From positions 11,655-75,654 of the forward strand of contig PEZT01000016.1 of NCBI GenBank assembly GCA_002773945.1: a stretch of 64,000 nt of DNA. The letters are read 5' to 3'. The notes beneath the pieces were generated by a model. That model was not told where the DNA came from. It searched no databases and saw nothing but the letters and a program-made list of their open reading frames with translations. The position numbers and the translations under genes were made by a program. Numbering within the stretch: the first letter of the stretch is position 1; each line of letters starts with the position of its first letter. Positions 1 through 64,000 of the stretch are shown piece by piece. Source of the DNA: Candidatus Beckwithbacteria bacterium CG10_big_fil_rev_8_21_14_0_10_34_10 (GTDB lineage Bacteria > Patescibacteriota > Microgenomatia > UBA1400).

Positions 1-1032
1 CAAAGCCGCTATTCTTTCCAGTAGTTTTACTTTAGACATTTTTAAATAGTCAGAAACTATTAAGGCCGCTTCAATATTTTCTTTATTCCACTCACCTGGT
101 AAACCGGTTTTAAACTTGCCTTTTCTTTTACCATAAACTTTATTTTGAACTCGACTGGCTTTAATCAACCGATTCATATACTGACTCTTAGCATTAAAAA
201 CAGCTAAACCATCTTTAGGAAGGGATTTAATTAACTCGAACTTGGCCCATTGAGTCTTATCAATTGAACCAAATAGCTCTAGATGTTGTTCATTTATGCC
301 GGTAATAATCCCAATTTTAGGTTTAACCATCTCACAAATTTCTTTAATCTCTCCTTTTTTATAGGCGCCCATTTCCACCACTAAGATTTCATGGCGGGCC
401 CGAAGGTTATTTAGGATTAAGTTAGCAATCCCCAGCTTAGTATTACAATTCATCGGGGTTTTTAAAACATTGTAAAAACTAGACAGGAGGTGGCTTAAAA
501 TCTCTTTAACCGCTGTTTTACCGTAACTCCCCGTTATCCCAATCACTAAAAGATTATTGGCTCTAGAAATCTTTTTCTTAGCCAGATTGATAATCAGTTG
601 TTTTAGAGGAAGCATAAAAAGATGGGTTATAAAAGAGGCCAAAAAGACAGTTAAAGGAACTAAAAGGTTTAAGAAAAACAAAGTGCTAACTAATAAAAGA
701 GGCACACTAACAAAATAGTCTTTTAAAAGACGGAATAGGGCTCTAAGACTTAAGAAGAAGAAATTGTACTGTAAACCAAAGCTTAAGAGTAAGGTTAGCA
801 TGGCTCTTAAGGTAAAACGGGGTCGGTAAAACATCCGCCACTTTAGAATGTTTACTAGCTCCAAAAGCTGCTTTTTACCGGAAACTGTTCTAAAGTGAGC
901 CTGGAGCCGATCAAAACGATATTCTTTTAACTGAACTAAATAAACAAAAAAGAAATTTGACTTAATAATCTGAAGACTTAAGTAAACCAAAAAAAAGAAG
1001 GCTATGGGAACTAAAATATTTAAATCAACCAT
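1..1032 (-). CDS. murF: Mur ligase family protein, probable MurF (UDP-MurNAc-tripeptide--D-Ala-D-Ala ligase). The N-terminus is in the window and the C-terminus runs past position 1. About 160 aa of 3-4 hydrophobic helices precede the P-loop.
   Basis: Reverse-complement translation that I verified codon by codon: MVDLNILVPIAFFFLVYLSLQIIK...LVIGITGSYGKTAVKEILSHL...NTKLGIANLI...VVEMGAYKKGEIKEI...IGIITGINEQHLELFGSIDKT. P-loop GITGSYGKT and the downstream blocks align to E. coli MurF (AITGSSGKTSVKE / NNDIGVP / VIELGANHQGEI / NNLAAAHLEGFGS). The ATG is at 1030-1032. This ORF is absent from the six-frame track, probably because it touches the window edge. Confidence 0.75.
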   Translation of the reverse strand, partial: MVDLNILVPIAFFFLVYLSLQIIKSNFFFVYLVQLKEYRFDRLQAHFRTVSGKKQLLELVNILKWRMFYRPRFTLRAMLTLLLSFGLQYNFFFLSLRALFRLLKDYFVSVPLLLVSTLFFLNLLVPLTVFLASFITHLFMLPLKQLIINLAKKKISRANNLLVIGITGSYGKTAVKEILSHLLSSFYNVLKTPMNCNTKLGIANLILNNLRARHEILVVEMGAYKKGEIKEICEMVKPKIGIITGINEQHLELFGSIDKTQWAKFELIKSLPKDGLAVFNAKSQYMNRLIKASRVQNKVYGKRKGKFKTGLPGEWNKENIEAALIVSDYLKMSKVKLLERIAAL

Positions 1033-1741
1033 TATTAATAAAATCTAAAATATCTTTAGTAAAACACTGACTTTTTTTAAATGGCAAGCTATGGCCACTA
1101 TTATTATAAACGAGCAATTTAGAATTTGGAATGGCTTTTTTCATCATTAAACCATCTTTTAAAGGTGTCACTTTATCTTTTCTGCCCCAAATAATTAATA
1201 CCGGGGCTTTAATTTTCTGAAGCTTTCCTGTTAAATCTTCTTTTAAAATCTTTTTCATCGTCTTTTTCATTATTTTAGAAGCTAAAAAATAGTCTTTTTC
1301 TCGGGCAACTAAATAAAGGGCTTTTTGGGCTAGCTTAGAGAAAAAACAAAATGGAGGTAGATAAAAAAGAGCTTTGCCACTTTTGGCGATTATTAAAAAT
1401 ATTAACTTTTTAAAAGTAAGCTTTTTCCTGATCCCCGCACTATTAACTAAAATTAGGCCTTTTAAATCTTTGTTTTTTAAAGCCGCATATTTAATTCCTA
1501 AACTACCGCCAAAAGAATGACCGAGTAAATAAAAATCTTTAATCTTTTTTTCCTTAAGGTAATTTTTAAGCCAGGAAATATAATCATCTAAATTATAGGC
1601 TTTAACTATTTCTTCTTTTGAAAAGCCCGGCAAAGAAGGCAAAAAAACCCTTAAACCCTTTTCCTCAAATTTTTTCTTAATAGATTCCCATCTTTGAAGT
1701 TTACTGGCCCAACCGTGAAGAATAACAATGTTTTTACTCAT
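1025..1741 (-). CDS. alpha/beta-fold hydrolase (esterase/lipase-like)
   Basis: GHSFGG nucleophile-elbow motif (LLGHSFGGSLG), N-terminal IVILHGW, 238 aa. Confidence 0.6.
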   Translation of the reverse strand: MSKNIVILHGWASKLQRWESIKKKFEEKGLRVFLPSLPGFSKEEIVKAYNLDDYISWLKNYLKEKKIKDFYLLGHSFGGSLGIKYAALKNKDLKGLILVNSAGIRKKLTFKKLIFLIIAKSGKALFYLPPFCFFSKLAQKALYLVAREKDYFLASKIMKKTMKKILKEDLTGKLQKIKAPVLIIWGRKDKVTPLKDGLMMKKAIPNSKLLVYNNSGHSLPFKKSQCFTKDILDFINNG

Positions 1742-1750
1742 TAATTCTTA

Positions 1751-2737
1751 TCATAGCAAAGAAGTAATTGCTTTGGCTAGTTTATCAGGGCTATGACGAA
1801 GATAACTTCTTTGAAGAACATCTCCCTTAGACTTCATCTTAATAGCCGGTGCTAAAAAATCTTTTCTTATTAGTTTAAAGTTATTATTGTTTTTCAAGTC
1901 ATCTTTAACTGGAAAGCCTTTTTCTTGTTTGTATAAATTTAAAACTTTATCTGGGATTTTACCAGTATTTAAAAGAACCAAATTAAGCTTTCTCCCTAAA
2001 TGTTTTTCTATTTCTTTAATATGATCCTGGGCCGTAAAATTAGGGGTTTGACCATATCTAGTCATTAGATTAACAATATAAATAATCTTGGCTTTTGAAT
2101 TTTGAATCGCTTTTTTGGTTCCTTCTATCACTAGATTAGGAAGAATGCTGGTATAAAGATCACCTGGCCCTAAAATTATTAAATCCGCCTCTTGAATCGC
2201 TTTTTTGGCTTTAAGATAGATTTTGGCCTTGGGTTTAGTACTAAGCTTAATAATTTTCTTTCCTCCTTGATGTTTTGGTTCATCAATTTCATGCTCCCCA
2301 ATAATTGTTTTTCCGTCCTCATAAGTGGCTTTTAATTGGATATTTGAGGTAGTCACTGGAAATATTTTGCCTTCAAGCCTAAAAATTCGAGCCGCTATTT
2401 CAACTGCCCTTGGTTCAGAATTAGTCAAATCAGTTAAAGCGGTTAGAATTAAGTTGCCTAAATTATGACCCTTTAAACCTTTGCCTTTAGAAAAACGGTA
2501 TAAAAGAATTTTTCTAATGTAGTCATCACCATTTTCTGCTTTTAAAGCGGCCAAGCACTGCCTCATGTCTCCCACTGGTAAAAAGCCAAATTCAGTTCTT
2601 AGTCTCCCGGTTGAGCCACCGCTGTCAGTTACACTGACAATGGCAGTTAAGCTAACCGGGTATTTTCTTAATCCTGAAAGGACTACAAAAGAACCAGTTC
2701 CACCGCCAATGACAACTATTTTCTTTTTTTTCTTCAT
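1751..2737 (-). CDS. yvcK: YvcK/CofD-like gluconeogenesis factor (UPF0052)
   Basis: KIVVIGGGTGSFVVLSGLRK...VSVTDSGGSTGRLRTEFG...LGNLILTAL; classic YvcK N-terminal Rossmann fold and DxGGSxGRLR motifs. Confidence 0.8.
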   Translation of the reverse strand: MKKKKKIVVIGGGTGSFVVLSGLRKYPVSLTAIVSVTDSGGSTGRLRTEFGFLPVGDMRQCLAALKAENGDDYIRKILLYRFSKGKGLKGHNLGNLILTALTDLTNSEPRAVEIAARIFRLEGKIFPVTTSNIQLKATYEDGKTIIGEHEIDEPKHQGGKKIIKLSTKPKAKIYLKAKKAIQEADLIILGPGDLYTSILPNLVIEGTKKAIQNSKAKIIYIVNLMTRYGQTPNFTAQDHIKEIEKHLGRKLNLVLLNTGKIPDKVLNLYKQEKGFPVKDDLKNNNNFKLIRKDFLAPAIKMKSKGDVLQRSYLRHSPDKLAKAITSLL

Positions 2738-2786
2738 CTAATGAAATTATTATTCTTTATGTTAGACTTTATCCAACAAAGCTATT

Positions 2787-4556
2787 TTACTTAACCGTCA
2801 CACTTTTAGCCAGATTTCTGGGCTTATCTGGATCAGTCCCTCTACCTAAACCTAAATAATATCCTAGAAGCTGGCCCACAATAATATTAGGAATTAGGGT
2901 TAATTCTTTTAAGTCAGGTGTTTTAAAATGATAATCAAATACCAATGAGTTAAAAGGAGCCACTCCAATAATCTTGGCTCCTCTGGATTTTAACTCCATC
3001 GCACTGGACAAAACTTCCTCTTTAATTTTTTTTTGGCTGTCTAAAAGAGCAATACAGGGAGTTCCTTTTTGAATTAAGCTAATGACTCCGTGTTTTAACT
3101 CTCCCGAGGCAAAAGCTTCTGAATGAAGATAACTGGTTTCTTTAATTTTTAAGGCAAACTCCAGGGCCGCCGGATAATTTAAATGTTTACCAATTAGATA
3201 AATATCATTAGCGTCTAAAAGCATTTTAGCCAGCTTAATAATTTTTTCTTTAATTCCATTTTTAAACCATAATCTTAAAGATTTATCTAAAGATTTAATT
3301 TTTTTTCTTCCTAAGTCACCTTTCCCTTTAACAGAAGAAGAAAGTAAATATAAGGTGGCTAGTTGGCTGGTAAAAGCCTTGGTAGAGACAACCGCAATTT
3401 CCGGACCGGCTCCAACCGGTAAAGTAAAATCTGCTAATCTTTCTAAAGTAGAACCAGGGGCATTAACAATAGCGGCTATTAATGCCTTTTTTTGTTTGGC
3501 TTTTTTAACGGCAATTAAAGTGTCAGCGGTTTCTCCACTTTGGGAAATAGCTATAACGATTGTTTTAGAATTGCAAAACCTAGCAAATGGTAAAAACTCA
3601 TAAGCCCCATACGATTGAGCTTCGATTCCGGCATGGGCAAAAAAATACTCCGCCGCCTTAGCACAATAAGAAGCGGTTCCACAACCTAAAAGGATTACCT
3701 TCTTTCCTTTTTTAATTTTCAAACTTAGTTTTTTAATTACTTCCCTATTCAACTCCGCTGTTTTAGAAATGGTTTTTGGCTGCTCAAATATTTCTTTAAT
3801 TAAAAAGTGGGAATAACCGCCTTTTTGGGCATCTTCAACTTCCCAATTAACTATCTTAACTTTAATTCTTTTCTTCTTTCCTGTTTGAAGATTAAAAAAA
3901 CTGACTCCGTGTCTTTTTAAGACTACTCCTTCTCTATCTTTTAGAAAAACCGCTTTTTTAGTTTTCTTTAAAAAGGGAGTAACATCAGAGGCTAAAAAAT
4001 ATTCATCTTTTCCAATTCCCACCACCAAAGGAGAACCATCCCGACAAGCCAAAATTGTTTCTTTTTTTGAATCTAGAACACAAATAGCATTAGAACCAGA
4101 AAGAGCTTTAAAAGTAGAAAAAACTGCTTTTCTTAAAGACATTGTCTTTAATTTTTCTTCAATAAAATGAGCAATTACTTCTGTATCTGTTTCCGATCTA
4201 AACTGGTGGCCTTTTTTCTTTAATTCAGTTTTAATCTCCTGATAATTCTCCACAATTCCGTTGTGAATAACCGCTAATTTCCGGGAGCAATCTAAGTGAG
4301 GATGAGCATTACTATTAGTTACTCCTCCATGAGTGGCCCAGCGGGTATGGCCAATAGCAATGGAGCTTAAAGGAAGCTTGGTTTTAGCCTGGCCTATTTT
4401 CCCAATATGCTTTTCCACTTTTAATACTTGAGACCGAAGAGGTTTAACTGCCAAACCCCAGGAGTCATAACCCCGATACTCAAGTTTTTTTAATCCTTGA
4501 AAGACAAATTGACTCCCATTTTTAGATTTACCAATATAAGCTACTATTCCACACAT
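2787..4556 (-). CDS. glmS: glutamine--fructose-6-phosphate aminotransferase (isomerizing)
   Basis: N-terminal MCGIVAY (class II amidotransferase Cys1), two SIS domains, C-terminal ...SVTVK; 589 aa. Confidence 0.9.
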   Translation of the reverse strand: MCGIVAYIGKSKNGSQFVFQGLKKLEYRGYDSWGLAVKPLRSQVLKVEKHIGKIGQAKTKLPLSSIAIGHTRWATHGGVTNSNAHPHLDCSRKLAVIHNGIVENYQEIKTELKKKGHQFRSETDTEVIAHFIEEKLKTMSLRKAVFSTFKALSGSNAICVLDSKKETILACRDGSPLVVGIGKDEYFLASDVTPFLKKTKKAVFLKDREGVVLKRHGVSFFNLQTGKKKRIKVKIVNWEVEDAQKGGYSHFLIKEIFEQPKTISKTAELNREVIKKLSLKIKKGKKVILLGCGTASYCAKAAEYFFAHAGIEAQSYGAYEFLPFARFCNSKTIVIAISQSGETADTLIAVKKAKQKKALIAAIVNAPGSTLERLADFTLPVGAGPEIAVVSTKAFTSQLATLYLLSSSVKGKGDLGRKKIKSLDKSLRLWFKNGIKEKIIKLAKMLLDANDIYLIGKHLNYPAALEFALKIKETSYLHSEAFASGELKHGVISLIQKGTPCIALLDSQKKIKEEVLSSAMELKSRGAKIIGVAPFNSLVFDYHFKTPDLKELTLIPNIIVGQLLGYYLGLGRGTDPDKPRNLAKSVTVK

Positions 4557-4599
4557 TTAACTACAAAAAATCCCTAAGCCAAATTAAGGATTATTAATC

Positions 4600-4803
4600 T
4601 TAATATTTAGGTTCACCCATTGTTCCTAGTCCTATTTTAAGCTGTGCTGCTGTTTTTTCCGGCATAGGTAGTTCTCCACCTGAGCTCATTATCCTTTCCC
4701 ACTTAAAAAATTCTTCTAAATCAGCTACTGGCAAAATTAATTCTACTCCTCCATACCATGTTGAAACTAATGGTTGGTTTTCTCCTTTAATAACTTCTGC
4801 CAT
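4600..4803 (-). CDS. small hypothetical protein (67 aa)
   Basis: MAEVIKGENQPLVSTWYGGVELILPVADLEEFFKWERIMSSGGELPMPEK...; GGAG RBS 5 nt upstream of the ATG (GGAGTTTAAATG); sits 43 nt upstream of glmS; no recognisable family. Confidence 0.45.
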   Translation of the reverse strand: MAEVIKGENQPLVSTWYGGVELILPVADLEEFFKWERIMSSGGELPMPEKTAAQLKIGLGTMGEPKY

Positions 4804-4854
4804 TTAAACTCCAATCCAGGCAGATAATATATTTATAAATATTTCTATTTAAAA

Positions 4855-5016
4855 CTAAACGCCCACCGCCTCAAGTTTATCTAGTAACCCCATAGCATCC
4901 CATTGCCAATTAGTTAATTTAGCCACTCTTATTTCCCGTGCTTCATAAGTTTCAGAATAAAGGGGTTGCTCATCTATTACGCGCTGGGCATTTAAAATAG
5001 CGCCAGCACCTGCCAT
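4855..5016 (-). CDS. small hypothetical protein (53 aa), locally GC-elevated
   Basis: Not in the ORF track (below the size cutoff). My translation: MAGAGAILNAQRVIDEQPLYSETYEAREIRVAKLTNWQWDAMGLLDKLEAVGV*. AGGA RBS (AGGATATCGATG). Same strand as the neighbours. GC is about 44% by hand count versus about one third in flanking genes. Confidence 0.3.
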   Translation of the reverse strand: MAGAGAILNAQRVIDEQPLYSETYEAREIRVAKLTNWQWDAMGLLDKLEAVGV

Positions 5017-5106
5017 CGATATCCTATAAAGACGATCAAGGTTTTCTGCTGAAATTTTAACCCACCCCCTTATTGGATTTGTAATTTTTTACAGTGTTTA
5101 TACATC

Positions 5107-6423
5107 CTATTTTACTCTTTTAATATTAGCCCCTAATTGTCTTAGTTTTTCATCTAGTTTCTCATAACCCCTATCAATATGAGATATATTTTCCAAAGTT
5201 GATTTGCCTTTGGCTATCAGGGCGGCCATAACTAGGGTAGCACCAGCCCTAAGATCAGTGACTTTAAGGTTGGCTCCTTTTAAAGGAGTGGGGCCAGTAA
5301 TTTTAGCCGCGTGAAGGTTTTTATCAGTTTCCGGATTATCAAACTCATAGTATTTTTTAAGATTCCTAACTTCTGGATTAAAAAGTTTTATTTTAGCGCC
5401 CATTTTTTCAAGTTCATGACAGTATTGAAAGCGGTTATTATGAACTCTTTCAATAACTTGGCTTATGCCCTTAGCTTGAGTCATTAAGATTGTCCATAAG
5501 GGCTGCCAGTCAGTCATAAAGCCTGGGGCTGGTTGAGTCTCTATATTAGTGGCTTTCAACTGCTTTTCATACCAAAATCTCATTCCAAACTTGTTAGTTT
5601 CAAACTTAGCTCCAATTTCATCCAGCTTTTCTAAAAAAGCTTTAAGGTGGCTTTTTTTAGCATTTTCCAACACTATATCTCCTTTAGTGGCTAAAGCGGC
5701 GACTGCATAAGAAATGGCTTCGTTTCTATCCGGCATCACTTGATGAATTGCCCCTCCCAGTTTTTTAACTCCATTTATTATTATTTCTTCTCCAGGGCCT
5801 CTTTTAATTTCTCCTCCCATTTTATTTAAAAACTCAATTAAATCATCAATTTCCGGCTCTTGACCAGCATTTTCAATTACGGTTCTACCTTTAGCCTTGG
5901 CCGCTACAATAATCATCGCTTCAGTACCAGTATGGGTTTTTTTGTCAAACCTAAAGGTAGTTCCTTTAAGATTTTTTCCGGTTATATGAATATTTTCTCC
6001 CTGATAGGAAACTTTAGCTCCCAAGCTTTTTAAAGCTTCTAAGTGGCGGTTAACCGGCCTTGTTCCTAAAACACATCCCCCTGGCAGGGGAATGATGGCT
6101 TTTCCAGATCGGGCTAAAAGCATGGCCGCAAAAAGAGTCGCCGCTCTAGTTTTTTTGCCTTCTAACTTCGGCAATTGGCTCATTTTTAAACCATTGGCTT
6201 CAATAAAAACAGTTCTTTCACCGCATTTCTTAACCTTAACTCCTATTTTCTTTAAAATTGCTTGGGTGTTTTCCACGTCTGAAATATAGGAGAGGTTGAG
6301 AATCCTTGACTCCCCTTCTCCAAGGGAAGCAGCAATCATTAATTTAAAGCCGGCATTTTTTGCTCCCCCTAATCTAACTGCTCCCATTAAAGGGTTACCA
6401 CCCTCAATCACTAATCTGGCCAT
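5107..6423 (-). CDS. murA: UDP-N-acetylglucosamine 1-carboxyvinyltransferase
   Basis: MARLVIEGGNPLMGAVRLGGAKNA...LPGGCVLGTRPV (catalytic Cys loop)...; 438 aa, EPSP-synthase fold. Confidence 0.9.
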   Translation of the reverse strand: MARLVIEGGNPLMGAVRLGGAKNAGFKLMIAASLGEGESRILNLSYISDVENTQAILKKIGVKVKKCGERTVFIEANGLKMSQLPKLEGKKTRAATLFAAMLLARSGKAIIPLPGGCVLGTRPVNRHLEALKSLGAKVSYQGENIHITGKNLKGTTFRFDKKTHTGTEAMIIVAAKAKGRTVIENAGQEPEIDDLIEFLNKMGGEIKRGPGEEIIINGVKKLGGAIHQVMPDRNEAISYAVAALATKGDIVLENAKKSHLKAFLEKLDEIGAKFETNKFGMRFWYEKQLKATNIETQPAPGFMTDWQPLWTILMTQAKGISQVIERVHNNRFQYCHELEKMGAKIKLFNPEVRNLKKYYEFDNPETDKNLHAAKITGPTPLKGANLKVTDLRAGATLVMAALIAKGKSTLENISHIDRGYEKLDEKLRQLGANIKRVK

Positions 6424-8721
6424 TTAAAATTCTCCTTTTAAGAAAACTTCTTGCTCTAGCCTTAAAGAAAACTTTTCTTTAACTTTTTTTTGAATTAACG
6501 AGACTAATTTTAACACATCTTTGGCTTTGGCATTGGATTTGTTAAGAATAAAGCTGGCATGCTTTTGGCTGACTTGCGCCCCTCCAACTGTCATTCCCTT
6601 AAAACCAGCTTTTTCAATTAAAAATCCAGCTGAATTAGAAGGAGGATTTTTGAAAAAACAACCAGCGCTTTTTTCATTCATCGGATGGTATTTATTTCGA
6701 TATTTAATTGTCTCTTTTACTATTTTCTCAATTTTAAACCTATTTCCTTTTTTAAGTTTGAAAAATAATTTAAGAATAATATCCTTACTTTTTTGAAAGG
6801 TAGAATAATCATAGGAAAACTTTATCTCTTTCCTTTTTAACGTTTTTACTTTTTTCTGTTTTAAATTATAGACTTCTACTTTTTGAATTAGATCTGCCAT
6901 GTATTTATCTTTAAAGTGAGAATTATTAAATACCGCTCCCCCAATAGTTCCGGGCAAACCGGCAAAGTATTCAAACCCAGATAAGCTATTTTCTAAGCCA
7001 TAGCTAACTAGCTGAGAGGTAAAAGCGCCACTCTCCACCCCTAAAAGATCATTATCTTTATCTATTGTCTGGGCCCGGTTAATAATTACTAAGCCCTTTA
7101 TTCCCAGATCACTAATTAAAACATTAGTTCCCCCACCAATAACCTCAAATTTAATCTTTTTTTGAAGGGCCCATTTTATGGCCTTAACTAACTGAGATTT
7201 AGTTTTAACCAGAGTGAAGTATTCGGCCTTACCCCCAATATTAAAGCTGGTAAAAGAGGCTAATGGCTTGTTTTTTTTTATTTTAATGTCTTTTTCTTTA
7301 CTTTTCCTAATATTTCCTAATAAATTTTTATGCCAGTTAAAAATATCACCGGCTCCAAGAGTTATAATTAAATCATTATCCTTAACATTACTTTTAAGAA
7401 ACTCCCCTGCTTCGGGAAAAGATTTTTTGTAAAAAACATTAGGATTATACTTTTTAATCCTCTCTGCTAATATTTCTCCGGAAACATTAGGATCTATTTG
7501 TTCTCGGGCTGAAGCATAAATATCAGTAATGATAACTAGGTCGGCTGAGTTAAAGGCTTTAGCAAAATCTTTTAATAAAGCTTTGGTCCGAGAATAAGTA
7601 TGAGGTTGAAAAATAGCGATTATCCTTTTGTCTTTAAAATTGGCTTTAACAGCTTTTAAAGTTGCCTGAAGCTGACAAGGATGATGAGCATAATCATCAA
7701 AGAACAAAATCCCATTTATTTTTTTAATTAATTCAAACCTTCTTTTAGTGCCTTTAAAGTTTTTTAAACCTTTTATAATTGTCTTTTCATCTATATTAAA
7801 AAACTTAGCCATAATAAAAGCGCCAACTGCATTTTTTAGATTAAATTCTCCGGGAACAGAAAGACTAATTTTAACTGGCTTGCCTTTTTTAGGTTTTATT
7901 AAAAATTCACTTTTCCCCTGCTTTTGCCATAAAAGCTTTATTTGCCAAAAAGCCTCCTTAGTCATCCCAAAGGTTTGAACTGGAACATTTAAGGTCTTTA
8001 TAAGTTTTTTAACCTCTGGACTATCAACCCCGGCGACTAAAAGACCGTTAGGAGGTATTTTTTTAGCAAAGTTTTTAAAAGCTTTTAAAGTCTCAAAAAT
8101 ATCTTTATATACATCAGGATGATCATAGGCAATGTTTGTCATTACCATTGCTTTGGGATTCTGGTAATCAAAACGGGGTCTTTTATCTTGGGGAGAAGAA
8201 AAATACTCATCAGCTTCAGCAATAAAATGCTGACCTTGAAAATCATATTTACCGGAAGCTTCTAGGTTGGAAATTCCCCCGGCACCAACGGCAAAACTAG
8301 GATTGAGTTTAGCGGCTTTAAAAATACTAACTAACATCGCACTTGTAGTTGTCTTCCCTCCTACGCCGCAAACAGATATACCAATCTTAGAATCCATTAG
8401 CAAACCCAAAGCCTGGGCATGAGACATTACCGGAATATTCATTTTTTTTGCAGCCATTACTTCTGGATTTTCTTCTCCCCCATGAGCGGCTGTAAAAACA
8501 AGCAAGTCAACTAACTTAAAATTTGATTCTTTAAAACCTTTGTGCCAAGAAATCCCGGCTTTTTTTAAGGTTTCATCAGTGACAAAATATTCCTCAATAT
8601 CACTCCCGCTTATCTCAATCCCCATATCCTTAAAACACAAAGCCAAAGCTGTCATTCCCACTCCCTTAATCCCTGTCATATGGATTTTTTTAATATTGTT
8701 AAAATCTATTTTGTTATTCAT
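6424..8721 (-). CDS. murC-murB: fused UDP-N-acetylmuramate--L-alanine ligase (MurC, N-terminal about 460 aa) and UDP-N-acetylenolpyruvoylglucosamine reductase (MurB, C-terminal about 300 aa)
   Basis: N-terminus: IHMTGIKGVGMTALA...ISVCGVGGKTTTSAML...LGAGDIFNW (MurC). After a KSKEKDIKIKKNK linker: PLASFTSFNIGGKAEYF...GLPGTIGGAVFNN...SAGCFFKNP...GGAQVSQKHASFILN (type II MurB FAD-binding and substrate domains). A single 765-aa ORF with no internal stop. Confidence 0.85.
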   Translation of the reverse strand: MNNKIDFNNIKKIHMTGIKGVGMTALALCFKDMGIEISGSDIEEYFVTDETLKKAGISWHKGFKESNFKLVDLLVFTAAHGGEENPEVMAAKKMNIPVMSHAQALGLLMDSKIGISVCGVGGKTTTSAMLVSIFKAAKLNPSFAVGAGGISNLEASGKYDFQGQHFIAEADEYFSSPQDKRPRFDYQNPKAMVMTNIAYDHPDVYKDIFETLKAFKNFAKKIPPNGLLVAGVDSPEVKKLIKTLNVPVQTFGMTKEAFWQIKLLWQKQGKSEFLIKPKKGKPVKISLSVPGEFNLKNAVGAFIMAKFFNIDEKTIIKGLKNFKGTKRRFELIKKINGILFFDDYAHHPCQLQATLKAVKANFKDKRIIAIFQPHTYSRTKALLKDFAKAFNSADLVIITDIYASAREQIDPNVSGEILAERIKKYNPNVFYKKSFPEAGEFLKSNVKDNDLIITLGAGDIFNWHKNLLGNIRKSKEKDIKIKKNKPLASFTSFNIGGKAEYFTLVKTKSQLVKAIKWALQKKIKFEVIGGGTNVLISDLGIKGLVIINRAQTIDKDNDLLGVESGAFTSQLVSYGLENSLSGFEYFAGLPGTIGGAVFNNSHFKDKYMADLIQKVEVYNLKQKKVKTLKRKEIKFSYDYSTFQKSKDIILKLFFKLKKGNRFKIEKIVKETIKYRNKYHPMNEKSAGCFFKNPPSNSAGFLIEKAGFKGMTVGGAQVSQKHASFILNKSNAKAKDVLKLVSLIQKKVKEKFSLRLEQEVFLKGEF

Positions 8722-8726
8722 TTAAT

Positions 8727-9470
8727 TTATTCTCTTAAACCAATTAAACTGGCAAACCGGCCTTTTTTCTCCTTATTCTTTAACTCCCGAAAATGGGAAA
8801 AATAGTTTTTAGAACAACAGGTACAAATCTCATTTACCTCTATATTATCCCTTTTTATCCCTAAACTTTGCAACTTGCTGACTAAAAAACTACTTAAGTC
8901 TAAAGAAACCAAACCATTTCTCTCTTTTTTGATAAAATCTTTCCATTCTGGCAATTTACTTTGAACTAATGATCTGTGTCTAAAACAGCAGGCTTTAATT
9001 CCAGGACCTAGAGCCACAATAATATCTTTAAGGTTTGAATTAAACTCAGTCGCCATTAAAAAAAGAGTTTCTAAAAATATTTTCTCAATTGCTCCCCGCC
9101 AGCCAAGATGAACCATGGCAATTACCTTGTTTTTAGGATCATAAAAAAAGACGGGCAGGCAATCAGCGGTTTTTACCATCAAAAAAACATTTCTCTTATT
9201 AGTAACAAGGCCATCAGTTGAAGCAATCGGCTTAATAATTGATTTAACTGTTTTTATTATTTTAACCTGACTGCCATGAACCTGATCCATTTCTATAATC
9301 TGGTTTAAATTAATTTTAAGACTCTTAGCTATTTTCTGCCTGTTTTTTAAAACTTCTTTTTTTAAGCCATATTTATAGGAAACATTACCAAAGCTCCTGG
9401 GGAAAACAGCCGCCGTAAGATGACTAAACTTTTTTAACTTTTTAAACTGAAGAAATTCATTTTTACTCAT
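8727..9470 (-). CDS. pgeF: YfiH/PgeF family (peptidoglycan editing factor / purine nucleoside phosphorylase, DUF152)
   Basis: VKTADCLPVFFYDP...MVHLGWRGAIEKI...ACCFRH; the conserved C / H..GWRG / C..H metal-site pattern of YfiH. Confidence 0.8.
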   Translation of the reverse strand: MSKNEFLQFKKLKKFSHLTAAVFPRSFGNVSYKYGLKKEVLKNRQKIAKSLKINLNQIIEMDQVHGSQVKIIKTVKSIIKPIASTDGLVTNKRNVFLMVKTADCLPVFFYDPKNKVIAMVHLGWRGAIEKIFLETLFLMATEFNSNLKDIIVALGPGIKACCFRHRSLVQSKLPEWKDFIKKERNGLVSLDLSSFLVSKLQSLGIKRDNIEVNEICTCCSKNYFSHFRELKNKEKKGRFASLIGLRE

Positions 9471-9473
9471 TGA

Positions 9474-10220
9474 CTAATAAACTCTAGTCTTCATCAAACT
9501 CTCAGCTTTTTTAAGCTGATCTTTAGTATTAATTCCTTGAAAATATTCCCCCTTAGAAACCTTTAAACTCCCAACTTTCTTATTTTTCTTAATGGCCAAA
9601 CTAACAATATCCGTCAAGTAGTATTCTTTTTTAATCGGGTCTTTTTTTATTAACCTTAAATATTTTTTTATAAACTCGACTTTAAAACAATAACAGCCAG
9701 TGTTAATTTCTTTAATTTTCTTTTGGGTGGCAGTAGTACTTTTTTCCTCAATAATACCTTTTAGCTTCCCTTTTTCATCTCTTATAATTCTTCCCAAGCC
9801 AAAAGGGTTTTTTTTAACAACAGTTAAAATAGACAAGTCTTTTTTATTTAATAAATGATATTTTAAAAGCCTTTTAATCACTCCAGAAGGATAAAAAGCC
9901 GTATCATCAGAATAACAGACAAAAATATTTTTCGTTTTTAGGGGAATTTCTTTTAAGGCGCATTTTAAGGCGTGCGCAGTTCCCAGTCTTCTTCTTTGGT
10001 CAACATAAATTAGCTTTTTTCCAAAATATTTAATGATTGAGTCTTTTTTAAAACCAACTACTAGAAGAATTTTTTCAAGTCCCACATTATTTAAAAGATC
10101 AATTGTATAGCCAATCATGGGCTTGCCTGCCAAAGGATACATGACTTTGTTTATATTCCGGGCATTAATTCTAGAGCCTTTGCCAGCCGCTAAAACAACG
10201 GCCATCATATTCTTAATCAT
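9474..10220 (-). CDS. sugar-1-phosphate nucleotidyltransferase, stand-alone equivalent of the GlmU N-terminal (UDP-GlcNAc pyrophosphorylase) domain
   Basis: AVVLAAGKGSRI...LAGKPM...QRRRLGTAHAL...EINTGCYCF...EYYLTDIV aligns block by block to the E. coli GlmU N-domain (ILAAGKGTRM / QAEQLGTGHAM / EINTGILV / EFYITDII). 248 aa with no LbH repeats. Confidence 0.8.
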   Translation of the reverse strand: MIKNMMAVVLAAGKGSRINARNINKVMYPLAGKPMIGYTIDLLNNVGLEKILLVVGFKKDSIIKYFGKKLIYVDQRRRLGTAHALKCALKEIPLKTKNIFVCYSDDTAFYPSGVIKRLLKYHLLNKKDLSILTVVKKNPFGLGRIIRDEKGKLKGIIEEKSTTATQKKIKEINTGCYCFKVEFIKKYLRLIKKDPIKKEYYLTDIVSLAIKKNKKVGSLKVSKGEYFQGINTKDQLKKAESLMKTRVY

Positions 10221-10756
10221 AGTTTATTTATCTCTCTAAAACTTGTTATTATTAAATCAGGTTTAAATAAAATATTTTCTAAATGGTTTTTTTCATCCTT
10301 TTTTTTATTCCGCCAGACCAAAACAGTTTTTATTGTACCATTTATTGATTTGGCTGTCTTTAGGTTTTCTAACTTATCATCAAAATACCAAATTTCCAAA
10401 TCAGGGGGAATCTTTTGGAAAATATTTTTTAGCTTTTTTGCTTTTGGAGGTGAAAAAATATAGGAGTTTTTAGAACTAAAGAATTTATTAAGCCCAGAAG
10501 CTTTAAGTTTATATCGCTGTCCCCTGATATCTCCTTGAGAAAATAGATAAATCTTATTTCCTTTTTTCAACCAACCATTAAGCTTAGGGTAAACATCTTT
10601 ATACACTAGATCCTGAGGTTCAATTTCTGTCCAATTAATTCTTTTAACTATTTTTAAACAAAAAGGTTCACCCTTTTTATATCCCTTATCTATCCTTTTT
10701 AAAAAATCGGTATTAAATAAAACTCTGTCTAAATCAAAAATTAAAGCTTTTTTCAT
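10217..10756 (-). CDS. HAD-superfamily small phosphatase (capless, GmhB/KdsC-sized)
   Basis: Motif I FDLDRVLF (DxDxV), motif IV YFDDKLENL; 179 aa; ATGA start/stop overlaps with both neighbours. Confidence 0.55.
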   Translation of the reverse strand: MKKALIFDLDRVLFNTDFLKRIDKGYKKGEPFCLKIVKRINWTEIEPQDLVYKDVYPKLNGWLKKGNKIYLFSQGDIRGQRYKLKASGLNKFFSSKNSYIFSPPKAKKLKNIFQKIPPDLEIWYFDDKLENLKTAKSINGTIKTVLVWRNKKKDEKNHLENILFKPDLIITSFREINKL

Positions 10757-11376
10757 AGATTTGGTTTTAAAATTGAATTACTGGAATAAAATCCTGGTTT
10801 TGGATTATATAAGGGATAAACTAAACAACTTTTTCCTAAAACAGTTCCTGGGTTTAAACAACAATTTATTCCCAGTTGGCTATTATCACCAATAATGGCT
10901 CCAAATTTTCTAAAGCCTGTAGAAATAAGTTTTTCCTTGTCCTTAATTTTTATTTCTTTTTTATCAAACCTGAAATTGGCTATTTTACTCCCGCCGCCAA
11001 AATTAACCTTGTTTCCAATCAGGCTATCACTAATATAATTAAAGTGTTTGGCAGAAGACCTGGACATAATAATGGAGTTTTTAATTTCACTCCTGCCTAA
11101 TTTACAATTGTCACCAATAATGACGGGTCCTCTTAAATAAGTAAAGGGTCCAATTTGACAATTAGAACCTATAATAACCTGGCCTTCAATTTGAACTGTT
11201 TTATCAATTATTGACTGAGCACCAACAAGAATTTTCTTTTTACTGGATTTCAGCTTTTGGCTAACATATTTATCCAGCTTTGCTAAGGCTTGCCAGGGAA
11301 AAATAATGTTTTTAAAAATTTCTATTTCTGAAAATTTTTTTAAATCAAAAAAATAGGGGGTCTTAGGAAACTTCAT
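10753..11376 (-). CDS. left-handed beta-helix acetyltransferase, stand-alone equivalent of the GlmU C-terminal (GlcN-1-P N-acetyltransferase) domain
   Basis: Hexapeptide repeats IIGSNCQIGPFTYLRGPVIIGDNCKLG...SAKHFNYISDSLIGNKVNFGGGSKIANF...AIIGDNSQLGINCCLNPGTVLG, comparable to GlmU [30 protein letters not shown]. Confidence 0.7.
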   Translation of the reverse strand: MKFPKTPYFFDLKKFSEIEIFKNIIFPWQALAKLDKYVSQKLKSSKKKILVGAQSIIDKTVQIEGQVIIGSNCQIGPFTYLRGPVIIGDNCKLGRSEIKNSIIMSRSSAKHFNYISDSLIGNKVNFGGGSKIANFRFDKKEIKIKDKEKLISTGFRKFGAIIGDNSQLGINCCLNPGTVLGKSCLVYPLYNPKPGFYSSNSILKPNL

Positions 11377-12587
11377 TTTTTAAGCCTTTCTTTTAAAGCT
11401 TTGGTAACTGCTTTTTTATCAGACCAGGGGATTTCTTTTGTCCCAAAACACATTGATTCTTCATGACCTTTTCCAAAAATACCGACAAGGTCTTTTCTAC
11501 CAGCCATTTTAATAGCTAAATTAATAGCTTTCTGTCTATCTTTTTCAATTATTAATTTATTTTTGTCTTGACAACCCGAGCTTATTTCTTTAATAATTTT
11601 ATCCAAGCTTTCAGTCCGAGGATCTTCAGCTGTTAAGACTACTTTATCAGCCAGATTACAGGCAATTTTTCCCATCATTGGTCTTTTTTCTCGATCCCTT
11701 AAGCCAGCCGAGCCAAAAACTGCTATTAATCGGCCCTTTTTATCAATTCTTAAGGTTTTCAGGACGTTTTCCAAAGCATTAGGTGTATGAGCAAAATCAA
11801 CCATCACTTTAAAGTTTTGACCTAGGTAAATTTCCTCCATCCGACCTTCAACTCCTTTAAAATTACTTACCGCCCTTAAAATATTTTTATTAGGAATCTT
11901 TAGGATTTTTCCAACACTAATAGCCGCCAAACAATTAGCCAGATTAAAATTGCCTTTTAAATTAGTTTTAAATTGGTAGTTCAAAAGGTTATAGTCACCT
12001 TTTTTAAGTCCGTAAGAAATGATTCTCCCTAAAGATTGGCTTTTAAAATCCTCAAAACTTTGATCATCAATATTTAAAACTGAAAAACCGCTTTTTTTAA
12101 ACAGCTTGGCTTTAGCTTTAAGATAATTTTCTTTAGTCTTGTGATAATCCAAATGCTCATGAGAAACATTAGTTAAAACCGATATCTTAAAGTCGATTCC
12201 TAAAAAACGATACTGGTCCAGACCATGAGAAGTCACTTCTAAAACTAAGTATTCATAGCCTTTATTTAAGATGAGTTTAAGAATTTTTTGTAATTTCCAA
12301 GGATCTGGTGAAGTTACATGGAGGCCGGTGGAGAGATTCTGATCACCAATTTTGGCGGAAACTGTGGTTATTAAAGCAGTTTTGTAATTAGCTTTTTTTA
12401 AAATTTCGTAAATTAGCGTGCTTGTGGTTGTTTTGCCGTCAGTCCCAGTCACCCCAATAATCTTTAATTTTTTCCCGGGAAAGCGGTAATACAAAGCCGC
12501 TAAAAATGCCATAGGTAAATGGTAAAAAGTATTAATTACTTTCTGGGAAATTAAATTTTTTAAAAAACTAATTAATTTTTTTATCAT
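11373..12587 (-). CDS. murE: UDP-MurNAc-L-Ala-D-Glu--2,6-diaminopimelate (or L-Lys) ligase with a shortened N-terminal domain
   Basis: IIGVTGTDGKTTTS...LEVTSHGLDQYRF...TNVSHEHLDYHKT, comparable to E. coli MurE GVTGTNGKTTT / EVSSHGLVQHRV / NLSRDHLDYHG. Only about 40 aa precede the P-loop; 404 aa. Confidence 0.8.
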   Translation of the reverse strand: MIKKLISFLKNLISQKVINTFYHLPMAFLAALYYRFPGKKLKIIGVTGTDGKTTTSTLIYEILKKANYKTALITTVSAKIGDQNLSTGLHVTSPDPWKLQKILKLILNKGYEYLVLEVTSHGLDQYRFLGIDFKISVLTNVSHEHLDYHKTKENYLKAKAKLFKKSGFSVLNIDDQSFEDFKSQSLGRIISYGLKKGDYNLLNYQFKTNLKGNFNLANCLAAISVGKILKIPNKNILRAVSNFKGVEGRMEEIYLGQNFKVMVDFAHTPNALENVLKTLRIDKKGRLIAVFGSAGLRDREKRPMMGKIACNLADKVVLTAEDPRTESLDKIIKEISSGCQDKNKLIIEKDRQKAINLAIKMAGRKDLVGIFGKGHEESMCFGTKEIPWSDKKAVTKALKERLKK

Positions 12588-12628
12588 TTTTTATGTTAAT
12601 AAAAAATTAAATTGAATTGTATTTAATT

Positions 12629-12661
12629 TAATATAATATTCTTATTAAGAATATTATATAA
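12629..12661. promoter_or_regulatory. 33-bp near-perfect inverted repeat (16-1-16) in the 82-bp ftsI-murE intergenic spacer
   Basis: TAATATAATATTCTTA-T-TAAGAATATTATATTA, read directly from the sequence; all A/T except two C/G pairs. Confidence 0.4.
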
Positions 12662-12669
12662 CAACTAGG

Positions 12670-14424
12670 CTAACTTGGAGGAATTCCATAATATAGTAAA
12701 AGTTCTTTAGTAATGGAAAAAAATAAAGGGGCGGCTGTTTCTGATCCCCAAGGAGATGAGCTTGGTTCTCTTAATTTAACTAACATTACAAATTTAGGTT
12801 CTTTGGCCGGGGCAAAACCTACAAAAGAAGCAATTGTTTTTTCTGTATCATAGTGTCCAGCGACTGGAATCTGGGCCGTACCCGTTTTACCGGCCACCTG
12901 ATAGCCTTTTATTTTTAACCACTTTGTTTCTCCTTTTTCCACTGCCTGAACCATCATTTCAGTTATTATCTTGGCTGTTTTTGGCTTAATTACTTCTCTT
13001 AATACTTCTGGCTCAATTTTTATTCTCTCACCTGAAGAAATTATTTCCTTGACTACCTGAGGCTTCATTAGTTTGCCGCCATTAGCAATCGCTCCAGTGG
13101 CTCTTAAAAGCTGAGTCCCACTAACCGCTAAACCCTGACCAAAAGAAGCCGTCGCTAAATCAACATTGTTCCAAAAACTCTTATCTTTTAAAAGCGCTTC
13201 TGTTTCTCCCTGAAGATCAATCTCTGTTAAACTACCAAAACCAAAATCAGTTAAATACTGAAAAAAATCATCCAGGCCAAGCTTCCGCGAAACAAAAACC
13301 ATTCCTAAATTATCTGAGTTCTGAATCACCTTGTCCATGGTGGAATCAGGATGATATTTTTCATCCCAGGTTTTAATTTCATATTTATCAATCTTTAAAG
13401 GCTTATCACAAATATCGCACTTGGTATTACTTTTGACTACCTCTTTATCTAGGGCAGCAGCCATCACAAAAATCTTGAAAGTTGAACCTGGCTCATATGA
13501 ATCAGAAATAAGATCATTTATAAACTTATCTTTATCAAAGAGATAATATTTCTTAGGATCAAAACTGGGGTAATTGGCTAAAGCAATCACTCCTCCTGTC
13601 CAGGGATCCATAATCATAACTGAACCTGATTTAGCCCCATATTTTTCCACGGCTTTTTCAAGCTTTTCTTCAACCATAAATTGAATTGACCGATTGAGAT
13701 GAAGGACCAAATTTTGGCCATCTTTTTTTTCCTGACTGAAAAAAGAACCAATTAAAATCGGTTTGTTAGCCGCATCAGTTTCTTGAGTTAAAAGACCTTG
13801 TCTGCCCCTAAGCTCATTATCATAATAGCCTTCCAAGCCAAAATAGCCGGTGTCTTGTCCGGCTTCATTTTTTCCCAAAAAACCTAAAAGATGAGCCGCC
13901 ATAGAAGCTTCAGGATAATAACGGATTTGCTCCTCTTCAAAACCCAAACCTTTAAGCTTCAAATCTTCTATTTTTTCTTTATCTTCCTTAAGGATCTTAT
14001 GTTTAAGAATCACCCAGGATAAATTATCCAACTGAAGTTTTTCTAAAAGATTTTCCTCTTCTTTTTTGATTAAATCCTTTTTCAAGGGCTTTTTTTTACC
14101 CTCTTGACTGGCTTCCTCTTCAAAAAAAGTAAAAGGGGCTAATTTTAAAGCTATCTCTTTTACTGGTTTATTAATTTCTCTTAAAGAAGTAAAAAGCAAA
14201 TAAGCGGTTTTATTACTGGCTAAAGGAAAGTTGTCACTGGCTAGAATTTCCCCTCTTTTAGACTGGATCTCTTTTTCAGAATAATATTGGTTTTTGGCTA
14301 AATTAGCCAGACTTTCTCGGGCTAAAACCTGCCAATAAAAAAGCCGGGAAATAATTGCTATAAAAAGAAGGATAAAAATAATCTTCAGGCTTTGTAAGCG
14401 CCAAAAAAAAGGCGGTTTTTTCAT
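12670..14424 (-). CDS. ftsI: penicillin-binding protein, class B transpeptidase (FtsI/PBP2-like)
   Basis: N-terminal transmembrane segment; STFK (SxxK), SDN (NSDNLG) and KTGTA active-site triad; position directly after ftsL in an mraZ-rsmH-ftsL cluster. Confidence 0.85.
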   Translation of the reverse strand: MKKPPFFWRLQSLKIIFILLFIAIISRLFYWQVLARESLANLAKNQYYSEKEIQSKRGEILASDNFPLASNKTAYLLFTSLREINKPVKEIALKLAPFTFFEEEASQEGKKKPLKKDLIKKEEENLLEKLQLDNLSWVILKHKILKEDKEKIEDLKLKGLGFEEEQIRYYPEASMAAHLLGFLGKNEAGQDTGYFGLEGYYDNELRGRQGLLTQETDAANKPILIGSFFSQEKKDGQNLVLHLNRSIQFMVEEKLEKAVEKYGAKSGSVMIMDPWTGGVIALANYPSFDPKKYYLFDKDKFINDLISDSYEPGSTFKIFVMAAALDKEVVKSNTKCDICDKPLKIDKYEIKTWDEKYHPDSTMDKVIQNSDNLGMVFVSRKLGLDDFFQYLTDFGFGSLTEIDLQGETEALLKDKSFWNNVDLATASFGQGLAVSGTQLLRATGAIANGGKLMKPQVVKEIISSGERIKIEPEVLREVIKPKTAKIITEMMVQAVEKGETKWLKIKGYQVAGKTGTAQIPVAGHYDTEKTIASFVGFAPAKEPKFVMLVKLREPSSSPWGSETAAPLFFSITKELLLYYGIPPS

Positions 14425-14810
14425 TAGGGATTAAGAGCGACTGGAACTTTACTGCTTAGATTTTTAACCATTGGATTTTTATTAAAACCTTTTTCTAAAG
14501 CCATATCTTCTAGTTTAGCCAAGCCGCCTCTTGAAGCGGTCTCACTTTTTACCTGGCTGTTTCTTTCCTCAATTAAGGCTATTTCTTTTTCAATTAGTTT
14601 TAAGTTCCTACCATAAGTCGCCAACCGATTAGAAAGGTAAATTTGGGCCAGAGATAAAATCGCCACTAAAACAAAAGGCAGAAAATATAACAAGTTGCCT
14701 TTGGTTATATTTTTACTGCTACCCTTAGCTTGGCGCTTCTTGAGCGTCGATTTTCTTCCCGCTCCTTTAGAGTGGGAACAACCACCTTTTTGGTTAAAAT
14801 CTGTAAGCAC
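14424..14810 (-). CDS. ftsL: FtsL-like cell-division protein (single TM plus coiled coil). The true start is probably internal, possibly a TTG near 14700.
   Basis: LLYFLPFVLVAILSLAQIYLSN followed by KLIEKEIALIEERNSQVKSE; the listed 5' end overlaps the rsmH 3' end by about 100 nt in another frame; position between rsmH and ftsI. Confidence 0.6.
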   Translation of the reverse strand: MLTDFNQKGGCSHSKGAGRKSTLKKRQAKGSSKNITKGNLLYFLPFVLVAILSLAQIYLSNRLATYGRNLKLIEKEIALIEERNSQVKSETASRGGLAKLEDMALEKGFNKNPMVKNLSSKVPVALNP

Positions 14811-15634
14811 TTTTCAGTTTCTCCTTTTTTAAAATAATTTTTAACTATTTTATCTTCTAAACCGTGAAAGCTTATAACTACTAACCGGCCACCTGATTCT
14901 AATACCCTGGCCGCTTGTTTTAATCCCTTTTTTAAATTGTTTAACTCATCATTAACAGCTATTCTTAGACTTAAAAAAACTTTAGTCGCCGGGTGAATCT
15001 TGCTTCTCCCCCTGTATTTCCGCCAATATACTTTTTTGACAATCTCCGCTAGTTGTCTAGTAGTCCTAATTGGCTCTCTTTTCCTATCCAAAACAACCGC
15101 TTTAGCAATTGGTAAAGAAAGTGGTTCTTCACCCATTTCAGAAAAAAGTTTAATAAGTTCTTTTTCATGTAAGCCATTTATTAAATCTCCTGCTTTAACT
15201 TTTAAACTCGGGTCCATCCGCATATCTAAAGATTCATCAATTTGAAAAGAAAACCCTCTTTCATCCGTCTCTAGCTGATGGGAGGAAACTCCTAAATCAA
15301 ACAGGATCCCGGAAACTTTAGAAATCTTATTTTTTTTAAGGATTTCCTCTAAATTAGCAAAGTTTCCCTGGCAAATAGTATAAGAAGCATTAGGGCAGAC
15401 ATTTTTAAAATGCTTCTTAACATATGCTATTGCCTCTGGGTCTTGGTCTAAGCCAAAAACATGACCTCCTTTCTTAATGATCCTTAAACTGTGACCACCG
15501 CCACCCAAAGTGGCATCTAGATAAAGCTTGCCTGGCTTTACCTTTAAAAATTCTACTGCTTCATTTAAAAGTACTGGCTGATGAAATAGTCTATTTTTGG
15601 TCACCTTCATCAAGCCTCTGACTAATTTTTTCAA
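14705..15634 (-). CDS. rsmH: 16S rRNA (cytosine1402-N4)-methyltransferase
   Basis: HQPVLLNEAVEFL...YLDATLGGGGHS...GILFDLGVSSHQLE...RLVVISFHGLEDKIVK. Confidence 0.9.
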   Translation of the reverse strand: MKKLVRGLMKVTKNRLFHQPVLLNEAVEFLKVKPGKLYLDATLGGGGHSLRIIKKGGHVFGLDQDPEAIAYVKKHFKNVCPNASYTICQGNFANLEEILKKNKISKVSGILFDLGVSSHQLETDERGFSFQIDESLDMRMDPSLKVKAGDLINGLHEKELIKLFSEMGEEPLSLPIAKAVVLDRKREPIRTTRQLAEIVKKVYWRKYRGRSKIHPATKVFLSLRIAVNDELNNLKKGLKQAARVLESGGRLVVISFHGLEDKIVKNYFKKGETEKCLQILTKKVVVPTLKEREENRRSRSAKLRVAVKI

Positions 15635-16028
15635 TATTTCCCTTTAAATATTCCTGATGTTCCTCCCAATCATTTAAATTCCACATTTCCACCCGGTTTC
15701 CCATGCCTACAAAAACAATCTGTTCTCCTAGTGAAGCATAAGAGCGCAAAGGGGGAGGCACAATAAATCTTCCCTGAGAATCAAGTTCAATTTCAAAAGC
15801 ATTGCCTAAAAGATACCGGTCTGTTTCTCGAGCGGCTCCAGAGATAAAAGGTTTATTAACAATCCCACCGGCTACCTTTTCCCAAGAAGAATATTTAACA
15901 ATCATTAAGGATTTTTCAAAACCGGCCGTAATAATGACTTTTTTACCTAGAAGTGAACGAAATTTAGCTGGTAAAGCTGTTCTTCCTTTATCTGAATCTA
16001 ATTTAGCTGAAAAATTACCGATTAACAT
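15591..16028 (-). CDS. mraZ: transcriptional regulator MraZ
   Basis: MLIGNFSAKLDSDKGRTALPAKFR... with a duplicated MraZ/SpoVT-AbrB-like half (second ELDSQGRFIVP); 145 aa. Confidence 0.9.
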   Translation of the reverse strand: MLIGNFSAKLDSDKGRTALPAKFRSLLGKKVIITAGFEKSLMIVKYSSWEKVAGGIVNKPFISGAARETDRYLLGNAFEIELDSQGRFIVPPPLRSYASLGEQIVFVGMGNRVEMWNLNDWEEHQEYLKGNIEKISQRLDEGDQK

Positions 16029-16032
16029 TGCT

Positions 16033-16057
16033 CCCCTTTACACCACTTTATTCCACT
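16033..16057 (-). promoter_or_regulatory. putative MraZ operator: three direct repeats at a 10-bp period immediately upstream of the mraZ start and overlapping its RBS
   Basis: Minus strand reads AGTGGaataaAGTGGtgtaaAGGGGagcaATG; this matches the GTGG-containing triple repeat bound by MraZ in other bacteria. Confidence 0.55.
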
Positions 16058-16064
16058 ATCATCC

Positions 16065-16093
16065 ATTTTTATATATTTTCACGGGCATGTCAA
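16065..16093 (-). promoter_or_regulatory. candidate sigma70-type promoter for the mraZ operon
   Basis: Perfect TTGACA (reverse complement of 16088-16093) followed 13-17 nt later by an A/T-rich block TATATAAAAAT containing several weak -10 candidates (TATAAA / TAAAAT); spacing is ambiguous. Confidence 0.3.
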
Positions 16094-16261
16094 GAGGGAA
16101 ATTAATTTAAATTGAAGTATTATAGAAAGATAGTTTCCCCATGTTAACGCGCTAATATTGCTCATTAAAAAAAAGAAGCGTCGCTATTGACACTCTTTTT
16201 AATAAACAATTAAATAAGATTATACTAAGAAGCTTCTCCTTAGTCAATACTATGGGTTAAT

Positions 16262-16327
16262 AAAAAAGGGTTATCTTAATTAACTAATACAAAGGTAGTT
16301 AGATTGTTAATAAGAGTAGAATAACCC
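16262..16327 (-). terminator. candidate intrinsic terminator after the 267-aa gene, which ends the glyQS-containing transcription unit
   Basis: Minus strand: imperfect hairpin GGGTTATTCTACTCTTATTAAC...GTTAATTAAGATAACCC followed by TTTTTT (plus 16262-16267 AAAAAA). Confidence 0.35.
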
Positions 16328-17079
16328 TCAGTTACTTTTTCTACTTCATATTCTTGCCATTCTGTTCCATCCCAGCCTAAAATCATGGGGTTTTCTAAAT
16401 CTTTATCTGTTTTAAAAGTTAGTTTACTTTTAGTTAGGTTTGTTTTGCTGGCAGTAAAAAATCCAATTGGTCCAGAAACTACTTCTCCTTTTACTTCTTT
16501 AGGTAAGCCCATAGTTGAGGAAACTACTAAAAAGGTGCTTTCAGATAAATCACCTTTTTCTATTTCTAAAGTTACCTTAGCATCTCTGGAACTAAAAATT
16601 CCTTTTTTTTCTAGCATTGTCCCAATAGTAAATTCACCTTTAAGGCTGTAATCTTCACTCCCTTCAAAGTAGAGGGTTAAACTGCCTCCAGTAACATCTT
16701 CATCGTAGCGGCATTTTCCTTTAGAACAAGAGCCTAAAAGGAGCCCTTTTCTAACTGGCGGTTTCTCTTCTAAAAAATCTATTCTTCCAAAAGCGCCTTG
16801 AATCATAGTCCCGGCTTGGTATTCCAGTTCATATTCTACTAGTTCTTCTTTTAACTTTAAGTTTTCAATGTTTAAGAACAATTCCCGACCATCCGTTCGA
16901 GGAATTAGGGTAATATAGGGTCTTTTTGTAAGTTCTAAAAGGTTAACTTCTTGTCTTTTTTTAGTCACCACTTGTTTAGTTTCTTCTGTTTTTTTCTTAT
17001 TTTTAATGGTTTTATAACCAAAAAAGCCAGCTGTTCCCAATAGAATAACACTAAGAATAATAATGATAATCTTTTTCAT
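16276..17079 (-). CDS. hypothetical exported or membrane-anchored protein
   Basis: N-terminal signal/anchor MKKIIIIILSVILLGTAGFFGY, then a K/E-rich linker and an about 200-aa domain with a CxxxxC pair (GSCSKGKC). Confidence 0.5.
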   Translation of the reverse strand: MKKIIIIILSVILLGTAGFFGYKTIKNKKKTEETKQVVTKKRQEVNLLELTKRPYITLIPRTDGRELFLNIENLKLKEELVEYELEYQAGTMIQGAFGRIDFLEEKPPVRKGLLLGSCSKGKCRYDEDVTGGSLTLYFEGSEDYSLKGEFTIGTMLEKKGIFSSRDAKVTLEIEKGDLSESTFLVVSSTMGLPKEVKGEVVSGPIGFFTASKTNLTKSKLTFKTDKDLENPMILGWDGTEWQEYEVEKVTEGYSTLINNLTTFVLVN

Positions 17080-18368
17080 TATTCCTCCAGTTTAGTTTTT
17101 AAATATTTTTTTAAATTGGAAATACTGACTCTTTCTTGTTTGGTGGTATCTCTGTCTCTAACGGTCAGGTCATCTTTTTTTAAGGAGTCAAAATCAATGG
17201 TTAAACAAAAAGGGGTTCCAATTTGGTCTTGAGCATAATAGCGCTTGCCAATGTTTCCCCGATCGTCCCAGTTAACTTCATAATCTTTTCTTAAATCATC
17301 ATAAACTGATCTGGCCTTTTTAACTAATTCTTGCTTGTTAGAAAGAAGCGGGAAAACAGCCGCTTTAAATGGAGCTACTTTTGGATCAAAAGCTAGAATT
17401 TCTCTATCTTTATCTTTTTTATAACTGTCCACCAAAACAGCTAAAGTTAATCTTTCTACCCCCACTGATGGTTCAATAACATAAGGATAAACCTTTTCTC
17501 CCTTATCATTGGTGAGACTTAAATCTTTACCAGAATGTTTAGAATGAGTTTTTAAGTCATAATCAGTCCGATTAGCTACTCCTTCCAATTCCCCCCAGCC
17601 AAAGGGGAACTTAAACTCAATATCAACTGTTCTTTTGGAGTAGTGGGCTAAACTTTCTTTAGGATGGTCAAAAAAGCGAAGATTATTTTTATTTAATTTT
17701 AAAACATTCAAATACCATTTCATTCTTTTTTCTTTCCAGTCTTCAAAATATTTTTCATCCTCTTTAGGATCGACAAAATATTCCATTTCCATTTGCTCCA
17801 TTTCCCTGTCTCTAAAGATAAAGTTACCGGTAGTAATCTCATTTCTAAAGGCTTTACCAATCTGGGCAATCCCAAAAGGAAGCTTGGGCCTCATGGAATC
17901 AACTACACCGGCAAAGTTTGTGAAAATCCCTTGACAGGTTTCTGGTCGAAGGTAGGCCTTAGAAGCTGTTTCTTCAGTTGGTCCAATAAAGGTTTTAAAC
18001 ATTAAGTTAAACTGTTTAACTTCTGTCAGCTTTCCCTGACACTCTGGGCATTTATCCCCTTTTAAATGATCTACCCTAAACCGCTTATGACAGGATTTAC
18101 ATTCCTGCAAAGGATCAGTAAAAGAAACTGTGTGTCCTGAAGCTTCCCAGACTTTGGGATTATGAATGACGGTTGAATCTAAAGGATAAATGTTATCATT
18201 TTTTAAAACCATCTCTTGCCACCAAAGATTTTTTAAATTTCTGGTTAACCTTACTCCTAAAGGACCAAAATCCCAAAAACCCCCAATTCCTCCATAAATC
18301 TCTGAAGAAGGAAAAATAAACCCCCGCTGCTTACATAAAGAAACTAATTTTTCCATTAAATTATCCAT
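17079..18368 (-). CDS. glyQS: glycine--tRNA ligase (alpha2 dimeric type)
   Basis: FIFPSSEIYGGIGGFWDFGPLG...CKSCHKRFRVDHL...FRNEITTGNFIFRDREMEQMEMEYF...GVANRTDYDL; class II motifs. Confidence 0.85.
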   Translation of the reverse strand: MDNLMEKLVSLCKQRGFIFPSSEIYGGIGGFWDFGPLGVRLTRNLKNLWWQEMVLKNDNIYPLDSTVIHNPKVWEASGHTVSFTDPLQECKSCHKRFRVDHLKGDKCPECQGKLTEVKQFNLMFKTFIGPTEETASKAYLRPETCQGIFTNFAGVVDSMRPKLPFGIAQIGKAFRNEITTGNFIFRDREMEQMEMEYFVDPKEDEKYFEDWKEKRMKWYLNVLKLNKNNLRFFDHPKESLAHYSKRTVDIEFKFPFGWGELEGVANRTDYDLKTHSKHSGKDLSLTNDKGEKVYPYVIEPSVGVERLTLAVLVDSYKKDKDREILAFDPKVAPFKAAVFPLLSNKQELVKKARSVYDDLRKDYEVNWDDRGNIGKRYYAQDQIGTPFCLTIDFDSLKKDDLTVRDRDTTKQERVSISNLKKYLKTKLEE

Positions 18369-18387
18369 AAAATAGATTTTAAACCGA

Positions 18388-18936
18388 TTAAGAGATACTT
18401 TTCAAGAAGGAAGATGAATTAAGTTTTTTTTCCATGATATTTTCTAGGTGGTTATTCAAGTCTTTTATGTCTAATGATTGAGGTAAACCAAAGCCAGTGT
18501 TTTTTAAAAGCTCTATTTTAAATTCTTTTTCTAAGGCTTTTAAATTAGAATTTTCTTTATTTAATCTTTCTAAACTTTGCTTTAAAACTTCAAAAACTCT
18601 GGTATTTTTCTGGTTGTCTTGAAGAAAGCGGTCAGTAAGTTCACAAAACTCATAAGCTAAGCTAATTTTTGCTAAATCTTTTTTAAAACTATTAAAGGAG
18701 TTTAAAAGCTGAGTTTCAGTAATAATGTCCAGGTTTTTTCCTCTGGCTGAATAAATATCCACAAGGTTGAATAACTCTAAAGAAGGCGCTTTTCTGGATT
18801 TTACTTTCCTGACTCCTTTGGCAATTAAACTAAGCTTGCCATATTGTTTAGAATAGGCTGTTAAAATCCGATCCGCTTCAGAAAAGTTAATTCTTTTAAG
18901 AATAATGGCTTGAACCTTAAATGTTTTTGGTCTCAC
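18388..18936 (-). CDS. recO: DNA repair protein RecO, short form (OB-fold N-domain, no zinc-finger region)
   Basis: VQAIILKRINFSEADRILTAYSKQYGKLSLIAKGVRKVKSR aligns with the E. coli RecO N-terminus ([39 protein letters not shown]); 182 aa. Confidence 0.65.
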   Translation of the reverse strand: MRPKTFKVQAIILKRINFSEADRILTAYSKQYGKLSLIAKGVRKVKSRKAPSLELFNLVDIYSARGKNLDIITETQLLNSFNSFKKDLAKISLAYEFCELTDRFLQDNQKNTRVFEVLKQSLERLNKENSNLKALEKEFKIELLKNTGFGLPQSLDIKDLNNHLENIMEKKLNSSSFLKSIS

Positions 18937-18939
18937 TTT

Positions 18940-21081
18940 TTAGAAGTTAAATTCAATTTCTTTGTCTTCTCTCAGTTCAAATTCTTCTTCTTGATCCCCA
19001 AATATGACTTGGTACTGATGACCTTCCGTCCCTGGTTGTTTTTGAATCAAAAGCTTGTAGTTATCACCGGAAGTTAGATTAAATGGCAGTTTATACTTTA
19101 AAACTAATTTGGCTCTGCCTCCGCCTCCCCTAACAGTGAAAAAACCATCAAAATATGTTTTTCCTAAATCAGTCTTAGTTTCCATCTCCACTTCTGAACC
19201 TAGGCTTTCAATTAACTTAGACCCTTCGGGTACATAAATTCTTATATAATTTCTTAAAATACTGTTTAAACAAAGGCCTTCTTTTCTCTCTAGGTTACAA
19301 TTATCAGTTGGCTCAGGATTTTCATAAGTTAAAGTTAAAGTCTTTATTATTTCACCCGACTCATTAATCTCAATTTCCTGTTCTACTTTATGATTGGTAA
19401 AAAGATTGGATTTAGCCCCCCCAAAATTTGAATCATTTATATGAAGGTAGTCCCACTCATAAGGCTTAATCCTGCCGGCTGCTCCATAAGATTGGGCCGC
19501 TTCCTCTAAGTAGGAATCCGAAAAATATAGTAAGACATGTTTTTCTTTTAAAAGCCTTAGACCTGTAGAAAACAAATCTGGCCAAAGCTGCTTGGGACTA
19601 CCCATGGCTTTAAACATAATTTGTTGCATCATTGGGCCTAAAATAGTTTGTTTTCGATTACCTGCTTGAGTCGGTAAAGGCTGATCAACAATGTATTCTA
19701 ATTCACAAATAACATTGGCTACTCCATGACACCTTTGATCTTCTTCAGTGGTAAATTTGCCGTATCCTGGCACATCAATTGGTCCTAAAATATCAATTAA
19801 GTCCTTTAAAACATAAGTATCAACCGTAATAATCCCATCCACTTCTTCTTCGCCCGGAACTTTGTCATAGTATTTTATAAAAGTGTCCATCGAGACTTTA
19901 AAGTCAGGGGATAAATTCATGTCCCGAAGGTAAAAATAAGGAACAATCCCCGTATCTAAATCACTACTAAATAGATATTTCTCGATTGACTCTGGGGCTT
20001 CAATCCTGGGTTTATATTTCTTATCTAAGGAATAAATATCATCACTTTTTAAAGACCTGACTTTACCAGAATCAAATTCTAGCACTGAAAAAGCCGTCAT
20101 AAAACCACCAGTCGCTCTTAGCTCACCGTCATTTTGAAAGATAACTAAATACTTTTTCTTATCTGGATAACCTAGTATTTCCGGTAAGACACTTAAGATG
20201 GGTTTAGCTTCAGAAATGCCTTTAGATGTTTCTGCTAAAGTCTTTTTAGCTATAATTATATTTTCTCTAATTTTCTTACCTCTAAATTCTTCTGGATAAC
20301 GTTTAGGGTTAATTTTTGAAAGTTCTTCTTGAGCCGCCTCAAGTTTATCGGCCATGGCATCAATTTCCGAGGTAACTTTCTCTAAAGTTTGAACGATTTT
20401 AACAATTCTGTCTTCAGCTGTCCCTCCCATAAAACTACCTTGACCTGTAAATCCTAAAACATCAGCATAGGGAGTAATCGCGGCTACCATTACTTCACCA
20501 GCCTGAATGCCAGATAATCCGGCTTTTAAAAGACTCTGGCCATCTTCATAATAACTGCTAACAAAGGGAATAATTTTTAAATAAGCCAGGCGGCTATACT
20601 TTTTTTCCGTTTCTTTTAAAGATTCTTCAGTTTGGCTGATTTTTTCCTCTGCTAATACTAAATCCTGATTTTTACCTGCTTGATAGGCTTCTTGGGCTAA
20701 AAGATAAGTCTTCTTAGCTGAAGAAATAAGAGGTTTAGCTAAAATTAAAGTCGGGACAGCTAAAAGAAGAAAAAAACCTAAAATAACTAAAAGGGGAATA
20801 AAAAGGGCCTTTTTTTTAAGCTGAGGGAGTTTAAATCGGGGCAGCTTTAATTTAAATTTCTTTTTAGAAGAAGTGGAAAAGGAGGCCTTTTCAATGTTAG
20901 TTTCAATCTTCTCCTTTTTTAAATCAGAAGGAAAAAGAGTTTCTTTGTTTCCAGAAGTTTTCTCTTTCCCAATATTTTTATCTTCTTTCTTCTCAATTTC
21001 CTTATCTTCAGTTCCTTTTCTAGCTTCTGTTTTTTCTTGGCTTTTATCTTTAATAGTGATTTTTTTAAGTCCAATTACCAT
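18940..21081 (-). CDS. large exported protein with an N-terminal charged tail and a single TM; DUF4012-like by size and topology, though I cannot verify the family here
   Basis: K/E-rich 90-aa N-terminus, then TM LFIPLLVILGFFLLLAVPTLILA and an about 600-aa extracytoplasmic domain (…NDGELRATGGFMTAFSVLEFDSGK…); lies adjacent to the initiating sugar transferase. Confidence 0.45.
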   Translation of the reverse strand: MVIGLKKITIKDKSQEKTEARKGTEDKEIEKKEDKNIGKEKTSGNKETLFPSDLKKEKIETNIEKASFSTSSKKKFKLKLPRFKLPQLKKKALFIPLLVILGFFLLLAVPTLILAKPLISSAKKTYLLAQEAYQAGKNQDLVLAEEKISQTEESLKETEKKYSRLAYLKIIPFVSSYYEDGQSLLKAGLSGIQAGEVMVAAITPYADVLGFTGQGSFMGGTAEDRIVKIVQTLEKVTSEIDAMADKLEAAQEELSKINPKRYPEEFRGKKIRENIIIAKKTLAETSKGISEAKPILSVLPEILGYPDKKKYLVIFQNDGELRATGGFMTAFSVLEFDSGKVRSLKSDDIYSLDKKYKPRIEAPESIEKYLFSSDLDTGIVPYFYLRDMNLSPDFKVSMDTFIKYYDKVPGEEEVDGIITVDTYVLKDLIDILGPIDVPGYGKFTTEEDQRCHGVANVICELEYIVDQPLPTQAGNRKQTILGPMMQQIMFKAMGSPKQLWPDLFSTGLRLLKEKHVLLYFSDSYLEEAAQSYGAAGRIKPYEWDYLHINDSNFGGAKSNLFTNHKVEQEIEINESGEIIKTLTLTYENPEPTDNCNLERKEGLCLNSILRNYIRIYVPEGSKLIESLGSEVEMETKTDLGKTYFDGFFTVRGGGGRAKLVLKYKLPFNLTSGDNYKLLIQKQPGTEGHQYQVIFGDQEEEFELREDKEIEFNF

Positions 21082-21689
21082 TTACTAACCATGGCTTCTG
21101 GAGTTTTTAAAATAATATTTAAATCCCCCCAGAAGGACAGGCCTTTAGAATAATCATAATCCATTTTAGCTCTTTTGACAAAAGGAATTTCATTTCTACC
21201 TGAGGTTTGCCAGACACCAGTTACACCAGGCTTAACCAACATTATACTTCTAATCCATTTTTTAGTCTGAGGATATTTTTTGGTTTGTTCTTTTATTTCC
21301 TGCTTTACATAAGCTCGCGGTCCAACTAAACTCATCTCTCCTCTTAAAACATTAAAAAGCTGAGGAAATTCATCAATGGTTAAGTTTCTTAAAATCCGGC
21401 CTAACTTGGTAATCCGAGGATCATTTTTCAATTTCCAATCTCCATTTTTAAACTCAGCTAAAAGCCTTTTGTTGTGAAGAAGGATTTTGTCAGCATTTGT
21501 AACCATAGTTCTGAATTTGTAGAGCCAGAATTCTTTTCCATTCATTCCTATCCTCCGATGACGGTAAAAAATTGGGGTTCCAGATTCAAAATAAATTAAA
21601 AGGGGAGTAATAATCCAAACCGGTAAAAATAAAACCGCTAAAAAGATAGCAAAAACAATATCAATTACTCTTTTAATATCTTGATACAT
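21075..21689 (-). CDS. small (PglC-type) polyprenyl-phosphate hexose-1-phosphate transferase (bacterial sugar transferase)
   Basis: Re-entrant N-terminal helix, then ...DEFPQLFNVLRGEMSLVGPRA...GVTGVWQTSGRNEI; the hallmark monotopic phosphoglycosyltransferase (PGT) motifs. Confidence 0.85.
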   Translation of the reverse strand: MYQDIKRVIDIVFAIFLAVLFLPVWIITPLLIYFESGTPIFYRHRRIGMNGKEFWLYKFRTMVTNADKILLHNKRLLAEFKNGDWKLKNDPRITKLGRILRNLTIDEFPQLFNVLRGEMSLVGPRAYVKQEIKEQTKKYPQTKKWIRSIMLVKPGVTGVWQTSGRNEIPFVKRAKMDYDYSKGLSFWGDLNIILKTPEAMVSKW

Positions 21690-21692
21690 TAT

Positions 21693-22781
21693 TTATTTTT
21701 CAAAAAGTTTTTTATAAAGCTTTTTAACTAATGGGGCTTTATTCATTGAACAAACAAGTAAACCCTGAGGCGTATCAACCACTATTACCCCAGACAATCC
21801 AATAATTCCGGCTACCTTATCATCTCTTGAAAAAACCAAAGAATCTTTAGTTTCCATTAACTCAGTTTTGCCAAAAGAAACATTTCCTGCTTTATCTTTT
21901 GGTAAACCATGATAAATTAGTTCCCAGGTGCCTAAATCAACCCAACCAATATTAACTGGCAGCTCCAATTGACTCCCGGGTTCTAGTTTTTCAAACAAAC
22001 CAAAGTCAACTGAGTTTTTTTCAATTTTATGATATTCTTCTTTCAATACCCTCTCATAATCCTTTGTTCCCATGGCTTTTGAAATTTTTTCAATATGTTT
22101 AAAACAATCAGGCGCATGTTTTCGATATTTTTCTAAAAGAAGGTTTGGTTTACAAACCATATACCCAGAATGAATTAAGTAAGAACCAGACTTAAAGAAT
22201 TTTTCCGCTGTCTTAAGATCGGGTTTTTCTACTTGTTTAATAAACTCATAAGTTTCAAAACCATCTTCTTCCTTTATTTTTTTTCCAATTTTAATCCAGC
22301 CATTATGAACTGATGGATAAGTAGGCTTCATATCAATATGAACAATAACATCATCTTCTCTAGCCAGTTGAGAAGCTTTTTTTAAAGCTTTTATAAAAGC
22401 CTCTTCTTTTTGAACTAAATGATCGGCTCCCCAAAGGATTACCATCACCGAATCTGGAAAGTGATAATTAATATAAGCCGCTGATAAAGCCACGGCGCCC
22501 AAAGTATCTCTCATTTCAGGCTCTAAGATTACATTTCTAAAAGGAATTTCAGGAGCTTGCTTAGCAATAGTTTTTTTAAACTGACTGCCCGTGGAAATAA
22601 AAATATCCTTGCTTGAAAAACCCTTTAAAACCCTTTTTATGGCTGCCCTAAAAAAAGAAGTCTGACCCAAAACAGGATCAAATTGTTTAGGATGTCCGAC
22701 TTTACTAATTGGCCACATTCTTGTCCCTCGACCACCGCAAAAAAGAACTATTTTGACATTCTGCTCTGATAACTTAGCCAT
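21693..22781 (-). CDS. manC: mannose-1-phosphate guanylyltransferase-like nucleotidyltransferase
   Basis: VLFCGGRGTRMWPISKVGHPKQF, comparable to ManC [22 protein letters not shown]; 362 aa with no obvious C-terminal cupin domain. Confidence 0.7.
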   Translation of the reverse strand: MAKLSEQNVKIVLFCGGRGTRMWPISKVGHPKQFDPVLGQTSFFRAAIKRVLKGFSSKDIFISTGSQFKKTIAKQAPEIPFRNVILEPEMRDTLGAVALSAAYINYHFPDSVMVILWGADHLVQKEEAFIKALKKASQLAREDDVIVHIDMKPTYPSVHNGWIKIGKKIKEEDGFETYEFIKQVEKPDLKTAEKFFKSGSYLIHSGYMVCKPNLLLEKYRKHAPDCFKHIEKISKAMGTKDYERVLKEEYHKIEKNSVDFGLFEKLEPGSQLELPVNIGWVDLGTWELIYHGLPKDKAGNVSFGKTELMETKDSLVFSRDDKVAGIIGLSGVIVVDTPQGLLVCSMNKAPLVKKLYKKLFEK

Positions 22782-23893
22782 TCTCCCTCCACATATTTTT
22801 TAAATTTTTCCTTAAAAATCTTTTCATTATACTTTAAAGCATTATTACGACTTTCTTTAGGATCAAATCTTTTGTTTCCAAATTCTTTAGCTGCTTTAAT
22901 TAAATCAGATTTTTTCTGTTTGGAAAATAGGATGCCTGTCTTTCCCCTAATAACAGTTTCTCCCATTCCCCCTTTTTCAAAGGCAATTATTGGCTTGCCG
23001 CAGGCCTGAGCTTCAATCCCCACCAAACCTAAATCCTCTTCTCCGGCAAACACAAAGGCCAAACATTTTTGATAATAACCTATTAAATCCTTGTCAGTCA
23101 AATCTTTGCTTAAAAATTCAATGTTTGGCTTAGCCATTCTTTTTAATTTGTTTTTTTCTTTCCCGTCGCCAATTATCTTTAAAGGTAAAGCTAGATCATT
23201 AAAAGCTTTAATAATTAAATCTATTCTTTTATAAGAAACTAGACGGGAGACAGTCAAAAAATATGGCTTATTTTTTTTTCCGTTTTTCTCATCATCCTCT
23301 TCTTTTAAGGGTATAAACTTATTAATATTAACCGGTGGATAAATTACATCTGAATCCCTTTGATAATGTTTTTTAATTCTTTTTTGAACGGTTTTGGAAA
23401 TAGCCAGATACAGATCCGGTCTTTGGCTGGCTATTTTATCCCAGGTTTTAAGTTTTCTTAAAACTGGTTTGATTATTAATTTAGCTAAAGGGTTTAACCA
23501 GCCAAACTGAAGATTATTAGAATAATGCTTAAAGCCATTCCATAAATATCGTGTCGGGGTTAAACAATAATTAAGGTGGAAAGTTGAGGGAGAAGTAATT
23601 ATTCCTTTTGCTTCAGCTGAGGAAACACTAATAACCACATCAAAGCCGGAAAAATCAAAGCTCTCAAAAGCAAAGGGCATTAAAAAAGGGTAAAGCTCAT
23701 GATGTTTTTTAGCTAAAGGAATTTTTTGAACAAAAGAAGAAATAACTTTAAAGCATGAAGCCCAAGGGGCGCCCATAGGATCATAAACAGAAGTATATAA
23801 AGGAGCATCAGGCCAGATTTTGTGGAGGGCTAATAAAACTCTTTCTGCCCCTCCAAATTTATTTACTCGATCGTAAACTAAAGCAACTTTCAT
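22748..23893 (-). CDS. glycosyltransferase family 4 (GT-B)
   Basis: EDLGLVGIEAQACGKPIIAFEKGGMGETV, the E-x7-E type GT4 C-terminal motif. Confidence 0.75.
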   Translation of the reverse strand: MKVALVYDRVNKFGGAERVLLALHKIWPDAPLYTSVYDPMGAPWASCFKVISSFVQKIPLAKKHHELYPFLMPFAFESFDFSGFDVVISVSSAEAKGIITSPSTFHLNYCLTPTRYLWNGFKHYSNNLQFGWLNPLAKLIIKPVLRKLKTWDKIASQRPDLYLAISKTVQKRIKKHYQRDSDVIYPPVNINKFIPLKEEDDEKNGKKNKPYFLTVSRLVSYKRIDLIIKAFNDLALPLKIIGDGKEKNKLKRMAKPNIEFLSKDLTDKDLIGYYQKCLAFVFAGEEDLGLVGIEAQACGKPIIAFEKGGMGETVIRGKTGILFSKQKKSDLIKAAKEFGNKRFDPKESRNNALKYNEKIFKEKFKKYVEGEWLSYQSRMSK

Positions 23894-24290
23894 TTATATA
23901 TTTTTCAATTATTTCTTTATGATTAAAGGCTAATTTTTTTATGCTTTTCAACTTATCTAAAGTAAACCATTTATATTCTATAGAATATGGCGGATTAACC
24001 TCAATCTCTTTCTCACTTACCCTACCAACAAAAACAACTACTTCCTTAGTTTTCTGATCACCTTTTATAGGTAAGGAAAAAAGGTGTTTTCCTTTAAAAG
24101 ATTCTGTTTGTAAATCACAATTAACTTCTTCTATTACTCCCTTTTGTGGTTTAATTCCTTTTTTTGACTCGCCGATGCCACTAATTAAGGCCCAATAATT
24201 AACAAAAGGCTTTCTCCCTCTTTTAATAAGAAGAACTTTGCCCCTATCATTAATTATGATGGCACAAACAATCTTGTGTTTCTTTGTCAC
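23859..24290 (-). CDS. Nudix-like hydrolase, plausibly a GDP-mannose mannosyl hydrolase (Gmm/WcaH-like) given the adjacent ManC
   Basis: IVCAIIINDRGKVLLIKRGRKPFVNYWALISGIGESKKG...IEEV; a degenerate Nudix box; 143 aa. Confidence 0.45.
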   Translation of the reverse strand: MTKKHKIVCAIIINDRGKVLLIKRGRKPFVNYWALISGIGESKKGIKPQKGVIEEVNCDLQTESFKGKHLFSLPIKGDQKTKEVVVFVGRVSEKEIEVNPPYSIEYKWFTLDKLKSIKKLAFNHKEIIEKYINESCFSLRSSK

Positions 24291-24304
24291 TTCTTATGAT
24301 AACC

Positions 24305-25426
24305 TTAGAAATAAGCTTCCAAGGTTTTCCGGGCACACTTTTGCCAAGAATATTTTTTTACTTGATTCTTTCCTTTATTAACTAAAAATTGTTTTTCTTT
24401 TGAGGACAGCTTTAAAAAAGATATTATTTTATTCTTTATATCATCAACATTTTGAGGATCAAAATAAATGGCTCCATTTCCATAAACTTCCTTAAAAACC
24501 GGAATAGAACTGACTAATATTGGACACTGACTAGCCATGGCTTCTAAACCGGGTAAACCAAACCCCTCCATTAAAGAAGGATTTATAAAAGCCTCTGCTT
24601 GACTATATAAAACCTTTAAATCTTTATCAGTCACAAATCCAACCATCCTAACAAAATCTTGAGCCTTGAATTGACTGATTAATTTTTCAATCCGCTTTAA
24701 AAACACATCTCTAGAGCTCACAATGACTAAATTAAGCTTTTTATGGTTATTAACTGCTTTTATGGCTAAAATTAATCTCCTTACATTTTTATGAGGGTAA
24801 ACATTCCCGGTGTACAGAAAGTAAGGCTTTTTTATCTCATACTTTTCAATAACTTTTGGATCACTAGCCTTGCCCTCTTTTAAAAACCCTTGATCAACTC
24901 CCTCATAAATAACTTTAATTTTATTCTCATTAACCTGGTAAAATTTTAGGATTTCTTTTTTAACTGCCTTGGATGGAACAATAATCTTTCTGGATTTTAA
25001 AACACTATTCCTAAATATTTGCTTATAAGCTAAATACTTTAAAAAATATGTTAATGGAGATTTGGTGGTTGTTTCTAAACCCCTAGAGTAATGTTTAATT
25101 AAATCATGAATTGTGACTACAAATGGATATTTATCAAAATAAGGAACATTAAAGTGGGGAAAGTGAACTAAATCAGGCTTAATTTTACTTAATAGCTTGG
25201 GGATTTCAATTTGTTCTTTTAAAGAATAATGCTTAGCTGAAGAAAATACTAGTTTAATATTTTTAAACTCATTTAAAATGTTTTTATTGGTATTTTCTTG
25301 GGAAAAAATTAAATAAAATTCGCTTTTTTTATCTTGTTTTAAAATACTTTCAACAAGATTTTGAGTGTACCGGCCAAGGCCAGTATGCTTTACTCCCCAA
25401 AACCGGCAATCAATAACAATTTTCAT
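24305..25426 (-). CDS. glycosyltransferase family 4
   Basis: FINPSLMEGFGLPGLEAMASQCPILVSSIPVFKEV. Confidence 0.75.
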   Translation of the reverse strand: MKIVIDCRFWGVKHTGLGRYTQNLVESILKQDKKSEFYLIFSQENTNKNILNEFKNIKLVFSSAKHYSLKEQIEIPKLLSKIKPDLVHFPHFNVPYFDKYPFVVTIHDLIKHYSRGLETTTKSPLTYFLKYLAYKQIFRNSVLKSRKIIVPSKAVKKEILKFYQVNENKIKVIYEGVDQGFLKEGKASDPKVIEKYEIKKPYFLYTGNVYPHKNVRRLILAIKAVNNHKKLNLVIVSSRDVFLKRIEKLISQFKAQDFVRMVGFVTDKDLKVLYSQAEAFINPSLMEGFGLPGLEAMASQCPILVSSIPVFKEVYGNGAIYFDPQNVDDIKNKIISFLKLSSKEKQFLVNKGKNQVKKYSWQKCARKTLEAYF

Positions 25427-25429
25427 TTA

Positions 25430-26317
25430 TTAATCCTTAAATCGACTAATTAAATATATCCCCAGCAACACCAATGACCGAATTAACTTAGGATACTTAT
25501 TTTTATAATGTTTATCATAAAATAATTTCATAGTTTCAAAAAAATACTGATTGCTTTTTTGCTTAGTTACAAGGTCTTTTTGAGTAATTTCTGTACCCTT
25601 GTCTTTTCTTCGTCCAGATGATTTTTTAAAATGAATAATTTTAGTATTCGGATTATATCCTATTTTATACCCTGATTCTTTGATTCTATATGCTAAATCA
25701 ATGTCTTCAGCATACATAAAAAATTGTTCATCCAAAAGGCCAACTTTATCTAAAACTTCCTTTTTAATCATAAAGAAAGCACCGGAAATAGCATCAACTG
25801 AATGAACTTTGTCCAAGTTTTTCCAAGTTTGATGATATTGCCCAAATATTTTTGATTTAGGAAAAATCTTTTCCAGGCCGCTAAAATATGTTAGAGCCGC
25901 CCATGGCGTAGGAAAACCTCGATGACAGGCTGGATCAAGTTGCCCATTAATAAGTTCTATTTTGCATGTCCCTGCAACATACTTATTATATTTCATAAAA
26001 TGAAGCATATTTTTTAAAGTATTTTTTTTAAGAAGAGTGTCAGAGTTTAATAGAAGAATATATTTACCCCTAGAAATCCTTATTCCTTGATTATTAGCTT
26101 TGCTAAAACCTAAATTTTCTTTATTAAAAATATATTTAATATTGCAAAATGATTTTTTGAACATTGTTTGGCTACCGTCTTTTGAACCATTATCAATCAC
26201 TGTTAACTCCACTTTAAATTTCCCTAGGTCTGACTCTAAAAAAGATTTTATTAGGTTGCTTACTAAATCCTTGGTATTGTAGTTAACAATTATTATTGAT
26301 AAGTCGATGGCTTTCAT
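25430..26317 (-). CDS. glycosyltransferase family 2 (GT-A)
   Basis: LSIIIVNYNTKDL...VIDNGSKDGS...NLGFSKANNQGI...LLNSDT. Confidence 0.75.
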   Translation of the reverse strand: MKAIDLSIIIVNYNTKDLVSNLIKSFLESDLGKFKVELTVIDNGSKDGSQTMFKKSFCNIKYIFNKENLGFSKANNQGIRISRGKYILLLNSDTLLKKNTLKNMLHFMKYNKYVAGTCKIELINGQLDPACHRGFPTPWAALTYFSGLEKIFPKSKIFGQYHQTWKNLDKVHSVDAISGAFFMIKKEVLDKVGLLDEQFFMYAEDIDLAYRIKESGYKIGYNPNTKIIHFKKSSGRRKDKGTEITQKDLVTKQKSNQYFFETMKLFYDKHYKNKYPKLIRSLVLLGIYLISRFKD

Positions 26318-26347
26318 TTTTTTTCTATTTTTGTTTGATTAATTAAA

Positions 26348-27568
26348 TTAAGCTTTTTTTCCAAGCCTTTGATAAACTTTGTCTAGGTTTGCTGAAATTA
26401 AATCCCAGCTGTATTTATCTTCAATCATTTTGTAGGCTGAGCTGACAAGCCTTTGTCCAAGTTCAGGTGTTTTTAAAAGCCTAACCGTTAATTCTGCCAG
26501 GTTCTTGGCTCCGTTACCAACTAATACCTCACTTTCAGTTTTTGCCTCTATTCCTTCTATTCCTAAAGGAGTGGTAACCACTGGTAATTTGGTCGCCATT
26601 GCTTCTAAAACCTTGTACTTGGTTCCCCTGCCATTTCTAATTGGGGCCAATAAAACTGAGGCTTCGCCAAAAGCAACCCTTATATCTTTAACATGGCTAT
26701 CAACCAAAACGTCTTTTTTACCTCCTAAACTTAATATTTCCGGGGTAGGGTTTTTACCCACAATCCAAAGCTTTGCCTGAGGAATCTTCTTTTTAATTAA
26801 GGGCCAAATTTCAAAAGTTAAAAACTTAGCTGCGTCTTTGTTGGGTAACCATTTAAAGTTACCGACAAATAAAACTGTGGGAACCTTTGGTTTTTTCATC
26901 TTCGCCTGATTAAAAAATTCTATATCGACTCCATTAGCCACCACATCAATATTTTTTTTGGGAGCCACTTTCGCCATAATTTTTTTGTCTTCTCCTGACA
27001 TGGCCGCTAAACTGCTTGCTTGACGCCAAAAAAATTCTTCCCAGAATTTTAACTTTAAAACATCAAAATATAAAAATGGTTTTAAAAATTTAAATTTAAA
27101 ATTGTCAACATACTTTTTATATACCAAATATTCTATTGTCTGTTCAACTAAAAGAATGGGAATTTTAGTTAAGGGAATATTAGGAGTCATATAAAAAGGC
27201 TCAGCGTGAATTAAATCATAATTACCAGTTCTTAATTCTTGGCTAATCGCTTTTCTGGCTTTTAAAGATAAATAGGTAGAAATCATCACAAAAGGAAAGG
27301 GAGAAAAACCTGCAATTAAAACATTTTTGAAAGACCAAGCGGGCCGACGTTTAAAAACTTTTACTTTATAACAAAACTTTTCCAACTCCTTAATATGAAT
27401 TTTCTCTCCATCTTTCCTAATAAAAGAAAACAGGGTAATTTCATATTTATCCTTAAGTTTTTTTAAAAGATTATATGTTCTTATCTGGCCTCCTGACAAA
27501 AGAGGGTAAGGAAGATAAGGGGTAAGCATTAATATTTTCATTGTATGTATTTTTTTTAGTATGACCAA
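26348..27568 (-). CDS. glycosyltransferase family 4
   Basis: LLAPIRNGRGTKYKVLEAMATKLPVVTTPLGIEGI. Confidence 0.7.
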   Translation of the reverse strand: MVILKKIHTMKILMLTPYLPYPLLSGGQIRTYNLLKKLKDKYEITLFSFIRKDGEKIHIKELEKFCYKVKVFKRRPAWSFKNVLIAGFSPFPFVMISTYLSLKARKAISQELRTGNYDLIHAEPFYMTPNIPLTKIPILLVEQTIEYLVYKKYVDNFKFKFLKPFLYFDVLKLKFWEEFFWRQASSLAAMSGEDKKIMAKVAPKKNIDVVANGVDIEFFNQAKMKKPKVPTVLFVGNFKWLPNKDAAKFLTFEIWPLIKKKIPQAKLWIVGKNPTPEILSLGGKKDVLVDSHVKDIRVAFGEASVLLAPIRNGRGTKYKVLEAMATKLPVVTTPLGIEGIEAKTESEVLVGNGAKNLAELTVRLLKTPELGQRLVSSAYKMIEDKYSWDLISANLDKVYQRLGKKA

Positions 27569-27595
27569 ACCCTAATATAGTTTTTAGACCAAGTT

Positions 27596-29035
27596 CTATT
27601 TAATCTTAGCAAAATCACATTCTTGAAGATCAATAATAATAAATTTTTCCGTTTCTTTTAAAACAGAACATGCGTTCTTTAAAGTATTAGTCTGATCATT
27701 AAAATCAACACTCACATAATAGGTTGCTCCCCTTAAAATATATTCTTGTAGTTCATCCTTATTTCTTAAAACAGGCCAGCCATTCCTATTGGTCTGATAC
27801 AAAAACGCCGGATCCCAATCATAAGGAGCGATTATTTTGGACTCCTGAGGTGTTAATTGATCAACTGCTTGACCAGCTTCAACAATCTCCCAGCGGTTAA
27901 TATTGAAAAAACCCCTGACTTCATACCAACCGAAAGCCAGCATTATTAAAACCAAGCTAATAGCTATTCCCCTATTAAAAAGGGTAGAAAAACCATCTTT
28001 GGCTTTCTGCCATAAAACATCAAAACCTTTAGCCATAAAAATACAGGCAACTGGAACAATCGGCATCTGGTAATAATCATGAGTTACATTGCCCATGGCA
28101 AAATAACTAATGTAAGCCGCAGCTGACAATAACCAGGTTAAATAAAAAAGACCTTCTTTGTTGTCTCTTTTACTAACTAGCCCTTGGAAAAACAAAACAA
28201 AGCCGCCGGTGGCTAAAATTAAACGATTAAGGCGGTCAAATATTATCCAGCGGAAGAAAGCACCTTTAAAACGAATGTTAGTCGAATTTATCAACCACTT
28301 AGAACCAAACATGCCTTCTGGATGTAAGTTAATATGATAACGCCATAATCCCAAAGGAATTAAACCTATTAAAGCAAGCAAATAAACATCTAATTTTTTG
28401 AATGATTTTATCCCCCACTTTTTAAAAACAAGATAAGCTATTGGAATACCAAGAAATATTGCGTAAGGCTTGGTTAGCATCGCTAAGGCTAAACTAAATC
28501 CCGAGACTAGGGCTAAACTCCTCTTTTCTTTATTAAGCCAAAGAGTAATAAGATATAAAGAAAGAACAGAAAAAAAGATAAAAGTCGGATCAGGCATTAT
28601 TACCCGGCCGTAATAAATGTTGTAGGGTAAAACTGCATAAAAAAGGGCTGATAAAAAGGCAATTAATTTTGAAGAATACTGCTTTGCCAGTAAATACAAA
28701 AAAACCACTGTCAAAGAAGAAACAAAAACACTGACTAAACGGGCTAACTTCTCCTGAACTCCAAAAGATTGGTAAAATAAAGCCACGACCGCATTGTACA
28801 AAGGAAATTCATTTAAAAAATAACGATTGGGATTATCTAAATCCTCTATTTGGGACCGAGGATAAAAAATATTAAAATCTTCCGTGGCAAAATTACGCGC
28901 TACTGCCGCTGTATCTGCCTGTCTCCAAGAATGCCAATCAGCTACCGGATTATCAATCTTGTAAGTTCTTAAAAAAAAGGCAGTTATAAAAATAGAAATT
29001 AAAAAAATTATTTCCTTTATTTCCGATTTTTTCAT
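27596..29035 (-). CDS. polytopic GT-C-fold glycosyltransferase (PMT/ArnT-like, family 39/83-type)
   Basis: About 11 predicted TM helices; first loop ...NPVADWHSWRQADTAAVARNF...; 479 aa. Confidence 0.55.
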   Translation of the reverse strand: MKKSEIKEIIFLISIFITAFFLRTYKIDNPVADWHSWRQADTAAVARNFATEDFNIFYPRSQIEDLDNPNRYFLNEFPLYNAVVALFYQSFGVQEKLARLVSVFVSSLTVVFLYLLAKQYSSKLIAFLSALFYAVLPYNIYYGRVIMPDPTFIFFSVLSLYLITLWLNKEKRSLALVSGFSLALAMLTKPYAIFLGIPIAYLVFKKWGIKSFKKLDVYLLALIGLIPLGLWRYHINLHPEGMFGSKWLINSTNIRFKGAFFRWIIFDRLNRLILATGGFVLFFQGLVSKRDNKEGLFYLTWLLSAAAYISYFAMGNVTHDYYQMPIVPVACIFMAKGFDVLWQKAKDGFSTLFNRGIAISLVLIMLAFGWYEVRGFFNINRWEIVEAGQAVDQLTPQESKIIAPYDWDPAFLYQTNRNGWPVLRNKDELQEYILRGATYYVSVDFNDQTNTLKNACSVLKETEKFIIIDLQECDFAKIK

Positions 29036-30663
29036 TTCTTGTTCTTAATACCTTTTTTTTGACTAAATAATCTTTGCTCTGATTCAGGTACCATAGCTAA
29101 TAATACCCCTGCTAAAGCCCAAAAAATAAAAGCCACCTTTGAAGCTTCGAATACATCAATATAAATAGCATTAATCAAAAGTCCAATTGTGAAAGCAATA
29201 AAACCAACAATAAAAGCCAAAATCAATGGCTCAACTTTTTGTTTTAACATTTTAATTGAAGTCATAATTGTTAATCCTATTATTCCAAAAAAAGTAATAA
29301 ATCCTAATAAACCAGTTTCTCCCAAAGCCCTTAAATAACCATTATCTGTTGATTCAGCTTCAGTAAATTGGCCAACTGAGGTTTTGCTAAGAGTCGAATA
29401 GCCAGATCCAAGTAAAGGATTTCTTTTAAATCCCTGAATTGCCCAGGGCCATAAAGCATCAAGCCTTATAGCGGCTGACAAACCATATTTGTAGGCATTA
29501 TCAGAAAAATCTCTTTTAACTGGCCTTAGAATTGCTGCCATGGTTGCTCCTAGCTCACCTGAAAGAGTGGCTGAAGCAGTGGCATCAAGCTCATAATCAG
29601 GAATATCTTCATAGACGCCCGGAGGTAAACCACTAGGCTTTTCAGTTACTGGACGTTCATCAGTTTTATCCAAAATTAAAGACAAATTCTCATCTAAAGC
29701 CAAATAATCTCCCTTTTGAGGCGGGGGTTTAAATGGGCTAACTAATCTTTCCAACTGCCATTTATTTTTTAAATCAGCTAATTTTAAAAGGTGGGCAAAT
29801 CGATCTGATAAATCACCAAAAAAAATCATAATTAAAAAACTGAAAATAAAAACTCCTGAAAAGCGGGGCAAGCTCCAGCGCCAGCCTTTTTTAAAAGCAA
29901 AAATTATGAAAAGAATTGTCATCCCACCTATATAGGCTAAAAATGATGTTCTAGAGGCAGAAAGAATCATTAACCAGTAGCCCAGAATGAAGGAACTAAA
30001 AAATAGGGCTTTAAGGCTCTTTTTTTTAGTAATAAAACCTAAAGATAAAGACAAAATCAAACTAATAACCAAGAAAGCAGCTAAATCATAATGCCCGCCG
30101 AAAGTAGAGGGGACTCGAGCATGCTCAGTTAAATACAGCTTGATCCCTTTAGAAAACTCCCGGTTCATAGTTGAATAAACAGGCCAGTAATAATATTTTT
30201 GGCCATAACCATAAATAGATACTAAAACCGTTACTACTGAGGTCAAAATTAAAAGAAGCTTGACTGACTTAAAGTTTTTAATCCCATTATAAAAGATATA
30301 AAAAATACTAAAATACTCTATTCTTCTCATCCAATGAAGCAGGGCTTTTACAATATGGATCTGATCGTAAGGAATAGTTTTTGTAATATAAATGGCTGAA
30401 ACAACCGAAAGAAAACCAATACATATATAAGCCACCATTGGCCAAAATATTATCGATTTAAAACTAGCTTTTTTTCTTATTGCCTGAATTAAAAAAACTA
30501 AGAAAGCTACTAAAACAAAAAAATCTTCTATTCTAACCCTCACAATATAACCGGGAATTGCTTCTAAAAGAGGAATTTTGGGATATAAAGGAATAAAAAC
30601 AAGTAAAAAAAAGCTGAAAACAGTCAGAATATTGCTGTCAAACCACTTTAAAAGCTTTTTCAT
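29032..30663 (-). CDS. Wzy_C-family membrane protein (O-antigen ligase / polymerase / O-oligosaccharyltransferase-type)
   Basis: About 10 TM helices, LSASRTSFLAYIGG loop motif, large periplasmic loop, and ...DNGYLRALGETGLLGF (WaaL/PglL-type HN..L....G..G region). Confidence 0.6.
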   Translation of the reverse strand: MKKLLKWFDSNILTVFSFFLLVFIPLYPKIPLLEAIPGYIVRVRIEDFFVLVAFLVFLIQAIRKKASFKSIIFWPMVAYICIGFLSVVSAIYITKTIPYDQIHIVKALLHWMRRIEYFSIFYIFYNGIKNFKSVKLLLILTSVVTVLVSIYGYGQKYYYWPVYSTMNREFSKGIKLYLTEHARVPSTFGGHYDLAAFLVISLILSLSLGFITKKKSLKALFFSSFILGYWLMILSASRTSFLAYIGGMTILFIIFAFKKGWRWSLPRFSGVFIFSFLIMIFFGDLSDRFAHLLKLADLKNKWQLERLVSPFKPPPQKGDYLALDENLSLILDKTDERPVTEKPSGLPPGVYEDIPDYELDATASATLSGELGATMAAILRPVKRDFSDNAYKYGLSAAIRLDALWPWAIQGFKRNPLLGSGYSTLSKTSVGQFTEAESTDNGYLRALGETGLLGFITFFGIIGLTIMTSIKMLKQKVEPLILAFIVGFIAFTIGLLINAIYIDVFEASKVAFIFWALAGVLLAMVPESEQRLFSQKKGIKNKK

Positions 30664-31549
30664 AAACCTTTCTCCTATTTTGATCTTTCTCTAGTATACC
30701 AAATAATACAATTCTTGTAAGAGCCCCTATTTTAAGCAAAACCTTTAAAATTGGCAACTCCCATAGGGGTCTAAGCTTTTGATAAAACTTTATCAAGCCC
30801 TGATATTCACCTAAAACAGCCCTTTCAAATCCCTGGGGATCATTGCCGCCTTTATAATGAATTACTTTGGCTTGAGGATAAAACCAAATCTTAAAACCAA
30901 TCTTTTTAGCCCTGAAACACAAATCCACTTCCTCACTATACATAAAAAAGCTTTCATCAAAACCTTTAATTTCACTTAAAACATTTTTTTTAAACATAAT
31001 AAAAGCACCTGTCACCCAATCTAAAGATCTAGTTTTTTTATAAAATCCCCTTCTGTTTTCTTGATAAGATTTTAATAGGGTATTTATAATTGGCAAATCA
31101 TCAATAAAAAACATTTGGTAAAAAACCCGTCTTAATTTGGGAAAGTAGCCACCTGAAGACTGAATGGTACCATCAGCATTTTTAAGCTGGCAGCCTAAAA
31201 TATCAACCCCGGCCCTGCTTTTCATAAAATCAAGGGATTTTTCAATCGCTTTATCTAAAATAAGGGTATCGGAATTTAAAAATAAAATATATTCGCCTTG
31301 GGCAATTTTAATTCCCTCATTATTGGCCTTGGCATAACCTTGGTTTTCTTTATTCTCAACTGTTTTTACCTGAGGAAACTTTTCCTTGATTTTTTTTACG
31401 GTTTTATCCAAAGAAGCATTATCAACTACAATAACTTCAAACCTTGTTTTTTTTGTTTCTTTAAAAATAGATTCTAAACAAGCAAGGGTCAGCTTTTCAG
31501 TATTGAAACTGGGAATAATAATAGAAAGTTCTATTTTTGATTGAGTCAC
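30638..31549 (-). CDS. glycosyltransferase family 2
   Basis: LSIIIPSFNTEKL...VVDNASLDKT...NQGYAKANNEGI...FLNSDT. Confidence 0.75.
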   Translation of the reverse strand: MTQSKIELSIIIPSFNTEKLTLACLESIFKETKKTRFEVIVVDNASLDKTVKKIKEKFPQVKTVENKENQGYAKANNEGIKIAQGEYILFLNSDTLILDKAIEKSLDFMKSRAGVDILGCQLKNADGTIQSSGGYFPKLRRVFYQMFFIDDLPIINTLLKSYQENRRGFYKKTRSLDWVTGAFIMFKKNVLSEIKGFDESFFMYSEEVDLCFRAKKIGFKIWFYPQAKVIHYKGGNDPQGFERAVLGEYQGLIKFYQKLRPLWELPILKVLLKIGALTRIVLFGILEKDQNRRKVYEKAFKVV

Positions 31550-31553
31550 TTTT

Positions 31554-32147
31554 TTATTGAAAAAGCCTAGCCCTGCCCAAGCGATATTTTAATTTACTGA
31601 CGCCTCTTTTTTTAATTTCTCTGGCTGGAACACCACCAACAACTGTCATTTCTGGAATATCTTTGGTTACTACTGCCCCAGAACCAACCACTGCTCCTCT
31701 ACCAATTTTAACTCCTGGCAAAATAATTACCCTAGCACCTATAAAACAATAATCGCCAATCTCAACCGGCTTTTCTACTGGTTTAAAATCATCAGAATGA
31801 ACATCATGCTGACTGTTGTAAATTAAAACCTGAGAAGCAATGGCCACATGATCACCAATCTTTAAAGAATCTCTGCCATCTAAAAAGCAATGATCGCCAA
31901 TAATCGTATCTTTACCAATAGAAATATTCTTGGGTTGAAAAAATCTAGCCCCCATATGAATAGTTGAACCCTTGCCAATTTTAATGCCGCTTAAGCGGTA
32001 ACAAAAATTGCGAAAACAGTGAAAGGGAACATAACCAACTAAACCTAAAAGCATGACTTTAAAATCAAGGTAATAGCTATAAAAACGGTTAAAAACCTTT
32101 TTAGATATCTCTTCTGATGATAATATATTTCCCATTTTATCTTTCAT
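31554..32147 (-). CDS. hexapeptide-repeat sugar O-/N-acetyltransferase (LbH)
   Basis: IGDHCFLDGRDSLKIGDHVAIASQVLIYN...IGDYCFIGARVIILPGVKIGRGAVVGSGAVV. Confidence 0.75.
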   Translation of the reverse strand: MKDKMGNILSSEEISKKVFNRFYSYYLDFKVMLLGLVGYVPFHCFRNFCYRLSGIKIGKGSTIHMGARFFQPKNISIGKDTIIGDHCFLDGRDSLKIGDHVAIASQVLIYNSQHDVHSDDFKPVEKPVEIGDYCFIGARVIILPGVKIGRGAVVGSGAVVTKDIPEMTVVGGVPAREIKKRGVSKLKYRLGRARLFQ

Positions 32148-32152
32148 AATTT

Positions 32153-32380
32153 TTACAGATAATTCCTTCTTACTAAAACTCCATTCTCAAACCATAAAAT
32201 TCTTAGCGGCTGGCTTTCAACTGGTGTTCTTTCTAACTCACCACCAGGGCTATTTCTTTCTTCTGAATAACGAGGTTTTCCTTGTAATTCTCTTAAGTCT
32301 CTTAAATTTTCTACAATTAATCTTACATTATCCATCCCTGGGCTTAAACCGACTTGGTTAACTTGAGGTTCTACTGGCAT
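32153..32380 (-). CDS. small hypothetical protein (75 aa, Arg/Glu-rich)
   Basis: Fills the 210-nt gap between the acetyltransferase and the upstream GT4; GGAG RBS (AAAGGAGCTTAAATATG); overlaps the GT4 stop by 22 nt; no family recognised. Confidence 0.3.
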   Translation of the reverse strand: MPVEPQVNQVGLSPGMDNVRLIVENLRDLRELQGKPRYSEERNSPGGELERTPVESQPLRILWFENGVLVRRNYL

Positions 32381-33506
32381 ATTTAAGCTCCTTTAATACT
32401 TTCTGGGCTGATTTTTCCCAGGAAAACTTTTTAATTTGTTCAAAGCCTAATTTTATTAGCTTTTCTCTTTCGTTTAAATTTAATTCTACCATTTTTTCTA
32501 AGGCTTGATAAATACAATCAACTGATTCAGGGTTATTAATATATAAAGCCGCCTCTCCCCCAACTTCCGGCAGGGAAGAGGTATTGGATATTATCACCGG
32601 ACAGCCTAATTGCATTGCTTCTAAAACAGGAATCCCAAAACCTTCATATAATGAAGGTAAAACTAAACTCTGGCTGTTTTTCAAAAGGACATTTTTCTCT
32701 CCTTTAGAAATATAGTCTGTAAAAACAATCTTATCTTTTAAATTTAACTCCCCTACTTTCTTAAAAATATCATCATAAAGCCAACCCTTTTTACCCGCTA
32801 CAACCAGTTGATAATTAGAATATTTTAAACTTAGCTTTTTAAAAGCTTCAATTAGTTTTAAAAGATTTTTTCTAGGTTGAAGGGTACCTAAGTAAAAAAA
32901 GTATTTACCCTGAAGTTTATATTTACTCTTTAAAGATTTAAAGCTTTCTTGTTTTTCTTCTTTAAGTTTTGTTGTTCCCGGATAAACAACCGTAATTTTT
33001 CCGGATGGATAATTATATAAATTTACTATTTCTTTTTTACTAAACTCAGAAATGGCAATAATATGAGCCGCTTTTTTAACTGAGTCTTTAGTCCATTTTA
33101 TTAGTTTATAAAGGTCTTTTTTTCTAAATTGGTCAGGAAAACGCAGGAAAGCCAAGTCCATAATTGCCATTACTAAAGGAGCTGGACAAATTAAAGGACT
33201 GTAATGACCAGGGGTAAAAAAAACATCAATATTTTTCTTATTAAGAACTAACTCTAAAGGCAAACGCCATCTAGTCCATAGTATTTTAGGTTTTAAAACT
33301 CGATACTGCCACCAATCAGTCTTTGCGGGTAAATCAGAAAGCGGTTGATCTTTTAAATAAACTATACATTTAAAATCAGGCTTATTTCCTTTTAATCTTA
33401 AATCCTTTATTTCCTTAAAAAGGTGGATTAAAAGTTTAAAAGCATACTCATTACTGCCTACCCTATTTTCAATATTAGCTTCATTGCCATCAATAGCAAT
33501 CATCAT
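32358..33506 (-). CDS. glycosyltransferase family 4
   Basis: [43 protein letters not shown]. Confidence 0.75.
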   Translation of the reverse strand: [382 protein letters not shown]

Positions 33507-34630
33507 TATATACTCCTGTATATTTTAAGAGTTTGTTCGGCTGTTTTTTCCCAGGAAAATTTATTTATTTGCTTAAATCCGCTTTTAATTAATTCTTCTT
33601 TTTTTGTTTTGTCTTCTAATATTCTTTTTATTCCTCTTTTTATATCTTCCGCTTTATGGGGATTAACTAAAATTCCTGCTTCTCCAGTTACTTCAGGCAA
33701 TGAGGAAGTATTGGCAGCCACTACTGGACAACCAACACTCATCGCTTCTAGAAGAGATAAACCAAAACCCTCATAAAAAGAAGGAAAAACCGCTCCTAAA
33801 GATTTTTGATATAAGGCTTTAAGCTGGCCAGCAGAAAGGTAATCTAAAACAATTATTTTGTCTTTTTTATTTGACTGTTTAATAATTGAGCTTTGTTTTT
33901 CTTTAGCCCAAAGCGGCTGGCCAAATAAAACTAAAAATAAATCATTATCTTCAATTTTTTCAAAGGCCTTAACTAAATTCTTAAGATTTTTTCTCGGGTT
34001 TTTAATGGCATCAGAAACAATAAATTTTTTAAGATTAAGTTTTTTTACAAAGTCTAAATCAGCTTTGGCCTTTAAAAAGTTGTTATTAAGACCTTCATAA
34101 ATAACTCTTATTCTTTTTTCCTTAATCCCTAGTCTTTTAATCAAATCTTTTTTAGTATTCTTGGAAACAGCAATTATAATATTACTTTCTTTCTTAACTA
34201 ACTTAAGCTTTCTTTTAAAAACTTTAACAATTTTTGGGTGATGAAGCTTGGAGTAAATCAAAGGGGCTAAATCGTGAACAGTTGTTATTTTAAAAGCCTT
34301 GCTTTTAGGTTCTGTCCAGTCGCTTGAGTGAAAAACATCAGCTTTTTCAGTAAAAACCTCAATTGGTAATCTTAAACGGTTAAAAAGAATTTCCCCCAAA
34401 CTTACAGGAAGAGAATAAAACTTTTTTTCTAAATTACTTCTATTTATATTTTCATTATTTAAAAGCTTTCTATAAAAATCCTCAAAGATATTTTTATTTC
34501 TAAGCGATAAGCCAAAAAGACAATAGGTTGAAGATTTATCAATTTTTAAAAGATTTAAAACTAGATTCCTGGTATATACCCCCACTCCACCAGGATAAGC
34601 AATTTGAGAAATATCAATTACTACTCTCAT
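33506..34630 (-). CDS. glycosyltransferase family 4
   Basis: [43 protein letters not shown]. Confidence 0.75.
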   Translation of the reverse strand: [374 protein letters not shown]

Positions 34631-34638
34631 TTATCTAA

Positions 34639-36054
34639 TTATACCTTGAAAGCCAGCATTTTTTCCCATTTTTCTAAAGTTACCCCATTAAAATGCCTTT
34701 CAAAAACCCTAATAAAACCATTATTCTTTAAAAAAAGTCGGGTTTCATCCTGGGGATCAAAAATGGGCTGAGCATAGGGAATTAACCAAACTGAATCAAA
34801 ATTAACCACTGCTTCTTTTTGAAAAATATAGACCTTGGAGCTTTCTCCCTTATCATAGTATTCAAAAGGAGCAGTTACATTTTGAAAAATTAAAACCGGT
34901 TCTTTTAATATATTTTCTTGATGAAGCTGAGTTACTGCCTGCTTCCAATCTTCCCTATGATTTATGGGATTAAAAAGATATTTAAAACAGAAAAACAAGT
35001 TAATAAACAAAGCCATCCCTAAAAATACCCTGGGCTGCCTTGTTCTGGTAATTCCCCGGGCTAATAAAAGGTATAAAGCTGGCAAACAGAATAAAAATCT
35101 AAAATAAGATAAAATTGGCAGCTTGATACTAACAATTATTCCCAAAACAATAGGAACAATTAACCAAAAGAAAAACAAGCTTAGTCCTTTTTCATATGCT
35201 TTTAAAATTAAATAGCCAAAAAACAAAAATGAAATAAAGGCAATGAAGCCATATAAAACCTTATTATCAAAAGAAACCCTACCCATGATAAATTTAACCG
35301 GTAATAAACCAATATTTTTAAAACTTAAATTGCCAAGAGTCTGACTCCACACAGAACTTTCCCCAGCTACTTTATTACCAATCTTAAGTTGTTTTAATAA
35401 AATAGGCAGCCAAGGCAAATATAAAATCAGTAAAATAAAATTAACCAAAAAGAAATTAACCAAGTCTTTCTTTTTTAACTTTAGGGTTAAAAAATAAAAC
35501 CATTGCGCTGGTAAAAGAAAAAAACTTAAATAGTGAGAATAGATCATAAACAAAGTTGTCAAAATATATAAAAAAGCATTGCTAAAACTTCTTTTTTTTA
35601 CTAGTTTTGCGAAATAATAAATTGAAAGAATAACTAACAAACTGGTTAGCACATATGTTCTGGCTTCTTGAGAATAATACAAGTAAAGGGGTGATGTTCC
35701 TAACAACAAAAGGCTAAAAACAGCACCTTTTTTATCATGATAATAAAGCTTAAATAGTTTATAAGCATAAAAACAGCTCAAAATTGAAAAAATAATACTA
35801 GGCAGTCTTAAGAAAAACTCTGTGGCCGGAAAAATCTTTAACCAAAAATGTAATATCAAATAGTATAAGGGCGGATAAAAATCTTTAGGTAAAAAATTAA
35901 ATAAAAGCTCTTTTAAGGGATATTTGGTGGCGACTTCAAAAGAAAATGCTTCATCTAGCCATAAAGACTGACTAATACTAACAAAGCGAAGCAATAAAAC
36001 AAAAAGAAAAATTAGAAAAATACTAATTTTCTTGTTTTTAAATAGTCTAAGCAT
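34639..36054 (-). CDS. polytopic GT-C-fold glycosyltransferase (PMT/ArnT-like)
   Basis: SQSLWLDEAFSF (first-loop DE motif), YYSQEARTYV, more than 10 TM helices, 471 aa. Confidence 0.55.
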   Translation of the reverse strand: MLRLFKNKKISIFLIFLFVLLLRFVSISQSLWLDEAFSFEVATKYPLKELLFNFLPKDFYPPLYYLILHFWLKIFPATEFFLRLPSIIFSILSCFYAYKLFKLYYHDKKGAVFSLLLLGTSPLYLYYSQEARTYVLTSLLVILSIYYFAKLVKKRSFSNAFLYILTTLFMIYSHYLSFFLLPAQWFYFLTLKLKKKDLVNFFLVNFILLILYLPWLPILLKQLKIGNKVAGESSVWSQTLGNLSFKNIGLLPVKFIMGRVSFDNKVLYGFIAFISFLFFGYLILKAYEKGLSLFFFWLIVPIVLGIIVSIKLPILSYFRFLFCLPALYLLLARGITRTRQPRVFLGMALFINLFFCFKYLFNPINHREDWKQAVTQLHQENILKEPVLIFQNVTAPFEYYDKGESSKVYIFQKEAVVNFDSVWLIPYAQPIFDPQDETRLFLKNNGFIRVFERHFNGVTLEKWEKMLAFKV

Positions 36055-36880
36055 GTTTTTTCTTTTCTAATAAACCCAATGATAACCCAAAATCGTAAAC
36101 TAACTTAAAAACTAAAAATCCAGGCTCTTTTTTAATTAAAGCAGTTTTTAAACCACTAATTAAAGAAAAAATGGGATTAGCTCTTAATAAGGCAATTCCC
36201 TTTCCCAATCCTCCCAACTTATATTTTCTTTTAGCTACCCATTTAGATTGATTGAAAATCTCCTTTAAGCTAGAAGGGTTGAAATGGTAATATTTAGCCT
36301 TAGTTGCCTGGGGTTTATATTTTAATTTTTCTGACAATGTCCAAGTATCAGTATAGCCAATATCTTCAAAGCCACCAACTTTATCAAACTCCTTTTTTAA
36401 TATTGCTCGGAAGTCTTTAGCCTGATTAATATTCTGAGGATTAATTCTTCTTTTATCAGGTAAGTTCCAGTTATAATTCCATGCCCGGGCCCAGCAATTA
36501 TTCCAATTAGCTACATATTCTTCAGTTGAAAAAGTACCTTTAGCTTTCCCTTTTTCGATTGGAGAAATTAATTGTTTTAAAAAATCTTTGTCAAAAAACA
36601 TATCTCCATCAAGAAAAACCAAGATATCACCTTTTGATTTAGTAACCGCTAGATTCCTAGCTTTAGCCGGCCCTTGATGATCTTTTTTTAAGATTTTCAA
36701 TTTTAGGCTATTATTGTCTTTTGTTTTAAATTCGGCTAATACCTCCCGGGTTTTATCAGTTGAACCATCATCAATAACAATCACTTCAAAATTTTTAAAA
36801 GATTGCTCTTTTAAGCTGCTTAAACATTTTTCAATGTGTTTTTCTTCGTTATAAATAGTGATGATTACACTTATTTTCAT
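36047..36880 (-). CDS. glycosyltransferase family 2
   Basis: KISVIITIYNEEKHIEKCL...VIVIDDGSTDKT...LDGDMFF. Confidence 0.75.
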   Translation of the reverse strand: MKISVIITIYNEEKHIEKCLSSLKEQSFKNFEVIVIDDGSTDKTREVLAEFKTKDNNSLKLKILKKDHQGPAKARNLAVTKSKGDILVFLDGDMFFDKDFLKQLISPIEKGKAKGTFSTEEYVANWNNCWARAWNYNWNLPDKRRINPQNINQAKDFRAILKKEFDKVGGFEDIGYTDTWTLSEKLKYKPQATKAKYYHFNPSSLKEIFNQSKWVAKRKYKLGGLGKGIALLRANPIFSLISGLKTALIKKEPGFLVFKLVYDFGLSLGLLEKKKHA

Positions 36881-36890
36881 TTAGATATTA

Positions 36891-36906
36891 AAAATATTAA
36901 TATTTT
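36891..36906. repeat. 16-bp perfect palindrome in the 38-bp spacer upstream of the GT2 gene at 36880
   Basis: AAAATATTAATATTTT read directly; all A/T. Confidence 0.3.
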
Positions 36907-36918
36907 ATTCCATCTAGA

Positions 36919-37905
36919 CTATTTTACTAAGTTATTAAAAAGGGTTTGATAATCTTGGGCTACTTTTTCCCATGAAAACTTTTCCGCCTGTTTTCTAGGA
37001 ATGTTACCCCAATCCCTTTCTAATCCTCGACTTAGTTTTTGGGCATACTGGTCAATATTCTTGGGATTTACCAAATAACCTGCCTGACCAATAATTTCTC
37101 GACGCAAACTGTCATTGGGAGCAACGACGGCTAAATTCTCCGCCATGGCTTCTAAATAACAAACCCCAAAGGCCTCTCGACTATTGGAGGGCAGAGTAAA
37201 AAGATCAGCCGTTTTATAAACTTGCGGCATAACTTGATGGTCAAATCTACTAACTAAAAACCTTTTATTGCCCAAAAGACTTCTTCCTAAAGACAAATTT
37301 TTTTCTGACTGACTACCGGCAATTAGTAAACTTCCCTTTGGTAATTTAGCAACCGCTTTAATTGCTAAATCAATTCTTTTGAAATCTTCCGAACCAGCCA
37401 CAGTTAATATTATTGGTTTTTCTAGATTAATAGACAGAGGTTTTACCCGAGGATTAAACTTCTTAATATCTACTCCATGGGGAATTCTAGCCAATTTTAC
37501 ATGAGGAGCCATTTTCTGAGCCCACTTTCTTCCTTTAATGCTTAAAGCTACAAATGTATTAGGCCAAAGCCAAAGATTAAAAAGATCATCTCTGCCAATT
37601 CCAGCATGGCCACCGATAACTATTTTGCTTTTTGAAAACAGAGCTAATAAGCGACAAAAAAAGGCCTGCCACCGACCATTTAAAGGATAAATAATATCTG
37701 GTTTAGTCCTATTAATTTTGGGTAAAACTTTTAAAGTAAAAAGCAAAGTTGACAAGTTTGAATATTTACTTATTTTCTTCTCTTTATTCCCTTTAAAAAT
37801 TGTGACTTTGTTATTCTTTTTCAATCTTGAAGACAACTCCTTAACAAAGGTTTCCACCCCTCGATCAATTAGACCACTGTAAAAACTTAAAAAAGCAATT
37901 TTCAT
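36919..37905 (-). CDS. GT-B glycosyltransferase (GT4-like)
   Basis: LPSNSREAFGVCYLEAMAENLAVVAPNDSLRREIIGQAGYLVNP. Confidence 0.65.
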   Translation of the reverse strand: MKIAFLSFYSGLIDRGVETFVKELSSRLKKNNKVTIFKGNKEKKISKYSNLSTLLFTLKVLPKINRTKPDIIYPLNGRWQAFFCRLLALFSKSKIVIGGHAGIGRDDLFNLWLWPNTFVALSIKGRKWAQKMAPHVKLARIPHGVDIKKFNPRVKPLSINLEKPIILTVAGSEDFKRIDLAIKAVAKLPKGSLLIAGSQSEKNLSLGRSLLGNKRFLVSRFDHQVMPQVYKTADLFTLPSNSREAFGVCYLEAMAENLAVVAPNDSLRREIIGQAGYLVNPKNIDQYAQKLSRGLERDWGNIPRKQAEKFSWEKVAQDYQTLFNNLVK

Positions 37906-37958
37906 CTAAAAATCTATCTTTTATTAGTTAATAAACTAAGCTACAATTAGAAAAACTA

Positions 37959-39206
37959 ATGAAAAAAGAATCAATTATTTTATTAATTCTCTCCATTTCC
38001 TTTCTTTTAATAAGATTATATCAACTTCCCTATACAGTCAATTATTCTATGGACCAAGGAACGACTCTTTTAAAAACATATAGTCTTTGGCAGGAAAAAA
38101 AATTTACCCTTATTGGGCCGGAAACATCAATAAAATCAACTGATAAACACAGTTTTTTTTATGCTCCCTGGATATATTATTTCCTTCTCCCTTTTATGCT
38201 TGTAAGTAATTGGGAGCCCTTAGCTGGTTCTTTTCTTTTTATTCTTCTAAATTTATGGGCTTTGTTTTTTTTATTTAAAGGAGTAAAGGAAAAATTTAAT
38301 CTAAAAACTGCTTTAATAGTTAGCATAATATTCACTTTCAGTCCTAAAATGGTTTACTTTTCCCAGTTTTTTTGGAACCCCAATTTTCTTGTTTTTTGTT
38401 CAAGTCTGCTTTTTTATTTTTGGGTTAAACTTAATAAAAAAGAGGATAATTTCTTAAACATATTTTTATCAGGACTGGTGATTGGTTTTGGTCTGGGAAA
38501 TCACTACCTTTTTATTTTAGTGGCTTTGCCTTTTACCCTCTGGATGATCAGCCAAAAGAACTCTTGGAAAAGTGTTTTTATCTTAGTTGAGGGTATTTTG
38601 CTCGGCCTATTACCTTTAGTTGTTTTTGAAATAAAACACAATTTTTATAATTTAAAAACAATTTTCTCAATTATTAGCAAGGGGACAGAAGAAGCCATCA
38701 GTCTACCTTTGCCATTTCACTATTATTTAAGCCTTGTTCCCCTAATCTACCTTTTAATAGCTTTAGCAATAGAAAAAATAGATAAGAAAATTCCCAAACT
38801 AGGACTTGGGATAACCATATGTTTTATTATCTATTCTTTAACCCAACTTATCCCAAAAGCTCAGGCCGGTTACACTATGCCTCCAGGCTGGAACTATAAG
38901 GGAGTTAAAAAAGCCAGCCAGATAATCTTAAAGGAAAACAAAAAAGAATATAATATTGTCAATCTTTTATCTGGTGACACCAGGTCTTATGGATTAAGAT
39001 TTATTTTGACTAAGGAAAAAAATCCACCCCTAAAGGTAAACGAATACCCTGTTTCTGATTATCTTTTTATCCTCTCTTATAAAAAACCAGAAACTGTAAT
39101 CACTGATCCTGTCTGGGAAATTAGTTCTTTTTGTCCTTGCCTAGTCTCTAAAAAATGGGAAATCCAAAACAAAATTAATCTCTACTTATTAAGGAAAACT
39201 AATTAG
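37959..39206 (+). CDS. polytopic membrane protein, GT-C-like putative glycosyltransferase
   Basis: About 11 TM helices; first loop YSMDQGTTLLKTYSLWQEKKF; 415 aa. Confidence 0.4.
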   Translation: MKKESIILLILSISFLLIRLYQLPYTVNYSMDQGTTLLKTYSLWQEKKFTLIGPETSIKSTDKHSFFYAPWIYYFLLPFMLVSNWEPLAGSFLFILLNLWALFFLFKGVKEKFNLKTALIVSIIFTFSPKMVYFSQFFWNPNFLVFCSSLLFYFWVKLNKKEDNFLNIFLSGLVIGFGLGNHYLFILVALPFTLWMISQKNSWKSVFILVEGILLGLLPLVVFEIKHNFYNLKTIFSIISKGTEEAISLPLPFHYYLSLVPLIYLLIALAIEKIDKKIPKLGLGITICFIIYSLTQLIPKAQAGYTMPPGWNYKGVKKASQIILKENKKEYNIVNLLSGDTRSYGLRFILTKEKNPPLKVNEYPVSDYLFILSYKKPETVITDPVWEISSFCPCLVSKKWEIQNKINLYLLRKTN

Positions 39207-40051
39207 TTTTCTTTCCAACCAGTTACTTTTCTTTTTAATTTTTTTAAAGGAGTCTGACCAACAGCTATAAGATAGTGAAAAAAGGGCATTTTATAGAATG
39301 GACTGGGAACAGATTTTGGCCTAGATTTATAAAAAACTTCTGGAACAGCAATCCAATCAGGTCTTTTGATCCCAATTTCATATTTTCTTTTTCTTTTTCT
39401 CATCATTACTTCTCTATCTTTTTTTAAGACTGCCGAGCGGGGTAAATAAGACATATGCCAGTAATAAACATCAGTTAAATATTTATTCCTATCCCTATTT
39501 TTCACCAAAGTCTTCTTGTTTTGCTCATAAAAACCTTCTTTTCCATAAGGACCAGCCGCATAAAGACCTTTAATGTTACCCCGAAACAAACGGTTAGAAA
39601 AAAAACCCTTTACTCCAATTGGCCCGTGAGGAGTCTTCCCAATAAAAGTTTCTGGATGAAGATAACGAATATCTCCCACAAAGTTTATCGGACGAACACA
39701 TAAACTATAAATATTATCAGGAACGTTTTTAATTTTTTGAAGTAATTTTTTTAGACTTGTTTCTGGCCAGATTTCATCACCATCTAAAATCCAAATCCAA
39801 TCTGCTTTAGTTTGTTTTAGCATTTGATTTCTCACTTTTCCATAATCTTCTTGAGAAACCTTGCCCACCTGTTTAAACTCAATCTTCCTACTCTTAATCA
39901 GCTTAATTATTTCCACTGTCTTATCAGTTGAACCCGTATCCCAAACTAATATTTTGTCTACTAAAGGCAAAACAGAATTCAAAGCATACCAAATCCAACG
40001 CTCTTCATTCTTAACCAAACAATTAACCCAAATTAATGGCTTTTTTCTCAT
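39203..40051 (-). CDS. GT-A-fold glycosyltransferase (family 2-like)
   Basis: LVWDTGSTDKT...WILDGDEIW (DxD region); 282 aa. Confidence 0.55.
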   Translation of the reverse strand: MRKKPLIWVNCLVKNEERWIWYALNSVLPLVDKILVWDTGSTDKTVEIIKLIKSRKIEFKQVGKVSQEDYGKVRNQMLKQTKADWIWILDGDEIWPETSLKKLLQKIKNVPDNIYSLCVRPINFVGDIRYLHPETFIGKTPHGPIGVKGFFSNRLFRGNIKGLYAAGPYGKEGFYEQNKKTLVKNRDRNKYLTDVYYWHMSYLPRSAVLKKDREVMMRKRKRKYEIGIKRPDWIAVPEVFYKSRPKSVPSPFYKMPFFHYLIAVGQTPLKKLKRKVTGWKEN

Positions 40052-41315
40052 GTTTCTTAAGCTGAATAAATAAATAAAGATAGTTAAAGATAAAAATTAA
40101 AATATTAGCGACTAATAAAGCTAAGGCTGCTCCCTGAGCTTGAAACTTTACTAACCATCTCTGATTAAGAACAAATAAAGTTAATACCTGAACAAAAGAA
40201 TCTAGGGCAAAAATAAAAGATTTATTCAAAGGATAAAAAACCGAGTTTAAAGGGGTAATTGCTAACCTGAAAAAACCAGCCACCACTAAAATTTTTAAAA
40301 TTGGGACTGAAGCAGAATACTGGCTTCCCAGTAATAAAGGTAAGAAACTGGTTAAAGGAAACAGAATTAAGCAAATAATTAAAAACAAGATCTGGATAAC
40401 AAAAACCTTTTTTATAAAAGCTTTTATATGGCTAAATTCCAAAAACTCTGAAGCCCGACTGACTAAAACTGTCCCCAGGGCACCGGCAAAAAGATAAAAA
40501 GGCAATAAAAACTTTTCCGCGGCTGAATAAATTCCAGTCTGGTAAGTCGAAAGTTTAGCTGAAACCATAAAAACATTAAGGTTTTCTCCTAGAGCTGCCA
40601 AAATTACAGAAACAGCCATCCAAGAAGCAAATTTCTTTAGGGTCTTAAATTCCTGAGAATGGAACTTAATTCTTAATCTTAATTTTGTTCTAGGAAAAAA
40701 GATTAAAGCAGAAATAAAAGGTCCTAAAAGATAAATAATAATATATTCTTTAAAAGAAGAGAAAAAAACAAACAAGAAAACAACCACTAGTAATTTAATT
40801 AAATTAGAAACAATATATATTGACGTACTCTCTAAAAAACGCTTATTAGCTTCAAAGAAAACTCTCACCAAATCATAAAAAACAAAAAAGGCAAAAAATA
40901 AAATTACCAATCTATTTGCTCCAGAAGTTAACGGCGCTTTAAAAAGATTAATTGATAGCCAATCAACTAAAAGCAAACCTAAAAGCGCGGTTAAAACAGT
41001 AATTATTAGCTTAACCGTAAAAACTGTTTCAAATATCCTAATAATTTTTTTGTCCTCTTTTTTTGCCCTGGCTTGAGAAATATCCTTTACCATGGCAAAA
41101 TTCAGGCCAAAATCAGCTAGTTTGGAAAGAAGAGTAAAAAAGGAAAAAGAAATTGAAAAAACTCCAAAACCAGCTGGTCCTAAAAACCGAGATAATAGAA
41201 TAATTAATACCATTCCCATAAAGCCGGCAATGGAATTACCCGCAAAAACAGTATAGGTATTCTTCGCCGTTCTGGTTTTACCTAAGTTAAATAAACTATT
41301 AATAATCTTTTTCAT
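40023..41315 (-). CDS. wzx: Wzx-type oligosaccharide flippase (MOP superfamily polysaccharide biosynthesis protein)
   Basis: N-terminal LGKTRTAKNTYTVFAGNSIAGFMGMVLIILLSRFLGPAGFGVFSISFSFFTLLSKLADFGLN; about 12 TM helices, 430 aa. Confidence 0.7.
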   Translation of the reverse strand: MKKIINSLFNLGKTRTAKNTYTVFAGNSIAGFMGMVLIILLSRFLGPAGFGVFSISFSFFTLLSKLADFGLNFAMVKDISQARAKKEDKKIIRIFETVFTVKLIITVLTALLGLLLVDWLSINLFKAPLTSGANRLVILFFAFFVFYDLVRVFFEANKRFLESTSIYIVSNLIKLLVVVFLFVFFSSFKEYIIIYLLGPFISALIFFPRTKLRLRIKFHSQEFKTLKKFASWMAVSVILAALGENLNVFMVSAKLSTYQTGIYSAAEKFLLPFYLFAGALGTVLVSRASEFLEFSHIKAFIKKVFVIQILFLIICLILFPLTSFLPLLLGSQYSASVPILKILVVAGFFRLAITPLNSVFYPLNKSFIFALDSFVQVLTLFVLNQRWLVKFQAQGAALALLVANILIFIFNYLYLFIQLKKHEKKAINLG

Positions 41316-42889
41316 TATTTCTTTTCAAAACTTTTAATTCTTAAAAAATTAAACAAGAATATTAAAAAAGCAGTTATAAAAGCAACAAAACTTATAAGTA
41401 AGCCGGCTGATTTGAAAACTATCGGTTTATATTGAGATGCCTGGCTTAAAAAGACACTAATAGGCCAAAGCTGATAATAAGAGGAAACGGCTGTCTTAAG
41501 ACCAATTAGGCTGAAAATAAACCACCAAAACATTAAAATCTTCACTCCCAAAAGCTTAAATTTCTTGGGTATCAAAGCTAATAACCCCAAAAGGATAAAA
41601 AACATATGAGAAACTATAGTAGGAAAAAAATATCTTCCTTGAATACCAAAAGAAAAACCATGACTCTGTCTAAAAAAGTAATCCCAGAAAATAATAGCAA
41701 AATAGTAAATAGCGGCCGCTACTAATAAGAAAAATATTTTAAGATTTTTTGGGCTTTTCAACTTTCTTGACTTGATCTGTTTTAAAAAGAAAATCAGAAG
41801 ACCTAAGCTACTTATAATTAAAAGCCTTGCCTGAACTTGGTTAACCCAGCGGGGTAAGGTCACTCCCAACCAATTGAAAACACCCCAATACCAGGGAATT
41901 GTTTCCGCCACCGTGTGCTGCAAGTGCCATAAAAGGTACTGCCAAAGGTTTTCGGCCAATTTTGAACTCTCACCAGGGTTATACTCCGGAATATCAATTT
42001 TTCCCTGAGTGGCAATTAAATAAATAATTACCCCTGAAGCAATTATTCCAATGCTTATCTTTCTTGCTTTTTTATTTCTTTTAAAAAGGGAAAGCAAAAA
42101 AGAAAGAAAGATAATGGGCAAAGCAATAATAATCTGTTTCTTTGTTTTTAAACCAATAAAAAGGGACAAAATAAGAAGAAAAAAATAAAATAGGTTCTCT
42201 TTTTTTATTAATAATTTTGGTTTAATAAACATCAACTTCAAACAAGCATAAATAATCAGAGTAAAAACTAAATTAAATAAGTTATCACTGCTAACTCCGG
42301 CCGAGACAAAAGAAAACATTGGCTGAAAAGCAACCAAAAAAGTTAAGGCTAATCTAAAATACTCTTTTTTGAAAATTTCTTTAGAAATTAAATAGACAAT
42401 AAAAACAGTTAGGGTAGACAAAATAACGGACAAAAAACGAGAGCTGAAAACCCTAACAAACAAATCATCTTGATAAAAGAACTTATAAATTAAAGAGTCA
42501 AGAAAATAATAGGCCGGATCATACCTAGCCGCTTCTTTCTTGACCATTGTTTGCCGATTCTCTTGGTTATTCAAATTAGTTATTTCTTTTTCGTGTAAGC
42601 CCGTTTCTTCTTTAAGATAAGGAATTTTAAACTCAGGATGGTAAGTAAATTTATTAATTCCCCTTTGGTCACGCTTTGTTCCTAAAAGTTCTGAAGAAAT
42701 ATCAATTTCTTGATTAACATCATTTTTAACTTGAGTCCCCTTAAGGGAAAAGCCTTTTTCCGCCTGAAAGGCCACATTGGCAAAATGCTGTTCTTCGTCA
42801 GGAAAATGCCAGATAGGAATTACTCCGAGCCAAAATAGCTGTTTTAAAAAATGGGCTAATAATAATAGAACAATTAATATTTTCTTCAT
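41315..42889 (-). CDS. polytopic membrane protein, DUF2142-like GT-C-type putative glycosyltransferase
   Basis: GVIPIWHFPDEEQHFANVAF motif in the first loop; 524 aa with many TM helices. Confidence 0.4.
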   Translation of the reverse strand: MKKILIVLLLLAHFLKQLFWLGVIPIWHFPDEEQHFANVAFQAEKGFSLKGTQVKNDVNQEIDISSELLGTKRDQRGINKFTYHPEFKIPYLKEETGLHEKEITNLNNQENRQTMVKKEAARYDPAYYFLDSLIYKFFYQDDLFVRVFSSRFLSVILSTLTVFIVYLISKEIFKKEYFRLALTFLVAFQPMFSFVSAGVSSDNLFNLVFTLIIYACLKLMFIKPKLLIKKENLFYFFLLILSLFIGLKTKKQIIIALPIIFLSFLLSLFKRNKKARKISIGIIASGVIIYLIATQGKIDIPEYNPGESSKLAENLWQYLLWHLQHTVAETIPWYWGVFNWLGVTLPRWVNQVQARLLIISSLGLLIFFLKQIKSRKLKSPKNLKIFFLLVAAAIYYFAIIFWDYFFRQSHGFSFGIQGRYFFPTIVSHMFFILLGLLALIPKKFKLLGVKILMFWWFIFSLIGLKTAVSSYYQLWPISVFLSQASQYKPIVFKSAGLLISFVAFITAFLIFLFNFLRIKSFEKK

Positions 42890-42970
42890 TATCTATTTAG
42901 TTAATTTTATCGCTTCCATAGAGATTTTACCAATTTAGAAGATCAGCCTCAATTAGGTTATAATTAAAAT

Positions 42971-44278
42971 ATGAAACAAAAAAACTTTTTCTGGTATATT
43001 CTTATCTTTGTTAGTTTAGGGGTAATTTCTTTCTGGACTTTGGCTTTCTTTTTAACAGAAAATAAACCCATTCACGTTCCTCTTTTTGTGGAAATTGATT
43101 TTAAAAACTATTGGTATTTATTTCCTTTAGCTCTATTAAACTATTATTTACTTTTAAAGTCAGGCTTGAATAAAAAGGTAAAGCTGGTTCTCTTTTACTG
43201 CCTTTCTTTTTCGCTTATTGTTGTCTTAAATTCTTTTAAACAAAGCTTAAATCTGACAACTCCGTTAATTGATCAAAATAACTACTACCAAGATGCTCTA
43301 GAGATTACTAATCTTAGACGTTTTATTGCCAGTTTTGACCGAAGGACTTTTTTTCATCACCTCCATACCCGAACTCACCCACCCGGACCGGTCCTCTTTC
43401 ATTATTTTTTAAACCAGCTTTTTCCAAGACTAACCATTATTAATGCCTTGGCAATAATCTTAATCTCAAGTTTAAATATTTTTGTTGTCTATAAAATAAG
43501 CTCTTTTTTTAAAAATATCAATAAAAACTTCAATCTTATTCTTTTGCTTTCCTCTCCCGGCTTTTTACTCTATTCAGCCACTTGCATGGATGCTGTTTTT
43601 GCCTTTTTAATCTCAATTTCTATATACTTTTTACTAATATTAACTAGAAACTACTCTTTAAAAAATATTATTTTAGCTAGTCTTTGGATATTTTTAGCTA
43701 CTTTTTTTACTTATGCCAGCATTATTATTCCTCTTTTCAGCCTATTTTTTATTATTCTTAATAAGTTTAAAAATAAAAAATATATTCTTAGTCAAATATT
43801 TATAATTTTTCTAGTCCTATTCATTTACTTTATTTTGAATATAACAACCGGTTTTAAACCAATGGCTACCTTTTTCTCGGCTAAAAATTTCAACACTATG
43901 CTCATGCCTGATATTTTTATGACCTTTAAGCGTTATATTTATTCTATCAGTGCTAACTTGGTAGAATATATTATCTTTTTAGGCTTACCCATTTTGAGCC
44001 TTTTAATTTTAACTATTATTAACCTAGTAAAAGACAAAAAAGAAAAGGGAAGATTTAATTATTATCTGGCTTTTCTTATTCCCATGATTTTTCTTAATTT
44101 AGGAGGAATATATAAAACAGGTCAAGTTTCCGGAGAGACAGGCAGAATCTGGCTTTTTTTAACCCCTTTGATTATTGCGGGTTTAAAAATAAATAATAAA
44201 AAAGATTTAGTTATTGGTTCCTTTTTATCTTTCGGCCAAGCAATTATAATACAAATAGCCTTTAATACTTATTGGTAA
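42971..44278 (+). CDS. polytopic membrane protein, GT-C-like putative glycosyltransferase
   Basis: HTRTHPPGPVLFHYF (HPP loop motif reminiscent of PMT/ArnT-family HPPL); 435 aa. Confidence 0.4.
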   Translation: MKQKNFFWYILIFVSLGVISFWTLAFFLTENKPIHVPLFVEIDFKNYWYLFPLALLNYYLLLKSGLNKKVKLVLFYCLSFSLIVVLNSFKQSLNLTTPLIDQNNYYQDALEITNLRRFIASFDRRTFFHHLHTRTHPPGPVLFHYFLNQLFPRLTIINALAIILISSLNIFVVYKISSFFKNINKNFNLILLLSSPGFLLYSATCMDAVFAFLISISIYFLLILTRNYSLKNIILASLWIFLATFFTYASIIIPLFSLFFIILNKFKNKKYILSQIFIIFLVLFIYFILNITTGFKPMATFFSAKNFNTMLMPDIFMTFKRYIYSISANLVEYIIFLGLPILSLLILTIINLVKDKKEKGRFNYYLAFLIPMIFLNLGGIYKTGQVSGETGRIWLFLTPLIIAGLKINNKKDLVIGSFLSFGQAIIIQIAFNTYW

Positions 44279-44298
44279 ATAGAAAAATCTAAAACCAG

Positions 44299-45429
44299 AT
44301 GAAAAGTTTAAAAATTTTAAATATACTTTTACTTTTAGCAATTTCTCTCTCCTTTATTACCTTTTTAATTAAAAACATTAGTTTTTATCAACCCGAGTTT
44401 AATTTGGGAAAATTGGAACTACTTTATTCCCAATCTCAATTCGCTCAAAATCCGGATGATAGAAAACAAATAATTGAAGATGAAGATTTATATGCCTATA
44501 GCGGCTGGAAATATTTAACCACCGGCAAGCTTGATCAAATTAATATTGAACATCCGCCTCTAGGAAAATATATGATTGGTTTTTCTATTCTTCTGTTTAA
44601 AAACCAAAATATTGGTCAAATTTTCTGGGGTATTATATTTTTAGTTCTTTTTTATAAGCTGGCTTTAAAAACAACCAAAAACATTCCTCTGTCCCTGGCA
44701 TTAATTCTTATTTTTCTCCAAGAAAAAATCTTTCAAGAGCAATTAACCCATTCTTTGTTAGACCTATCCCTGGCTGTTTTCTTATTAGCCTTTTTTCTTA
44801 ACTTAGTTAGTCAGAATAAGGAAAGTAAAATAAACCTTATTACTCAGGGTTTACTTTTAGGAATAATTAGCAGTCTTAAATACCCGACTATTGGTTTTAT
44901 TGCCTGGTTAACAATGATTCTATATTTTTTTGTAAAAAAAGAAAAAAATATCCTTAAAAAAATATTAATTCCTGGTTTGGTTGCTTTTTTTGTCTTCCTT
45001 TTTTCTTATTTTCCATTTTTTTTAAAAAACCCTCAGCCAATTTCTTTTTTTAATCTTCAGCTTGAAGCCCTAAAAATCCATCTTTCTCATGTCCCTGAAT
45101 ATCCTAAAGGTCAAGTTTTTAAGGTATTATCCTTTAACCGCTGGCTAACCTGGTGGGGCAGTGAAAAGTACATTAAGACCGTTTTCTGGAATTTTTTATG
45201 GCCAGTTTTAAGCCTAAATTTTCTCTTCAGTCTTATTTTTTTTAAGAAGTTATTTAAGAAAAACTTATTAGTAAATTTTTGGTCTTTAAATTATCTTCTT
45301 TTTTTAAGTTTAAGGTTGTTTTTCCCCCGTTATCTCTTTTTACTTTTACCCTTTTTGTACCTAAACTTATGCTATAATGGGCTTTATCTTTATAAAGCAA
45401 TTCAGGCAGGAGGAGAAAGAAAAAGATGA
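44299..45429 (+). CDS. polytopic GT-C-fold glycosyltransferase (PMT/ArnT-like)
   Basis: IEDEDLYAYSGWKYLTTGKLDQINIEHPPLGKYMIGFS, the DE ... HPPLGK first-loop signature; 376 aa. Confidence 0.55.
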   Translation: MKSLKILNILLLLAISLSFITFLIKNISFYQPEFNLGKLELLYSQSQFAQNPDDRKQIIEDEDLYAYSGWKYLTTGKLDQINIEHPPLGKYMIGFSILLFKNQNIGQIFWGIIFLVLFYKLALKTTKNIPLSLALILIFLQEKIFQEQLTHSLLDLSLAVFLLAFFLNLVSQNKESKINLITQGLLLGIISSLKYPTIGFIAWLTMILYFFVKKEKNILKKILIPGLVAFFVFLFSYFPFFLKNPQPISFFNLQLEALKIHLSHVPEYPKGQVFKVLSFNRWLTWWGSEKYIKTVFWNFLWPVLSLNFLFSLIFFKKLFKKNLLVNFWSLNYLLFLSLRLFFPRYLFLLLPFLYLNLCYNGLYLYKAIQAGGERKR

Positions 45430-46388
45430 AAAAAGTCCTTATTACTGGCGGAGCGGGTTTTATTGGCTCTCACCTTAGTGAAGAATTTTTAAATCTTGGT
45501 TATCAAGTAACTTGTTTGGACAATTTTATTACCGGCCAAAAGAAAAACATCAGTCGCCTAGCTGCCAGCCCAAACTTTAAGTTAATTAAAAGTGATGTTT
45601 CCAAAAAATCAACTTATGAATTACTTGACCAACCCTATTCTTTAATCCTCCATTTTGCCTCTCCAGCCGGAGCCAACCCCAAATCCCCCCTGTCCTACTA
45701 CAAACTTCCTATTAAAACTTATTTGGTTAATTCCATCGGCACTCACTATCTTTTAAAACTAGCTAAGAAAAATAAGGCTGAGTTTATCTTTGCCTCTACT
45801 TCAGAAGTTTATGGTAATCCCCTAGAACATCCCCAAAAAGAAACCTATTTTGGCAATACTAATCCTGTTGGTCCAAGAGCCTGCTATGACGAATCAAAAA
45901 GATTTGGAGAAATGGTGACCAATACTTATGGGAAAAAACATCAATTGAATACTAAAATCGTTAGAATTTTTAACACCTATGGACCAAGAATGAACCCTAA
46001 AGATGGCCGAGCAATCCCTCTTTTTATCACCCAAGCTCTAAAAAACAAACCAATCAATATTTATGGCACTGGCAAGCAGACCCGCAGTTTCTGCTATATT
46101 GCTGATTTAGTCAAGGGAATTGTTGAAGTCATTAATCTGGGAAAACCAGGAGAAATATATAACTTGGGCAATCCCGAAGAAATTACCATTAATCAAATGG
46201 TAGAAAAAATTATAAACCTAACAAATTCAGAATCTAAAGTAATTTATCAAAAAGAACTCGAAGATGATCCCCAAAAACGCTGCCCTGATATTAGTAAAGC
46301 TAAAAAGGGACTTAATTGGGAACCAAAAGTTTCTTTAGAAAAGGGACTTTTAAAAACAATTGAATATTTTAGGAGGGAAAATGAGTAA
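45426..46388 (+). CDS. UDP-glucuronate decarboxylase (UDP-xylose synthase)-like extended SDR
   Basis: ITGGAGFIGSHL...ASTSEVYG...ACYDESKRFGEMVTNTYGKK...IFNTYGPRM, comparable to the UXS CYDEGKR block. Confidence 0.7.
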   Translation: MKKVLITGGAGFIGSHLSEEFLNLGYQVTCLDNFITGQKKNISRLAASPNFKLIKSDVSKKSTYELLDQPYSLILHFASPAGANPKSPLSYYKLPIKTYLVNSIGTHYLLKLAKKNKAEFIFASTSEVYGNPLEHPQKETYFGNTNPVGPRACYDESKRFGEMVTNTYGKKHQLNTKIVRIFNTYGPRMNPKDGRAIPLFITQALKNKPINIYGTGKQTRSFCYIADLVKGIVEVINLGKPGEIYNLGNPEEITINQMVEKIINLTNSESKVIYQKELEDDPQKRCPDISKAKKGLNWEPKVSLEKGLLKTIEYFRRENE

Positions 46389-47316
46389 ATGTATTGTCAC
46401 TGGTGGAGCGGGTTTTATTGGCTCTCACCTTGCCAGAAGATTAGTTAATGATGGCCACCAAGTAATTATTATTGATAATCTTTGTGAAGGAAAATTAGAA
46501 AATATTGCTGATATTAAGGATAAAATAGAATTTTATAAAAAAGATATTTTAAATCTTCCTTTTTTGCAAAAAATCTTTAAAAATGTTGATTATGTCTTTC
46601 ATGAGGCCGCTTTAAGAAGTGTTGAAAAATCAGTTCATAAACCCTTGGAAACAAATAAAGTAAATATTGAGGGCACTTTAAATGTTTTAGTAGCGGCAAG
46701 AGATAATAAAGTAAAAAGGGTGATTTTTGCCTCTTCTTCTTCTGTTTGCGGAAACCAAAAAACCAAAGTTCTAACTGAATCTCTTTGCCCTAATCCTATT
46801 TCACCCTATGCTTTAAGCAAACTTACAGGTGAATTTTATTTAAAACAGTTTTATAACCTTTATGGTCTAGAAACAATTTCTTTAAGATATTTTAATGTTT
46901 TTGGACCATACCAAGACCCAGCCAATGAATATGCTAATGTTATTCCCATTTTTATTGTTAAAGTGTTAAAAAACAAAAGACCAATAATTCATTGGGATGG
47001 TGAACAATCAAGAGACTTTAATTATATTGATAATGTTGTTAAAGCCAATATCTTGAGCATGAAGGCTGAAAAAACCAAAGGTGAAGTAGTTAATGTTTGT
47101 AATGGCGAACAGTTTAGCGTTAATCAAATGCTTGAACTGATAAATAAGGTTTTAAATAAAAACATTAAAGCTGAAAAGGGACCCAAAAGAGCCGGTGATG
47201 TCAGATCAACCCTAGGTGACCCAAGGTTGGCAGAAAAAGTTATTGGTTTTAGAGCTATCACCAATTTCGAAGAAGGTTTAAGAAAAACCATTAGCTGGTT
47301 TAAAAACCAGCATTAA
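46381..47316 (+). CDS. NAD-dependent nucleotide-sugar epimerase/dehydratase (WbpP/UDP-sugar 4-epimerase-like)
   Basis: VTGGAGFIGSHLARRL...SPYALSKLTGEFY (YxxxK)...NVFGPYQDP. The start is probably the ATG at 46381 with a GGAGG RBS (the track's earlier ATG overlaps the upstream gene). Confidence 0.7.
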   Translation: MSKCIVTGGAGFIGSHLARRLVNDGHQVIIIDNLCEGKLENIADIKDKIEFYKKDILNLPFLQKIFKNVDYVFHEAALRSVEKSVHKPLETNKVNIEGTLNVLVAARDNKVKRVIFASSSSVCGNQKTKVLTESLCPNPISPYALSKLTGEFYLKQFYNLYGLETISLRYFNVFGPYQDPANEYANVIPIFIVKVLKNKRPIIHWDGEQSRDFNYIDNVVKANILSMKAEKTKGEVVNVCNGEQFSVNQMLELINKVLNKNIKAEKGPKRAGDVRSTLGDPRLAEKVIGFRAITNFEEGLRKTISWFKNQH

Positions 47317-47326
47317 AAACCCGCTA

Positions 47327-49012
47327 ATGTTTAAGTTAAAAAAGAAAAGGTTATTCTTCTTAGCCTTAATTATTTTTCTTTTAATTAATCTCGGAGCTAT
47401 TTTTTTTTCTTGGCAAGGAAGAAATGTTCCCCTAGAACCAGATGATAGCGGAATCTATCTTACTTTTATTCAAGCAAATAAGAAATATAGCAGTATTTTT
47501 TCCCGCCAAGTCAAAGTCTTTGACCATCCAGTTATGTGGGATGAATATGGTGGAGCTGACAAAACTACTTTTTTCAGCTGGGGATTTTTCTGGGGAAAAA
47601 TAGCTAAGCTTACATCAATTGAGGCAGAAACTGCTTTTAAGTTAAGTTTTTATTTTGGAATTATTTTCTTTTTACTAACTCTTCTTTATTTTTTTAAAGA
47701 AAAAGGCTGGCAATTAAAAGTTATCCTAGTCTTAACTTTTTCTTTTTTTACTGGTGATGGTATTTATCATGGTTTTTGCTGGCCAGTAGCTTCTTTTTAC
47801 GCCACCACTCTTTATTTATTAATTGTAAAAATCATCTTTCAGGGAGAAAAAAACTGGTTTAGAAAAATGATTTTCATATCCCCTATTTTTTTCTTAACTC
47901 ACTCTTTGGCCACAGTCTATTTAGCTGGACTAGTAATTTATCTCCCTCTTTCTTTATATTTTTTAAAAAGTAAAGATTCTAAAACTAGAACAAGAGTTTT
48001 AAGTTTGCTAATTGCAGGCCTAACCTTTTACCTTTTCTGGTTTAAATTTTTAATCTTTAAAAACGTTGATTTAGTTAAAAACACTAATATTATTTTATCC
48101 ATCATCTCTCGCCTTCAAAGTCACGAATATTTACTTTATAAAAAATCAGCCTTACTAATTTTTGATAAATACTTTCTTACAATTCTAACCAGGCCCTTAT
48201 TTCTAACTCTTTTTATTTTAGGACTAATTGAGACTTACAAAAAAGAGAAAAAACTATTGCTTTTATATATCTCCTTCTTTTTGCTAATTATGGCTGGTCT
48301 TTTTTTCCCGGGTGGAGAAAGAATTATGCTGATTGCCTGGGTTTTAACTTTTATTATTTTTAGCTTTGGTTTAAATTATTTAATTAGTCTAGCAGCTAAA
48401 ATATTAAAGAAACAGCTCTCTTTTAAAAAACAAAAAAAGCTAATCATGCTTTTGCTAACTAATTTTTTTCTAGAAGCATCCTTTCTCGCCTTTATATTAA
48501 AACCAAACTCTTCTAAAAACATAATTTTGGAAAAATTCTTTATTTATTCTAAGATAATTATCTTAGCCATCACCCTCACTACCTTACTCTTCAATAAAAA
48601 GGCTATTCTTTCAAAACTTATCCTCCGCTGGCTATTTATAAGTTTAGCTAGTTTTTTTATCTATCTTTTTCTAGAAAAAGCAGCCATGGTTGTTTTTTTA
48701 AAAAATAGGAATAATTATCAATTTGACAAAAAAATATTTTTGTCAGAAATTGAGACTCAAAAAACGGGAACCATTATTTACAATGATAAGATTAGTTTCG
48801 CTTTGTTTTCTGGTTTAGGTTTAATTGAAAAAGAGGCTATTAAAAAAGACTATTTAACAACAAGTTATTTAAACAGGGCTAGTTATTTTATTGCTTCCCG
48901 TGCTAAATTTGATCACTGCCAGAAACAATATTGCTGGCTTGAAATGAATAATGTCAAAAGAAAAATGGAGTTAAAAGCCAAAGATAATAATTTTTTACTT
49001 TACAAATTCTAA
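47327..49012 (+). CDS. large polytopic membrane protein of unknown function (possible GT-C or polymerase)
   Basis: 561 aa, more than 12 hydrophobic segments, no recognisable motif. Confidence 0.35.
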   Translation: MFKLKKKRLFFLALIIFLLINLGAIFFSWQGRNVPLEPDDSGIYLTFIQANKKYSSIFSRQVKVFDHPVMWDEYGGADKTTFFSWGFFWGKIAKLTSIEAETAFKLSFYFGIIFFLLTLLYFFKEKGWQLKVILVLTFSFFTGDGIYHGFCWPVASFYATTLYLLIVKIIFQGEKNWFRKMIFISPIFFLTHSLATVYLAGLVIYLPLSLYFLKSKDSKTRTRVLSLLIAGLTFYLFWFKFLIFKNVDLVKNTNIILSIISRLQSHEYLLYKKSALLIFDKYFLTILTRPLFLTLFILGLIETYKKEKKLLLLYISFFLLIMAGLFFPGGERIMLIAWVLTFIIFSFGLNYLISLAAKILKKQLSFKKQKKLIMLLLTNFFLEASFLAFILKPNSSKNIILEKFFIYSKIIILAITLTTLLFNKKAILSKLILRWLFISLASFFIYLFLEKAAMVVFLKNRNNYQFDKKIFLSEIETQKTGTIIYNDKISFALFSGLGLIEKEAIKKDYLTTSYLNRASYFIASRAKFDHCQKQYCWLEMNNVKRKMELKAKDNNFLLYKF

Positions 49013-49052
49013 TTTAAGCATTACTAACTTATGCTATTATGTTAATAAAATT

Positions 49053-50162
49053 ATGCCAAAAATAAAAACACTTAAAAAAAATAAACACTTTAGGACTGTC
49101 TTTTTTTACAAAAAAAAGAATCCCTTTGCTTTTGAAAAAAATGGACCTTCTGAATTTTTATACGGCCTCAACTACTTGCAAAAAAAGATTCCTGTTTTAT
49201 CACTCTTTAGTAATGAATATCAACTAAAATATTTGCCTTTAAAATTAATAGAAAAGTTTTTAGCTAAAAAAGCTTTAACTGGAATTCATTTTCAAGCTTT
49301 TCTAAATAATAAAAATAAAATTTCAGAAAATGATCTTATTTTTGCTGTTAATGATGGCTTAAGCTTTGGTTTATTATTCTATAAATTAATAAATAAATTA
49401 GACAACCGAATTATTGTCTTAATTCAAGGCATTCATGATCGTTATAAATATTTCAAAAACTCTAAAATCTTGATTAATTTTTACCAAAAGCTTTTAGAAA
49501 AAGCTGATCTTATTCTTACTCTCTCAGAATATGAAAAAAAAATATTAACGAGATTTTTAAAAATAAATCCTCAGAAAATAAAAGTTTTTTATTTCGGAGT
49601 AGATTTAAAATACTGGGATAAAAATAAGGTTAGAGAAAAGAAACTAAAAAAAGAGTTTGTTCTAACCTTGGGCAATGATATGCACCGAGATTATTCTCTT
49701 CTCATAAATCATTACCACTTAAATATACCCTTAAAGTTTATTACTAAAACGTTGACTCCAGATCAATTAAAAAATCTTAAGGGGAAAAATTTTCAATATC
49801 ACTTAAGTGTTTCTAATCAAGAATTGCGCCAGTTATATTATCGAGCAAAATTCATTATTGTTCCCTTAAAAAATACTCTGGCTACTTCTGGTTTAAGTGT
49901 TACTCTCCAAGCAATGGCCATGGAAAAACCAGTCTTATTAGCTGAAGCTCCAGCCTTAAAAGAATTATTTAAGAATTATCATCATGTTCTCTATTATAAG
50001 ATGAATGATTCAAAATCATTTAAGCAAAAGCTGAAAGAATTAAATCAAAATAAACATTTAAGAAATAAGCTCTCAAAAAACGGCAGAGAGTTAATCGAAA
50101 AACAGTTTAATACCAATTATATGGGAAAAAATCTCCGGCAAATAATTAAATCTTTTTATTAA
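49053..50162 (+). CDS. GT-B glycosyltransferase (GT4-like, divergent)
   Basis: C-terminal ...ATSGLSVTLQAMAMEKPVLLAEAPALKELF. Confidence 0.5.
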   Translation: MPKIKTLKKNKHFRTVFFYKKKNPFAFEKNGPSEFLYGLNYLQKKIPVLSLFSNEYQLKYLPLKLIEKFLAKKALTGIHFQAFLNNKNKISENDLIFAVNDGLSFGLLFYKLINKLDNRIIVLIQGIHDRYKYFKNSKILINFYQKLLEKADLILTLSEYEKKILTRFLKINPQKIKVFYFGVDLKYWDKNKVREKKLKKEFVLTLGNDMHRDYSLLINHYHLNIPLKFITKTLTPDQLKNLKGKNFQYHLSVSNQELRQLYYRAKFIIVPLKNTLATSGLSVTLQAMAMEKPVLLAEAPALKELFKNYHHVLYYKMNDSKSFKQKLKELNQNKHLRNKLSKNGRELIEKQFNTNYMGKNLRQIIKSFY

Positions 50163-51285
50163 GCCTTTTATAAATCTGAAGTGTTTGGGCGGCTGTTTTT
50201 TCCCAAGAATAATCTTTACTTTTTTTAAAACCTTTTTTAATAATAGCCATTGTTTCTTTTTCTTCTAAAGATTTGTCCAAGGCTTTAACGATGCTTTTAA
50301 CATCCTTGGGGTTAAAATAAATGGCTCCGTTTTGAATTACTTCTTTAAAGACCGGAATTTTAGAACATAAAACTAAAGTGCTACAGGAAGCGGCTTCAAT
50401 TAAAGGCAAACCAAAACCTTCAATCAAGGAAGGAGAAACAAGGGCATGACAGCAGTTGTAAAACATGACTAAATCTTTATCTTTAACATAACCAAAATTT
50501 AAAACCTTGTTTTTAAGACCAATTCTTTTTATAAATTCTTTTTCCTTCTGGCTAAATTTATTTCCTCCAAGAGTAACTAGTTTAAAATCATCTTTTTTTG
50601 ACCATAAACTAAAGGCCTTTACTAAAGATATAAAGTTTTTATAATGTCCTCTGGGGCCTAAATAAAGCAGAAAAGGTGAATCAAGTTTATATTTTTCAAG
50701 AAATCTATTTTTAACTTCTTTGTTAGTTATTTTCTTAAAAATTTTGTCTTTTCCCGGATAAACTACAAAAATATTTTCCCTATCAATTTTATAAAGTTCT
50801 AAAAGGTCTCTTTTAGTGCTTTTGGAAATGCAAATGACCGCATCAGCTGACTTAATTATCTGCTTTTTTCTTTTTCTAAAAAGATCATTTTTTCTGCCCA
50901 AAAAATATTGGGGAAATAATTCGTGAATCATATCATAGACTGTCACTACCTGCTTAATATCTTTATCAGGATGTTTAGTGTAATAAGTAGAATGAAAAAT
51001 ATCTCCCTTTTCCTTAAGCCAATATTTGTTTAAAATTACTTGATTAACTGGTTTAATTATGGTTTCCGATATTATATTAGGTAAAAGAAAGGGAATTTTT
51101 TTTATTTTAGAAGTTTTAATTTTTTGACTGAGATTGAATTTCTCTTTAATACTAGGGTGCAAAAAAAGCTTAACCCCTACTCTTTTGTCAATCTTATTTA
51201 ATAAAGGAAGGTAACCGTTAAAGTAACGGCCGACTCCACCCCCTTTTTTAAGACTATACATAATCCCATCAATTAAAATTTTCAT
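50146..51285 (-). CDS. glycosyltransferase family 4
   Basis: VSPSLIEGFGLPLIEAASCSTLVLCSKIPVFKEVIQNGAIYFNP. Confidence 0.75.
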   Translation of the reverse strand: MKILIDGIMYSLKKGGGVGRYFNGYLPLLNKIDKRVGVKLFLHPSIKEKFNLSQKIKTSKIKKIPFLLPNIISETIIKPVNQVILNKYWLKEKGDIFHSTYYTKHPDKDIKQVVTVYDMIHELFPQYFLGRKNDLFRKRKKQIIKSADAVICISKSTKRDLLELYKIDRENIFVVYPGKDKIFKKITNKEVKNRFLEKYKLDSPFLLYLGPRGHYKNFISLVKAFSLWSKKDDFKLVTLGGNKFSQKEKEFIKRIGLKNKVLNFGYVKDKDLVMFYNCCHALVSPSLIEGFGLPLIEAASCSTLVLCSKIPVFKEVIQNGAIYFNPKDVKSIVKALDKSLEEKETMAIIKKGFKKSKDYSWEKTAAQTLQIYKRLNKKI

Positions 51286-51812
51286 TAAAATCCTTGTTTC
51301 AATTCTTCTTCATCTTCCCATAAAATCTTAAGTTCATCTGTCATTGGTTTTAATTCTTTAGCCATTTGTTTTAGCTTTAGTCTTAGTTTTTCTTTGTTTT
51401 CATCAGGCATGGCTTCTAATCTATCAGAAAGGCTAGTTACTACTTCTGTAACTTTATTAGGCAGCTGACCCAAGCTTCTAATAATTAAAGGCAAGGTGCT
51501 AAGAAAAACAAGTAAAAAAGCAAAAAGAATAATTAAAAATTTAACAAAAAACAAGGTTAATTCATTAAACAGTTTTTTTCTGACGGTTAAACCAACAGGT
51601 TTTCTCACTGTATCTTCAGCCTTTAGTTTAATAATATTTTTAAAATACTTTTCTTTTTCTCTTTCTAAATCTTTATATGCTCCGTCCAAACTTTTATTCT
51701 CCACCATTAAAGACAATTCTGGCATAAAAAGATAATATTTGTCTTTTGTTTTTTTAAGGATTAAGTTGTAGTCTAAATTCATAAAATAATTGAGATTTTT
51801 CTTTTTGTTCAT
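51285..51812 (-). CDS. hypothetical single-pass membrane protein with a HicB/UPF0150-like N-terminal pattern
   Basis: N-terminus YNLILKKTKDKYYLFMPELSLMVENKSLDGAYKDL, then TM LTLFFVKFLIILFAFLLVFLSTLPLII, then a coiled-coil K/E-rich tail. Confidence 0.35.
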   Translation of the reverse strand: MNKKKNLNYFMNLDYNLILKKTKDKYYLFMPELSLMVENKSLDGAYKDLEREKEKYFKNIIKLKAEDTVRKPVGLTVRKKLFNELTLFFVKFLIILFAFLLVFLSTLPLIIRSLGQLPNKVTEVVTSLSDRLEAMPDENKEKLRLKLKQMAKELKPMTDELKILWEDEEELKQGF

Positions 51813-51822
51813 AGTTTCTCCT

Positions 51823-53709
51823 TTAATTAACTAAAGTTAAAATTGCTACTTTAGAATTATCCAGCTTGTTATATTTTAAATCAAAATTGCTTTTTTTGAT
51901 AATTTCTTCAGCTTGTTCGCTTTTAACCACAATCACAATTTCCCCATAACGATCCACTAATTCTTTTACATTACCTGAAATAATATCACTTATATCTTTA
52001 TCATACTGTTTTAAATGCTCTTCTCTTTCTCCAGGGGCCCCAACCGTCGCTCCACTAAGAGGCGCTGATGAATAAAGAGCCAAAGCATAACCGATTTTTT
52101 CCCACTCTAAGCCACTCCGCAGCTTGGGCGCAATTATTAAGGCTTTCTTGTCTTGAGTTACTCTCTTAATTAACATCTGATCTTTCTTACTAAACAACTG
52201 AGTAATTTCATTACCATAAACGACTTTTTCAGGCGCTTTAAGATAACCTTTAATTTCCCCAATATGAGCTATTGATAAAAAAACCATGAGTAAAATAACT
52301 AAAAACTCCCTCTTTTTTTTGGTTTTCAAAAGGTAAATCTGAAGAAATTTATTAAGATAAACAACTAATCCTAAAGTAATAAAAAGCATTAAGGGAATAG
52401 CGAATCTACCGATTGATCGAACAAAAATAAACTGCCGCCAAAACATCGCTATCAATAAAGTAGGCGTAGGAAGATCATTAAATCTTATTCCCCCCAAATG
52501 AATTATATTCCCCCAGCTTAAAACATAGAGTAAAAAGGCGGCACTGGCAAATATAAAAGGTAAGCTGAAAAAATGATCAAGAAAAAATATTTTTGCAGTC
52601 CATTTCATTCTCAATTTCATTAAAAAAGAACGGGGATTTTTATAAAAGTTAAAAACACCAATTAAAACATAAAATAAAAGTAAGCTTATTGTAACTGTCC
52701 CTAAATAAGCAAAGCCTTCATATTGGCCAGCTTGTAAATGACGCGAAGTTAAAGGAAAACCAGCTTTTGCAAGATAAGCTGTTGGACCCATCCCTATCTC
52801 TTTAAGCAGGTCTGGACTTTCCTCAGGAGGAATAAATAAAGTTAGGACATCGGCAACATGAAAGCCACTCCCAAATCCACCGCCATATCCCCAATTTGTT
52901 CGAAATCTAGTTGTAAAAAGGCTTGTTTCTGGAGGCACTTTTAGATTATCCTGGTTACCAAGAATAGAAAAGACAACACTAGAAAGAAACAACCCTAAAA
53001 CAAAAGCAAATAATCCCCTAATTAGTCTTTTTTGATTAACTTTCTTTTTGTTAATAGTAAATTCCAAAATATTAAAGCCCAATAAAACCAGGAAAATAAA
53101 AGAAATTCCAAAAGAAAGATAATAGGCTATTAAAGAAGATAGGGGAAAAACCAGGGCCAAAATTACCGCCAGCCTCCAACTTGGTTTTTTGTAAAAACAA
53201 ATATACAAATAACTAAAAATTAAATATAAAGGAAAGTAATAAACTTGCATCGAGATACCATAATAAAAAGAGCTTCTGAAAAGTAGAGCCGGTGATAAAC
53301 TGACTAAAACTGCACCCAGTAATTTTATTGGCCACCATCTTACTTTAAACTTATCCAGTAAAAGACAAGTAAAATAAGCCGTTAAAAAAACAGCCATTAT
53401 TTCTACTAAAGGAAAATAATAGAATTTCCCCAGTAAAGGGAAGATTTTAGATAAAAATTTCAAAATTAGACTAAAAAGAGGAAAAGCCCTTGTAATATTA
53501 GCTGTTTGAAAAGGAAATGATAAACTTTTAATACTACCCAAAGGAAAACTAAAGTTCTCCTTAGCAAAAATTAAATATCTTCCCCAGATGCTCATCACGT
53601 CTGAGTTTGTAATAACGGGCATCTTACCGGAAAATGGCAAGCAATTCTGCCATCTTAAAGAAAAAACAGCCGTGACTAACAGGGCTAGAATAATATTCTG
53701 CTTTTTCAT
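51823..53709 (-). CDS. large polytopic membrane protein with a C-terminal soluble domain (unknown function; YfhO/GT-C-like architecture)
   Basis: 628 aa, more than 12 TM segments, glycine-rich loop NWGYGGGFGSGFHVAD. Confidence 0.35.
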   Translation of the reverse strand: MKKQNIILALLVTAVFSLRWQNCLPFSGKMPVITNSDVMSIWGRYLIFAKENFSFPLGSIKSLSFPFQTANITRAFPLFSLILKFLSKIFPLLGKFYYFPLVEIMAVFLTAYFTCLLLDKFKVRWWPIKLLGAVLVSLSPALLFRSSFYYGISMQVYYFPLYLIFSYLYICFYKKPSWRLAVILALVFPLSSLIAYYLSFGISFIFLVLLGFNILEFTINKKKVNQKRLIRGLFAFVLGLFLSSVVFSILGNQDNLKVPPETSLFTTRFRTNWGYGGGFGSGFHVADVLTLFIPPEESPDLLKEIGMGPTAYLAKAGFPLTSRHLQAGQYEGFAYLGTVTISLLLFYVLIGVFNFYKNPRSFLMKLRMKWTAKIFFLDHFFSLPFIFASAAFLLYVLSWGNIIHLGGIRFNDLPTPTLLIAMFWRQFIFVRSIGRFAIPLMLFITLGLVVYLNKFLQIYLLKTKKKREFLVILLMVFLSIAHIGEIKGYLKAPEKVVYGNEITQLFSKKDQMLIKRVTQDKKALIIAPKLRSGLEWEKIGYALALYSSAPLSGATVGAPGEREEHLKQYDKDISDIISGNVKELVDRYGEIVIVVKSEQAEEIIKKSNFDLKYNKLDNSKVAILTLVN

Positions 53710-54557
53710 TATATTTTTTTTGCTATAACGTAAATAATATCATGAAGATTTAAATAAAAATTGCCTTTTATAAGTTTTGAATTTTTAATATAATTGTACC
53801 AATGTTTTTTATTGCTTCTTATGGATAAAATAATATAAATCATGTGATGAAGACTGCGATAGTAACCACATGAACGACAGTAAATTACCCTGAAGCCATT
53901 TTTATTCAATAGCTTGGTGATTGTTTTTTTAGAAAAATAGTGGAGATGAGTCGGCGGATGAATCAAACGCCACTTCTTCCCCCTTATTCTGGCCACTAAA
54001 CTACCAATATCGCCAGTAGTTATAGCCAATAAGGCCCCCTTATTCATACTTTTCCTTACTTTTCTAAGATATAAGTCCGGCCTTTTTAAGTGCTCTATTG
54101 TATCCCAAAAACAAACAACATCAAATCTCTTTTTACTAAAATTTCGGGGAACGAAATTGCTTCTGATTGCCTTGAAGCCTAGTTTTTGTTTAACATATTT
54201 TACTGCCGGTGACGAAATATCAATCCCCAATATTTCATTAAAATTATCTTTAACTAAATCAAGAAAAAGACCATAAGCACAGCCGATTTTCAAAAGCCGT
54301 TGGTGTTTTTTAAAATCAAGGAATTTTCTTAAAGCTTGCCAGCGTAATTTAAAATTTTTCTGCCAAACTTTTTTGTCTGCTAGATAATTACGAAATTCAT
54401 CACCATAAAAATAGTTTTTCCCATAAAGCTTATTTAGCTTCTTTATACATAAGTTATCAGAATAAAAAATATGGCTACAGTTAGAACATTTTAAAAGCCC
54501 AATATTACGATAAAGAAATTTGCTTTTTTTATTACCACAAACAATACATTTTTTCAT
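53709..54557 (-). CDS. class I SAM-dependent methyltransferase with an N-terminal zinc ribbon
   Basis: CIVCGN...CSNCSH then LLKIGCAYGLFLD...ILGIDIS...VVCFWDTIEHL. Confidence 0.7.
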   Translation of the reverse strand: MKKCIVCGNKKSKFLYRNIGLLKCSNCSHIFYSDNLCIKKLNKLYGKNYFYGDEFRNYLADKKVWQKNFKLRWQALRKFLDFKKHQRLLKIGCAYGLFLDLVKDNFNEILGIDISSPAVKYVKQKLGFKAIRSNFVPRNFSKKRFDVVCFWDTIEHLKRPDLYLRKVRKSMNKGALLAITTGDIGSLVARIRGKKWRLIHPPTHLHYFSKKTITKLLNKNGFRVIYCRSCGYYRSLHHMIYIILSIRSNKKHWYNYIKNSKLIKGNFYLNLHDIIYVIAKKI

Positions 54558-54562
54558 CTACG

Positions 54563-55390
54563 TTACTGTTTTATTATTAAACATTGAGAATCCCAAAGCT
54601 CAATAATAGGCTCTTTTCTTTTCTTAAAAAATTCATCAAAGGCTTTTTTAACTCCCGGCGCATTAATACTATTATAATCATGAGATAAAATAACCCCGCC
54701 TACATTCATTCTTCTATAAAAAAAGTTAAGACAGTCTTTAGTACTTTTGTACAAATCTACATCTAGATGAACAAAAGAAAATTTACGCTTACTAATAGGA
54801 CCAGCAGTCTTAGGAAACATACCTTTATAAAAATATAAATTAGAATATTCTTTAAGATTTGCTTTTACTTCTTTTAAGGAGGTATTTTTCATTTCCCCTT
54901 TTACCAACAAGTCATCTTGGCTACTATCGGGTTTTGGCAACCCAGCAAAAGTATCGAACAGGTGGAAGTTCTTTTTCCCTTTTGCCTCAGATATTATTTT
55001 AGCCGAACCGCCACGATAAACACCTACCTCGGCTAAATCACCCGGTAAATTTTCGGCTTTCTTAGCATAGATATATAGATTTCCCATTTCCCTAAAACTT
55101 AAAAGAGGTTTTATAAATCCAGGGTTATCTTGTGTTATTAAAATTAGGTCTAACAGTTTTTTGTTTTGACAAATAACACTATTGGCTAGTTCTAGTGCTT
55201 TTAAAACTAAAGTTGGATATTTTTTCCACATAAACTTTGGAAAAACCGTATAAAAAAACAAGATAAAAGCTTTATATAACAAGGGGAAGCCTCGCCAATC
55301 ACGTTTAAGCTTAGACTCAAATAAATTAAGCAAGACTTTTAAAAAACCTTGCTTTTGAATATTTTCTCTTACTTTTTCAAAATTAGGCAT
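54563..55390 (-). CDS. TylF/MycF-family (macrocin-type) SAM-dependent O-methyltransferase
   Basis: GDLAEVGVYRGGSA...FDTFAGLP...FVHLDVDLYKSTKDCL...GGVILSHDY. Confidence 0.7.
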   Translation of the reverse strand: MPNFEKVRENIQKQGFLKVLLNLFESKLKRDWRGFPLLYKAFILFFYTVFPKFMWKKYPTLVLKALELANSVICQNKKLLDLILITQDNPGFIKPLLSFREMGNLYIYAKKAENLPGDLAEVGVYRGGSAKIISEAKGKKNFHLFDTFAGLPKPDSSQDDLLVKGEMKNTSLKEVKANLKEYSNLYFYKGMFPKTAGPISKRKFSFVHLDVDLYKSTKDCLNFFYRRMNVGGVILSHDYNSINAPGVKKAFDEFFKKRKEPIIELWDSQCLIIKQ

Positions 55391-55391
55391 A

Positions 55392-56300
55392 CTACAATTT
55401 ATTAATAATTAAGTTCTTTTCTAGTTTTTTAGGTTCTTTAAAATAACTTAACAATCCATGAAAACCCGCTATTGAGTGATTATCAAATCGATTATACACC
55501 AATTTCCAGACACGAGAAACGAAAATAATTAAAAATACTTTTACCCAAAAATTTAAAAAATTATTATATTTTCGACAAAAATAAAGCCTATTTCTAACCA
55601 TAAAGAAGCTGTTTTTTTCATTAATTTTATTAGTTGTTGTAGAAACCTTATGCCAAACATATGCATTTGTTAAGGCCCTTATTTTATATCCTGCCTTGGC
55701 AAAACGAACGCAAAGATCAATGTCCTCCCAATAAAGAAAATAATAAGGATCAAAGGCTCCTAATTTTTTAATTACATCAGTTCGGATTAGCATGGCTGCT
55801 CCAGCCACATAATCAGTATTTAATAATTTTTTTTTGCTATTGGGGGAGGGTTTATTCTGATTCCAAATATTTATCTTGGCCATAGGCCAAGTAAGATTAG
55901 CCCTTAAAAACCAAATTTTTTTTGGTTTATTGTAATAAAAAATTTGAGGACCAAGAATAGCTACCTTCTTATCTTCTTCAGCCACTTTAACTAACCTGGT
56001 TAATACTTGAGAATGGACAACAGTATCATTATTTAGAATAAAAACGTAGTCTACCTTGGCTTCCAAAGCCTGTTTTATTCCCATGTTATTTCCACCAGCA
56101 AAACCAAGGTTTTTTTTGTTTCTGATTACTTTAATTCTAGGAAATTTCTTTCTTATAATATTTGTAGGATCTTTTAAAGAACCATTATCAACCACTATCA
56201 CTTTATGATCATGATAATTTATTTTTTTTAAAGATTCTAAACACTCTAAAGTATCTTTTGTCTGATTCCAGTTTAAAACAATAATAAAAACTTTTGGCAT
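55392..56300 (-). CDS. glycosyltransferase family 2
   Basis: KVFIIVLNWNQTKDTLECL...VIVVDNGS...NLGFAGGNNMGI...LNNDT. Confidence 0.75.
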   Translation of the reverse strand: MPKVFIIVLNWNQTKDTLECLESLKKINYHDHKVIVVDNGSLKDPTNIIRKKFPRIKVIRNKKNLGFAGGNNMGIKQALEAKVDYVFILNNDTVVHSQVLTRLVKVAEEDKKVAILGPQIFYYNKPKKIWFLRANLTWPMAKINIWNQNKPSPNSKKKLLNTDYVAGAAMLIRTDVIKKLGAFDPYYFLYWEDIDLCVRFAKAGYKIRALTNAYVWHKVSTTTNKINEKNSFFMVRNRLYFCRKYNNFLNFWVKVFLIIFVSRVWKLVYNRFDNHSIAGFHGLLSYFKEPKKLEKNLIINKL

Positions 56301-56307
56301 AGAAAAA

Positions 56308-57864
56308 TCAAGAAGGCATTTTATTTAAATGATGAAAATCTTGTTTTTTAATATTCTTAATGTATTCATTAAATTCCGCTTGTATCAAATTTGCCTTTTC
56401 TTTGTAAACTTTTAAAACTCTTTGGTAATAAGTTTTCTCTAATTTTTGTCCTTTCTGGCTTTCTTCCATTGTTATTGCTGGTCCGCTAGAAAAAGGCATC
56501 ATGCAATATTTTTTTAAATAAAGGTAACAGCATTTTGCTCTTAATTGCTGTTTGGTAGAAAGTTTTTTAAGTAATAAATTCTTCAACATCCCAAAATACT
56601 CTTTTTTAGATTTGGGTTCAATAGTAAAACCTAGGTGGTCGTAGAATGTATTACCGGCAATAATGGATGGGATACCTTTCAGGGCAGGCATTTCTACTCC
56701 CGCTGTACCAGTACAAGTTACTATCATATCAGCTACATTTAAAACAGTTGAAGCTTTAATCTTGCTACTCTGAGAAATAAACCTCATGTGAGAAGGTAAA
56801 TTTTTCATTTTTTTATTTAAGTTTAGATCTTTAGTTGGATAATACTTGTTTCCTGGATGCTCTTTAAAAATCCAATTTTTAGATTTATCATTTAGGGCAA
56901 ATTTGTAGGTTTGAATAAACCAATCATAATAATCCTTAAAAAGCATTTCTTTATAATGTGAATGGGGATAATCATTAAAAGCGTGCAGCATCACAAATAT
57001 ATTTTTTTTACTAATATCAAGTTTCATTTTTTTTATAAACGATTCTCTAGTAACCTCACTAAAAACAACATTATCATAACCAGCGGAAAGGGCTCCATAA
57101 TATGAATTGTCGACCTGATTAATAAACTTTTCAAAGTCCTTCTCCACTGATTTACTGTGTTTTTTTGCTAATAAATCCACTATTTTTTTAGAAGGCTTTA
57201 AGGCATAATTATACATTTGTTTTAAGCTATTAAAAACGCTCATGGCAATAATTTCATGACCCCCTCCTTTCCAATAAACCGGAATCTTTTTTTGCATTGC
57301 TACTCGAGAAAGAGGGCCAGATTTTAAACCAATATGATGAGAAACTAATATTGCCTTGACAGGATAATTATTGAAAACAAATCGAGCTTTTTTATCATTT
57401 ATTAAGACTCTGTAAAATATAGTTATTATCCTAAAATCTAAACAGTGCAAAGTAGCAAGGGAAAAAACTGATAAATAACAATCATAAACAAAATCTCCGT
57501 ATGGAATTTTATTAAATTTAAAAGAAAGAAGGTCTTTCTTTATTAAAACATAATAAAAATAGTAAAAAGTAGAAAGTAAAACAAAGTAAAACTTCTCTAA
57601 AAAATTTATTTTAGGAAAACTAATAAATAAGGAATTTGGTGAATAGCTTCGCATTAGCTCTTCATTAGTATAGTTAAATTTTATCCAGGCTATGCGCCAA
57701 TTCTTTGCCTGAGCAACTATCTTTGCGGCCACTGCATTAGAATGATTAATAACAGGGTGGCTTTGTGTTTCTACTAAAAGAAATTTTTTTGACTCAACTT
57801 CTTTAAATTTTAGCCAAAATTTTTTATTGATTTTTATAAATTTATTTTTTCTATTTTTTTTCAT
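56308..57864 (-). CDS. capsule-polysaccharide-biosynthesis-domain protein (KpsC/KpsS/LpsZ-like, possible beta-Kdo-type transferase)
   Basis: 518 aa; ...NWIFKEHPGNKY (conserved HP motif region)...VTCTGTAGVE...; my recollection of the family, not searched. Confidence 0.4.
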   Translation of the reverse strand: MKKNRKNKFIKINKKFWLKFKEVESKKFLLVETQSHPVINHSNAVAAKIVAQAKNWRIAWIKFNYTNEELMRSYSPNSLFISFPKINFLEKFYFVLLSTFYYFYYVLIKKDLLSFKFNKIPYGDFVYDCYLSVFSLATLHCLDFRIITIFYRVLINDKKARFVFNNYPVKAILVSHHIGLKSGPLSRVAMQKKIPVYWKGGGHEIIAMSVFNSLKQMYNYALKPSKKIVDLLAKKHSKSVEKDFEKFINQVDNSYYGALSAGYDNVVFSEVTRESFIKKMKLDISKKNIFVMLHAFNDYPHSHYKEMLFKDYYDWFIQTYKFALNDKSKNWIFKEHPGNKYYPTKDLNLNKKMKNLPSHMRFISQSSKIKASTVLNVADMIVTCTGTAGVEMPALKGIPSIIAGNTFYDHLGFTIEPKSKKEYFGMLKNLLLKKLSTKQQLRAKCCYLYLKKYCMMPFSSGPAITMEESQKGQKLEKTYYQRVLKVYKEKANLIQAEFNEYIKNIKKQDFHHLNKMPS

Positions 57865-57873
57865 AATAAATCA

Positions 57874-58812
57874 TCATTTTCTCGATACTTTAACAATTTG
57901 ATAAAAAGGGACTATTTTCCCTCCATAACTTAATTTATAACCGCCACGTTTAGGACTATTAATACCTAGCATATCCAATTCCTTAAGTCCTAAAGTTTTG
58001 TTTAGATAAACGCAGGCATCATAAAAATTTTTTGTTCCCACTCCCAATTTTTTCAAGCTTGGGTCTGTCCCGGCAAAAAGATGATATGCCCTAAATCGAT
58101 CATAAACAAAAAAACTGGCCATGGCTGGTTTCTTATTAGCTTCTGTGACTAAAAGTTTTCCTGCTTTAGCTCGGAGTAAATTTTTACAAATATTCATAAA
58201 AATTCTTGTTTGTTCTTTTGTTCTTTTAACTCCTTGCCTTTTTAAAGTTGCTTCATTAAAAGAACTTAACAACGCTATATCATTAGACTCTTTAGTCAAA
58301 AAGCGAATATCATTATTTTTATTTAAATCTCGGGTTCTTAACCTAGCATAACCTGAAGTATTCCCGGCTTTTGAAATATCCAAAAGACTGGTATAACGAA
58401 TAGAAATTTTATAATAACCTTTTTCTCTTTGATGATAATTAATCCAGTCAAAGGGACGCATATCAACAATATCCCAATGATTATTAAATTCAACTTTTTG
58501 ATAATGAGAAAATAAATATTTTCCAAAACACTCCAAAGCATTAAAAACAATTAGATTGCGGCGATAATTTCTCAAATTAGATAAATCTTTAAAGATAATA
58601 CCCCTGTAGGCCTGATAAGGCATTAATTTAATTCTTTTTGAAGATTCAGTAAAGGCAAACCCGGCAATAGTTTCTTCTCCCTGGAAACATCTTAAATATT
58701 TTACAGGCTGATTATAACTTTTGAGATAAAAGCTTTTACAAAAAACTGTTCCTTGAGGTGATACATTAACAAAAGTGTCCCAGCTATCTTTATCCCATTT
58801 ATTTATTTTCAT
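57874..58812 (-). CDS. GNAT-fold acyltransferase of the FemAB / Acetyltransf_6 type
   Basis: 312 aa; ...FFVYDRFRAYHLFAGTDPSLKKLGVGTKNFYDAC...; placed next to sugar aminotransferases. Confidence 0.35.
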   Translation of the reverse strand: MKINKWDKDSWDTFVNVSPQGTVFCKSFYLKSYNQPVKYLRCFQGEETIAGFAFTESSKRIKLMPYQAYRGIIFKDLSNLRNYRRNLIVFNALECFGKYLFSHYQKVEFNNHWDIVDMRPFDWINYHQREKGYYKISIRYTSLLDISKAGNTSGYARLRTRDLNKNNDIRFLTKESNDIALLSSFNEATLKRQGVKRTKEQTRIFMNICKNLLRAKAGKLLVTEANKKPAMASFFVYDRFRAYHLFAGTDPSLKKLGVGTKNFYDACVYLNKTLGLKELDMLGINSPKRGGYKLSYGGKIVPFYQIVKVSRK

Positions 58813-59804
58813 TATTTATCTCCATTTATTTCTTTCAACAATTCTTTTCGAGAATTTATTCTTTTTATCTCTTTCTGGGGAAAAGAAAATACTTGTTTAT
58901 TAGTAGGAATATAAGATATCACTTTTTTCCCCACAATAAAAGCAATAAACAATGCCATACTACTAGAACCAATTACAATATCTGCCCATATACAATCCTG
59001 AACAAGTAAATTCCTGGCTGGATTGGAAATAGATACAAGCTTTCTAATCCTTTTATATCTTTCACTCTTCAACATTTCAGAGTATTTATTTATTTTTTCA
59101 GCTGGATGCAGTCTAATTTTAAGTTCTAATAGAATTCCCATCGATCGTGATTTAATAATTTTTAATAAATCTTTAATCACTTCATATTCCGTATAACCAA
59201 AATAGTGAGAATTTCTATACTTTTTTAACGCAGATTGGAAGATTGGCTCGGATATATATAAAATTCTCATCTTTTTATTTTGATGTTGTTTTTTGTTATT
59301 CTGCTCCACTTTTTTAGCTTGTTCGAGGCTCTCTTCAAAATAAGGATTTTTTATCTGAAGTATAATTTTTTTAGGAAATCCATTTTTTAAAGCAATTCTA
59401 TAGGCCCATCTGTCACCCACAAATATATAATCTGGTAAGTTCATTTTCCAATCTCCTGGATAGCCAAATCTTTCTCTATAATTAATCCAATGGTCAAGAA
59501 AACAAGCTGTTTTAATATTATTTTTCTTTGCTGATTTTATAAAATCAATTTCTAAACTAGATCCACCACCTGACCCAGTTAAAACTAAATCAGGTTGAAA
59601 TAATTTTAAAATTTTTTCAATCCTGTGATTTTTTAAATGTAGTGCCTCTGCATATATACTTATTTTTTTCTCTAAAAATATCTTTTTCGCCGGACCTGCT
59701 AAATATAGCAACCATTTAAAATCTCCTTTATTTTTTTTTACCAAAGAAGCAAGAATATTAGCGCCACCAGCATCATGAGAGACAACTAAAATCTTCTTTT
59801 TCAC
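58812..59804 (-). CDS. hypothetical protein (possible Rossmann-like sugar-modifying enzyme)
   Basis: KILVVSHDAGGANILASL...LVLTGSGGGSSLEIDF; 330 aa; no confident family assignment. Confidence 0.3.
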   Translation of the reverse strand: MKKKILVVSHDAGGANILASLVKKNKGDFKWLLYLAGPAKKIFLEKKISIYAEALHLKNHRIEKILKLFQPDLVLTGSGGGSSLEIDFIKSAKKNNIKTACFLDHWINYRERFGYPGDWKMNLPDYIFVGDRWAYRIALKNGFPKKIILQIKNPYFEESLEQAKKVEQNNKKQHQNKKMRILYISEPIFQSALKKYRNSHYFGYTEYEVIKDLLKIIKSRSMGILLELKIRLHPAEKINKYSEMLKSERYKRIRKLVSISNPARNLLVQDCIWADIVIGSSSMALFIAFIVGKKVISYIPTNKQVFSFPQKEIKRINSRKELLKEINGDK

Positions 59805-61105
59805 TTTATTGTTTTCCGTAGCTTATATACTTTTTCAAAAGCTTTTATTACATCGTCAAGATCTTTCTTTTCCATTGAGGCATGGATTAAATCAAGTTGA
59901 AATAGCTGTTTATTGTTCAAGTCTTCCGCTACTGGACAAATCCCTTTTTTATAATTTGGTTTTCCCTTATACCATGGACATTTAAAAGGACAGCCTTTTT
60001 TACCATATGCAATCATTTTTTGATAAATTGGTTGCAAATAAAGAGGCTTACCGCCACGAGCAGCAATCAATATCCCCTCTCTTTCCCGGCCTTTGGTAGG
60101 AGCCAATTCTGCCTTAACAGCATTAATAAATTTATTACGTGAAATACCAACTATATTCTCATCATATTTAAAACATTGAATATAGTAAACATTGGAACAT
60201 CCTCTTCTTAAAGCCGGTGGTATAATTCCAGGTAGTGATTTTAATTTTTCGGCAATATAATTTGCGTTAGACGTTCGTTTCTTTAATAAATTTTTTAATT
60301 TTAGCAATTGGCATCTGGCTATTGCTGCCTCAATTTCTGTCATTCTAAAATTAAAACCAATCATATTAACTAGATTATTAACTCCCATTTTTCCTACCAC
60401 TGCTTCAGCGTGATTACGGATTAATCTTATTCTTTCAGCCAATTTATCATTGCTTGTCACTACCATGCCGCCTTCACCTGTATGAATATGTTTATGATAA
60501 TTCAAGGAAAATACACCAATATCTCCTAAGGTACCCGCATATTCCTCTCTATAAGTAGCCCCAATCGCCTGGGCACAATCTTCTATAATATAAAGGTTGT
60601 GTTTTTTGGCTAAGGCATTTATTTTCTCTCTATCATAAGGCTGCCCATAAATATCAACAACAAGGATTGCCTTAGTATATTTTGTAATTCTTTTTTCTAC
60701 TGATTTTGGATCAAGACAGAAATAATCTTCTTCAATATCAGCAAAAACAGGGATGGCATTAAAAACTAAAATGCTGGTTGCTGAAGCAGACATCGTACAG
60801 GGAGAAACTATAACTTCGTCGCCTGGCCCAATTCCACAAGCCCCTACAGCACAATAAAGCCCTGAAGTGCAGGAATTAACCGAAATTGCATGTTTAACTT
60901 TAAAATATCTTGCCCATTCTTTTTCTACTGCCTTAATTTGCGGCCCACCATAAAAACCAGGATCCCAAGAACCTAAGAATTTTGACAAGATTCCTGATTT
61001 TAAAACTTTTTCTACTGCCTTTATCTCTTTGCTATTAATCACCTTATAGGCCGGGAAAGGCTTGTTCCTTATCTTTGACCCACCGTTAATTGCCAACTTC
61101 TCCAT
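59801..61105 (-). CDS. DegT/DnrJ/EryC1/StrS-family PLP-dependent sugar aminotransferase (long, StsC-like subtype)
   Basis: INGGSKIRNKPFP...GSWDPGFYGGPQIKAVEKEWARYF...AISVNSCTSGL...VFSLNYHKHIHTGEGGMVVT (PLP lysine region); 434 aa. Confidence 0.8.
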   Translation of the reverse strand: MEKLAINGGSKIRNKPFPAYKVINSKEIKAVEKVLKSGILSKFLGSWDPGFYGGPQIKAVEKEWARYFKVKHAISVNSCTSGLYCAVGACGIGPGDEVIVSPCTMSASATSILVFNAIPVFADIEEDYFCLDPKSVEKRITKYTKAILVVDIYGQPYDREKINALAKKHNLYIIEDCAQAIGATYREEYAGTLGDIGVFSLNYHKHIHTGEGGMVVTSNDKLAERIRLIRNHAEAVVGKMGVNNLVNMIGFNFRMTEIEAAIARCQLLKLKNLLKKRTSNANYIAEKLKSLPGIIPPALRRGCSNVYYIQCFKYDENIVGISRNKFINAVKAELAPTKGREREGILIAARGGKPLYLQPIYQKMIAYGKKGCPFKCPWYKGKPNYKKGICPVAEDLNNKQLFQLDLIHASMEKKDLDDVIKAFEKVYKLRKTIK

Positions 61106-61111
61106 ATTTAA

Positions 61112-61858
61112 TTATCCTTCCTCAGTTTTTTTATGCCTAACTTTCTGGTTAATCTTGAGAAATTTTGGATTTTTTAAAAGAAATTCTACTACCTTTTTAG
61201 CTGAAAAAAAAGGATCTTTAGGAAGTAGATTCTTAAAAAGAATATTAATTAATTTATAATCATTTATTTCATCTAAAGTAACCCTCAAGTTAGGCCAATA
61301 CATTTTACCTTTAGCTTTAATGTTTTTTATTTTAAATTCTTCAGGATGTCTATAAATATAATAAGTGCTATGCACCCTTTCAATAGGATCATTAGCAAGC
61401 TTATCAATCTTTTCTAAAACCTCTAAGGAAAGCACTTGTACATCAAAGCCATCCGGATAAGACCTTTCAAGCGCATTAGAAATATAATTATATTTACCTT
61501 CTAAAAATACTTCTATCGCCTCGTCAATATGTCTAAAATCGATTAAGGGGCAATCTCCTGTCAGGACGACCACTATTTTAGCCCTAGAAGCCTTAGCCGC
61601 TTCTAAAATTCTTCTCAAAACATCATTTTCACTGCCTCGATAAAATTTAATTTTATAACTTTTACAAAAATCAACTATTTTATTGTCTTTCTTGTTAATA
61701 GTAGTGGCAACTATAATCTCATTAATATATTTGCTTTTCTTAATTCTATCAATCATTCTTTTTAAGGCAGGCTCACCGGCTAAAGACATAAGAACCTTGC
61801 CAGGCAACCGACTAGAACCCATTCTTGCTTCAATAGTACAAACTATTTTTTTATTCAT
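61112..61858 (-). CDS. acylneuraminate cytidylyltransferase-family protein (SpsF/PseF-like CMP-sugar synthetase)
   Basis: KIVCTIEARMGSSRLPGKVL...VVLTGDCPLID...YPDGFDVQV. Confidence 0.75.
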   Translation of the reverse strand: MNKKIVCTIEARMGSSRLPGKVLMSLAGEPALKRMIDRIKKSKYINEIIVATTINKKDNKIVDFCKSYKIKFYRGSENDVLRRILEAAKASRAKIVVVLTGDCPLIDFRHIDEAIEVFLEGKYNYISNALERSYPDGFDVQVLSLEVLEKIDKLANDPIERVHSTYYIYRHPEEFKIKNIKAKGKMYWPNLRVTLDEINDYKLINILFKNLLPKDPFFSAKKVVEFLLKNPKFLKINQKVRHKKTEEG

Positions 61859-62835
61859 TTAGCTTCTTTTATCAACTTCATACATATTTCTTGAGTTTTT
61901 AAAGCATTTTCTCCACAAGATAATAATTTTTCTTTTTTTTCAACATGACCAATAATATTATCTATTAATTTTAATAGTCCTTCATTAATATTAGTTTGTT
62001 TTATTACTCGCTCGCCTAAATCCTTATAGTCAGAAAAAATAGGATCTTGACGAACAGCTTGCAGACTGTATTGCAACCCAAACTGATAGATATTAATTCT
62101 TATCTTGCTAAATAATAAATCCATTTCCCCAATACTATACTCTTTTGCATTTCCCGCAATAAGATGAACTTTTATATTGTTTTTAAACTTTAGAAAAATA
62201 TCTAAAGTAGGATCAGTTTTTTTATAATCAATAGTTTTTGCAAGAATTTTATATGATATAACCTCCCCAAAAAAATATCTTAACAAATCGATTACATGTG
62301 ATCCATTATTTAAAATTCCCTTAGTGTAAATTACTGATGTGTTGATAAAACTACCATACCTCCCATTATCAATATTATATTTTATTTTTTGAATGGTGCT
62401 ATCAAACCTTCGGTTAAAATTTACTGTTAAAGAAATCTTGTTTTTTTTATATTCCATCAGTACTTTTTTAGCCAGTCGGCTATCATTACTTAGTGGCTTC
62501 TCGCAAATGACTGCTTTTGGTTTATAATCCAAAACTACTTTTAATACTTTGACATGTGTTTCTGTAGGCGTACAAATATAAACAAGGTCAGGTTTTATTT
62601 GAGAAAACATCTCTTTTAATCCAATAAAAGGAACTGTTTTCCACTTACGAGCAAATGTCACTGCTTTTTTATAAAAAAGATCATAAACTCCAACAAGATC
62701 AGTTTTTTTATGAATACTAATAGCATGAGCGTGAGTTAAAACATTCTTATCTTGAAGCGAATCATACCCACCAGCTATATTACCGCAACCTATAATTACT
62801 GCTTTATATTTATGATTATTTTCCGTAACTTTCAT
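61855..62835 (-). CDS. Gfo/Idh/MocA-family NAD(P)-dependent oxidoreductase
   Basis: KAVIIGCGNIAGGY...VYICTPTETHVKVL...AVICEKPLS. Confidence 0.75.
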   Translation of the reverse strand: MKVTENNHKYKAVIIGCGNIAGGYDSLQDKNVLTHAHAISIHKKTDLVGVYDLFYKKAVTFARKWKTVPFIGLKEMFSQIKPDLVYICTPTETHVKVLKVVLDYKPKAVICEKPLSNDSRLAKKVLMEYKKNKISLTVNFNRRFDSTIQKIKYNIDNGRYGSFINTSVIYTKGILNNGSHVIDLLRYFFGEVISYKILAKTIDYKKTDPTLDIFLKFKNNIKVHLIAGNAKEYSIGEMDLLFSKIRINIYQFGLQYSLQAVRQDPIFSDYKDLGERVIKQTNINEGLLKLIDNIIGHVEKKEKLLSCGENALKTQEICMKLIKEAK

Positions 62836-62837
62836 TT

Positions 62838-64000
62838 TTATGCTAATCTTTTAAACCCAGCGTGGCAAACAGAACCTTTTAAATGCTTTTCTGGATTACC
62901 TTCTTTTACAGCTTTAGCTATAAAAGCAAATACTTCATCTAACGCTTCTAAGTATTTTTTAACGTGCTTTTTTTTATGGGCATAGGAAGCATAAAAACTT
63001 GTGCTAGCCAGGAACCCTTTTTCTAGCATTAATTGAGTAAAAATAGTTTTTAGAACCAGTTGTTTTTTGTGTTTGAAAGAAAAATGTCCAATGGCATTAG
63101 TGCCAGAAACATTTATTTTAAGTCCATGTTTTTGAGCTGTTGATTGCCAGCCCTTTTTTATTTGCCCACCAATATTCTGCAAATAACTATAAACATGATA
63201 GCACTTTGATTTTCTGATGGTGGCTAGGCTGGCTACTAATCCAATTCTTTCAGTCCAAGAAGTGCTACTAATAAAAGTATCTTGGGCAATTTGCATTATT
63301 TTTCTCTTGCCAATAATTACCCCCATAGAATAACCATTACTTATGGCTTTGGCAAAAACAGCTATATCAGGCTCCATCTCTAGCTGAAGATGGGCTCCTC
63401 CCTCATTAAGCCTAAAACCCATACTCACTTCATCAATAATCAAAACAATACCAAGCTTTTTAGTTATTTCAACAATGGTGTCAATAAATTCTCTTTCAGG
63501 TTGATTATGTCTTAACGGCTCCATAATCACTGCCCCAATTTTATCTCTGTGTTTTTTGATTAGCCACAAAAATTGCTTAGTTTTATTAAATTTAAAAGGA
63601 TAAGATGTTCTTTTTAAGACTCGAGGAACGCCTAGTGGATTAAGTCCAGGCAGTAAATGACCATCTAAAGCTTTTTTATCAGCCAGATTAGATGATAAAT
63701 ACCAATCATGCCAACCATGATAACCACAAAACAAAATCACATCTTTTTTTGTCCTGGCTCGGGCAATTCTAATTGCTACGGCCACTGCTTCTCCCCCTGT
63801 CCGAGTATAGCGAACCATTTGCGCCCAAGGGTGAATCTTAATCAACAATTTTGCTAATTCCACTTCTTCAGGTGCATTTAAAATACTTATATTTCCTTTA
63901 TCAACTGCATTTTTTACTGCCCGATCAACATCTGAATCGGCATATCCTAAAATACAAGCCCCTACAGACATCTGACCCATATCAATATATTTTTTATCAT
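62838..64000 (-). CDS. class III (GSA-aminomutase-like) PLP aminotransferase; the N-terminus lies beyond the window end
   Basis: ...ILGYADSDVDRAV...FCGYHGWHDWYL...IIDEVSMGFRL...; the frame stays open upstream of the listed Met (…DKKYIDMGQM…) to position 64000. Confidence 0.7.
   Translation of the reverse strand, partial: DKKYIDMGQMSVGACILGYADSDVDRAVKNAVDKGNISILNAPEEVELAKLLIKIHPWAQMVRYTRTGGEAVAVAIRIARARTKKDVILFCGYHGWHDWYLSSNLADKKALDGHLLPGLNPLGVPRVLKRTSYPFKFNKTKQFLWLIKKHRDKIGAVIMEPLRHNQPEREFIDTIVEITKKLGIVLIIDEVSMGFRLNEGGAHLQLEMEPDIAVFAKAISNGYSMGVIIGKRKIMQIAQDTFISSTSWTERIGLVASLATIRKSKCYHVYSYLQNIGGQIKKGWQSTAQKHGLKINVSGTNAIGHFSFKHKKQLVLKTIFTQLMLEKGFLASTSFYASYAHKKKHVKKYLEALDEVFAFIAKAVKEGNPEKHLKGSVCHAGFKRLA

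Follow-up and report, generated by a model that had tools for sequence, protein, structure and literature searches.

The window analyzed here is a 64,000-nucleotide stretch of a Candidatus Beckwithbacteria contig (PEZT01000016.1), and the open reading frame of a Mur ligase with an N-terminal membrane domain leaves it, truncated, at position 1. The ORF occupies 1..1032 of the minus strand, where reading from 1032 to 1 gives 344 codons without a stop, corresponding to codons 1-344 of 484. The complete 484-aa protein, also from Candidatus Beckwithbacteria (P0001), is 100% identical over the 344 residues of the window and begins with the same N-terminus as the window ORF, MVDLNILVP. NCBI lists P0001 as "hypothetical" or as 'Mur ligase family protein'. 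The upstream gene (1025..1741, minus strand) encodes a 238-aa alpha/beta-hydrolase with a GHSFGG motif, and its stop codon (TGA, 1027-1025) overlaps the start of the ligase gene (ATG, 1032-1030) within 8 nt, ATGGTTGA, an arrangement that fits translational coupling. We found no strong Shine-Dalgarno sequence upstream of ATG 1032, and no Shine-Dalgarno sequence upstream of an internal methionine, Met140. A preliminary description of this DNA had reported an uninterrupted frame that includes the N-terminal part, with a start codon that meets the stop of the upstream gene; the first point is confirmed by the 344 open codons and the second takes the form of the 8-nt overlap. The four ligase motifs that it quoted (GITGSYGKT, NTKLGIANLI, VVEMGA and NEQHLELFGS) and its three hydrophobic stretches are all found in the translation, and the internal methionine (MLPLKQ) that it placed near codon 138 is codon 140.

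The P-loop, GITGSYGKT (GxxGxxGK[TS]), spans aa 165-173 (514..540, minus strand) and lies within the Mur ligase central ATP-binding domain, which was assigned to aa 161-310 (103..552, minus strand) from Pfam matches and from PDB sequence and fold matches. The same domain contains the MurF-type motif T192-x4-N197, together with E220 and Q249-H250. Behind it begins the C-terminal domain of the ligase (aa 311-344; 1..102, minus strand), the remainder of which lies outside the window in the 20-kb locus L001 (10001-11455). In the window part of the protein, Pfam returned only Mur_ligase_M (PF08245; aa 166-298, E 2e-30); the C-terminal domain, PF02875, is precomputed for full-length P0001 and lies mostly beyond the window. 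The canonical Pfam MurF N-domain family did not match the window part even at E<=1, and the TIGR01143 murF profile aligned aa 149-309 with its positions 63-222 (418 in total), the first 62 positions being missing.

The full-length protein matched TIGR01143 murF best among the NCBIfam models (198.4 bits, E 2e-58), followed by models of MurF-containing fusions and of MurF, whereas the other ligase types scored 64 bits (murD), 47 bits (murC) and 43 bits (murE). The score is below the curated TIGR01143 cutoff of 288.6 bits, which accounts for the names 'hypothetical' and 'Mur ligase family protein' at NCBI. The closest solved sequences are MurF structures (3zl8, 9e-31, then 4cvk and 1gg4), as are the closest folds (4qf5, E 2e-22, and 3zl8). 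KTPMNCNTKLG aligns with ktpgNmNteyG of Thermotoga maritima MurF and VIDDTYSSNP with its ivDDtYnasP; T-x-x-N-x-N-x-x-x-G after the P-loop and a C-terminal DDxYxxNP are patterns typical of MurF. The catalytic set G165/G168/S169/G171/K172, T192/N197, E220, Q249/H250, N280, N370 and E398 was invariant in 60 homologues. The model scores and the top PDB matches, by sequence and by fold, support the earlier assignment of the core as a MurF-type ligase.

Ahead of the ligase core, aa 1-160 (553..1032, minus strand) form an N-terminal membrane domain that stands in place of domain 1 of canonical MurF. The Kyte-Doolittle average exceeded 1.6 (19-residue windows) at aa 1-30 and aa 102-148. AlphaFold2 modeled the full-length protein with a pLDDT of 93.3 and a pTM of 0.88, and the N-domain in isolation with 94.2 and 0.84. 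The model of the full-length protein places helices at aa 2-35, 75-102 and 110-157, from which we count three membrane helices. The first is TM1 (928..1029, minus strand; hydropathy, AlphaFold2 and charge), with its N-terminus predicted outside. It leads into a basic, putatively cytoplasmic loop at aa 36-74 (811..927, minus strand; AlphaFold2 and charge) with short helices at 40-47 and 50-60. The second, aa 75-102, is TM2 (727..810, minus strand; AlphaFold2 and charge). The membrane portion of the long third helix, aa 110-143, is TM3 (604..705, minus strand; hydropathy, AlphaFold2 and charge), and its basic extension, aa 144-160 (LKQLIINLAKKKISRANN; 553..603, minus strand), aligns from about aa 147 with the helix that immediately precedes the P-loop in canonical MurF. 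In 60 homologues the mean number of lysines plus arginines was 10.0 in loop 1 (aligned aa 34-76), 5.8 after TM3, 0.6 in loop 2 and 0.03 in the N-terminal tail. Because of this charge distribution, the predicted topology has the N-terminus outside, with the basic loop of about 40 residues and the ligase in the cytoplasm. The replacement of the MurF N-domain by a polytopic membrane domain, as first described, is therefore upheld, the canonical domain 1 being absent; the segment is strongly hydrophobic as stated, and the number of helices, given there as three to four, is three in the AlphaFold2 model.

No Pfam or NCBIfam family matched residues 1-160, and a Pfam search with 38 N-domains taken singly returned no recurrent family, so the idea that the N-terminal part might belong to a known separate family found no match. 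The N-domain is a new conserved membrane domain. One conserved segment, Q34-L-K-E-Y-R-F-D-R42 (907..933, minus strand), lies at the predicted cytoplasmic end of TM1 and was recognized by conservation among homologues. A second one, P71-x-x-T74 (811..822, minus strand), lies directly ahead of TM2; its proline is invariant and its threonine is present in 58 of 60 homologues. Q34, E37, Y38, R42 and P71 were invariant in these 60 proteins and K36, R39 and D41 were conserved at 90% or more, giving the family motif Q-x-K-E-Y-R-x-D-R ... P-x-x-T, and [KR]EYRxDR was present in 106 of the 120 best homologues. Judged from sequence, the N-domain is more than a set of hydrophobic helices, since it also has an invariant polar and basic motif predicted to face the cytoplasm; the five invariant residues in the loop suggest that it is more than a passive anchor.

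We gathered the N-domain family with the full-length query and an exhaustive profile search. The N-domain profile matched 1071 clusters (50% identity) at E<=1e-3, and in the profile matches the domain was N-terminal throughout, invariably ahead of a Mur ligase. Among the 138 proteins new to this search, the Mur-ligase P-loop followed the N-domain in 110, and most of the others were short fragments. In the full-length members of the 120 best homologues, the region before the P-loop had 134-211 residues and 2-6 hydrophobic segments, a consistency well beyond what chance would give; P0026, P0087 and P0024, in which it is shorter, are a fragment or N-terminally cut gene calls. A degenerate DNA pattern encoding W-Q-x-K-E-Y-R-x-D-R was used to locate related loci, and 116 of 120 GTDB species loci encoded a MurF with the N-domain, representing at least 116 species genomes, nearly all titled Patescibacteria. 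Ten divergent cluster representatives contributed one organism name, Paceibacterota. The extension is thus common to relatives and widespread in the Candidate Phyla Radiation (CPR), and it is not a local fusion; rather than being a peculiarity of one genome, the membrane form appears to be how MurF is normally built in the CPR. No description of a membrane-embedded MurF was found in the literature searched, and the membrane-embedded CPR MurF is apparently undescribed.

The same results bear on the proposal that the architecture is artefactual, whether because a frameshift or misassembly joined the gene of a small membrane protein to murF, or because the ligase starts at Met140 behind an untranslated hydrophobic spacer. 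The window is a single sequence and lacks a strong Shine-Dalgarno sequence ahead of ATG 1032, as such an artefact might; however, Met140 is no better placed in this respect, the way the start overlaps the stop of the preceding gene is in keeping with translational coupling, and independent JGI, Logan and NCBI assemblies encode the same protein. The homologues do not begin at the internal methionine: in more than 100 species the N-domain is in frame within a single ORF, and the N-terminal part has a confidently predicted fold and is conserved at the protein level, down to its five invariant residues. We rejected the Met140 start, the frameshift fusion and the spacer on the basis of this cross-species ORF and residue conservation, which effectively refutes an artefact and leaves it a vanishingly small probability.

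Within the dcw cluster, the gene is found where murF belongs, between murE and mraY. The local order is rsmH-ftsI-murE-...-murC/B-murA-...-[membrane murF]-femAB-...-mraY-murI-murD-ftsW-murG, and other loci show murE-murC/B-murA-[membrane murF] or [membrane murF]-mraY-ftsW-murG. An alpha/beta-hydrolase gene lies directly upstream of the membrane MurF gene in 75 related loci, and the usual setting is this hydrolase upstream and a FemAB-family gene downstream. Apart from frameshift fragments, we found no second MurF-like ORF in 74 kb at this locus (the window plus L001) or in the 116 related loci (each of 8 kb or less). The MurE of the same cluster (404 aa) lacks domain 1, NF001126 being aligned from position 88 of 486, and has no membrane segment; MurE without domain 1 occurs in other CPR loci too. 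The UDP-binding N-domain is still present in the MurC and MurD of the cluster, and MraY looks unremarkable. Peptidoglycan synthesis has been reported within the Parcubacteria core gene set (PMC4508563). Neither Ddl (D-Ala-D-Ala ligase) nor MreB was found among 20 mid-sized window ORFs; the mid-sized ORFs that were scanned are mostly glycosyltransferases.

We evaluated the possibility that the protein is a paralogue with another function, such as attaching a different amino acid or dipeptide, in concert with the hydrolase and FemAB, to stem peptides or some other envelope polymer, a canonical MurF being encoded elsewhere. The score under the curated murF cutoff and the tight hydrolase/FemAB module, which is foreign to the classical dcw cluster, could be read in this way, as could P0139, a relative fused to a DegT-type aminotransferase. 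CapB/PgsB, which makes poly-gamma-glutamate in a membrane complex, is likewise a Mur-ligase relative with an N-terminal hydrophobic anchor. However, the match to its model TIGR04012 is marginal (E 0.003, 16 bits, with a cutoff of 222.7); PgsB has a single anchor, another product and another gene context, and the conserved three-helix domain belongs to the CPR MurF. The murF position of the gene here and in other loci, the lack of a rival MurF-like gene over the stretches searched, and the retained MurF-type post-P-loop motif and DDxYxxNP also speak against a paralogue, which we regard as improbable.

We therefore propose that the gene probably encodes the organism's MurF, which would add D-Ala-D-Ala to UDP-MurNAc-tripeptide as an integral membrane protein, in the form that is the norm in the CPR (Patescibacteria). 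With canonical MurF (Thermotoga maritima 3ZL8, Acinetobacter baumannii 4QF5 and E. coli 1GG4) it shares the ATP-binding and C-terminal domains, the P-loop, T-x4-N-x-N, the Mg-binding Glu, the H-L motif and DDxYxxNP, as well as the gene position. The domain 1 of canonical MurF is a soluble domain of about 80-100 aa to which the substrate binds with its UDP end; in the CPR protein this domain has been swapped for the 160-aa three-helix membrane domain with its own invariant motif. TM3 appears to run straight from the membrane into the helix that precedes the P-loop, which would suspend the ATP-binding and C-terminal domains from the membrane on its cytoplasmic side. The interfacial motif may bind the substrate at its UDP-pyrophosphate end, or it may dock the enzyme on MraY. 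Docking would result in UDP-MurNAc-pentapeptide being produced where MraY uses it; such tethering of MurF beside MraY, with a hand-off of the product, is consistent with the gene order. MurF, the upstream hydrolase and the downstream FemAB-family peptidyl transferase make up a conserved module. Because the normal UDP-binding domain is absent, the use of a UDP-linked substrate is an assumption of this proposal. The score under the curated murF cutoff and the lack of a Ddl gene among the scanned window ORFs count against it.

An alternative that we consider unlikely drops this assumption: D-Ala-D-Ala would be added after MraY to undecaprenyl-pyrophosphoryl-MurNAc-tripeptide, a short-stem lipid I/II, and the conserved Arg/Lys/Tyr motif would grip the lipid pyrophosphate. 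The absence of canonical domain 1, an invariant basic motif at the membrane interface and a cluster MurE (as in other CPR loci) equally devoid of domain 1 are compatible with it. There is also a precedent in MurT of the MurT/GatD amidotransferase (6H5E, 6FQB), a Mur-ligase homologue without UDP-binding domain 1 that works at the membrane face on lipid II, and the conserved FemAB neighbour belongs to a family in which some enzymes act on lipid II. MurT was among the structural and sequence matches, but the similarity is weak (E 6e-6 by sequence, compared to 9e-31 for MurF); with the 344-aa window part, MurF was matched at E 5e-42 and the MurT model NF045635 at E 1.3e-4, its 21 bits falling far below the cutoff of 800. 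MurT is soluble, without membrane helices, and has a glutaminase partner, GatD, whereas the CPR MurF is membrane-helical, and no gatD-like gene was present among the called genes of L001. MurC and MurD with UDP-binding N-domains and the ordinary-looking MraY argue against a lipid substrate as well, and so does MurE, which lost domain 1 and has no membrane segment; domain-1 loss alone therefore does not imply a lipid substrate. A broader version, to which we likewise give little credence, is that the last two stem-peptide steps were rebuilt around the membrane in the CPR, on lipid-linked or MraY-channelled intermediates. In that speculative scheme, the MurE minus its UDP-binding domain, the MurF with its pyrophosphate-binding-like motif, the hydrolase and FemAB might act together; if true, it would alter the textbook order 'MurF, then MraY'.

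In textbooks the Mur ligases exemplify soluble enzymes of the cytoplasm, and MurF is a target for antibiotics, which gives weight to an integral-membrane MurF as the standard form in the CPR, a group reported to represent at least 15% of bacterial diversity. If MurF acts as proposed, the step at which peptidoglycan precursors pass from soluble to lipid-linked form would, in these tiny cells, be physically wired into one place, providing a concrete, testable case of substrate channelling to MraY. The architecture also raises the question of how a MurF without the UDP-binding domain recognizes its substrate, for which the N-domain offers five invariant residues for mutation, and it reveals the conserved three-gene module of hydrolase, MurF and FemAB. 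The membrane form explains the frequent 'hypothetical' annotation, as a result of which CPR peptidoglycan pathways can appear incomplete.

A related arrangement is known from the chlamydiae, in which MreB binds MurF, MraY and MurG (PMC3187750). The MreB scaffold follows the same idea of keeping the final cytoplasmic reaction at the membrane, close to MraY and MurG, but there the tether is a protein-protein contact of a soluble MurF, whereas in the CPR MurF it would lie within the polypeptide. The MurE-MurF (NF008896), MurF-alanine racemase (NF008897) and MurC-Ddl (NF011171) fusions illustrate how easily modules are acquired and lost by Mur ligases; these known fusions link two soluble enzymes, and none swaps domain 1 for a membrane domain. 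Within the N-domain family described here, some lineages have five or more membrane helices in the N-domain.

The membrane-MurF gene starts with an ATG at window positions 1032-1030 on the minus strand, sharing ATGGTTGA with the TGA (1027-1025) of the upstream gene, which encodes 238 aa. From position 1032 the frame runs through 344 stop-free codons and exits the window at position 1; the window thus contains the first 71% of the gene, and its translation includes every peptide cited in the preliminary description. Public databases hold the full-length protein (P0001, 484 aa; residue numbers below refer to it), with the same start and 100% identity across the window-encoded part, and identical coding was found on independent JGI and Logan contigs. 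The G+C content of the window, 27-37%, is consistent with a Patescibacteria genome.

The ligase core of P0001 was compared with family models, solved sequences and structures. Pfam placed Mur_ligase_M at aa 166-298 (E 2e-30) and also found Mur_ligase_C. The top NCBIfam model was murF TIGR01143 (198 bits, E 2e-58), followed by models of MurF-containing fusion proteins and further MurF models; the strongest non-MurF ligase model, murD, reached only 64 bits, and NCBIfam matching also showed that the protein is not MurT or PgsB. The curated TIGR01143 cutoff is 288.6 bits, and because the protein scores under it, database entries for the family are unnamed or carry generic names such as ‘hypothetical’ or ‘Mur ligase family protein’. 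The closest solved sequence was Thermotoga maritima MurF (3zl8, 9e-31), with the MurF of Pseudomonas aeruginosa, E. coli and Acinetobacter baumannii also among the nearest. An AlphaFold2 model built with 60 homologues (pLDDT 93.3, pTM 0.88) best matched MurF structures (4qf5, E 2e-22, target-normalised TM-score 0.67), ahead of MurC, MurE and MurD. Across 60 family members the P-loop residues G165, G168, S169, G171 and K172 were invariant, as were T192 and N197, which align to the T..N.N..G motif of T. maritima MurF, and E220, Q249-H250, N280, N370 (DDTYSSNP) and E398. The protein would act as a MurF and is most fittingly classed as a divergent member that misses two features of the formal family, the canonical domain 1 (the soluble UDP-binding N-terminal domain) and the curated score cutoff.

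The TIGR01143 alignment begins only at profile position 63 (aa 149), indicating that canonical domain 1 is absent, and hydrophobic segments precede the P-loop, bearing out the earlier proposal that a membrane segment replaces this domain. A known separate family in the N-terminal part would have counted against that proposal; aa 1-160 matched no Pfam or NCBIfam family, either singly or across 38 homologues. The mean number of K+R residues in 60 homologues was 0.03 in the N-tail, 10.0 in the loop at aa 34-76, 0.6 in the loop at aa 103-110 and 5.8 after helix 3. By the positive-inside rule, this distribution suggests that the N-terminus lies outside and that the 40-residue loop and the ligase are cytoplasmic. 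Among N-domain homologues Q34, E37, Y38, R42 and P71 were invariant, while K36, R39, D41, T74 and A151 were kept at 90% or more. Given these conserved residues, the N-domain is more than a greasy segment. The motif Q-x-K-E-Y-R-x-D-R sits where helix 1 ends on the predicted cytoplasmic side, and P-x-x-T directly precedes helix 2; longer members (e.g. the homologue P0112) have two apparent additional hydrophobic helices between KEYRxDR and P-x-x-T, an insertion that would keep both motifs on one side of the membrane.

Ahead of the P-loop, every full-length protein (425-562 aa) in the set of the 120 best homologues had 134-211 residues with 2-6 hydrophobic segments; a full N-part was lacking only in one fragment and in two gene calls truncated at the N-terminus. 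The motif [KR]EYRxDR was present in 106 of the 120. A search of 1.84 billion cluster representatives with an N-domain-only profile gave 1071 clusters at E<=1e-3, of which 406 also passed E<=1e-10, and the domain was always N-terminal. By a simple pattern, a Mur-ligase P-loop followed it in 110 of 138 newly returned proteins, the other 28 being mostly short fragments or variant P-loops. A degenerate DNA pattern for W-Q-x-K-E-Y-R-x-D-R, scanned over GTDB contigs with one genome per species, gave at least 120 loci, and hmmsearch with the family alignment found the N-domain encoded in 116 of 120 among the matches listed. Record titles covered Parcubacteria/Paceibacterota, Saccharibacteria, Dojkabacteria, Peribacteria, the Microgenomates groups Levy-, Woese-, Gottesman-, Beckwith-, Shapiro- and Chisholmbacteria, as well as Magasanik-, Kerfeld- and Spechtbacteria and Altimarinota, a member of the Patescibacteria group. 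The membrane MurF is therefore a large lineage-wide family and not a local fusion. Related genomes carry the extension too, as a single ORF in more than 100 species with specific residues conserved, and independent assemblies are identical; these results exclude an artefact or an internal start, to which we give practically no credence, and dispose of the internal start and the frameshift or assembly split that the preliminary description had named as possible refutations.

The CPR-type membrane MurF was also seen in ENA MAGs titled Gammaproteobacteria or Pseudomonadales, in one titled Humimicrobiaceae (Actinomycetota) and in one titled as an archaeon (species-representative loci L008, L011, L012, L018, L019, L024, L025, L030, L041 and L042). 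Their G+C content was 33-48% and the gene neighbours were the same where flanks sufficed; these records are probably mislabelled or mis-binned contigs rather than spread of the gene beyond CPR.

The gene order follows the classical dcw order, with the membrane-MurF gene filling the murF slot. It reads rsmH (14705-15634), ftsI (12670-14424), murE (11373-12587, minus strand, 404 aa), four inserted genes, a murC-murB fusion (6424-8721, minus strand, 765 aa; murC TIGR01082 at aa 12-467, murB at aa 474-763), murA (5107-6423), two small ORFs, glmS, a CofD-family gene, an alpha/beta-hydrolase (1025-1741, minus strand; a GHSFGG serine hydrolase with generic Pfam matches only) and membrane MurF. In L001, the extended locus of about 20 kb around the same gene, a FemAB-family transferase (11458-12474, plus strand) lies downstream, followed by two small ORFs, mraY, murI, murD, ftsW and murG. 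Several related loci show murE-murC/B-murA-[membrane MurF] or [membrane MurF]-mraY-ftsW-murG. The immediate neighbour was the hydrolase upstream in 75 and a FemAB-family gene downstream in 52 of 116 related loci (L003-L122), counts that contig ends limit; hydrolase, membrane MurF and FemAB form an unexpected conserved three-gene module. This non-classical module and the score under the murF cutoff would suit a paralogue making another product, but the gene occupies the murF slot and no second MurF-like ORF was found in the window or L001, nor, except for frameshift pieces, in the other related loci; we regard a paralogue as quite unlikely.

On balance we favor the reading that CPR bacteria make their MurF as an integral membrane protein and that the protein described here is this enzyme; we are more confident of the narrower statement that it is an orthologue of MurF carrying a membrane N-domain. 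A D-Ala-D-Ala-adding activity is suggested by the family to which the protein is assigned, by its conserved catalytic residues and by the position of its gene. The membrane domain would hold MurF at the cytoplasmic face, where MraY uses up its product; the invariant interfacial motif might stand in for domain 1 by gripping the UDP-pyrophosphate end of the substrate, or might offer a docking surface for MraY. In canonical systems, MurF and MraY are brought together by scaffolds such as MreB (chlamydial MreB binds MurF, MraY and MurG; PMC3187750), whereas in CPR the membrane domain of MurF itself would do so. The window MurE also departs from the canonical form: the NF001126 model aligned only from position 88 of 486, with the P-loop at about aa 45, and short-N-terminus MurE ORFs occur in three other CPR loci (L019 5629-6903, L118 295-1554 and L101 1-864), so that both late ligases, MurE and MurF, appear to lack canonical domain 1 in CPR. 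Together with the lost UDP-binding domain, the basic motif at the membrane interface and the parallel with MurT, this could indicate an enzyme acting on a lipid-linked substrate; however, the 404-aa MurE carries no membrane segment, and MurC, MurD and MraY of the cluster appear canonical, making such a substrate rather improbable. The Mur ligase fusions known so far combine soluble enzymes, and in none of them is domain 1 swapped for a membrane domain. The architecture was not described in the CPR-genomics and peptidoglycan literature searched, which included few subscription journals, and such absence is no proof. A membrane-bound MurF would overturn, for a very large bacterial radiation, the view of Mur ligases as soluble enzymes, and it offers residues and partners that can be tested.

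Two rare, longer homologues carried additional domains. P0131 (649 aa; ENA contig of 2948 bp) joins membrane MurF to a FemAB domain, and P0139 (915 aa; JGI contig of 12787 bp, named perosamine synthetase by JGI) joins it to a DegT/DnrJ/EryC1 aminotransferase; both are single-member clusters and may be real fusions or reflect lost stop codons or assembly artefact. For the murC-murB DNA (6424-8721), the JGI gene call began internally (513 aa); several other CPR loci encode the murC and murB parts as separate ORFs. The four genes between murE and murC (8727-11376, minus strand) encode a 207-aa hexapeptide-repeat protein with GlmU-like matches, a 179-aa protein without a Pfam match, an NTP_transferase of 248 aa and a Cu-oxidase_4 protein of 247 aa; a split GlmU is one possible reading of the hexapeptide and nucleotidyltransferase genes. 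The two small ORFs between murA and glmS (4600-4803 and 4855-5016, minus strand; 67 and 53 aa) appear in the gene calls of each of the two independent contigs, with no Pfam match on record. Directly upstream of the dcw cluster, at about 21700-51300, lies a long run of genes for GT1/GT4 and GT2 glycosyltransferases, along with one nucleotidyl transferase gene and two for NAD-dependent epimerase/dehydratases; the region resembles a large cluster for surface polysaccharide or glycosylation.

Follow-up and report, generated by a model that had tools for sequence, protein, structure and literature searches.

The closest described counterpart of the gene analyzed here is the MurB/C fusion protein of Verrucomicrobium spinosum (VspiD_010100018130), which complements both murB(ts) and murC(ts) mutants of Escherichia coli and for which MurC kinetics have been measured, while MurB activity was not demonstrable in vitro (Naqvi et al. 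2016, PMC4803751). When exposed to V. spinosum protein extract in a cleavage assay, the V. spinosum fusion stayed intact, and the authors of that study judged it likely to be active in its fused form (PMC4803751). A survey of Mur chimeras found that MurC-MurB fusions make up about 11% of the Mur chimeras in UniProt (Shirakawa et al. 2023, PMC10214165); unidentified species were excluded from this survey, which therefore did not extend to CPR examples. Other Mur chimeras include MurE-MurF, with a structure from Bordetella pertussis, MurC-Ddl of Chlamydia, and MurG-MurC (PMC10214165). Like the fusion described below, these chimeras join neighboring dcw genes, and the rationales proposed for them in PMC10214165, namely stoichiometry, stability and a possible hand-over of intermediates, are the same as would apply here. 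In the literature searched, MurC-MurB fusion is described mainly for Verrucomicrobia (PMC4803751, PMC10214165), and nothing relevant was found there on such fusions in CPR/Patescibacteria.

The 64-kb stretch of DNA that we analyzed (the window) encodes a 765-aa protein in a single open reading frame, with an ATG start and a TAA stop, at 6424..8721 on the minus strand, a strand assignment that was absent from the initial annotation. The reading of this frame as an N-terminal MurC fused to a C-terminal MurB held: the two halves are in frame, each scores above curated family models, and the four motifs quoted in support of it, GVGGKTTT (residues 118-125), GAGDI (456-460), FNIGGKAEYF and SAGCFFKNP, are all in the translation. 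Stop codons make up about 7-8% of random codons at ~33% GC, and by our own arithmetic 765 open codons have a probability of ~1e-26, which makes a chance origin of the frame untenable. The MurC module (residues 12-467; 7321..8688, minus strand) carries Mur_ligase (PF01225) at residues 12-111, Mur_ligase_M (PF08245) at 117-304 and Mur_ligase_C (PF02875) at 327-458, the order of the three-domain Mur-ligase architecture with its ATP P-loop GxxGK(T/S), here GVGGKTTT, and a DDYAHHP motif. It reached 403.8 bits against the NCBIfam murC model TIGR01082 (cut-off 335.1), with residues 12-467 covering profile positions 1-448 of 449, and its closest solved MurC is 9IR5 (E 5e-76), followed by 1GQQ and 2F00. 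Across 48 homologues no variation was seen at residues G119, G122, K123, E169, D171, E172, N196, D200, H201, N294, N297, R327, R328, DDYAH (343-347) and H374.

The MurB module (residues 482-763; 6433..7278, minus strand) comprises FAD_binding_4 (PF01565; 501-623) and MurB_C (PF02873; 663-759). A failure of this half against MurB profile models, proposed earlier as the observation that would speak against the fusion, was not seen; it exceeded two MurB equivalog cut-offs, those of NF010480 (282.8 bits against 259, residues 474-763) and TIGR00179 (215.8 bits against 144.5). No second MurC or MurB homologue was found in the 64-kb window. The NCBI label for fused proteins of this kind is "MurC" only, and the JGI gene caller cut the window protein to 513 aa. 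Compared with the published fusion, the window protein has the same domain order, MurC N-terminal and MurB C-terminal (PMC4803751), the same five Pfam domains and a similar length (765 against 770 aa). The junction is equally tight in the two, since the V. spinosum constructs were split at residues 477-482 (PMC4803751) and the junction in the window spans residues 468-481.

This junction (LGNIRKSKEKDIKI; 7279..7320, minus strand) is made up of the last part of the MurC C-terminal helix and a short hinge, and it lies at these positions rather than at about nt 7330-7420, where the initial annotation had placed it. It was also described as a lysine-rich linker with no stop codon; the segment is indeed free of stop codons, and of canonical start codons, but it holds no insert and corresponds to an ordinary MurC C-terminal tail followed by a MurB N-terminal head. 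The closest syntenic relative, L083 (from Logan SRR31656007), has the same gene order as the window, namely rsmH, ftsL, pbp, murE without its N-domain, split glmU, pgeF, murC, murB, murA, glmS and cofD. In L083 murC and murB are separate and overlap by 11 nt, with MurC ending in ...WHKEIIKRFKNED before its stop codon and MurB starting with MKIKKNILLASYTTF, whereas the window reads ...WHKNLLGNIRKSKEKD-IKIKKNKPLASFTSF. When the window sequence D-IKIKKNKPLASFTSF is aligned to the L083 MurB head, an ATT codon (Ile479; 7285..7287, minus strand) stands in place of the former Met, where the ancestral murB had its start codon. The MurC tails and MurB heads of the relatives match those of the window in length and character, and the difference is that the relatives have two frames with a stop codon and an ATG where the window has one frame with ATT at the old start. 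Relative to its unfused relatives the junction is thus seamless, the native MurC tail running directly into the native MurB head.

The overlapping or abutting arrangement of murC and murB in relatives, in different frames, also means that a single-base indel could in principle fuse them, and a homopolymer of nine A residues (7271..7279, minus strand) sits in the junction just 3' of the former start codon. Runs of at least nine A/T bases are found only seven times in the window, this one included. In the MurC tree, moreover, fused forms occur here and there among unfused sisters, as could also result from errors in metagenome-assembled genomes (MAGs). An assembly or sequencing indel that wrongly joined two overlapping genes is nevertheless very unlikely as the source of the fusion, as judged from the sequence, because the MurB start is ATT in the window and the separate genes of the relative overlap by 11 nt. 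After any 1-nt shift at or near the A-run a stop codon lies just upstream in the MurB frame, and no ATG, GTG or TTG precedes the conserved PLASFT; such a "corrected" sequence would leave murB untranslatable, and an indel in the A-run therefore could not conceal an unfused gene pair. Around the junction both alternative reading frames are rich in stops, and neither holds a MurB start codon. In a JGI contig whose ends differ, 12,016 nt that include the junction are 100% identical to the window, although the two assemblies possibly derive from the same reads and their independence is therefore incomplete. Furthermore, a clade of 10 fusions with 100% bootstrap support and the presence of fusions in several phyla show that the fused state is heritable.

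The same homopolymer raised the question of whether two separate proteins might be made in vivo, by slippage on the A-run or by initiation near Ile479, which would render the fusion nominal. ATT is a rare but known start codon in bacteria, an AGGA lies 17 nt upstream of it, and a +1 shift at the A-run would lead to a TAG after three codons and hence to a MurC of normal length. However, a canonical start codon is absent at the MurB head, the AGGA lies much farther from the ATT than the usual ~5-10 nt, in contrast to the clear AAGGAG ahead of murA, and long A/T runs are common in the window, with 58 of at least eight bases at its 33% GC. Other fusions have Leu or Phe at the Ile479 position or lack the head altogether. 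Programmed slippage on the A-run was rejected as unsupported, and we regard separate synthesis of the two proteins by either route as extremely improbable.

An AF2 model of the single fused polypeptide had a mean pLDDT of 93.2 and a pTM of 0.67. A helix spans residues 460-474, the block 471-480 forms a short hinge of lower confidence (pLDDT 72), and the first MurB strand covers 482-486. With a pTM at this level the model does not fix how the two modules are oriented to each other, and no PDB chain spanning both halves was found. The predicted arrangement differs from that of MurE-MurF, in which a hydrophobic patch, taking the place of a MurF cap, locks the modules rigidly; in the window fusion both modules have complete termini and are linked by a short hinge, with no fixed interface established (AF2 pTM 0.67).

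The fusion lies within a dcw operon, with the genes listed between 5107 and 16028 on the minus strand, that is tightly coupled on both sides of it. Downstream, the ATG of murA (5107..6423; TIGR01072, 442.6 bits against a cut-off of 392.7) directly follows the fusion's TAA, and its AAGGAG Shine-Dalgarno sequence lies within the 3' end of murB. Upstream, the stop codon of pgeF, encoding the peptidoglycan editing factor (8727..9470; TIGR00726, 170.5 bits against a cut-off of 141), is 5 nt from the murC ATG. Next to pgeF is a split GlmU (9474..11376), as annotated initially, consisting of a uridylyltransferase-only gene (9474..10220) and a hexapeptide (LbH) acetyltransferase gene (10753..11376) with a HAD-family gene between them (10217..10756). 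The adjoining gene, thought at first to be a remodelled MurF, proved to be a 404-aa MurE without its N-terminal UDP-binding domain (11373..12587; TIGR01085, 430.3 bits, cut-off 257, with a match to profile positions 88-485 of 486; no PF01225), and a MurF-like gene (1..1044) is cut by the left edge of the window. Farther upstream (12670..16028) are putative genes for an ftsI-like PBP, ftsL-like, rsmH and mraZ, which were read from translations and are backed by Pfam marks on the syntenic L083 genes. The two best promoter-like sigma-70 sites (16247-16219 and 16147-16119, each scoring 11/12) lie just upstream of mraZ, in a window-wide scan whose promoter and terminator counts were not above those of shuffled controls (42 vs 34.9±4.7 and 13 vs 11±3.4, respectively). 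An Rfam scan of the whole window returned zero RNA genes.

The combination of fusion, split GlmU and altered Mur ligase had been taken as a sign of a lineage-wide re-wiring of the pathway. In support of this, L083 also has the truncated MurE and an equally split glmU, but without the HAD gene and in the opposite order. The fusion itself does not share this distribution, because murC and murB are apart in L083 and also in L082, where they are separated by 110 nt. The window fusion is thus a sporadic, derived state rather than a lineage-wide trait.

Separate, adjacent genes in the order murC-murB were also the rule elsewhere. We scanned GTDB for the pattern, drawing on a sample of at least 600 pattern matches rather than a census, and among the matches listed 33 of 36 loci with both genes had murC followed by a separate, adjacent murB. 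The gap fell within ±32 nt in about two thirds of these 33 pairs, with a full range of -32 to +315 nt, these estimates depending on heuristically guessed start codons. No close relative of the window was among the GTDB matches listed, the best being ~42% identical. The match of 36 loci across many phyla to query residues 11-765 does not reflect fusion in most of them, since in an ORF check only 2 were single ORFs.

In protein databases, by comparison with what had been called a rare fusion reported in only a few lineages, the architecture is common: MurC-MurB fusions accounted for 77 of the best 150 representatives of 50%-identity clusters, all in C-to-B order and including Verrucomicrobiota, Planctomycetota and Patescibacteria, and for ~30 of the best 120 matches in a search of 5.8 billion proteins. 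The statement fits the literature, with its focus on Verrucomicrobia, but not the sequences. About 30 other fusions, 35-52% identical to the window protein, have non-homologous junctions of 0 to ~65 residues.

We next compared each half of the window protein with fused and unfused relatives. The sequences nearest to both halves are those of unfused Patescibacteria (L083, L082 and loci of Gottesman-, Beckwith-, Roizman- and Levyibacteria). Identity to unfused Patescibacteria is 57-61% for the MurC half and 42-43% for the MurB half, compared with only 30-31% and 32%, respectively, to Verrucomicrobiota fusions; the latter were represented by the MAG-derived P0286, P0289 and P0291 and not by V. 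spinosum itself, whose protein, sought by the primer-derived peptide tags KLYEPMANH and IGEEEPLPL, was absent among the fetched proteins. In trees, unfused lineages separate the window from the Verrucomicrobiota and Planctomycetota fusions. Because both halves resemble unfused patescibacterial genes far more than verrucomicrobial fusions, the fusion has an origin independent of theirs; we found no sign of common descent, and the shared architecture is convergent. The count of independent fusion events overall was taken from an NJ tree of one gene, many nodes of which are weakly supported. We also considered that the MurB half might have been acquired separately from the MurC half, as it groups with sequences carrying the Asp and Cys described below in the NJ tree, but the raw identities are nearly tied (48% vs 45%).

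It is thus very probable that the window gene is a genuine bifunctional MurC-MurB fusion that arose independently of V. spinosum MurB/C from adjacent, coupled dcw genes. In the proposed course of events, murC and murB, adjacent and translationally coupled as in relatives, where they abut or overlap by a few bases, would have been put in frame with loss of the murC stop codon, and the murB start codon would later have decayed from ATG to ATT. Fusions recur along the dcw gene order, and that of the window is one of many such cases.

The MurB half has a second unusual property. In E. coli MurB the substrate carboxylate is bound by Arg159 together with Glu325, and Ser229 serves as general acid (PMC12844806, citing Benson et al. 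1997). This canonical site is incomplete in the window, with Asp638 in place of Arg159 and Cys688 in place of Ser229, while the glutamate is kept (Glu758); in addition, the column of E. coli Gly123 is occupied by a histidine (His602). The column of E. coli Tyr190 is a gap; lacking the Tyr190 loop and the extra segment typical of type I, the window MurB is a type II (S. aureus-like) enzyme, as is V. spinosum MurB. The PDB matches of this half were 3TX1, 4PYT, 1HSK and 2GQT, the best of them type II, and the type II MurBs of S. aureus (1HSK), Listeria (3TX1) and Thermus caldophilus (2GQT) aligned end to end (E 5e-53 to 8e-35), whereas the type I E. coli MurB matched only in two pieces. The Thermus protein shares the KSAGC(A/F)FKNPP Cys motif with the window. 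All three type II structures keep the Arg in Y-R-x-S, as does E. coli MurB, whereas the window has Y-D-Y-S; the MurB halves of the MAG-derived Verrucomicrobiota fusions have Arg (YRxS) and Cys, compared with Asp, Cys and His602 in the window. No MurB with Asp at the Arg159 position was found among solved structures or in the literature searched, which also held nothing relevant on an Asp/Cys MurB.

Replacement of both the carboxylate-binding Arg and the general-acid Ser could mean that the MurB half is dead or has been repurposed for a scaffolding or regulatory role, with a functional MurB encoded elsewhere in the genome, and the undetectable in vitro MurB activity of the V. spinosum fusion (PMC4803751) would be in line with this. 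However, the Asp and Cys are also present in 10 unfused murB genes at the normal murC-murB position in Gottesman-, Beckwith- and Roizmanbacteria and other Patescibacteria, and a Cys at the Ser229 position is shared by the Thermus MurB structure 2GQT and the MAG-derived Verrucomicrobiota fusions. Furthermore, His or Lys occupies the E. coli Gly123 column in 21 of 22 Asp+Cys sequences, compared with Gly in 102 of 103 Arg sequences and a gap in the remaining one; this near-perfect covariation is a signature of compensation, not of decay. Glu758 and the glycines of the FAD domain are conserved, and the scores above two equivalog cut-offs and the lack of a second murB within the window likewise speak against loss of function, which we consider improbable. 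Sequence and predicted fold place the C-terminal half in the MurB family, as a member of a non-canonical active-site subtype that probably retains reductase activity.

More tentatively, this MurB may point to a broader pattern in Microgenomates-type Patescibacteria, a possibility that we favor less than the fusion itself. These bacteria might possess an undescribed catalytic subtype with a re-wired MurB site, with Asp (or Gly) in place of Arg159, Cys in place of Ser229, and a new His or Lys on the loop of the Gly123 column. They might also have a differently organized early peptidoglycan pathway, in which murC-murB, murE-murC and murE-murC-murB were fused repeatedly and independently and which includes a split GlmU and a MurE without the UDP-binding N-domain. 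The earlier idea of re-wiring would be partly rescued in this form.

The product of the fused gene would contain both catalytic modules in full, linked through the native MurC C-terminal helix and ~6-8 hinge residues. The MurB module would use FAD and NADPH to reduce UDP-GlcNAc-enolpyruvate, probably supplied by MurA, whose gene comes next in the operon, to UDP-MurNAc, to which the MurC module would add L-Ala with ATP. Fusion would guarantee a 1:1 stoichiometry and the co-localization of these two consecutive steps, and true substrate channelling between the two modules is possible.

The fusion architecture is already known from V. spinosum and common in databases, and the window holds an independently evolved example; its own significance is modest, extending the V. 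spinosum MurB/C architecture to Patescibacteria. It illustrates that this architecture arises repeatedly by simple loss of a stop codon between overlapping dcw genes, bears on arguments for Mur enzymes working as an assembly, and is useful for genome annotation, given the "MurC"-only naming and the 513-aa gene call. Moreover, with its tight, seamless junction the protein is a compact candidate for solving the structure of a MurC-MurB fusion, which is still missing. The Asp/Cys/His MurB, if active, would matter more than the fusion, as a residue held to be essential for transition-state stabilization would then be relocatable, and it would be relevant to the design of MurB inhibitors and to cell-wall construction in CPR bacteria.

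The murC::murB gene is a single open reading frame on the minus strand (window 6424..8721) that runs from an ATG through 765 codons to a TAA. This bears out the single fused 765-aa ORF of the initial annotation, which named no strand, and all four motifs quoted there were found in the translation. Since the chance of 765 open codons is estimated at ~1e-26 at the window's GC content of ~33%, the open frame is not a chance product. Five Pfam domains follow in order: Mur_ligase (residues 12-111), Mur_ligase_M (117-304), Mur_ligase_C (327-458), FAD_binding_4 (501-623) and MurB_C (663-759). Among the NCBIfam equivalogs, murC TIGR01082 matched residues 12-467 over profile positions 1-448 of 449 (403.8 bits; cut-off 335.1), and the C-terminal half, when tested against MurB profile HMMs, passed the cut-offs of both NF010480 (residues 474-763; 282.8 bits, cut-off 259) and TIGR00179 (215.8 bits, cut-off 144.5). 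By these curated models, the predicted protein belongs to both the MurC and the MurB families. A phmmer analysis of all ORFs in the 64 kb detected no second MurB or MurC, and further Mur ligases were limited to MurE and, at the left edge, a partial MurF-like gene.

The junction DNA holds an A9 run, and it had to be considered that an indel artefact at this run could have joined two genes. As the unfused reference for the junction we used the closest fully syntenic relative, locus L083, in which murC and murB are separate and overlap by 11 nt, MurC ending in '...GAGDIFIWHKEIIKRFKNED*' and MurB starting with 'MKIKKNILLASYTTF'. The comparison speaks against an artefact: the window reads '...GAGDIFNWHKNLLGNIRKSKEKD-IKIKKNKPLASFTSF', with both the tail of MurC and the head of MurB complete, and ATT (Ile479, nt 7285-7287) now stands where the ancestral MurB had its Met codon. 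Furthermore, the other two frames contain many stops around the junction, and any 1-nt shift at the A-run leaves the MurB frame with a stop directly upstream and without an ATG, GTG or TTG codon ahead of the conserved PLASFT; an unfused version "corrected" in this way would lack a translatable murB. JGI contig Ga0066639_10001347 (21.8 kb), which is a different assembly because it begins inside the window's murE, is 100% identical to the window over 12,016 nt, junction included. Finally, ~30 further MurC-MurB proteins (35-52% identity), each encoded by a single ORF in JGI, ENA, NCBI or Logan assemblies, keep the motifs of both halves, with 0 to ~65 non-homologous residues at their junctions. 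The fusion junction thus exists, but it lies at nt 7279-7320 and not at 7330-7420 as first described. In an AF2 model of the whole protein (48-sequence alignment; mean pLDDT 93.2, pTM 0.67), the C-terminal helix of MurC covers residues 460-474 and the first strand of MurB residues 482-486, and the lowest internal confidence (72) falls in block 471-480. Because of this arrangement, the "lysine-rich linker", which indeed lacks a stop, is better described as a hinge of ~6-8 residues derived from the native termini. The JGI caller placed the start of the same gene (L081 4475-6016, corresponding to window 6424-7965) at Met253, which gives a product of only 513 aa and omits 760 nt from the 5' part of murC; for this reason, among others, the fused architecture is under-annotated in public records.

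A scan of GTDB species genomes returned at least 36 loci with both murC and murB. These 36 were first read as fusions, a reading ruled out by an ORF check for single-ORF status: among the loci listed, two are single ORFs, one of 765 aa in a Patescibacteria MAG and one of 800 aa in a Solirubrobacterales MAG, 33 carry separate adjacent murC->murB, and in one murB lies 1.8 kb downstream of murC. The estimated gap was within ±32 nt in about two-thirds of the 33 (full range −32 to +315 nt). Adjacent unfused loci among the matches listed included the patescibacterial Gottesman-, Beckwith-, Levyi- and Roizmanbacteria as well as Chloroflexota, Bacteroidota, Ignavibacteriota, Prochlorococcus, Termititenax and Rhizobiaceae. 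Because 33 of the 36 listed loci are separate and adjacent, murC-murB adjacency is taken as widespread and fusion as a derived stop-loss.

HMMER was run exhaustively against 1.84 billion cluster representatives; of the 150 best, 77 were MurC->MurB fusions, all in the same order, and named members of these clusters include Verrucomicrobiota and Planctomycetota. Longer chimeras in relatives outside the window keep dcw gene order (P0010/P0012/P0013, P0044, P0222/P0260, P0151); MurE-MurC (~968 aa) and MurE-MurC-MurB (~1250 aa) proteins are among the closest homologues of the window protein, a MurG-MurC-MurB of 1155 aa occurs in Verrucomicrobiia, and a MurC-MurB-Ddl chimera has 1071 aa. When MurC halves (154 sequences, 33 fused) were placed in an NJ tree, the fusions fell into 18 separate all-fused groups, with 17 changes by Fitch parsimony, and one clade of 10 fusions with 100% bootstrap had unfused Roizmanbacteria-type loci as its nearest relatives. 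As many nodes are weak, we claim from this tree several independent origins and no exact count. The window MurC half shares 57-61% identity with unfused patescibacterial MurC versus 30-31% with verrucomicrobial fusions, and the MurB half 42-43% versus 32%; judged by these identities, the window fusion does not derive from its verrucomicrobial counterpart.

Alignment to solved MurBs showed that the window's MurB half has Y-D-Y-S, compared with Y-R-x-S in S. aureus, Listeria and Thermus, and, within SAGCFFKNP, a Cys that is Ser in S. aureus but is shared with Thermus 2GQT. E. coli MurB, which likewise has Y-R-D-S and Ser at these positions, supplied the numbering, which is self-consistent (R159, S229, E325). 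Asp638 (window 6808-6810, minus strand) stands at the Arg159 position, Cys688 (6658-6660, minus) at the Ser229 position and His602 (6916-6918, minus) in the Gly123 column, while Glu758, equivalent to E325, is kept. In E. coli MurB, the carboxylate of the substrate is bound by Arg159 and Glu325, and Ser229 serves as general acid (PMC12844806, citing Benson et al. 1997). In a set of 131 MurB halves, the Gly123 column is Gly in 102 and a gap in one of the 103 with Arg159; where Arg159 is absent, His/Lys stands there in 21 of the 22 sequences with Asp+Cys and in both of those with Gly+Cys. This covariation looks like a relocation of the positive charge, compensation rather than decay, and we found no description of such an Arg159-loss/His-Lys-gain variant in the searchable literature. 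The Asp+Cys state was present in 17 fused and also in 10 unfused Patescibacteria sequences and is not a consequence of fusion; Verrucomicrobiota and Planctomycetota MAG fusions have Arg+Cys. As to its origin, the window MurB groups with Asp+Cys sequences in an NJ tree, while raw identity slightly favours Arg+Ser relatives. Four GTDB loci (L021, L023, L036, L050) with Patescibacteria-like murC-murB and an Asp+Cys MurB come from MAGs titled "uncultured Pseudomonadales" or "Gammaproteobacteria", and two bacterial MurC proteins (P0031, P0099) bear the name "Candidatus Bathyarchaeia archaeon"; these titles probably reflect wrong taxonomic labels or misbinning.

The gene lies in a minus-strand dcw-type operon with the order mraZ, rsmH, ftsL-like, PBP, murE, LbH acetyltransferase, HAD, glmU-N, pgeF, murC::murB, murA, then glmS, a cofD-like gene, a hydrolase and murF. 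The murC ATG is 5 nt past the pgeF stop, and the murA ATG directly follows the murB TAA, with AAGGAG within the 3' end of murB; a comparable SD-plus-start signal is absent at the MurC-MurB junction. What the initial annotation called a remodelled MurF is instead a MurE without its N-terminal domain (11373-12587, minus; 404 aa; TIGR01085, 430 bits, profile 88-485 of 486; no PF01225, the N-terminal UDP-binding domain), with only 82 nt upstream before the PBP gene. MurE of L083 is likewise short (415 aa, at 2573-3820), whereas the MurE part of triple fusion P0010 has a ~95-residue N-terminal extension ahead of the middle domain. The reported split of GlmU is real, with separate uridylyltransferase-only and hexapeptide acetyltransferase genes (window 9474-11376, minus), the latter having its best match in the C-terminal region of archaeal-type GlmU (TIGR03992); the two halves flank a 179-aa HAD-family gene, and each of the three genes overlaps its neighbour by 4 nt. 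In L083 the halves are adjacent in reversed order without the HAD gene, so that short MurE and split GlmU are both common to this unfused relative. The otherwise tightly packed operon has a 550-nt murA-glmS gap (window 4557-5106) in which JGI calls two small ORFs of 53 and 67 aa and no match to an Rfam family was obtained. Upstream of the dcw block lies a polysaccharide cluster (~21075-26317, minus) encoding a polyprenyl glycosylphosphotransferase, a mannose-1-phosphate guanylyltransferase and several GT4/GT2 glycosyltransferases; ORFs of 713 aa (18940-21081) and 267 aa (16276-17079) gave no NCBIfam match.

Among known systems, V. spinosum MurB/C comes closest, with the same module order, size and tight junction; the domain-order comparison with a published fusion that had been proposed thus gave agreement, and the two proteins have architecture in common but not descent. 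V. spinosum MurB/C complements E. coli murB(ts) and murC(ts), and its MurC kinetics were measured, with MurB activity not detectable in vitro (PMC4803751). MurC-MurB makes up ~11% of UniProt Mur chimeras, concentrated in Verrucomicrobia, in a survey that excluded unidentified species (Shirakawa et al. 2023, PMC10214165), and we found no PDB chain covering both halves. Both window modules are complete, conserved, covalently joined and sole copies in the 64 kb, and we infer that both are active. The MurC module would ligate L-Ala to UDP-MurNAc with ATP, and the MurB and MurC steps are consecutive, with murA as the next cistron. Fusion would fix a 1:1 stoichiometry and co-localise the modules, and may perhaps also favour hand-over of UDP-MurNAc between them, the pTM leaving the relative orientation of the active sites unfixed. 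Altogether, the fusion is real but ordinary, a new and independently evolved example of a known architecture that is in itself of modest interest; the MurB active-site variant is the more interesting side result.

Follow-up and report, generated by a model that had tools for sequence, protein, structure and literature searches.

The window, a 64,000-nucleotide stretch of a Candidatus Beckwithbacteria (CPR) genome, contains a co-directional cluster of cell-wall genes on the minus strand. Within this dcw/mur cluster lies a trio of genes for an acetyltransferase of the LbH fold, a HAD-superfamily protein and an NTP-transferase. The features that matter here, in the direction of transcription, are as follows.

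12670..16028, minus strand: head of the dcw cluster, MraZ to FtsI (open reading frames and translations), made up of the next four entries
15591-16028, minus strand: MraZ (the orthologue in locus L001 has Pfam MraZ)
14705-15634, minus strand: RsmH (the L001 orthologue has Pfam Methyltransf_5)
14424-14810, minus strand: FtsL-like open reading frame (reading frame and translation)
12670-14424, minus strand: FtsI (the L001 orthologue has Pfam PBP_dimer and Transpeptidase)
11373..12587, minus strand: MurE, 404 aa, without the N-terminal Mur ligase domain (TIGR01085, 430 bits)
10753..11376, minus strand: LbH acetyltransferase, 207 aa
10217..10756, minus strand: HAD-superfamily protein, 179 aa
9474..10220, minus strand: NTP-transferase of the GlmU N-domain type, 248 aa
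8727..9470, minus strand: PgeF, peptidoglycan editing factor of the YfiH family (TIGR00726, 170.5 bits against a cut-off of 141)
6424..8721, minus strand: MurC-MurB fusion protein (TIGR01082 murC over residues 12-467, NF010480 murB over residues 474-763)
5107..6423, minus strand: MurA (TIGR01072, 442.6 bits)
2787..4556, minus strand: GlmS, glutamine--fructose-6-P aminotransferase (GATase_6/7 and two SIS domains)
1751..2737, minus strand: YvcK/GlmR-family UDP-GlcNAc-binding protein (TIGR01826, 310.1 bits against a cut-off of 196)

MurE, LbH, HAD and NTP-transferase form one minus-strand run linked by three ATGA stop/start overlaps, one at each of the MurE/LbH, LbH/HAD and HAD/NTP junctions, and pgeF starts 3 nt downstream of the NTP-transferase gene. 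The three reading frames and the coupling of the HAD gene on both sides, given in a preliminary description of this DNA, were confirmed. The UDP-GlcNAc/peptidoglycan setting that it had proposed also held: the same co-directional cluster contains glmS, yvcK (glmR), murA, murB-C, murE, murF, murD, murI, mraY, murG, ftsW and ftsI, that is, nearly every step to lipid II. GlmS opens the UDP-GlcNAc branch, and MurA is the first committed consumer of UDP-GlcNAc. The strongest minus-strand promoter-like sites lie at 16065-16247, clustered upstream of mraZ; apart from these good sites, the promoter and terminator scan was uninformative because its counts equalled the shuffled expectation. The 550-nt gap upstream of glmS gave no Rfam match, either to the glmS ribozyme or to another known RNA. 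A 30-kb glycosylation cluster is also present in the window.

What do the two outer genes of the trio encode? Gene 10753-11376 is predicted to encode a standalone GlcN-1-P N-acetyltransferase of the ST0452/archaeal type. The protein matches Hexapep (E 1e-18) and aligns to positions 246-389 of the 393 positions of TIGR03992 (Arch_glmU) at E 1.6e-51, whereas bacterial glmU models reach only about 1e-18; with the nucleotidyltransferase domain wholly absent, it stays below the TIGR03992 cut-off (175.5 versus 292.1 bits). ST0452 of S. tokodaii (PDB 2GGO/5Z09) is both its closest sequence match in the PDB (E 1.5e-31) and the closest fold match of its predicted model (E 2e-14, pLDDT 95.5), with 32–34% identity and about 200 of the 207 residues aligned. 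Consistent with the predicted activity, six family-invariant residues (R82, K99, H111, Y114, N125 and N134) correspond, in alignments with GlmU structures, to R333, K351, H363, Y366, N377 and N386 of H. influenzae GlmU, taken to be the catalytic histidine and the residues binding GlcN-1-P. ST0452 is a fused bifunctional sugar-1-P nucleotidylyltransferase/acetyltransferase, whereas the window protein lacks the first of these domains. Its N-terminus (W28) nevertheless aligns to ST0452 residues 209-245, the tail of the N-domain, and residues 1-45 are most likely a helical remnant of the lost nucleotidyltransferase domain. Standalone LbH proteins of this family gave more than 500 matches and are mostly solitary in non-CPR bacteria; they are solitary in Paceibacterota as well, and in other organisms they adjoin glmS-glmM (L089) or glmM (L082).

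Gene 9474-10220 is predicted to encode a standalone GlcNAc-1-P uridylyltransferase of the bacterial GlmU-N type. The full-length protein matches positions 1-240 of the 447 positions of NF010934 (E 2.7e-62) and aligns end to end with the N-domain of GlmU structures. The nucleotide, sugar and Mg motifs of bacterial GlmU are kept over the whole domain: LAAGKG(S/T)R (here LAAGKGSR), NK, Q..LGTAHA, GxGRI (here GLGRI), EINTG and EYYLTD. Its top models are all GlmU (150–210 bits), well over RmlA, GalU, ManC and MurU. Against TIGR01173, whose full-length cut-off is 366.85 bits, the NTP-transferase scores 207.9 bits and the LbH protein 65.6 bits. We also considered the MurU/MupP recycling pair and rejected it: MurU (NF045761, cut-off 250) is not among the best 25 models for the NTP-transferase, the orthologue in locus L009 scores only 37.6 bits to MurU, and no kinase was found in the window cluster, in L001 or in the HAD-bearing clusters examined.

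The profile matches thus bear out that the two GlmU activities reside on separate genes, acetyltransferase first. Both halves do align to GlmU, as described before, but the LbH half aligns far better to the archaeal type than to the bacterial one. Relative to bacterial GlmU (E. coli, H. influenzae, S. pneumoniae; TIGR01173), the chemistries and folds, here predicted, are the same; however, bacterial GlmU is one polypeptide read N-to-C, whereas the window has two genes split by a third, in the opposite order, and an LbH protein that is not of that lineage. When the halves of E. coli GlmU are separated, each one is active in vitro, which makes it biochemically plausible that a two-gene form exists in nature.

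Alternatively, the trio may consist of paralogues acting on another sugar, for example for the window's glycan cluster, with a true bifunctional glmU elsewhere. ST0452 is promiscuous for sugar-1-phosphates, and the non-CPR bacteria with a solitary LbH protein presumably have a normal glmU, as this explanation would expect. However, the trio lies outside the glycan cluster, in the coupled run between murE and pgeF-murC-murB-murA, with glmS and yvcK downstream, and L001, L007, L009, L012 and L095 all keep this placement. Together with the clear preference of the NTP-transferase for GlmU models, the invariant GlcN-1-P-site residues and the failure to find a second glmU in about 73 kb (the window and a 9-kb extension, L014), this makes a role with another sugar rather improbable.

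How did the acetyltransferase come to stand first? A single glmU that was split and reordered, as initially supposed, does not fit an archaeal-type LbH protein next to a bacterial-type NTP-transferase, nor does it fit locus L009, where the order is MurE, fused Arch_glmU, HAD and solo NTP-transferase. The fused L009 protein scores 292.4 bits against the TIGR03992 cut-off of 292.1, and it is the solo NTP-transferase that is orthologous to the window protein (45% identity, versus only 24% for the N-domain of the fused protein). In tandem archaeal-style operons near glmS, too, a second NTP-containing gene comes after the fused NTP+LbH gene: L060 and L069 read glmM, fused NTP+LbH, NTP-transferase, and L068 and L080 read glmM, fused, fused2, glmS. 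This gene order would explain the acetyltransferase-first arrangement. The tandem operons have a canonical GlmM and no HAD, whereas the CPR loci have the HAD, no visible GlmM and one domain trimmed from each gene.

Because the LbH protein is archaeal-type, the NTP-transferase bacterial-type, and loci with a fused gene followed by a solo one exist, the order most likely arose by reciprocal domain loss in tandem paralogues. Gene 1, of the archaeal/ST0452 type (NTP+LbH), would have lost its N-domain and kept a 45-residue remnant, and gene 2 would be a nucleotidyltransferase of the bacterial GlmU-N type without LbH. The window NTP-transferase indeed scores 77–83 bits to the N-domains of gene 2 and 55–64 bits to those of gene 1. 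Alternatively, a bacterial GlmU-N gene might have been recruited independently, because this preference of about 20 bits is modest and the tandem loci come from distant, higher-GC organisms.

What is the protein encoded between the two? The HAD protein has the Rossmannoid core and four motifs of its superfamily, D8/D10 (DxD), S73, K105 and D126-D127, invariant or nearly so across the family, although its score to Pfam PF00702 (23.6 bits) is slightly under the cut-off of 26.4. It had been described as capless; however, its AlphaFold (AF2) model (pLDDT 93.4) has three short helices (residues 16-50, about 35–40 residues) at the C1 cap position. The length of this cap varies among orthologues, which are 177–214 aa long. 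A Foldseek search with the model matched HAD structures at probability 1.00, the top matches (2p11, YfnB, PH1655, NANP) being phosphatases, dehalogenases and uncharacterised HAD hydrolases. Identity to the C1-capped subfamily-I phosphatases is 13–19%. Compared with such C1-capped enzymes (2P11, B. subtilis YfnB, PH1655, NANP; YjjG/PynA; PpaX), which match best in both sequence and fold, the core and motifs are shared, but the cap is cut down and the dcw/UDP-GlcNAc context is unique to the window family. Weak model matches among 13 family members were HAD-IIIC (11/13), CTE7 (10/13), YjjG/YfnB nucleotidase (6/13), PynA (5/13), PpaX (3/13) and beta-PGM (1/13, E 0.03). By its structure and these profile matches the protein falls among small-capped subfamily-I-like HADs, and its substrate class is a guess because every curated-family score lies under its cut-off.

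This placement differs from the GmhB-, KdsC- or beta-PGM-like classes that the preliminary description had named as candidates. Capless HAD-IIIA phosphatases (GmhB, KdsC, HisB-N) were rejected, as the HAD-IIIA and hisB_Nterm models each touched one of the 13 members (E 0.05–0.06) and such enzymes were absent from the top 50 fold matches. The same results bear on a route modelled by analogy on the GmhA-HldE-GmhB heptose pathway, in which a kinase would add a phosphate at C1 and a GmhB-like HAD would strip the 6-phosphate, yielding GlcN-1-P. At 179 aa the protein is similar in size to GmhB, it has a nucleotidyltransferase neighbour in five of nine loci, and SIS domains are present in both GlmS and GmhA. 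Yet no examined cluster encodes a kinase, and the fold search returned C1-capped subfamily-I HADs, in keeping with a C1 insert that the capless GmhB does not have. We regard this route as very improbable.

The family is rare. An exhaustive HMMER search gave 64 representatives at E<1e-3 among 1.8 billion, and a word-indexed search gave two matches with the single sequence and six with the profile, none with a functional name. In species-representative genomes, among which the window's genome is not included, the HAD pattern found one distant locus, L006, whose surrounding genes are unrelated. We conclude that this is an unnamed family restricted to Microgenomates-type CPR bacteria and tied to dcw/UDP-GlcNAc clusters. 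In the literature on CPR/Patescibacteria, searches for glmM (phosphoglucosamine mutase), for a split GlmU or for a HAD protein associated with dcw gave no relevant result.

Is the HAD gene part of the module or a neutral or unrelated passenger, for instance a general housekeeping phosphatase whose gene happened to end up in the operon? In all nine independent loci examined (GC 0.29–0.46), it adjoins peptidoglycan or UDP-GlcNAc genes, and it overlaps the upstream gene in eight and the downstream gene in six. L007 has the same LbH-HAD-NTP order as the window, with a HAD 45% identical. Because this order recurs and the context is found in 9/9 loci, the arrangement is not due to chance. Several features would suit a passenger: (i) locus L001, the closest relative, has the same cluster with LbH followed directly by the NTP-transferase; (ii) the immediate neighbours vary, with LbH, fused GlmU, GNAT or MurE upstream and NTP-transferase, PgeF or YvcK downstream; and (iii) the distant L006 relative is in unrelated surroundings. 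In contrast, members only 26–45% identical hold the same location and keep all catalytic residues and 4-nt overlaps with their neighbours, and the HAD accompanies LbH and YvcK even where, as in Levybacteria-type loci, it lies outside the dcw cluster. A passenger thus seems quite improbable.

The HAD had also been proposed as a phosphatase or phosphomutase-like step interposed in the module. That such a step is obligatory was contradicted by the loci: in L001 and L071 the NTP-transferase comes immediately after LbH, and the partners change in L009 (HAD alongside a fused GlmU), L012 (order GNAT, HAD, NTP-transferase) and L010 and L095 (HAD without any acetyltransferase). Because of these absences and varying partners, the HAD is better seen as an optional accessory than as the absent step of the pathway. 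A precedent for accessory, non-pathway HADs in amino-sugar operons is the UMP phosphatase NagD/UmpH of E. coli, a HAD whose gene belongs to the GlcNAc (nag) operon and whose substrate is a nucleotide by-product, although NagD is a C2-capped type IIA HAD of another subfamily and no similarity to the window protein was detected.

Could the HAD instead be a phosphoglucosamine or phospho-GlcNAc mutase that replaces GlmM, so that the trio would convert GlcN-6-P to UDP-GlcNAc? As noted before, no glmM is present in the window: a search of all six frames with PROSITE PS00710 and phmmer, covering about 73 kb with the extension, was negative, while the same probe, applied to L015, L082 and L089, picked up GlmM in each (E 1e-90 to 1e-117). 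Canonical glmM lies beside LbH or fused genes in the HAD-less loci L060, L068, L069, L080, L082 and L089, and none was seen in any HAD-bearing locus examined. Since glmS, yvcK, the genes for the two GlmU activities and almost the whole mur set lie together, every other UDP-GlcNAc gene has been recruited, and a phosphotransfer-capable enzyme at exactly this point, always within the UDP-GlcNAc/peptidoglycan module in the loci examined, is what a mutase would predict. Moreover, the DxD nucleophile and acid/base pair are intact, the L012 order is that of the eukaryote-type route, and HAD-fold hexose-phosphate mutases do exist (beta-PGM, eukaryotic PMM).

Against this, the closest relative has the same cluster without the HAD, and L010 and L095 have the HAD without an acetyltransferase. 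The loci with glmM that served for comparison come from remote taxa (GC 0.42–0.67, versus 0.29–0.46 for HAD loci), and glmM normally lies outside dcw clusters anyway. The known HAD-fold phosphomutases share the superfamily and the DxD pair with the window protein but essentially no specific similarity: TIGR01990 (beta-PGM) touched one of 13 members at E 0.032, and PDB beta-PGMs matched the HAD profile at E of about 0.7–0.8. Their caps are large, with a four-helix C1 cap and a distal phosphate site in beta-PGM, and a full cap retains the bisphosphate intermediate. The window cap is tiny and variable in length, whereas a HAD mutase would probably need a full one. Replacement of GlmM by the HAD is therefore unlikely. 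Its weak affinities to phosphatases and nucleotidases and its small variable cap suggest a hydrolase, and we do not think that it is a mutase.

Our best commitment is that the HAD is a Mg2+-dependent phosphomonoesterase on a small phosphorylated metabolite of the branch. GlmS would form GlcN-6-P, and some mutase would supply GlcN-1-P. The standalone LbH protein would acetylate GlcN-1-P to GlcNAc-1-P, and the standalone NTP-transferase would uridylylate the latter to UDP-GlcNAc, to be consumed by MurA and sensed by YvcK/GlmR, both encoded in the same operon. The HAD, co-transcribed and translationally coupled, would be accessory to the two GlmU reactions and may act as a hexosamine-phosphate overflow valve or remove the by-products UMP or PPi. 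We give a probability of about 0.55 to this explanation as a whole, namely a housekeeping UDP-GlcNAc module of Candidatus Beckwithbacteria with a two-gene GlmU derived by reciprocal domain loss and an accessory HAD phosphomonoesterase.

GlmU is essential and an antibacterial target, and most descriptions present it as a bacterial protein whose two domains are obligately fused. If the predicted activities are correct, an entire CPR lineage carries out the two GlmU reactions with the products of separate genes that differ in ancestry. A plausible stepwise route would lead from tandem paralogues through an intermediate such as L009 to reciprocal domain loss, with the UDP-GlcNAc branch (glmS, both GlmU activities, yvcK) drawn into the dcw operon. 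Current annotations read "hypothetical", "NDP-sugar pyrophosphorylase family" or "glucose-1-phosphate thymidylyltransferase". Automated reconstructions may wrongly call GlmU missing in these organisms. The HAD family is rare and unannotated, and its sole consistent property is residence in a UDP-GlcNAc/peptidoglycan module. Were it a mutase, an essential cell-wall reaction would have a new enzymatic solution, one that replaces GlmM in a subset of Microgenomates-type CPR and completes a fully clustered gene set from fructose-6-P to lipid II; as an overflow or by-product phosphatase, it would add modestly to the hexosamine homeostasis of minimal genomes.

The host is a Candidatus Beckwithbacteria bacterium (CPR/Microgenomates), and its genes in the window (GC ~32%) lie almost all on the minus strand. 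One co-directional run spans 1,025-16,028 on that strand, with genes for a left-handed beta-helix (LbH) acetyltransferase, a HAD-superfamily protein and an NTP-transferase between those for MurE and PgeF.

Genes of the co-directional run
15591-16028, minus strand, MraZ
14705-15634, minus strand, RsmH
14424-14810, minus strand, FtsL-like ORF
12670-14424, minus strand, FtsI
11373-12587, minus strand, MurE
10753-11376, minus strand, LbH protein
10217-10756, minus strand, HAD protein
9474-10220, minus strand, NTP-transferase
8727-9470, minus strand, PgeF
6424-8721, minus strand, MurC-MurB fusion
5107-6423, minus strand, MurA
2787-4556, minus strand, GlmS
1751-2737, minus strand, YvcK/GlmR
1025-1741, minus strand, alpha/beta-hydrolase

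Beyond the left edge of the window, a JGI contig from the same organism (L014) carries MurF, FemAB, MraY, MurI, MurD, FtsW and MurG. The MurE/LbH, LbH/HAD and HAD/NTP-transferase junctions are ATGA stop/start overlaps. A preliminary description had reported a GlmU divided between two genes with a capless HAD phosphatase inserted; the ORFs, their order and the ATGA junctions bear this out, except for the word capless. Directly after glmS lies the gene for a YvcK/GlmR-family UDP-GlcNAc-binding protein (310 bits against a cut-off of 196); in B. subtilis, GlmS is stimulated by GlmR.

MurE is just 404 aa long, without the UDP-binding N-terminal domain of Mur ligases: its NCBIfam alignments begin around profile position 88, the gap to ftsI is only 82 nt, and the MurE proteins of relatives are likewise short (401-437 aa). 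MurC-MurB is a single 765-aa ORF; murC and murB are separate in L001, L008 and L095 (here and below, L numbers denote related loci from other contigs). The 238-aa alpha/beta-hydrolase, with weak EstV-lipase/BioH-like matches, sits between yvcK and murF and occupies the same position in L095, the order YvcK, alpha/beta-hydrolase, MurF, FemAB being kept in both L095 and L014. In the murA-glmS gap (4557-5106, 550 nt), two small ORFs are called (in L014, of 53 and 67 aa), and no Rfam family reaches threshold, glmS ribozyme included.

Are the two flanking genes true GlmU halves? The LbH protein (207 aa) matches positions 246-389 of the Arch_glmU model TIGR03992 (175 bits, E 1.6e-51); the bacterial glmU model gives ~66 bits. 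S. tokodaii ST0452 is its best solved relative both by sequence (E 1.5e-31) and by fold (Foldseek E 2e-14 over about 200 of 207 residues, LbH model pLDDT 95.5). Residues R82, K99, H111, Y114, N125 and N134, invariant among 18 standalone homologues, align in profile with H. influenzae GlmU R333, K351, H363, Y366, N377 and N386, which we take to be the GlcN-1-P/acetyl-transfer residues, and ST0452 H308, Y311 and N331 are identical to their LbH counterparts. Residues 1-45 form short helices in the predicted model and align with ST0452 209-245, where its nucleotidyltransferase domain ends, as would be expected of a stretch left over from a deleted N-domain. Standalone LbH proteins of ST0452 type are widespread (>500 homology-search matches), most of their genes being solitary in non-CPR bacteria, and solitary also in Paceibacterota.

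The NTP-transferase (248 aa) aligns along its full length with positions 1-240 of 447 in bacterial GlmU models, which make up their N-terminal half (E 2.7e-62, 211 bits), and the archaeal-type GlmU model gives it only 110 bits. Compared with GlmU crystal-structure sequences, it retains LAAGKG(S/T)R, the next Lys, Q..LGTAHA, the Mg-site Asp, GxGRI, EINTG and EYYLTD. Judged from sequence, both halves are genuine but differ in ancestry, and the module combines, mosaic-like, an LbH of ST0452 type with a GlmU-N of bacterial type. It would be equivalent to GlmU in function but departs from it in architecture (one polypeptide, N-to-C order, full-length score). It is improbable that the LbH, HAD and NTP-transferase genes are instead paralogues serving a different sugar.

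Why does the acetyltransferase come first? Locus L009 carries MurE, a 425-aa fused NTP+LbH protein that attains the Arch_glmU cut-off (292.4 vs 292.1 bits), HAD and a solo 245-aa NTP-transferase; the window NTP-transferase is 45% identical to the latter and only 24% to the N-domain of the fused protein. Tandem arrangements recur elsewhere: glmM, fused NTP+LbH and NTP-transferase in L060 and L069; glmM, fused, second fused and glmS in L068 and L080; and a trimmed LbH gene followed by a solo NTP-transferase in the window, L001, L007 and L071. The window NTP-transferase scores 77-83 bits to the N-domain of the second tandem gene versus 55-64 bits to that of the first, and the window LbH matches that of the first (E about 1e-40). 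The simplest history would be an ancestral tandem pair of GlmU-type genes in which reciprocal domain loss left an LbH gene first and a solo NTP-transferase second. We rate this history at roughly 60%, since the difference in score is modest and the tandem-gene comparators are remote. The reversed order described earlier stands in so far as the acetyltransferase gene precedes the uridylyltransferase gene; under domain loss, the order would be inherited and not that of a rearranged split gene.

The context of the HAD gene was compared across nine independent loci, window included.

Neighbours of the HAD gene
Window: LbH - HAD - NTP-transferase
L007: LbH - HAD - NTP-transferase
L008: LbH - HAD - PgeF
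L009: fused GlmU - HAD - NTP-transferase
L010: MurE - HAD - PgeF
L012: YvcK, GNAT - HAD - NTP-transferase
L095: MurE - HAD - NTP-transferase
L003: LbH - HAD - YvcK
L017: LbH - HAD - YvcK

HAD overlaps its upstream gene in 8/9 loci and its downstream gene in 6/9. Since HAD identities range from 26 to 45% and locus GC from 0.29 to 0.46, the association is old and maintained. L001 has MurE, LbH (55% identical to that of the window), NTP-transferase and PgeF with nothing between, and L071 shows this uninterrupted order too. The GlmU split does not need HAD. HAD-bearing assemblies include, besides the genome of the window, GCA_054028795.1, GCA_964591815.1 and GCA_001783735.1; GCA_964589815.1 is from a relative that lacks HAD. 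A distant HAD relative in L006 sits among unrelated genes; that HAD is a passenger gene nevertheless has little probability: it keeps its place, is translationally coupled to its neighbours and accompanies LbH and YvcK outside dcw too, all of which favours a link to hexosamine/peptidoglycan precursor metabolism.

In L012, a low-GC relative, a 106-aa GNAT acetyltransferase (4684-5004) occupies the usual LbH slot and may be a non-homologous swap. Adjoining the L006 HAD relative and GatA/GatB is a 939-aa ORF (9705-12524) whose UvrD-type helicase part is fused with a FemAB/GNAT-like domain; the contig is labelled Gammaproteobacteria. In L089, glmS is apparently split or frameshifted into ORFs of 232 and 385 aa (3059-4812), and glmM and a standalone LbH of 199 aa follow immediately downstream.

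In NCBI the HAD protein has an identical entry, "hypothetical protein COT75_02745". Its family is small: a search of 1.84 billion cluster representatives yielded 64 at E<1e-3, of which 12 reach E<1e-10, and the homology-search matches carry no functional name. In a 13-member alignment, D8, D10, K105, D126 and D127 are invariant, together with G75, Q80, K83 and D167, and S73 nearly so. AlphaFold models HAD with confidence (pLDDT 93.4, pTM 0.89) as a Rossmannoid core in which the C1 cap position is taken by an insert of three short helices (16-22, 34-39, 47-50). The modelled cap is thus miniature, not missing; Levybacteria-type orthologues (204-214 aa) have a longer insert. Profile-versus-PDB and Foldseek searches place HAD nearest to C1-capped subfamily-I HADs (2P11, of unknown function, YfnB, PH1655, the sugar-phosphate phosphatase NANP and haloacid dehalogenases), with putative beta-PGM-like proteins ranking lower. 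NCBIfam matches across the family are all weak: HAD-IIIC (11/13), CTE7 (10/13), YjjG/YfnB pyrimidine nucleotidase (6/13), PynA (5/13), enolase-phosphatase (5/13), PpaX pyrophosphatase (3/13) and beta-PGM (1/13). Among the classes put forward earlier, beta-PGM fares poorly, and GmhB and KdsC are absent from both structure searches; a GmhB-like bisphosphatase is highly improbable.

Could HAD be the missing mutase, in place of GlmM? As the preliminary description had noted for the window, there is no glmM: PS00710 and a phmmer probe were negative over 73 kb, and the same probe does find GlmM in other loci (E 1e-90 to 1e-117). The cluster has also taken in all other UDP-GlcNAc genes, and canonical glmM adjoins LbH or fused genes in HAD-less loci only. 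Several points make a mutase unlikely, however: (i) HAD is optional, the cluster of the closest relative (L001) being without it; (ii) HAD bears no specific similarity to HAD mutases; (iii) its cap is tiny and length-variable, whereas known HAD mutases hold the bisphosphate intermediate beneath a full cap; (iv) the glmM-bearing comparators are taxonomically remote, and the usual place of glmM is outside dcw clusters; and (v) a ManC-like guanylyltransferase gene (21693-22781) implies a need for mannose-1-P and therefore some phosphohexomutase somewhere in the genome anyway.

The ManC-like gene belongs to a large glycan-assembly cluster (~18900-51300) with a DUF4012 protein, a Bac_transf priming transferase, numerous GT1, GT2 and GT4 genes, PMT_2-type transferases, a Wzy_C ligase-like protein, a flippase, a second LbH acetyltransferase (31554-32147) and two epimerase/dehydratases (45426-47316). 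Next to sugar epimerase genes, two adjacent plus-strand ORFs, opposite to the main strand of the window (42971-44278, 435 aa; 44299-45429, 376 aa), lack any Pfam match.

We favour a genuine link of HAD to hexosamine and peptidoglycan precursor metabolism. The odds lean slightly towards an accessory role, in which HAD would be an Mg-dependent phosphohydrolase with a metabolite of the UDP-GlcNAc branch as its substrate. Such an enzyme might serve as a hexosamine-phosphate overflow valve next to the GlmS/GlmR control point or, alternatively, clear the by-products UMP or PPi. We found no paper on the split GlmU arrangement or on the HAD family. The pairing of a solo GlmU-N with LbH inside dcw appears to be a Microgenomates-side feature. 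Only if HAD were to substitute for GlmM would the finding gain high interest; as matters stand, its interest is moderate.
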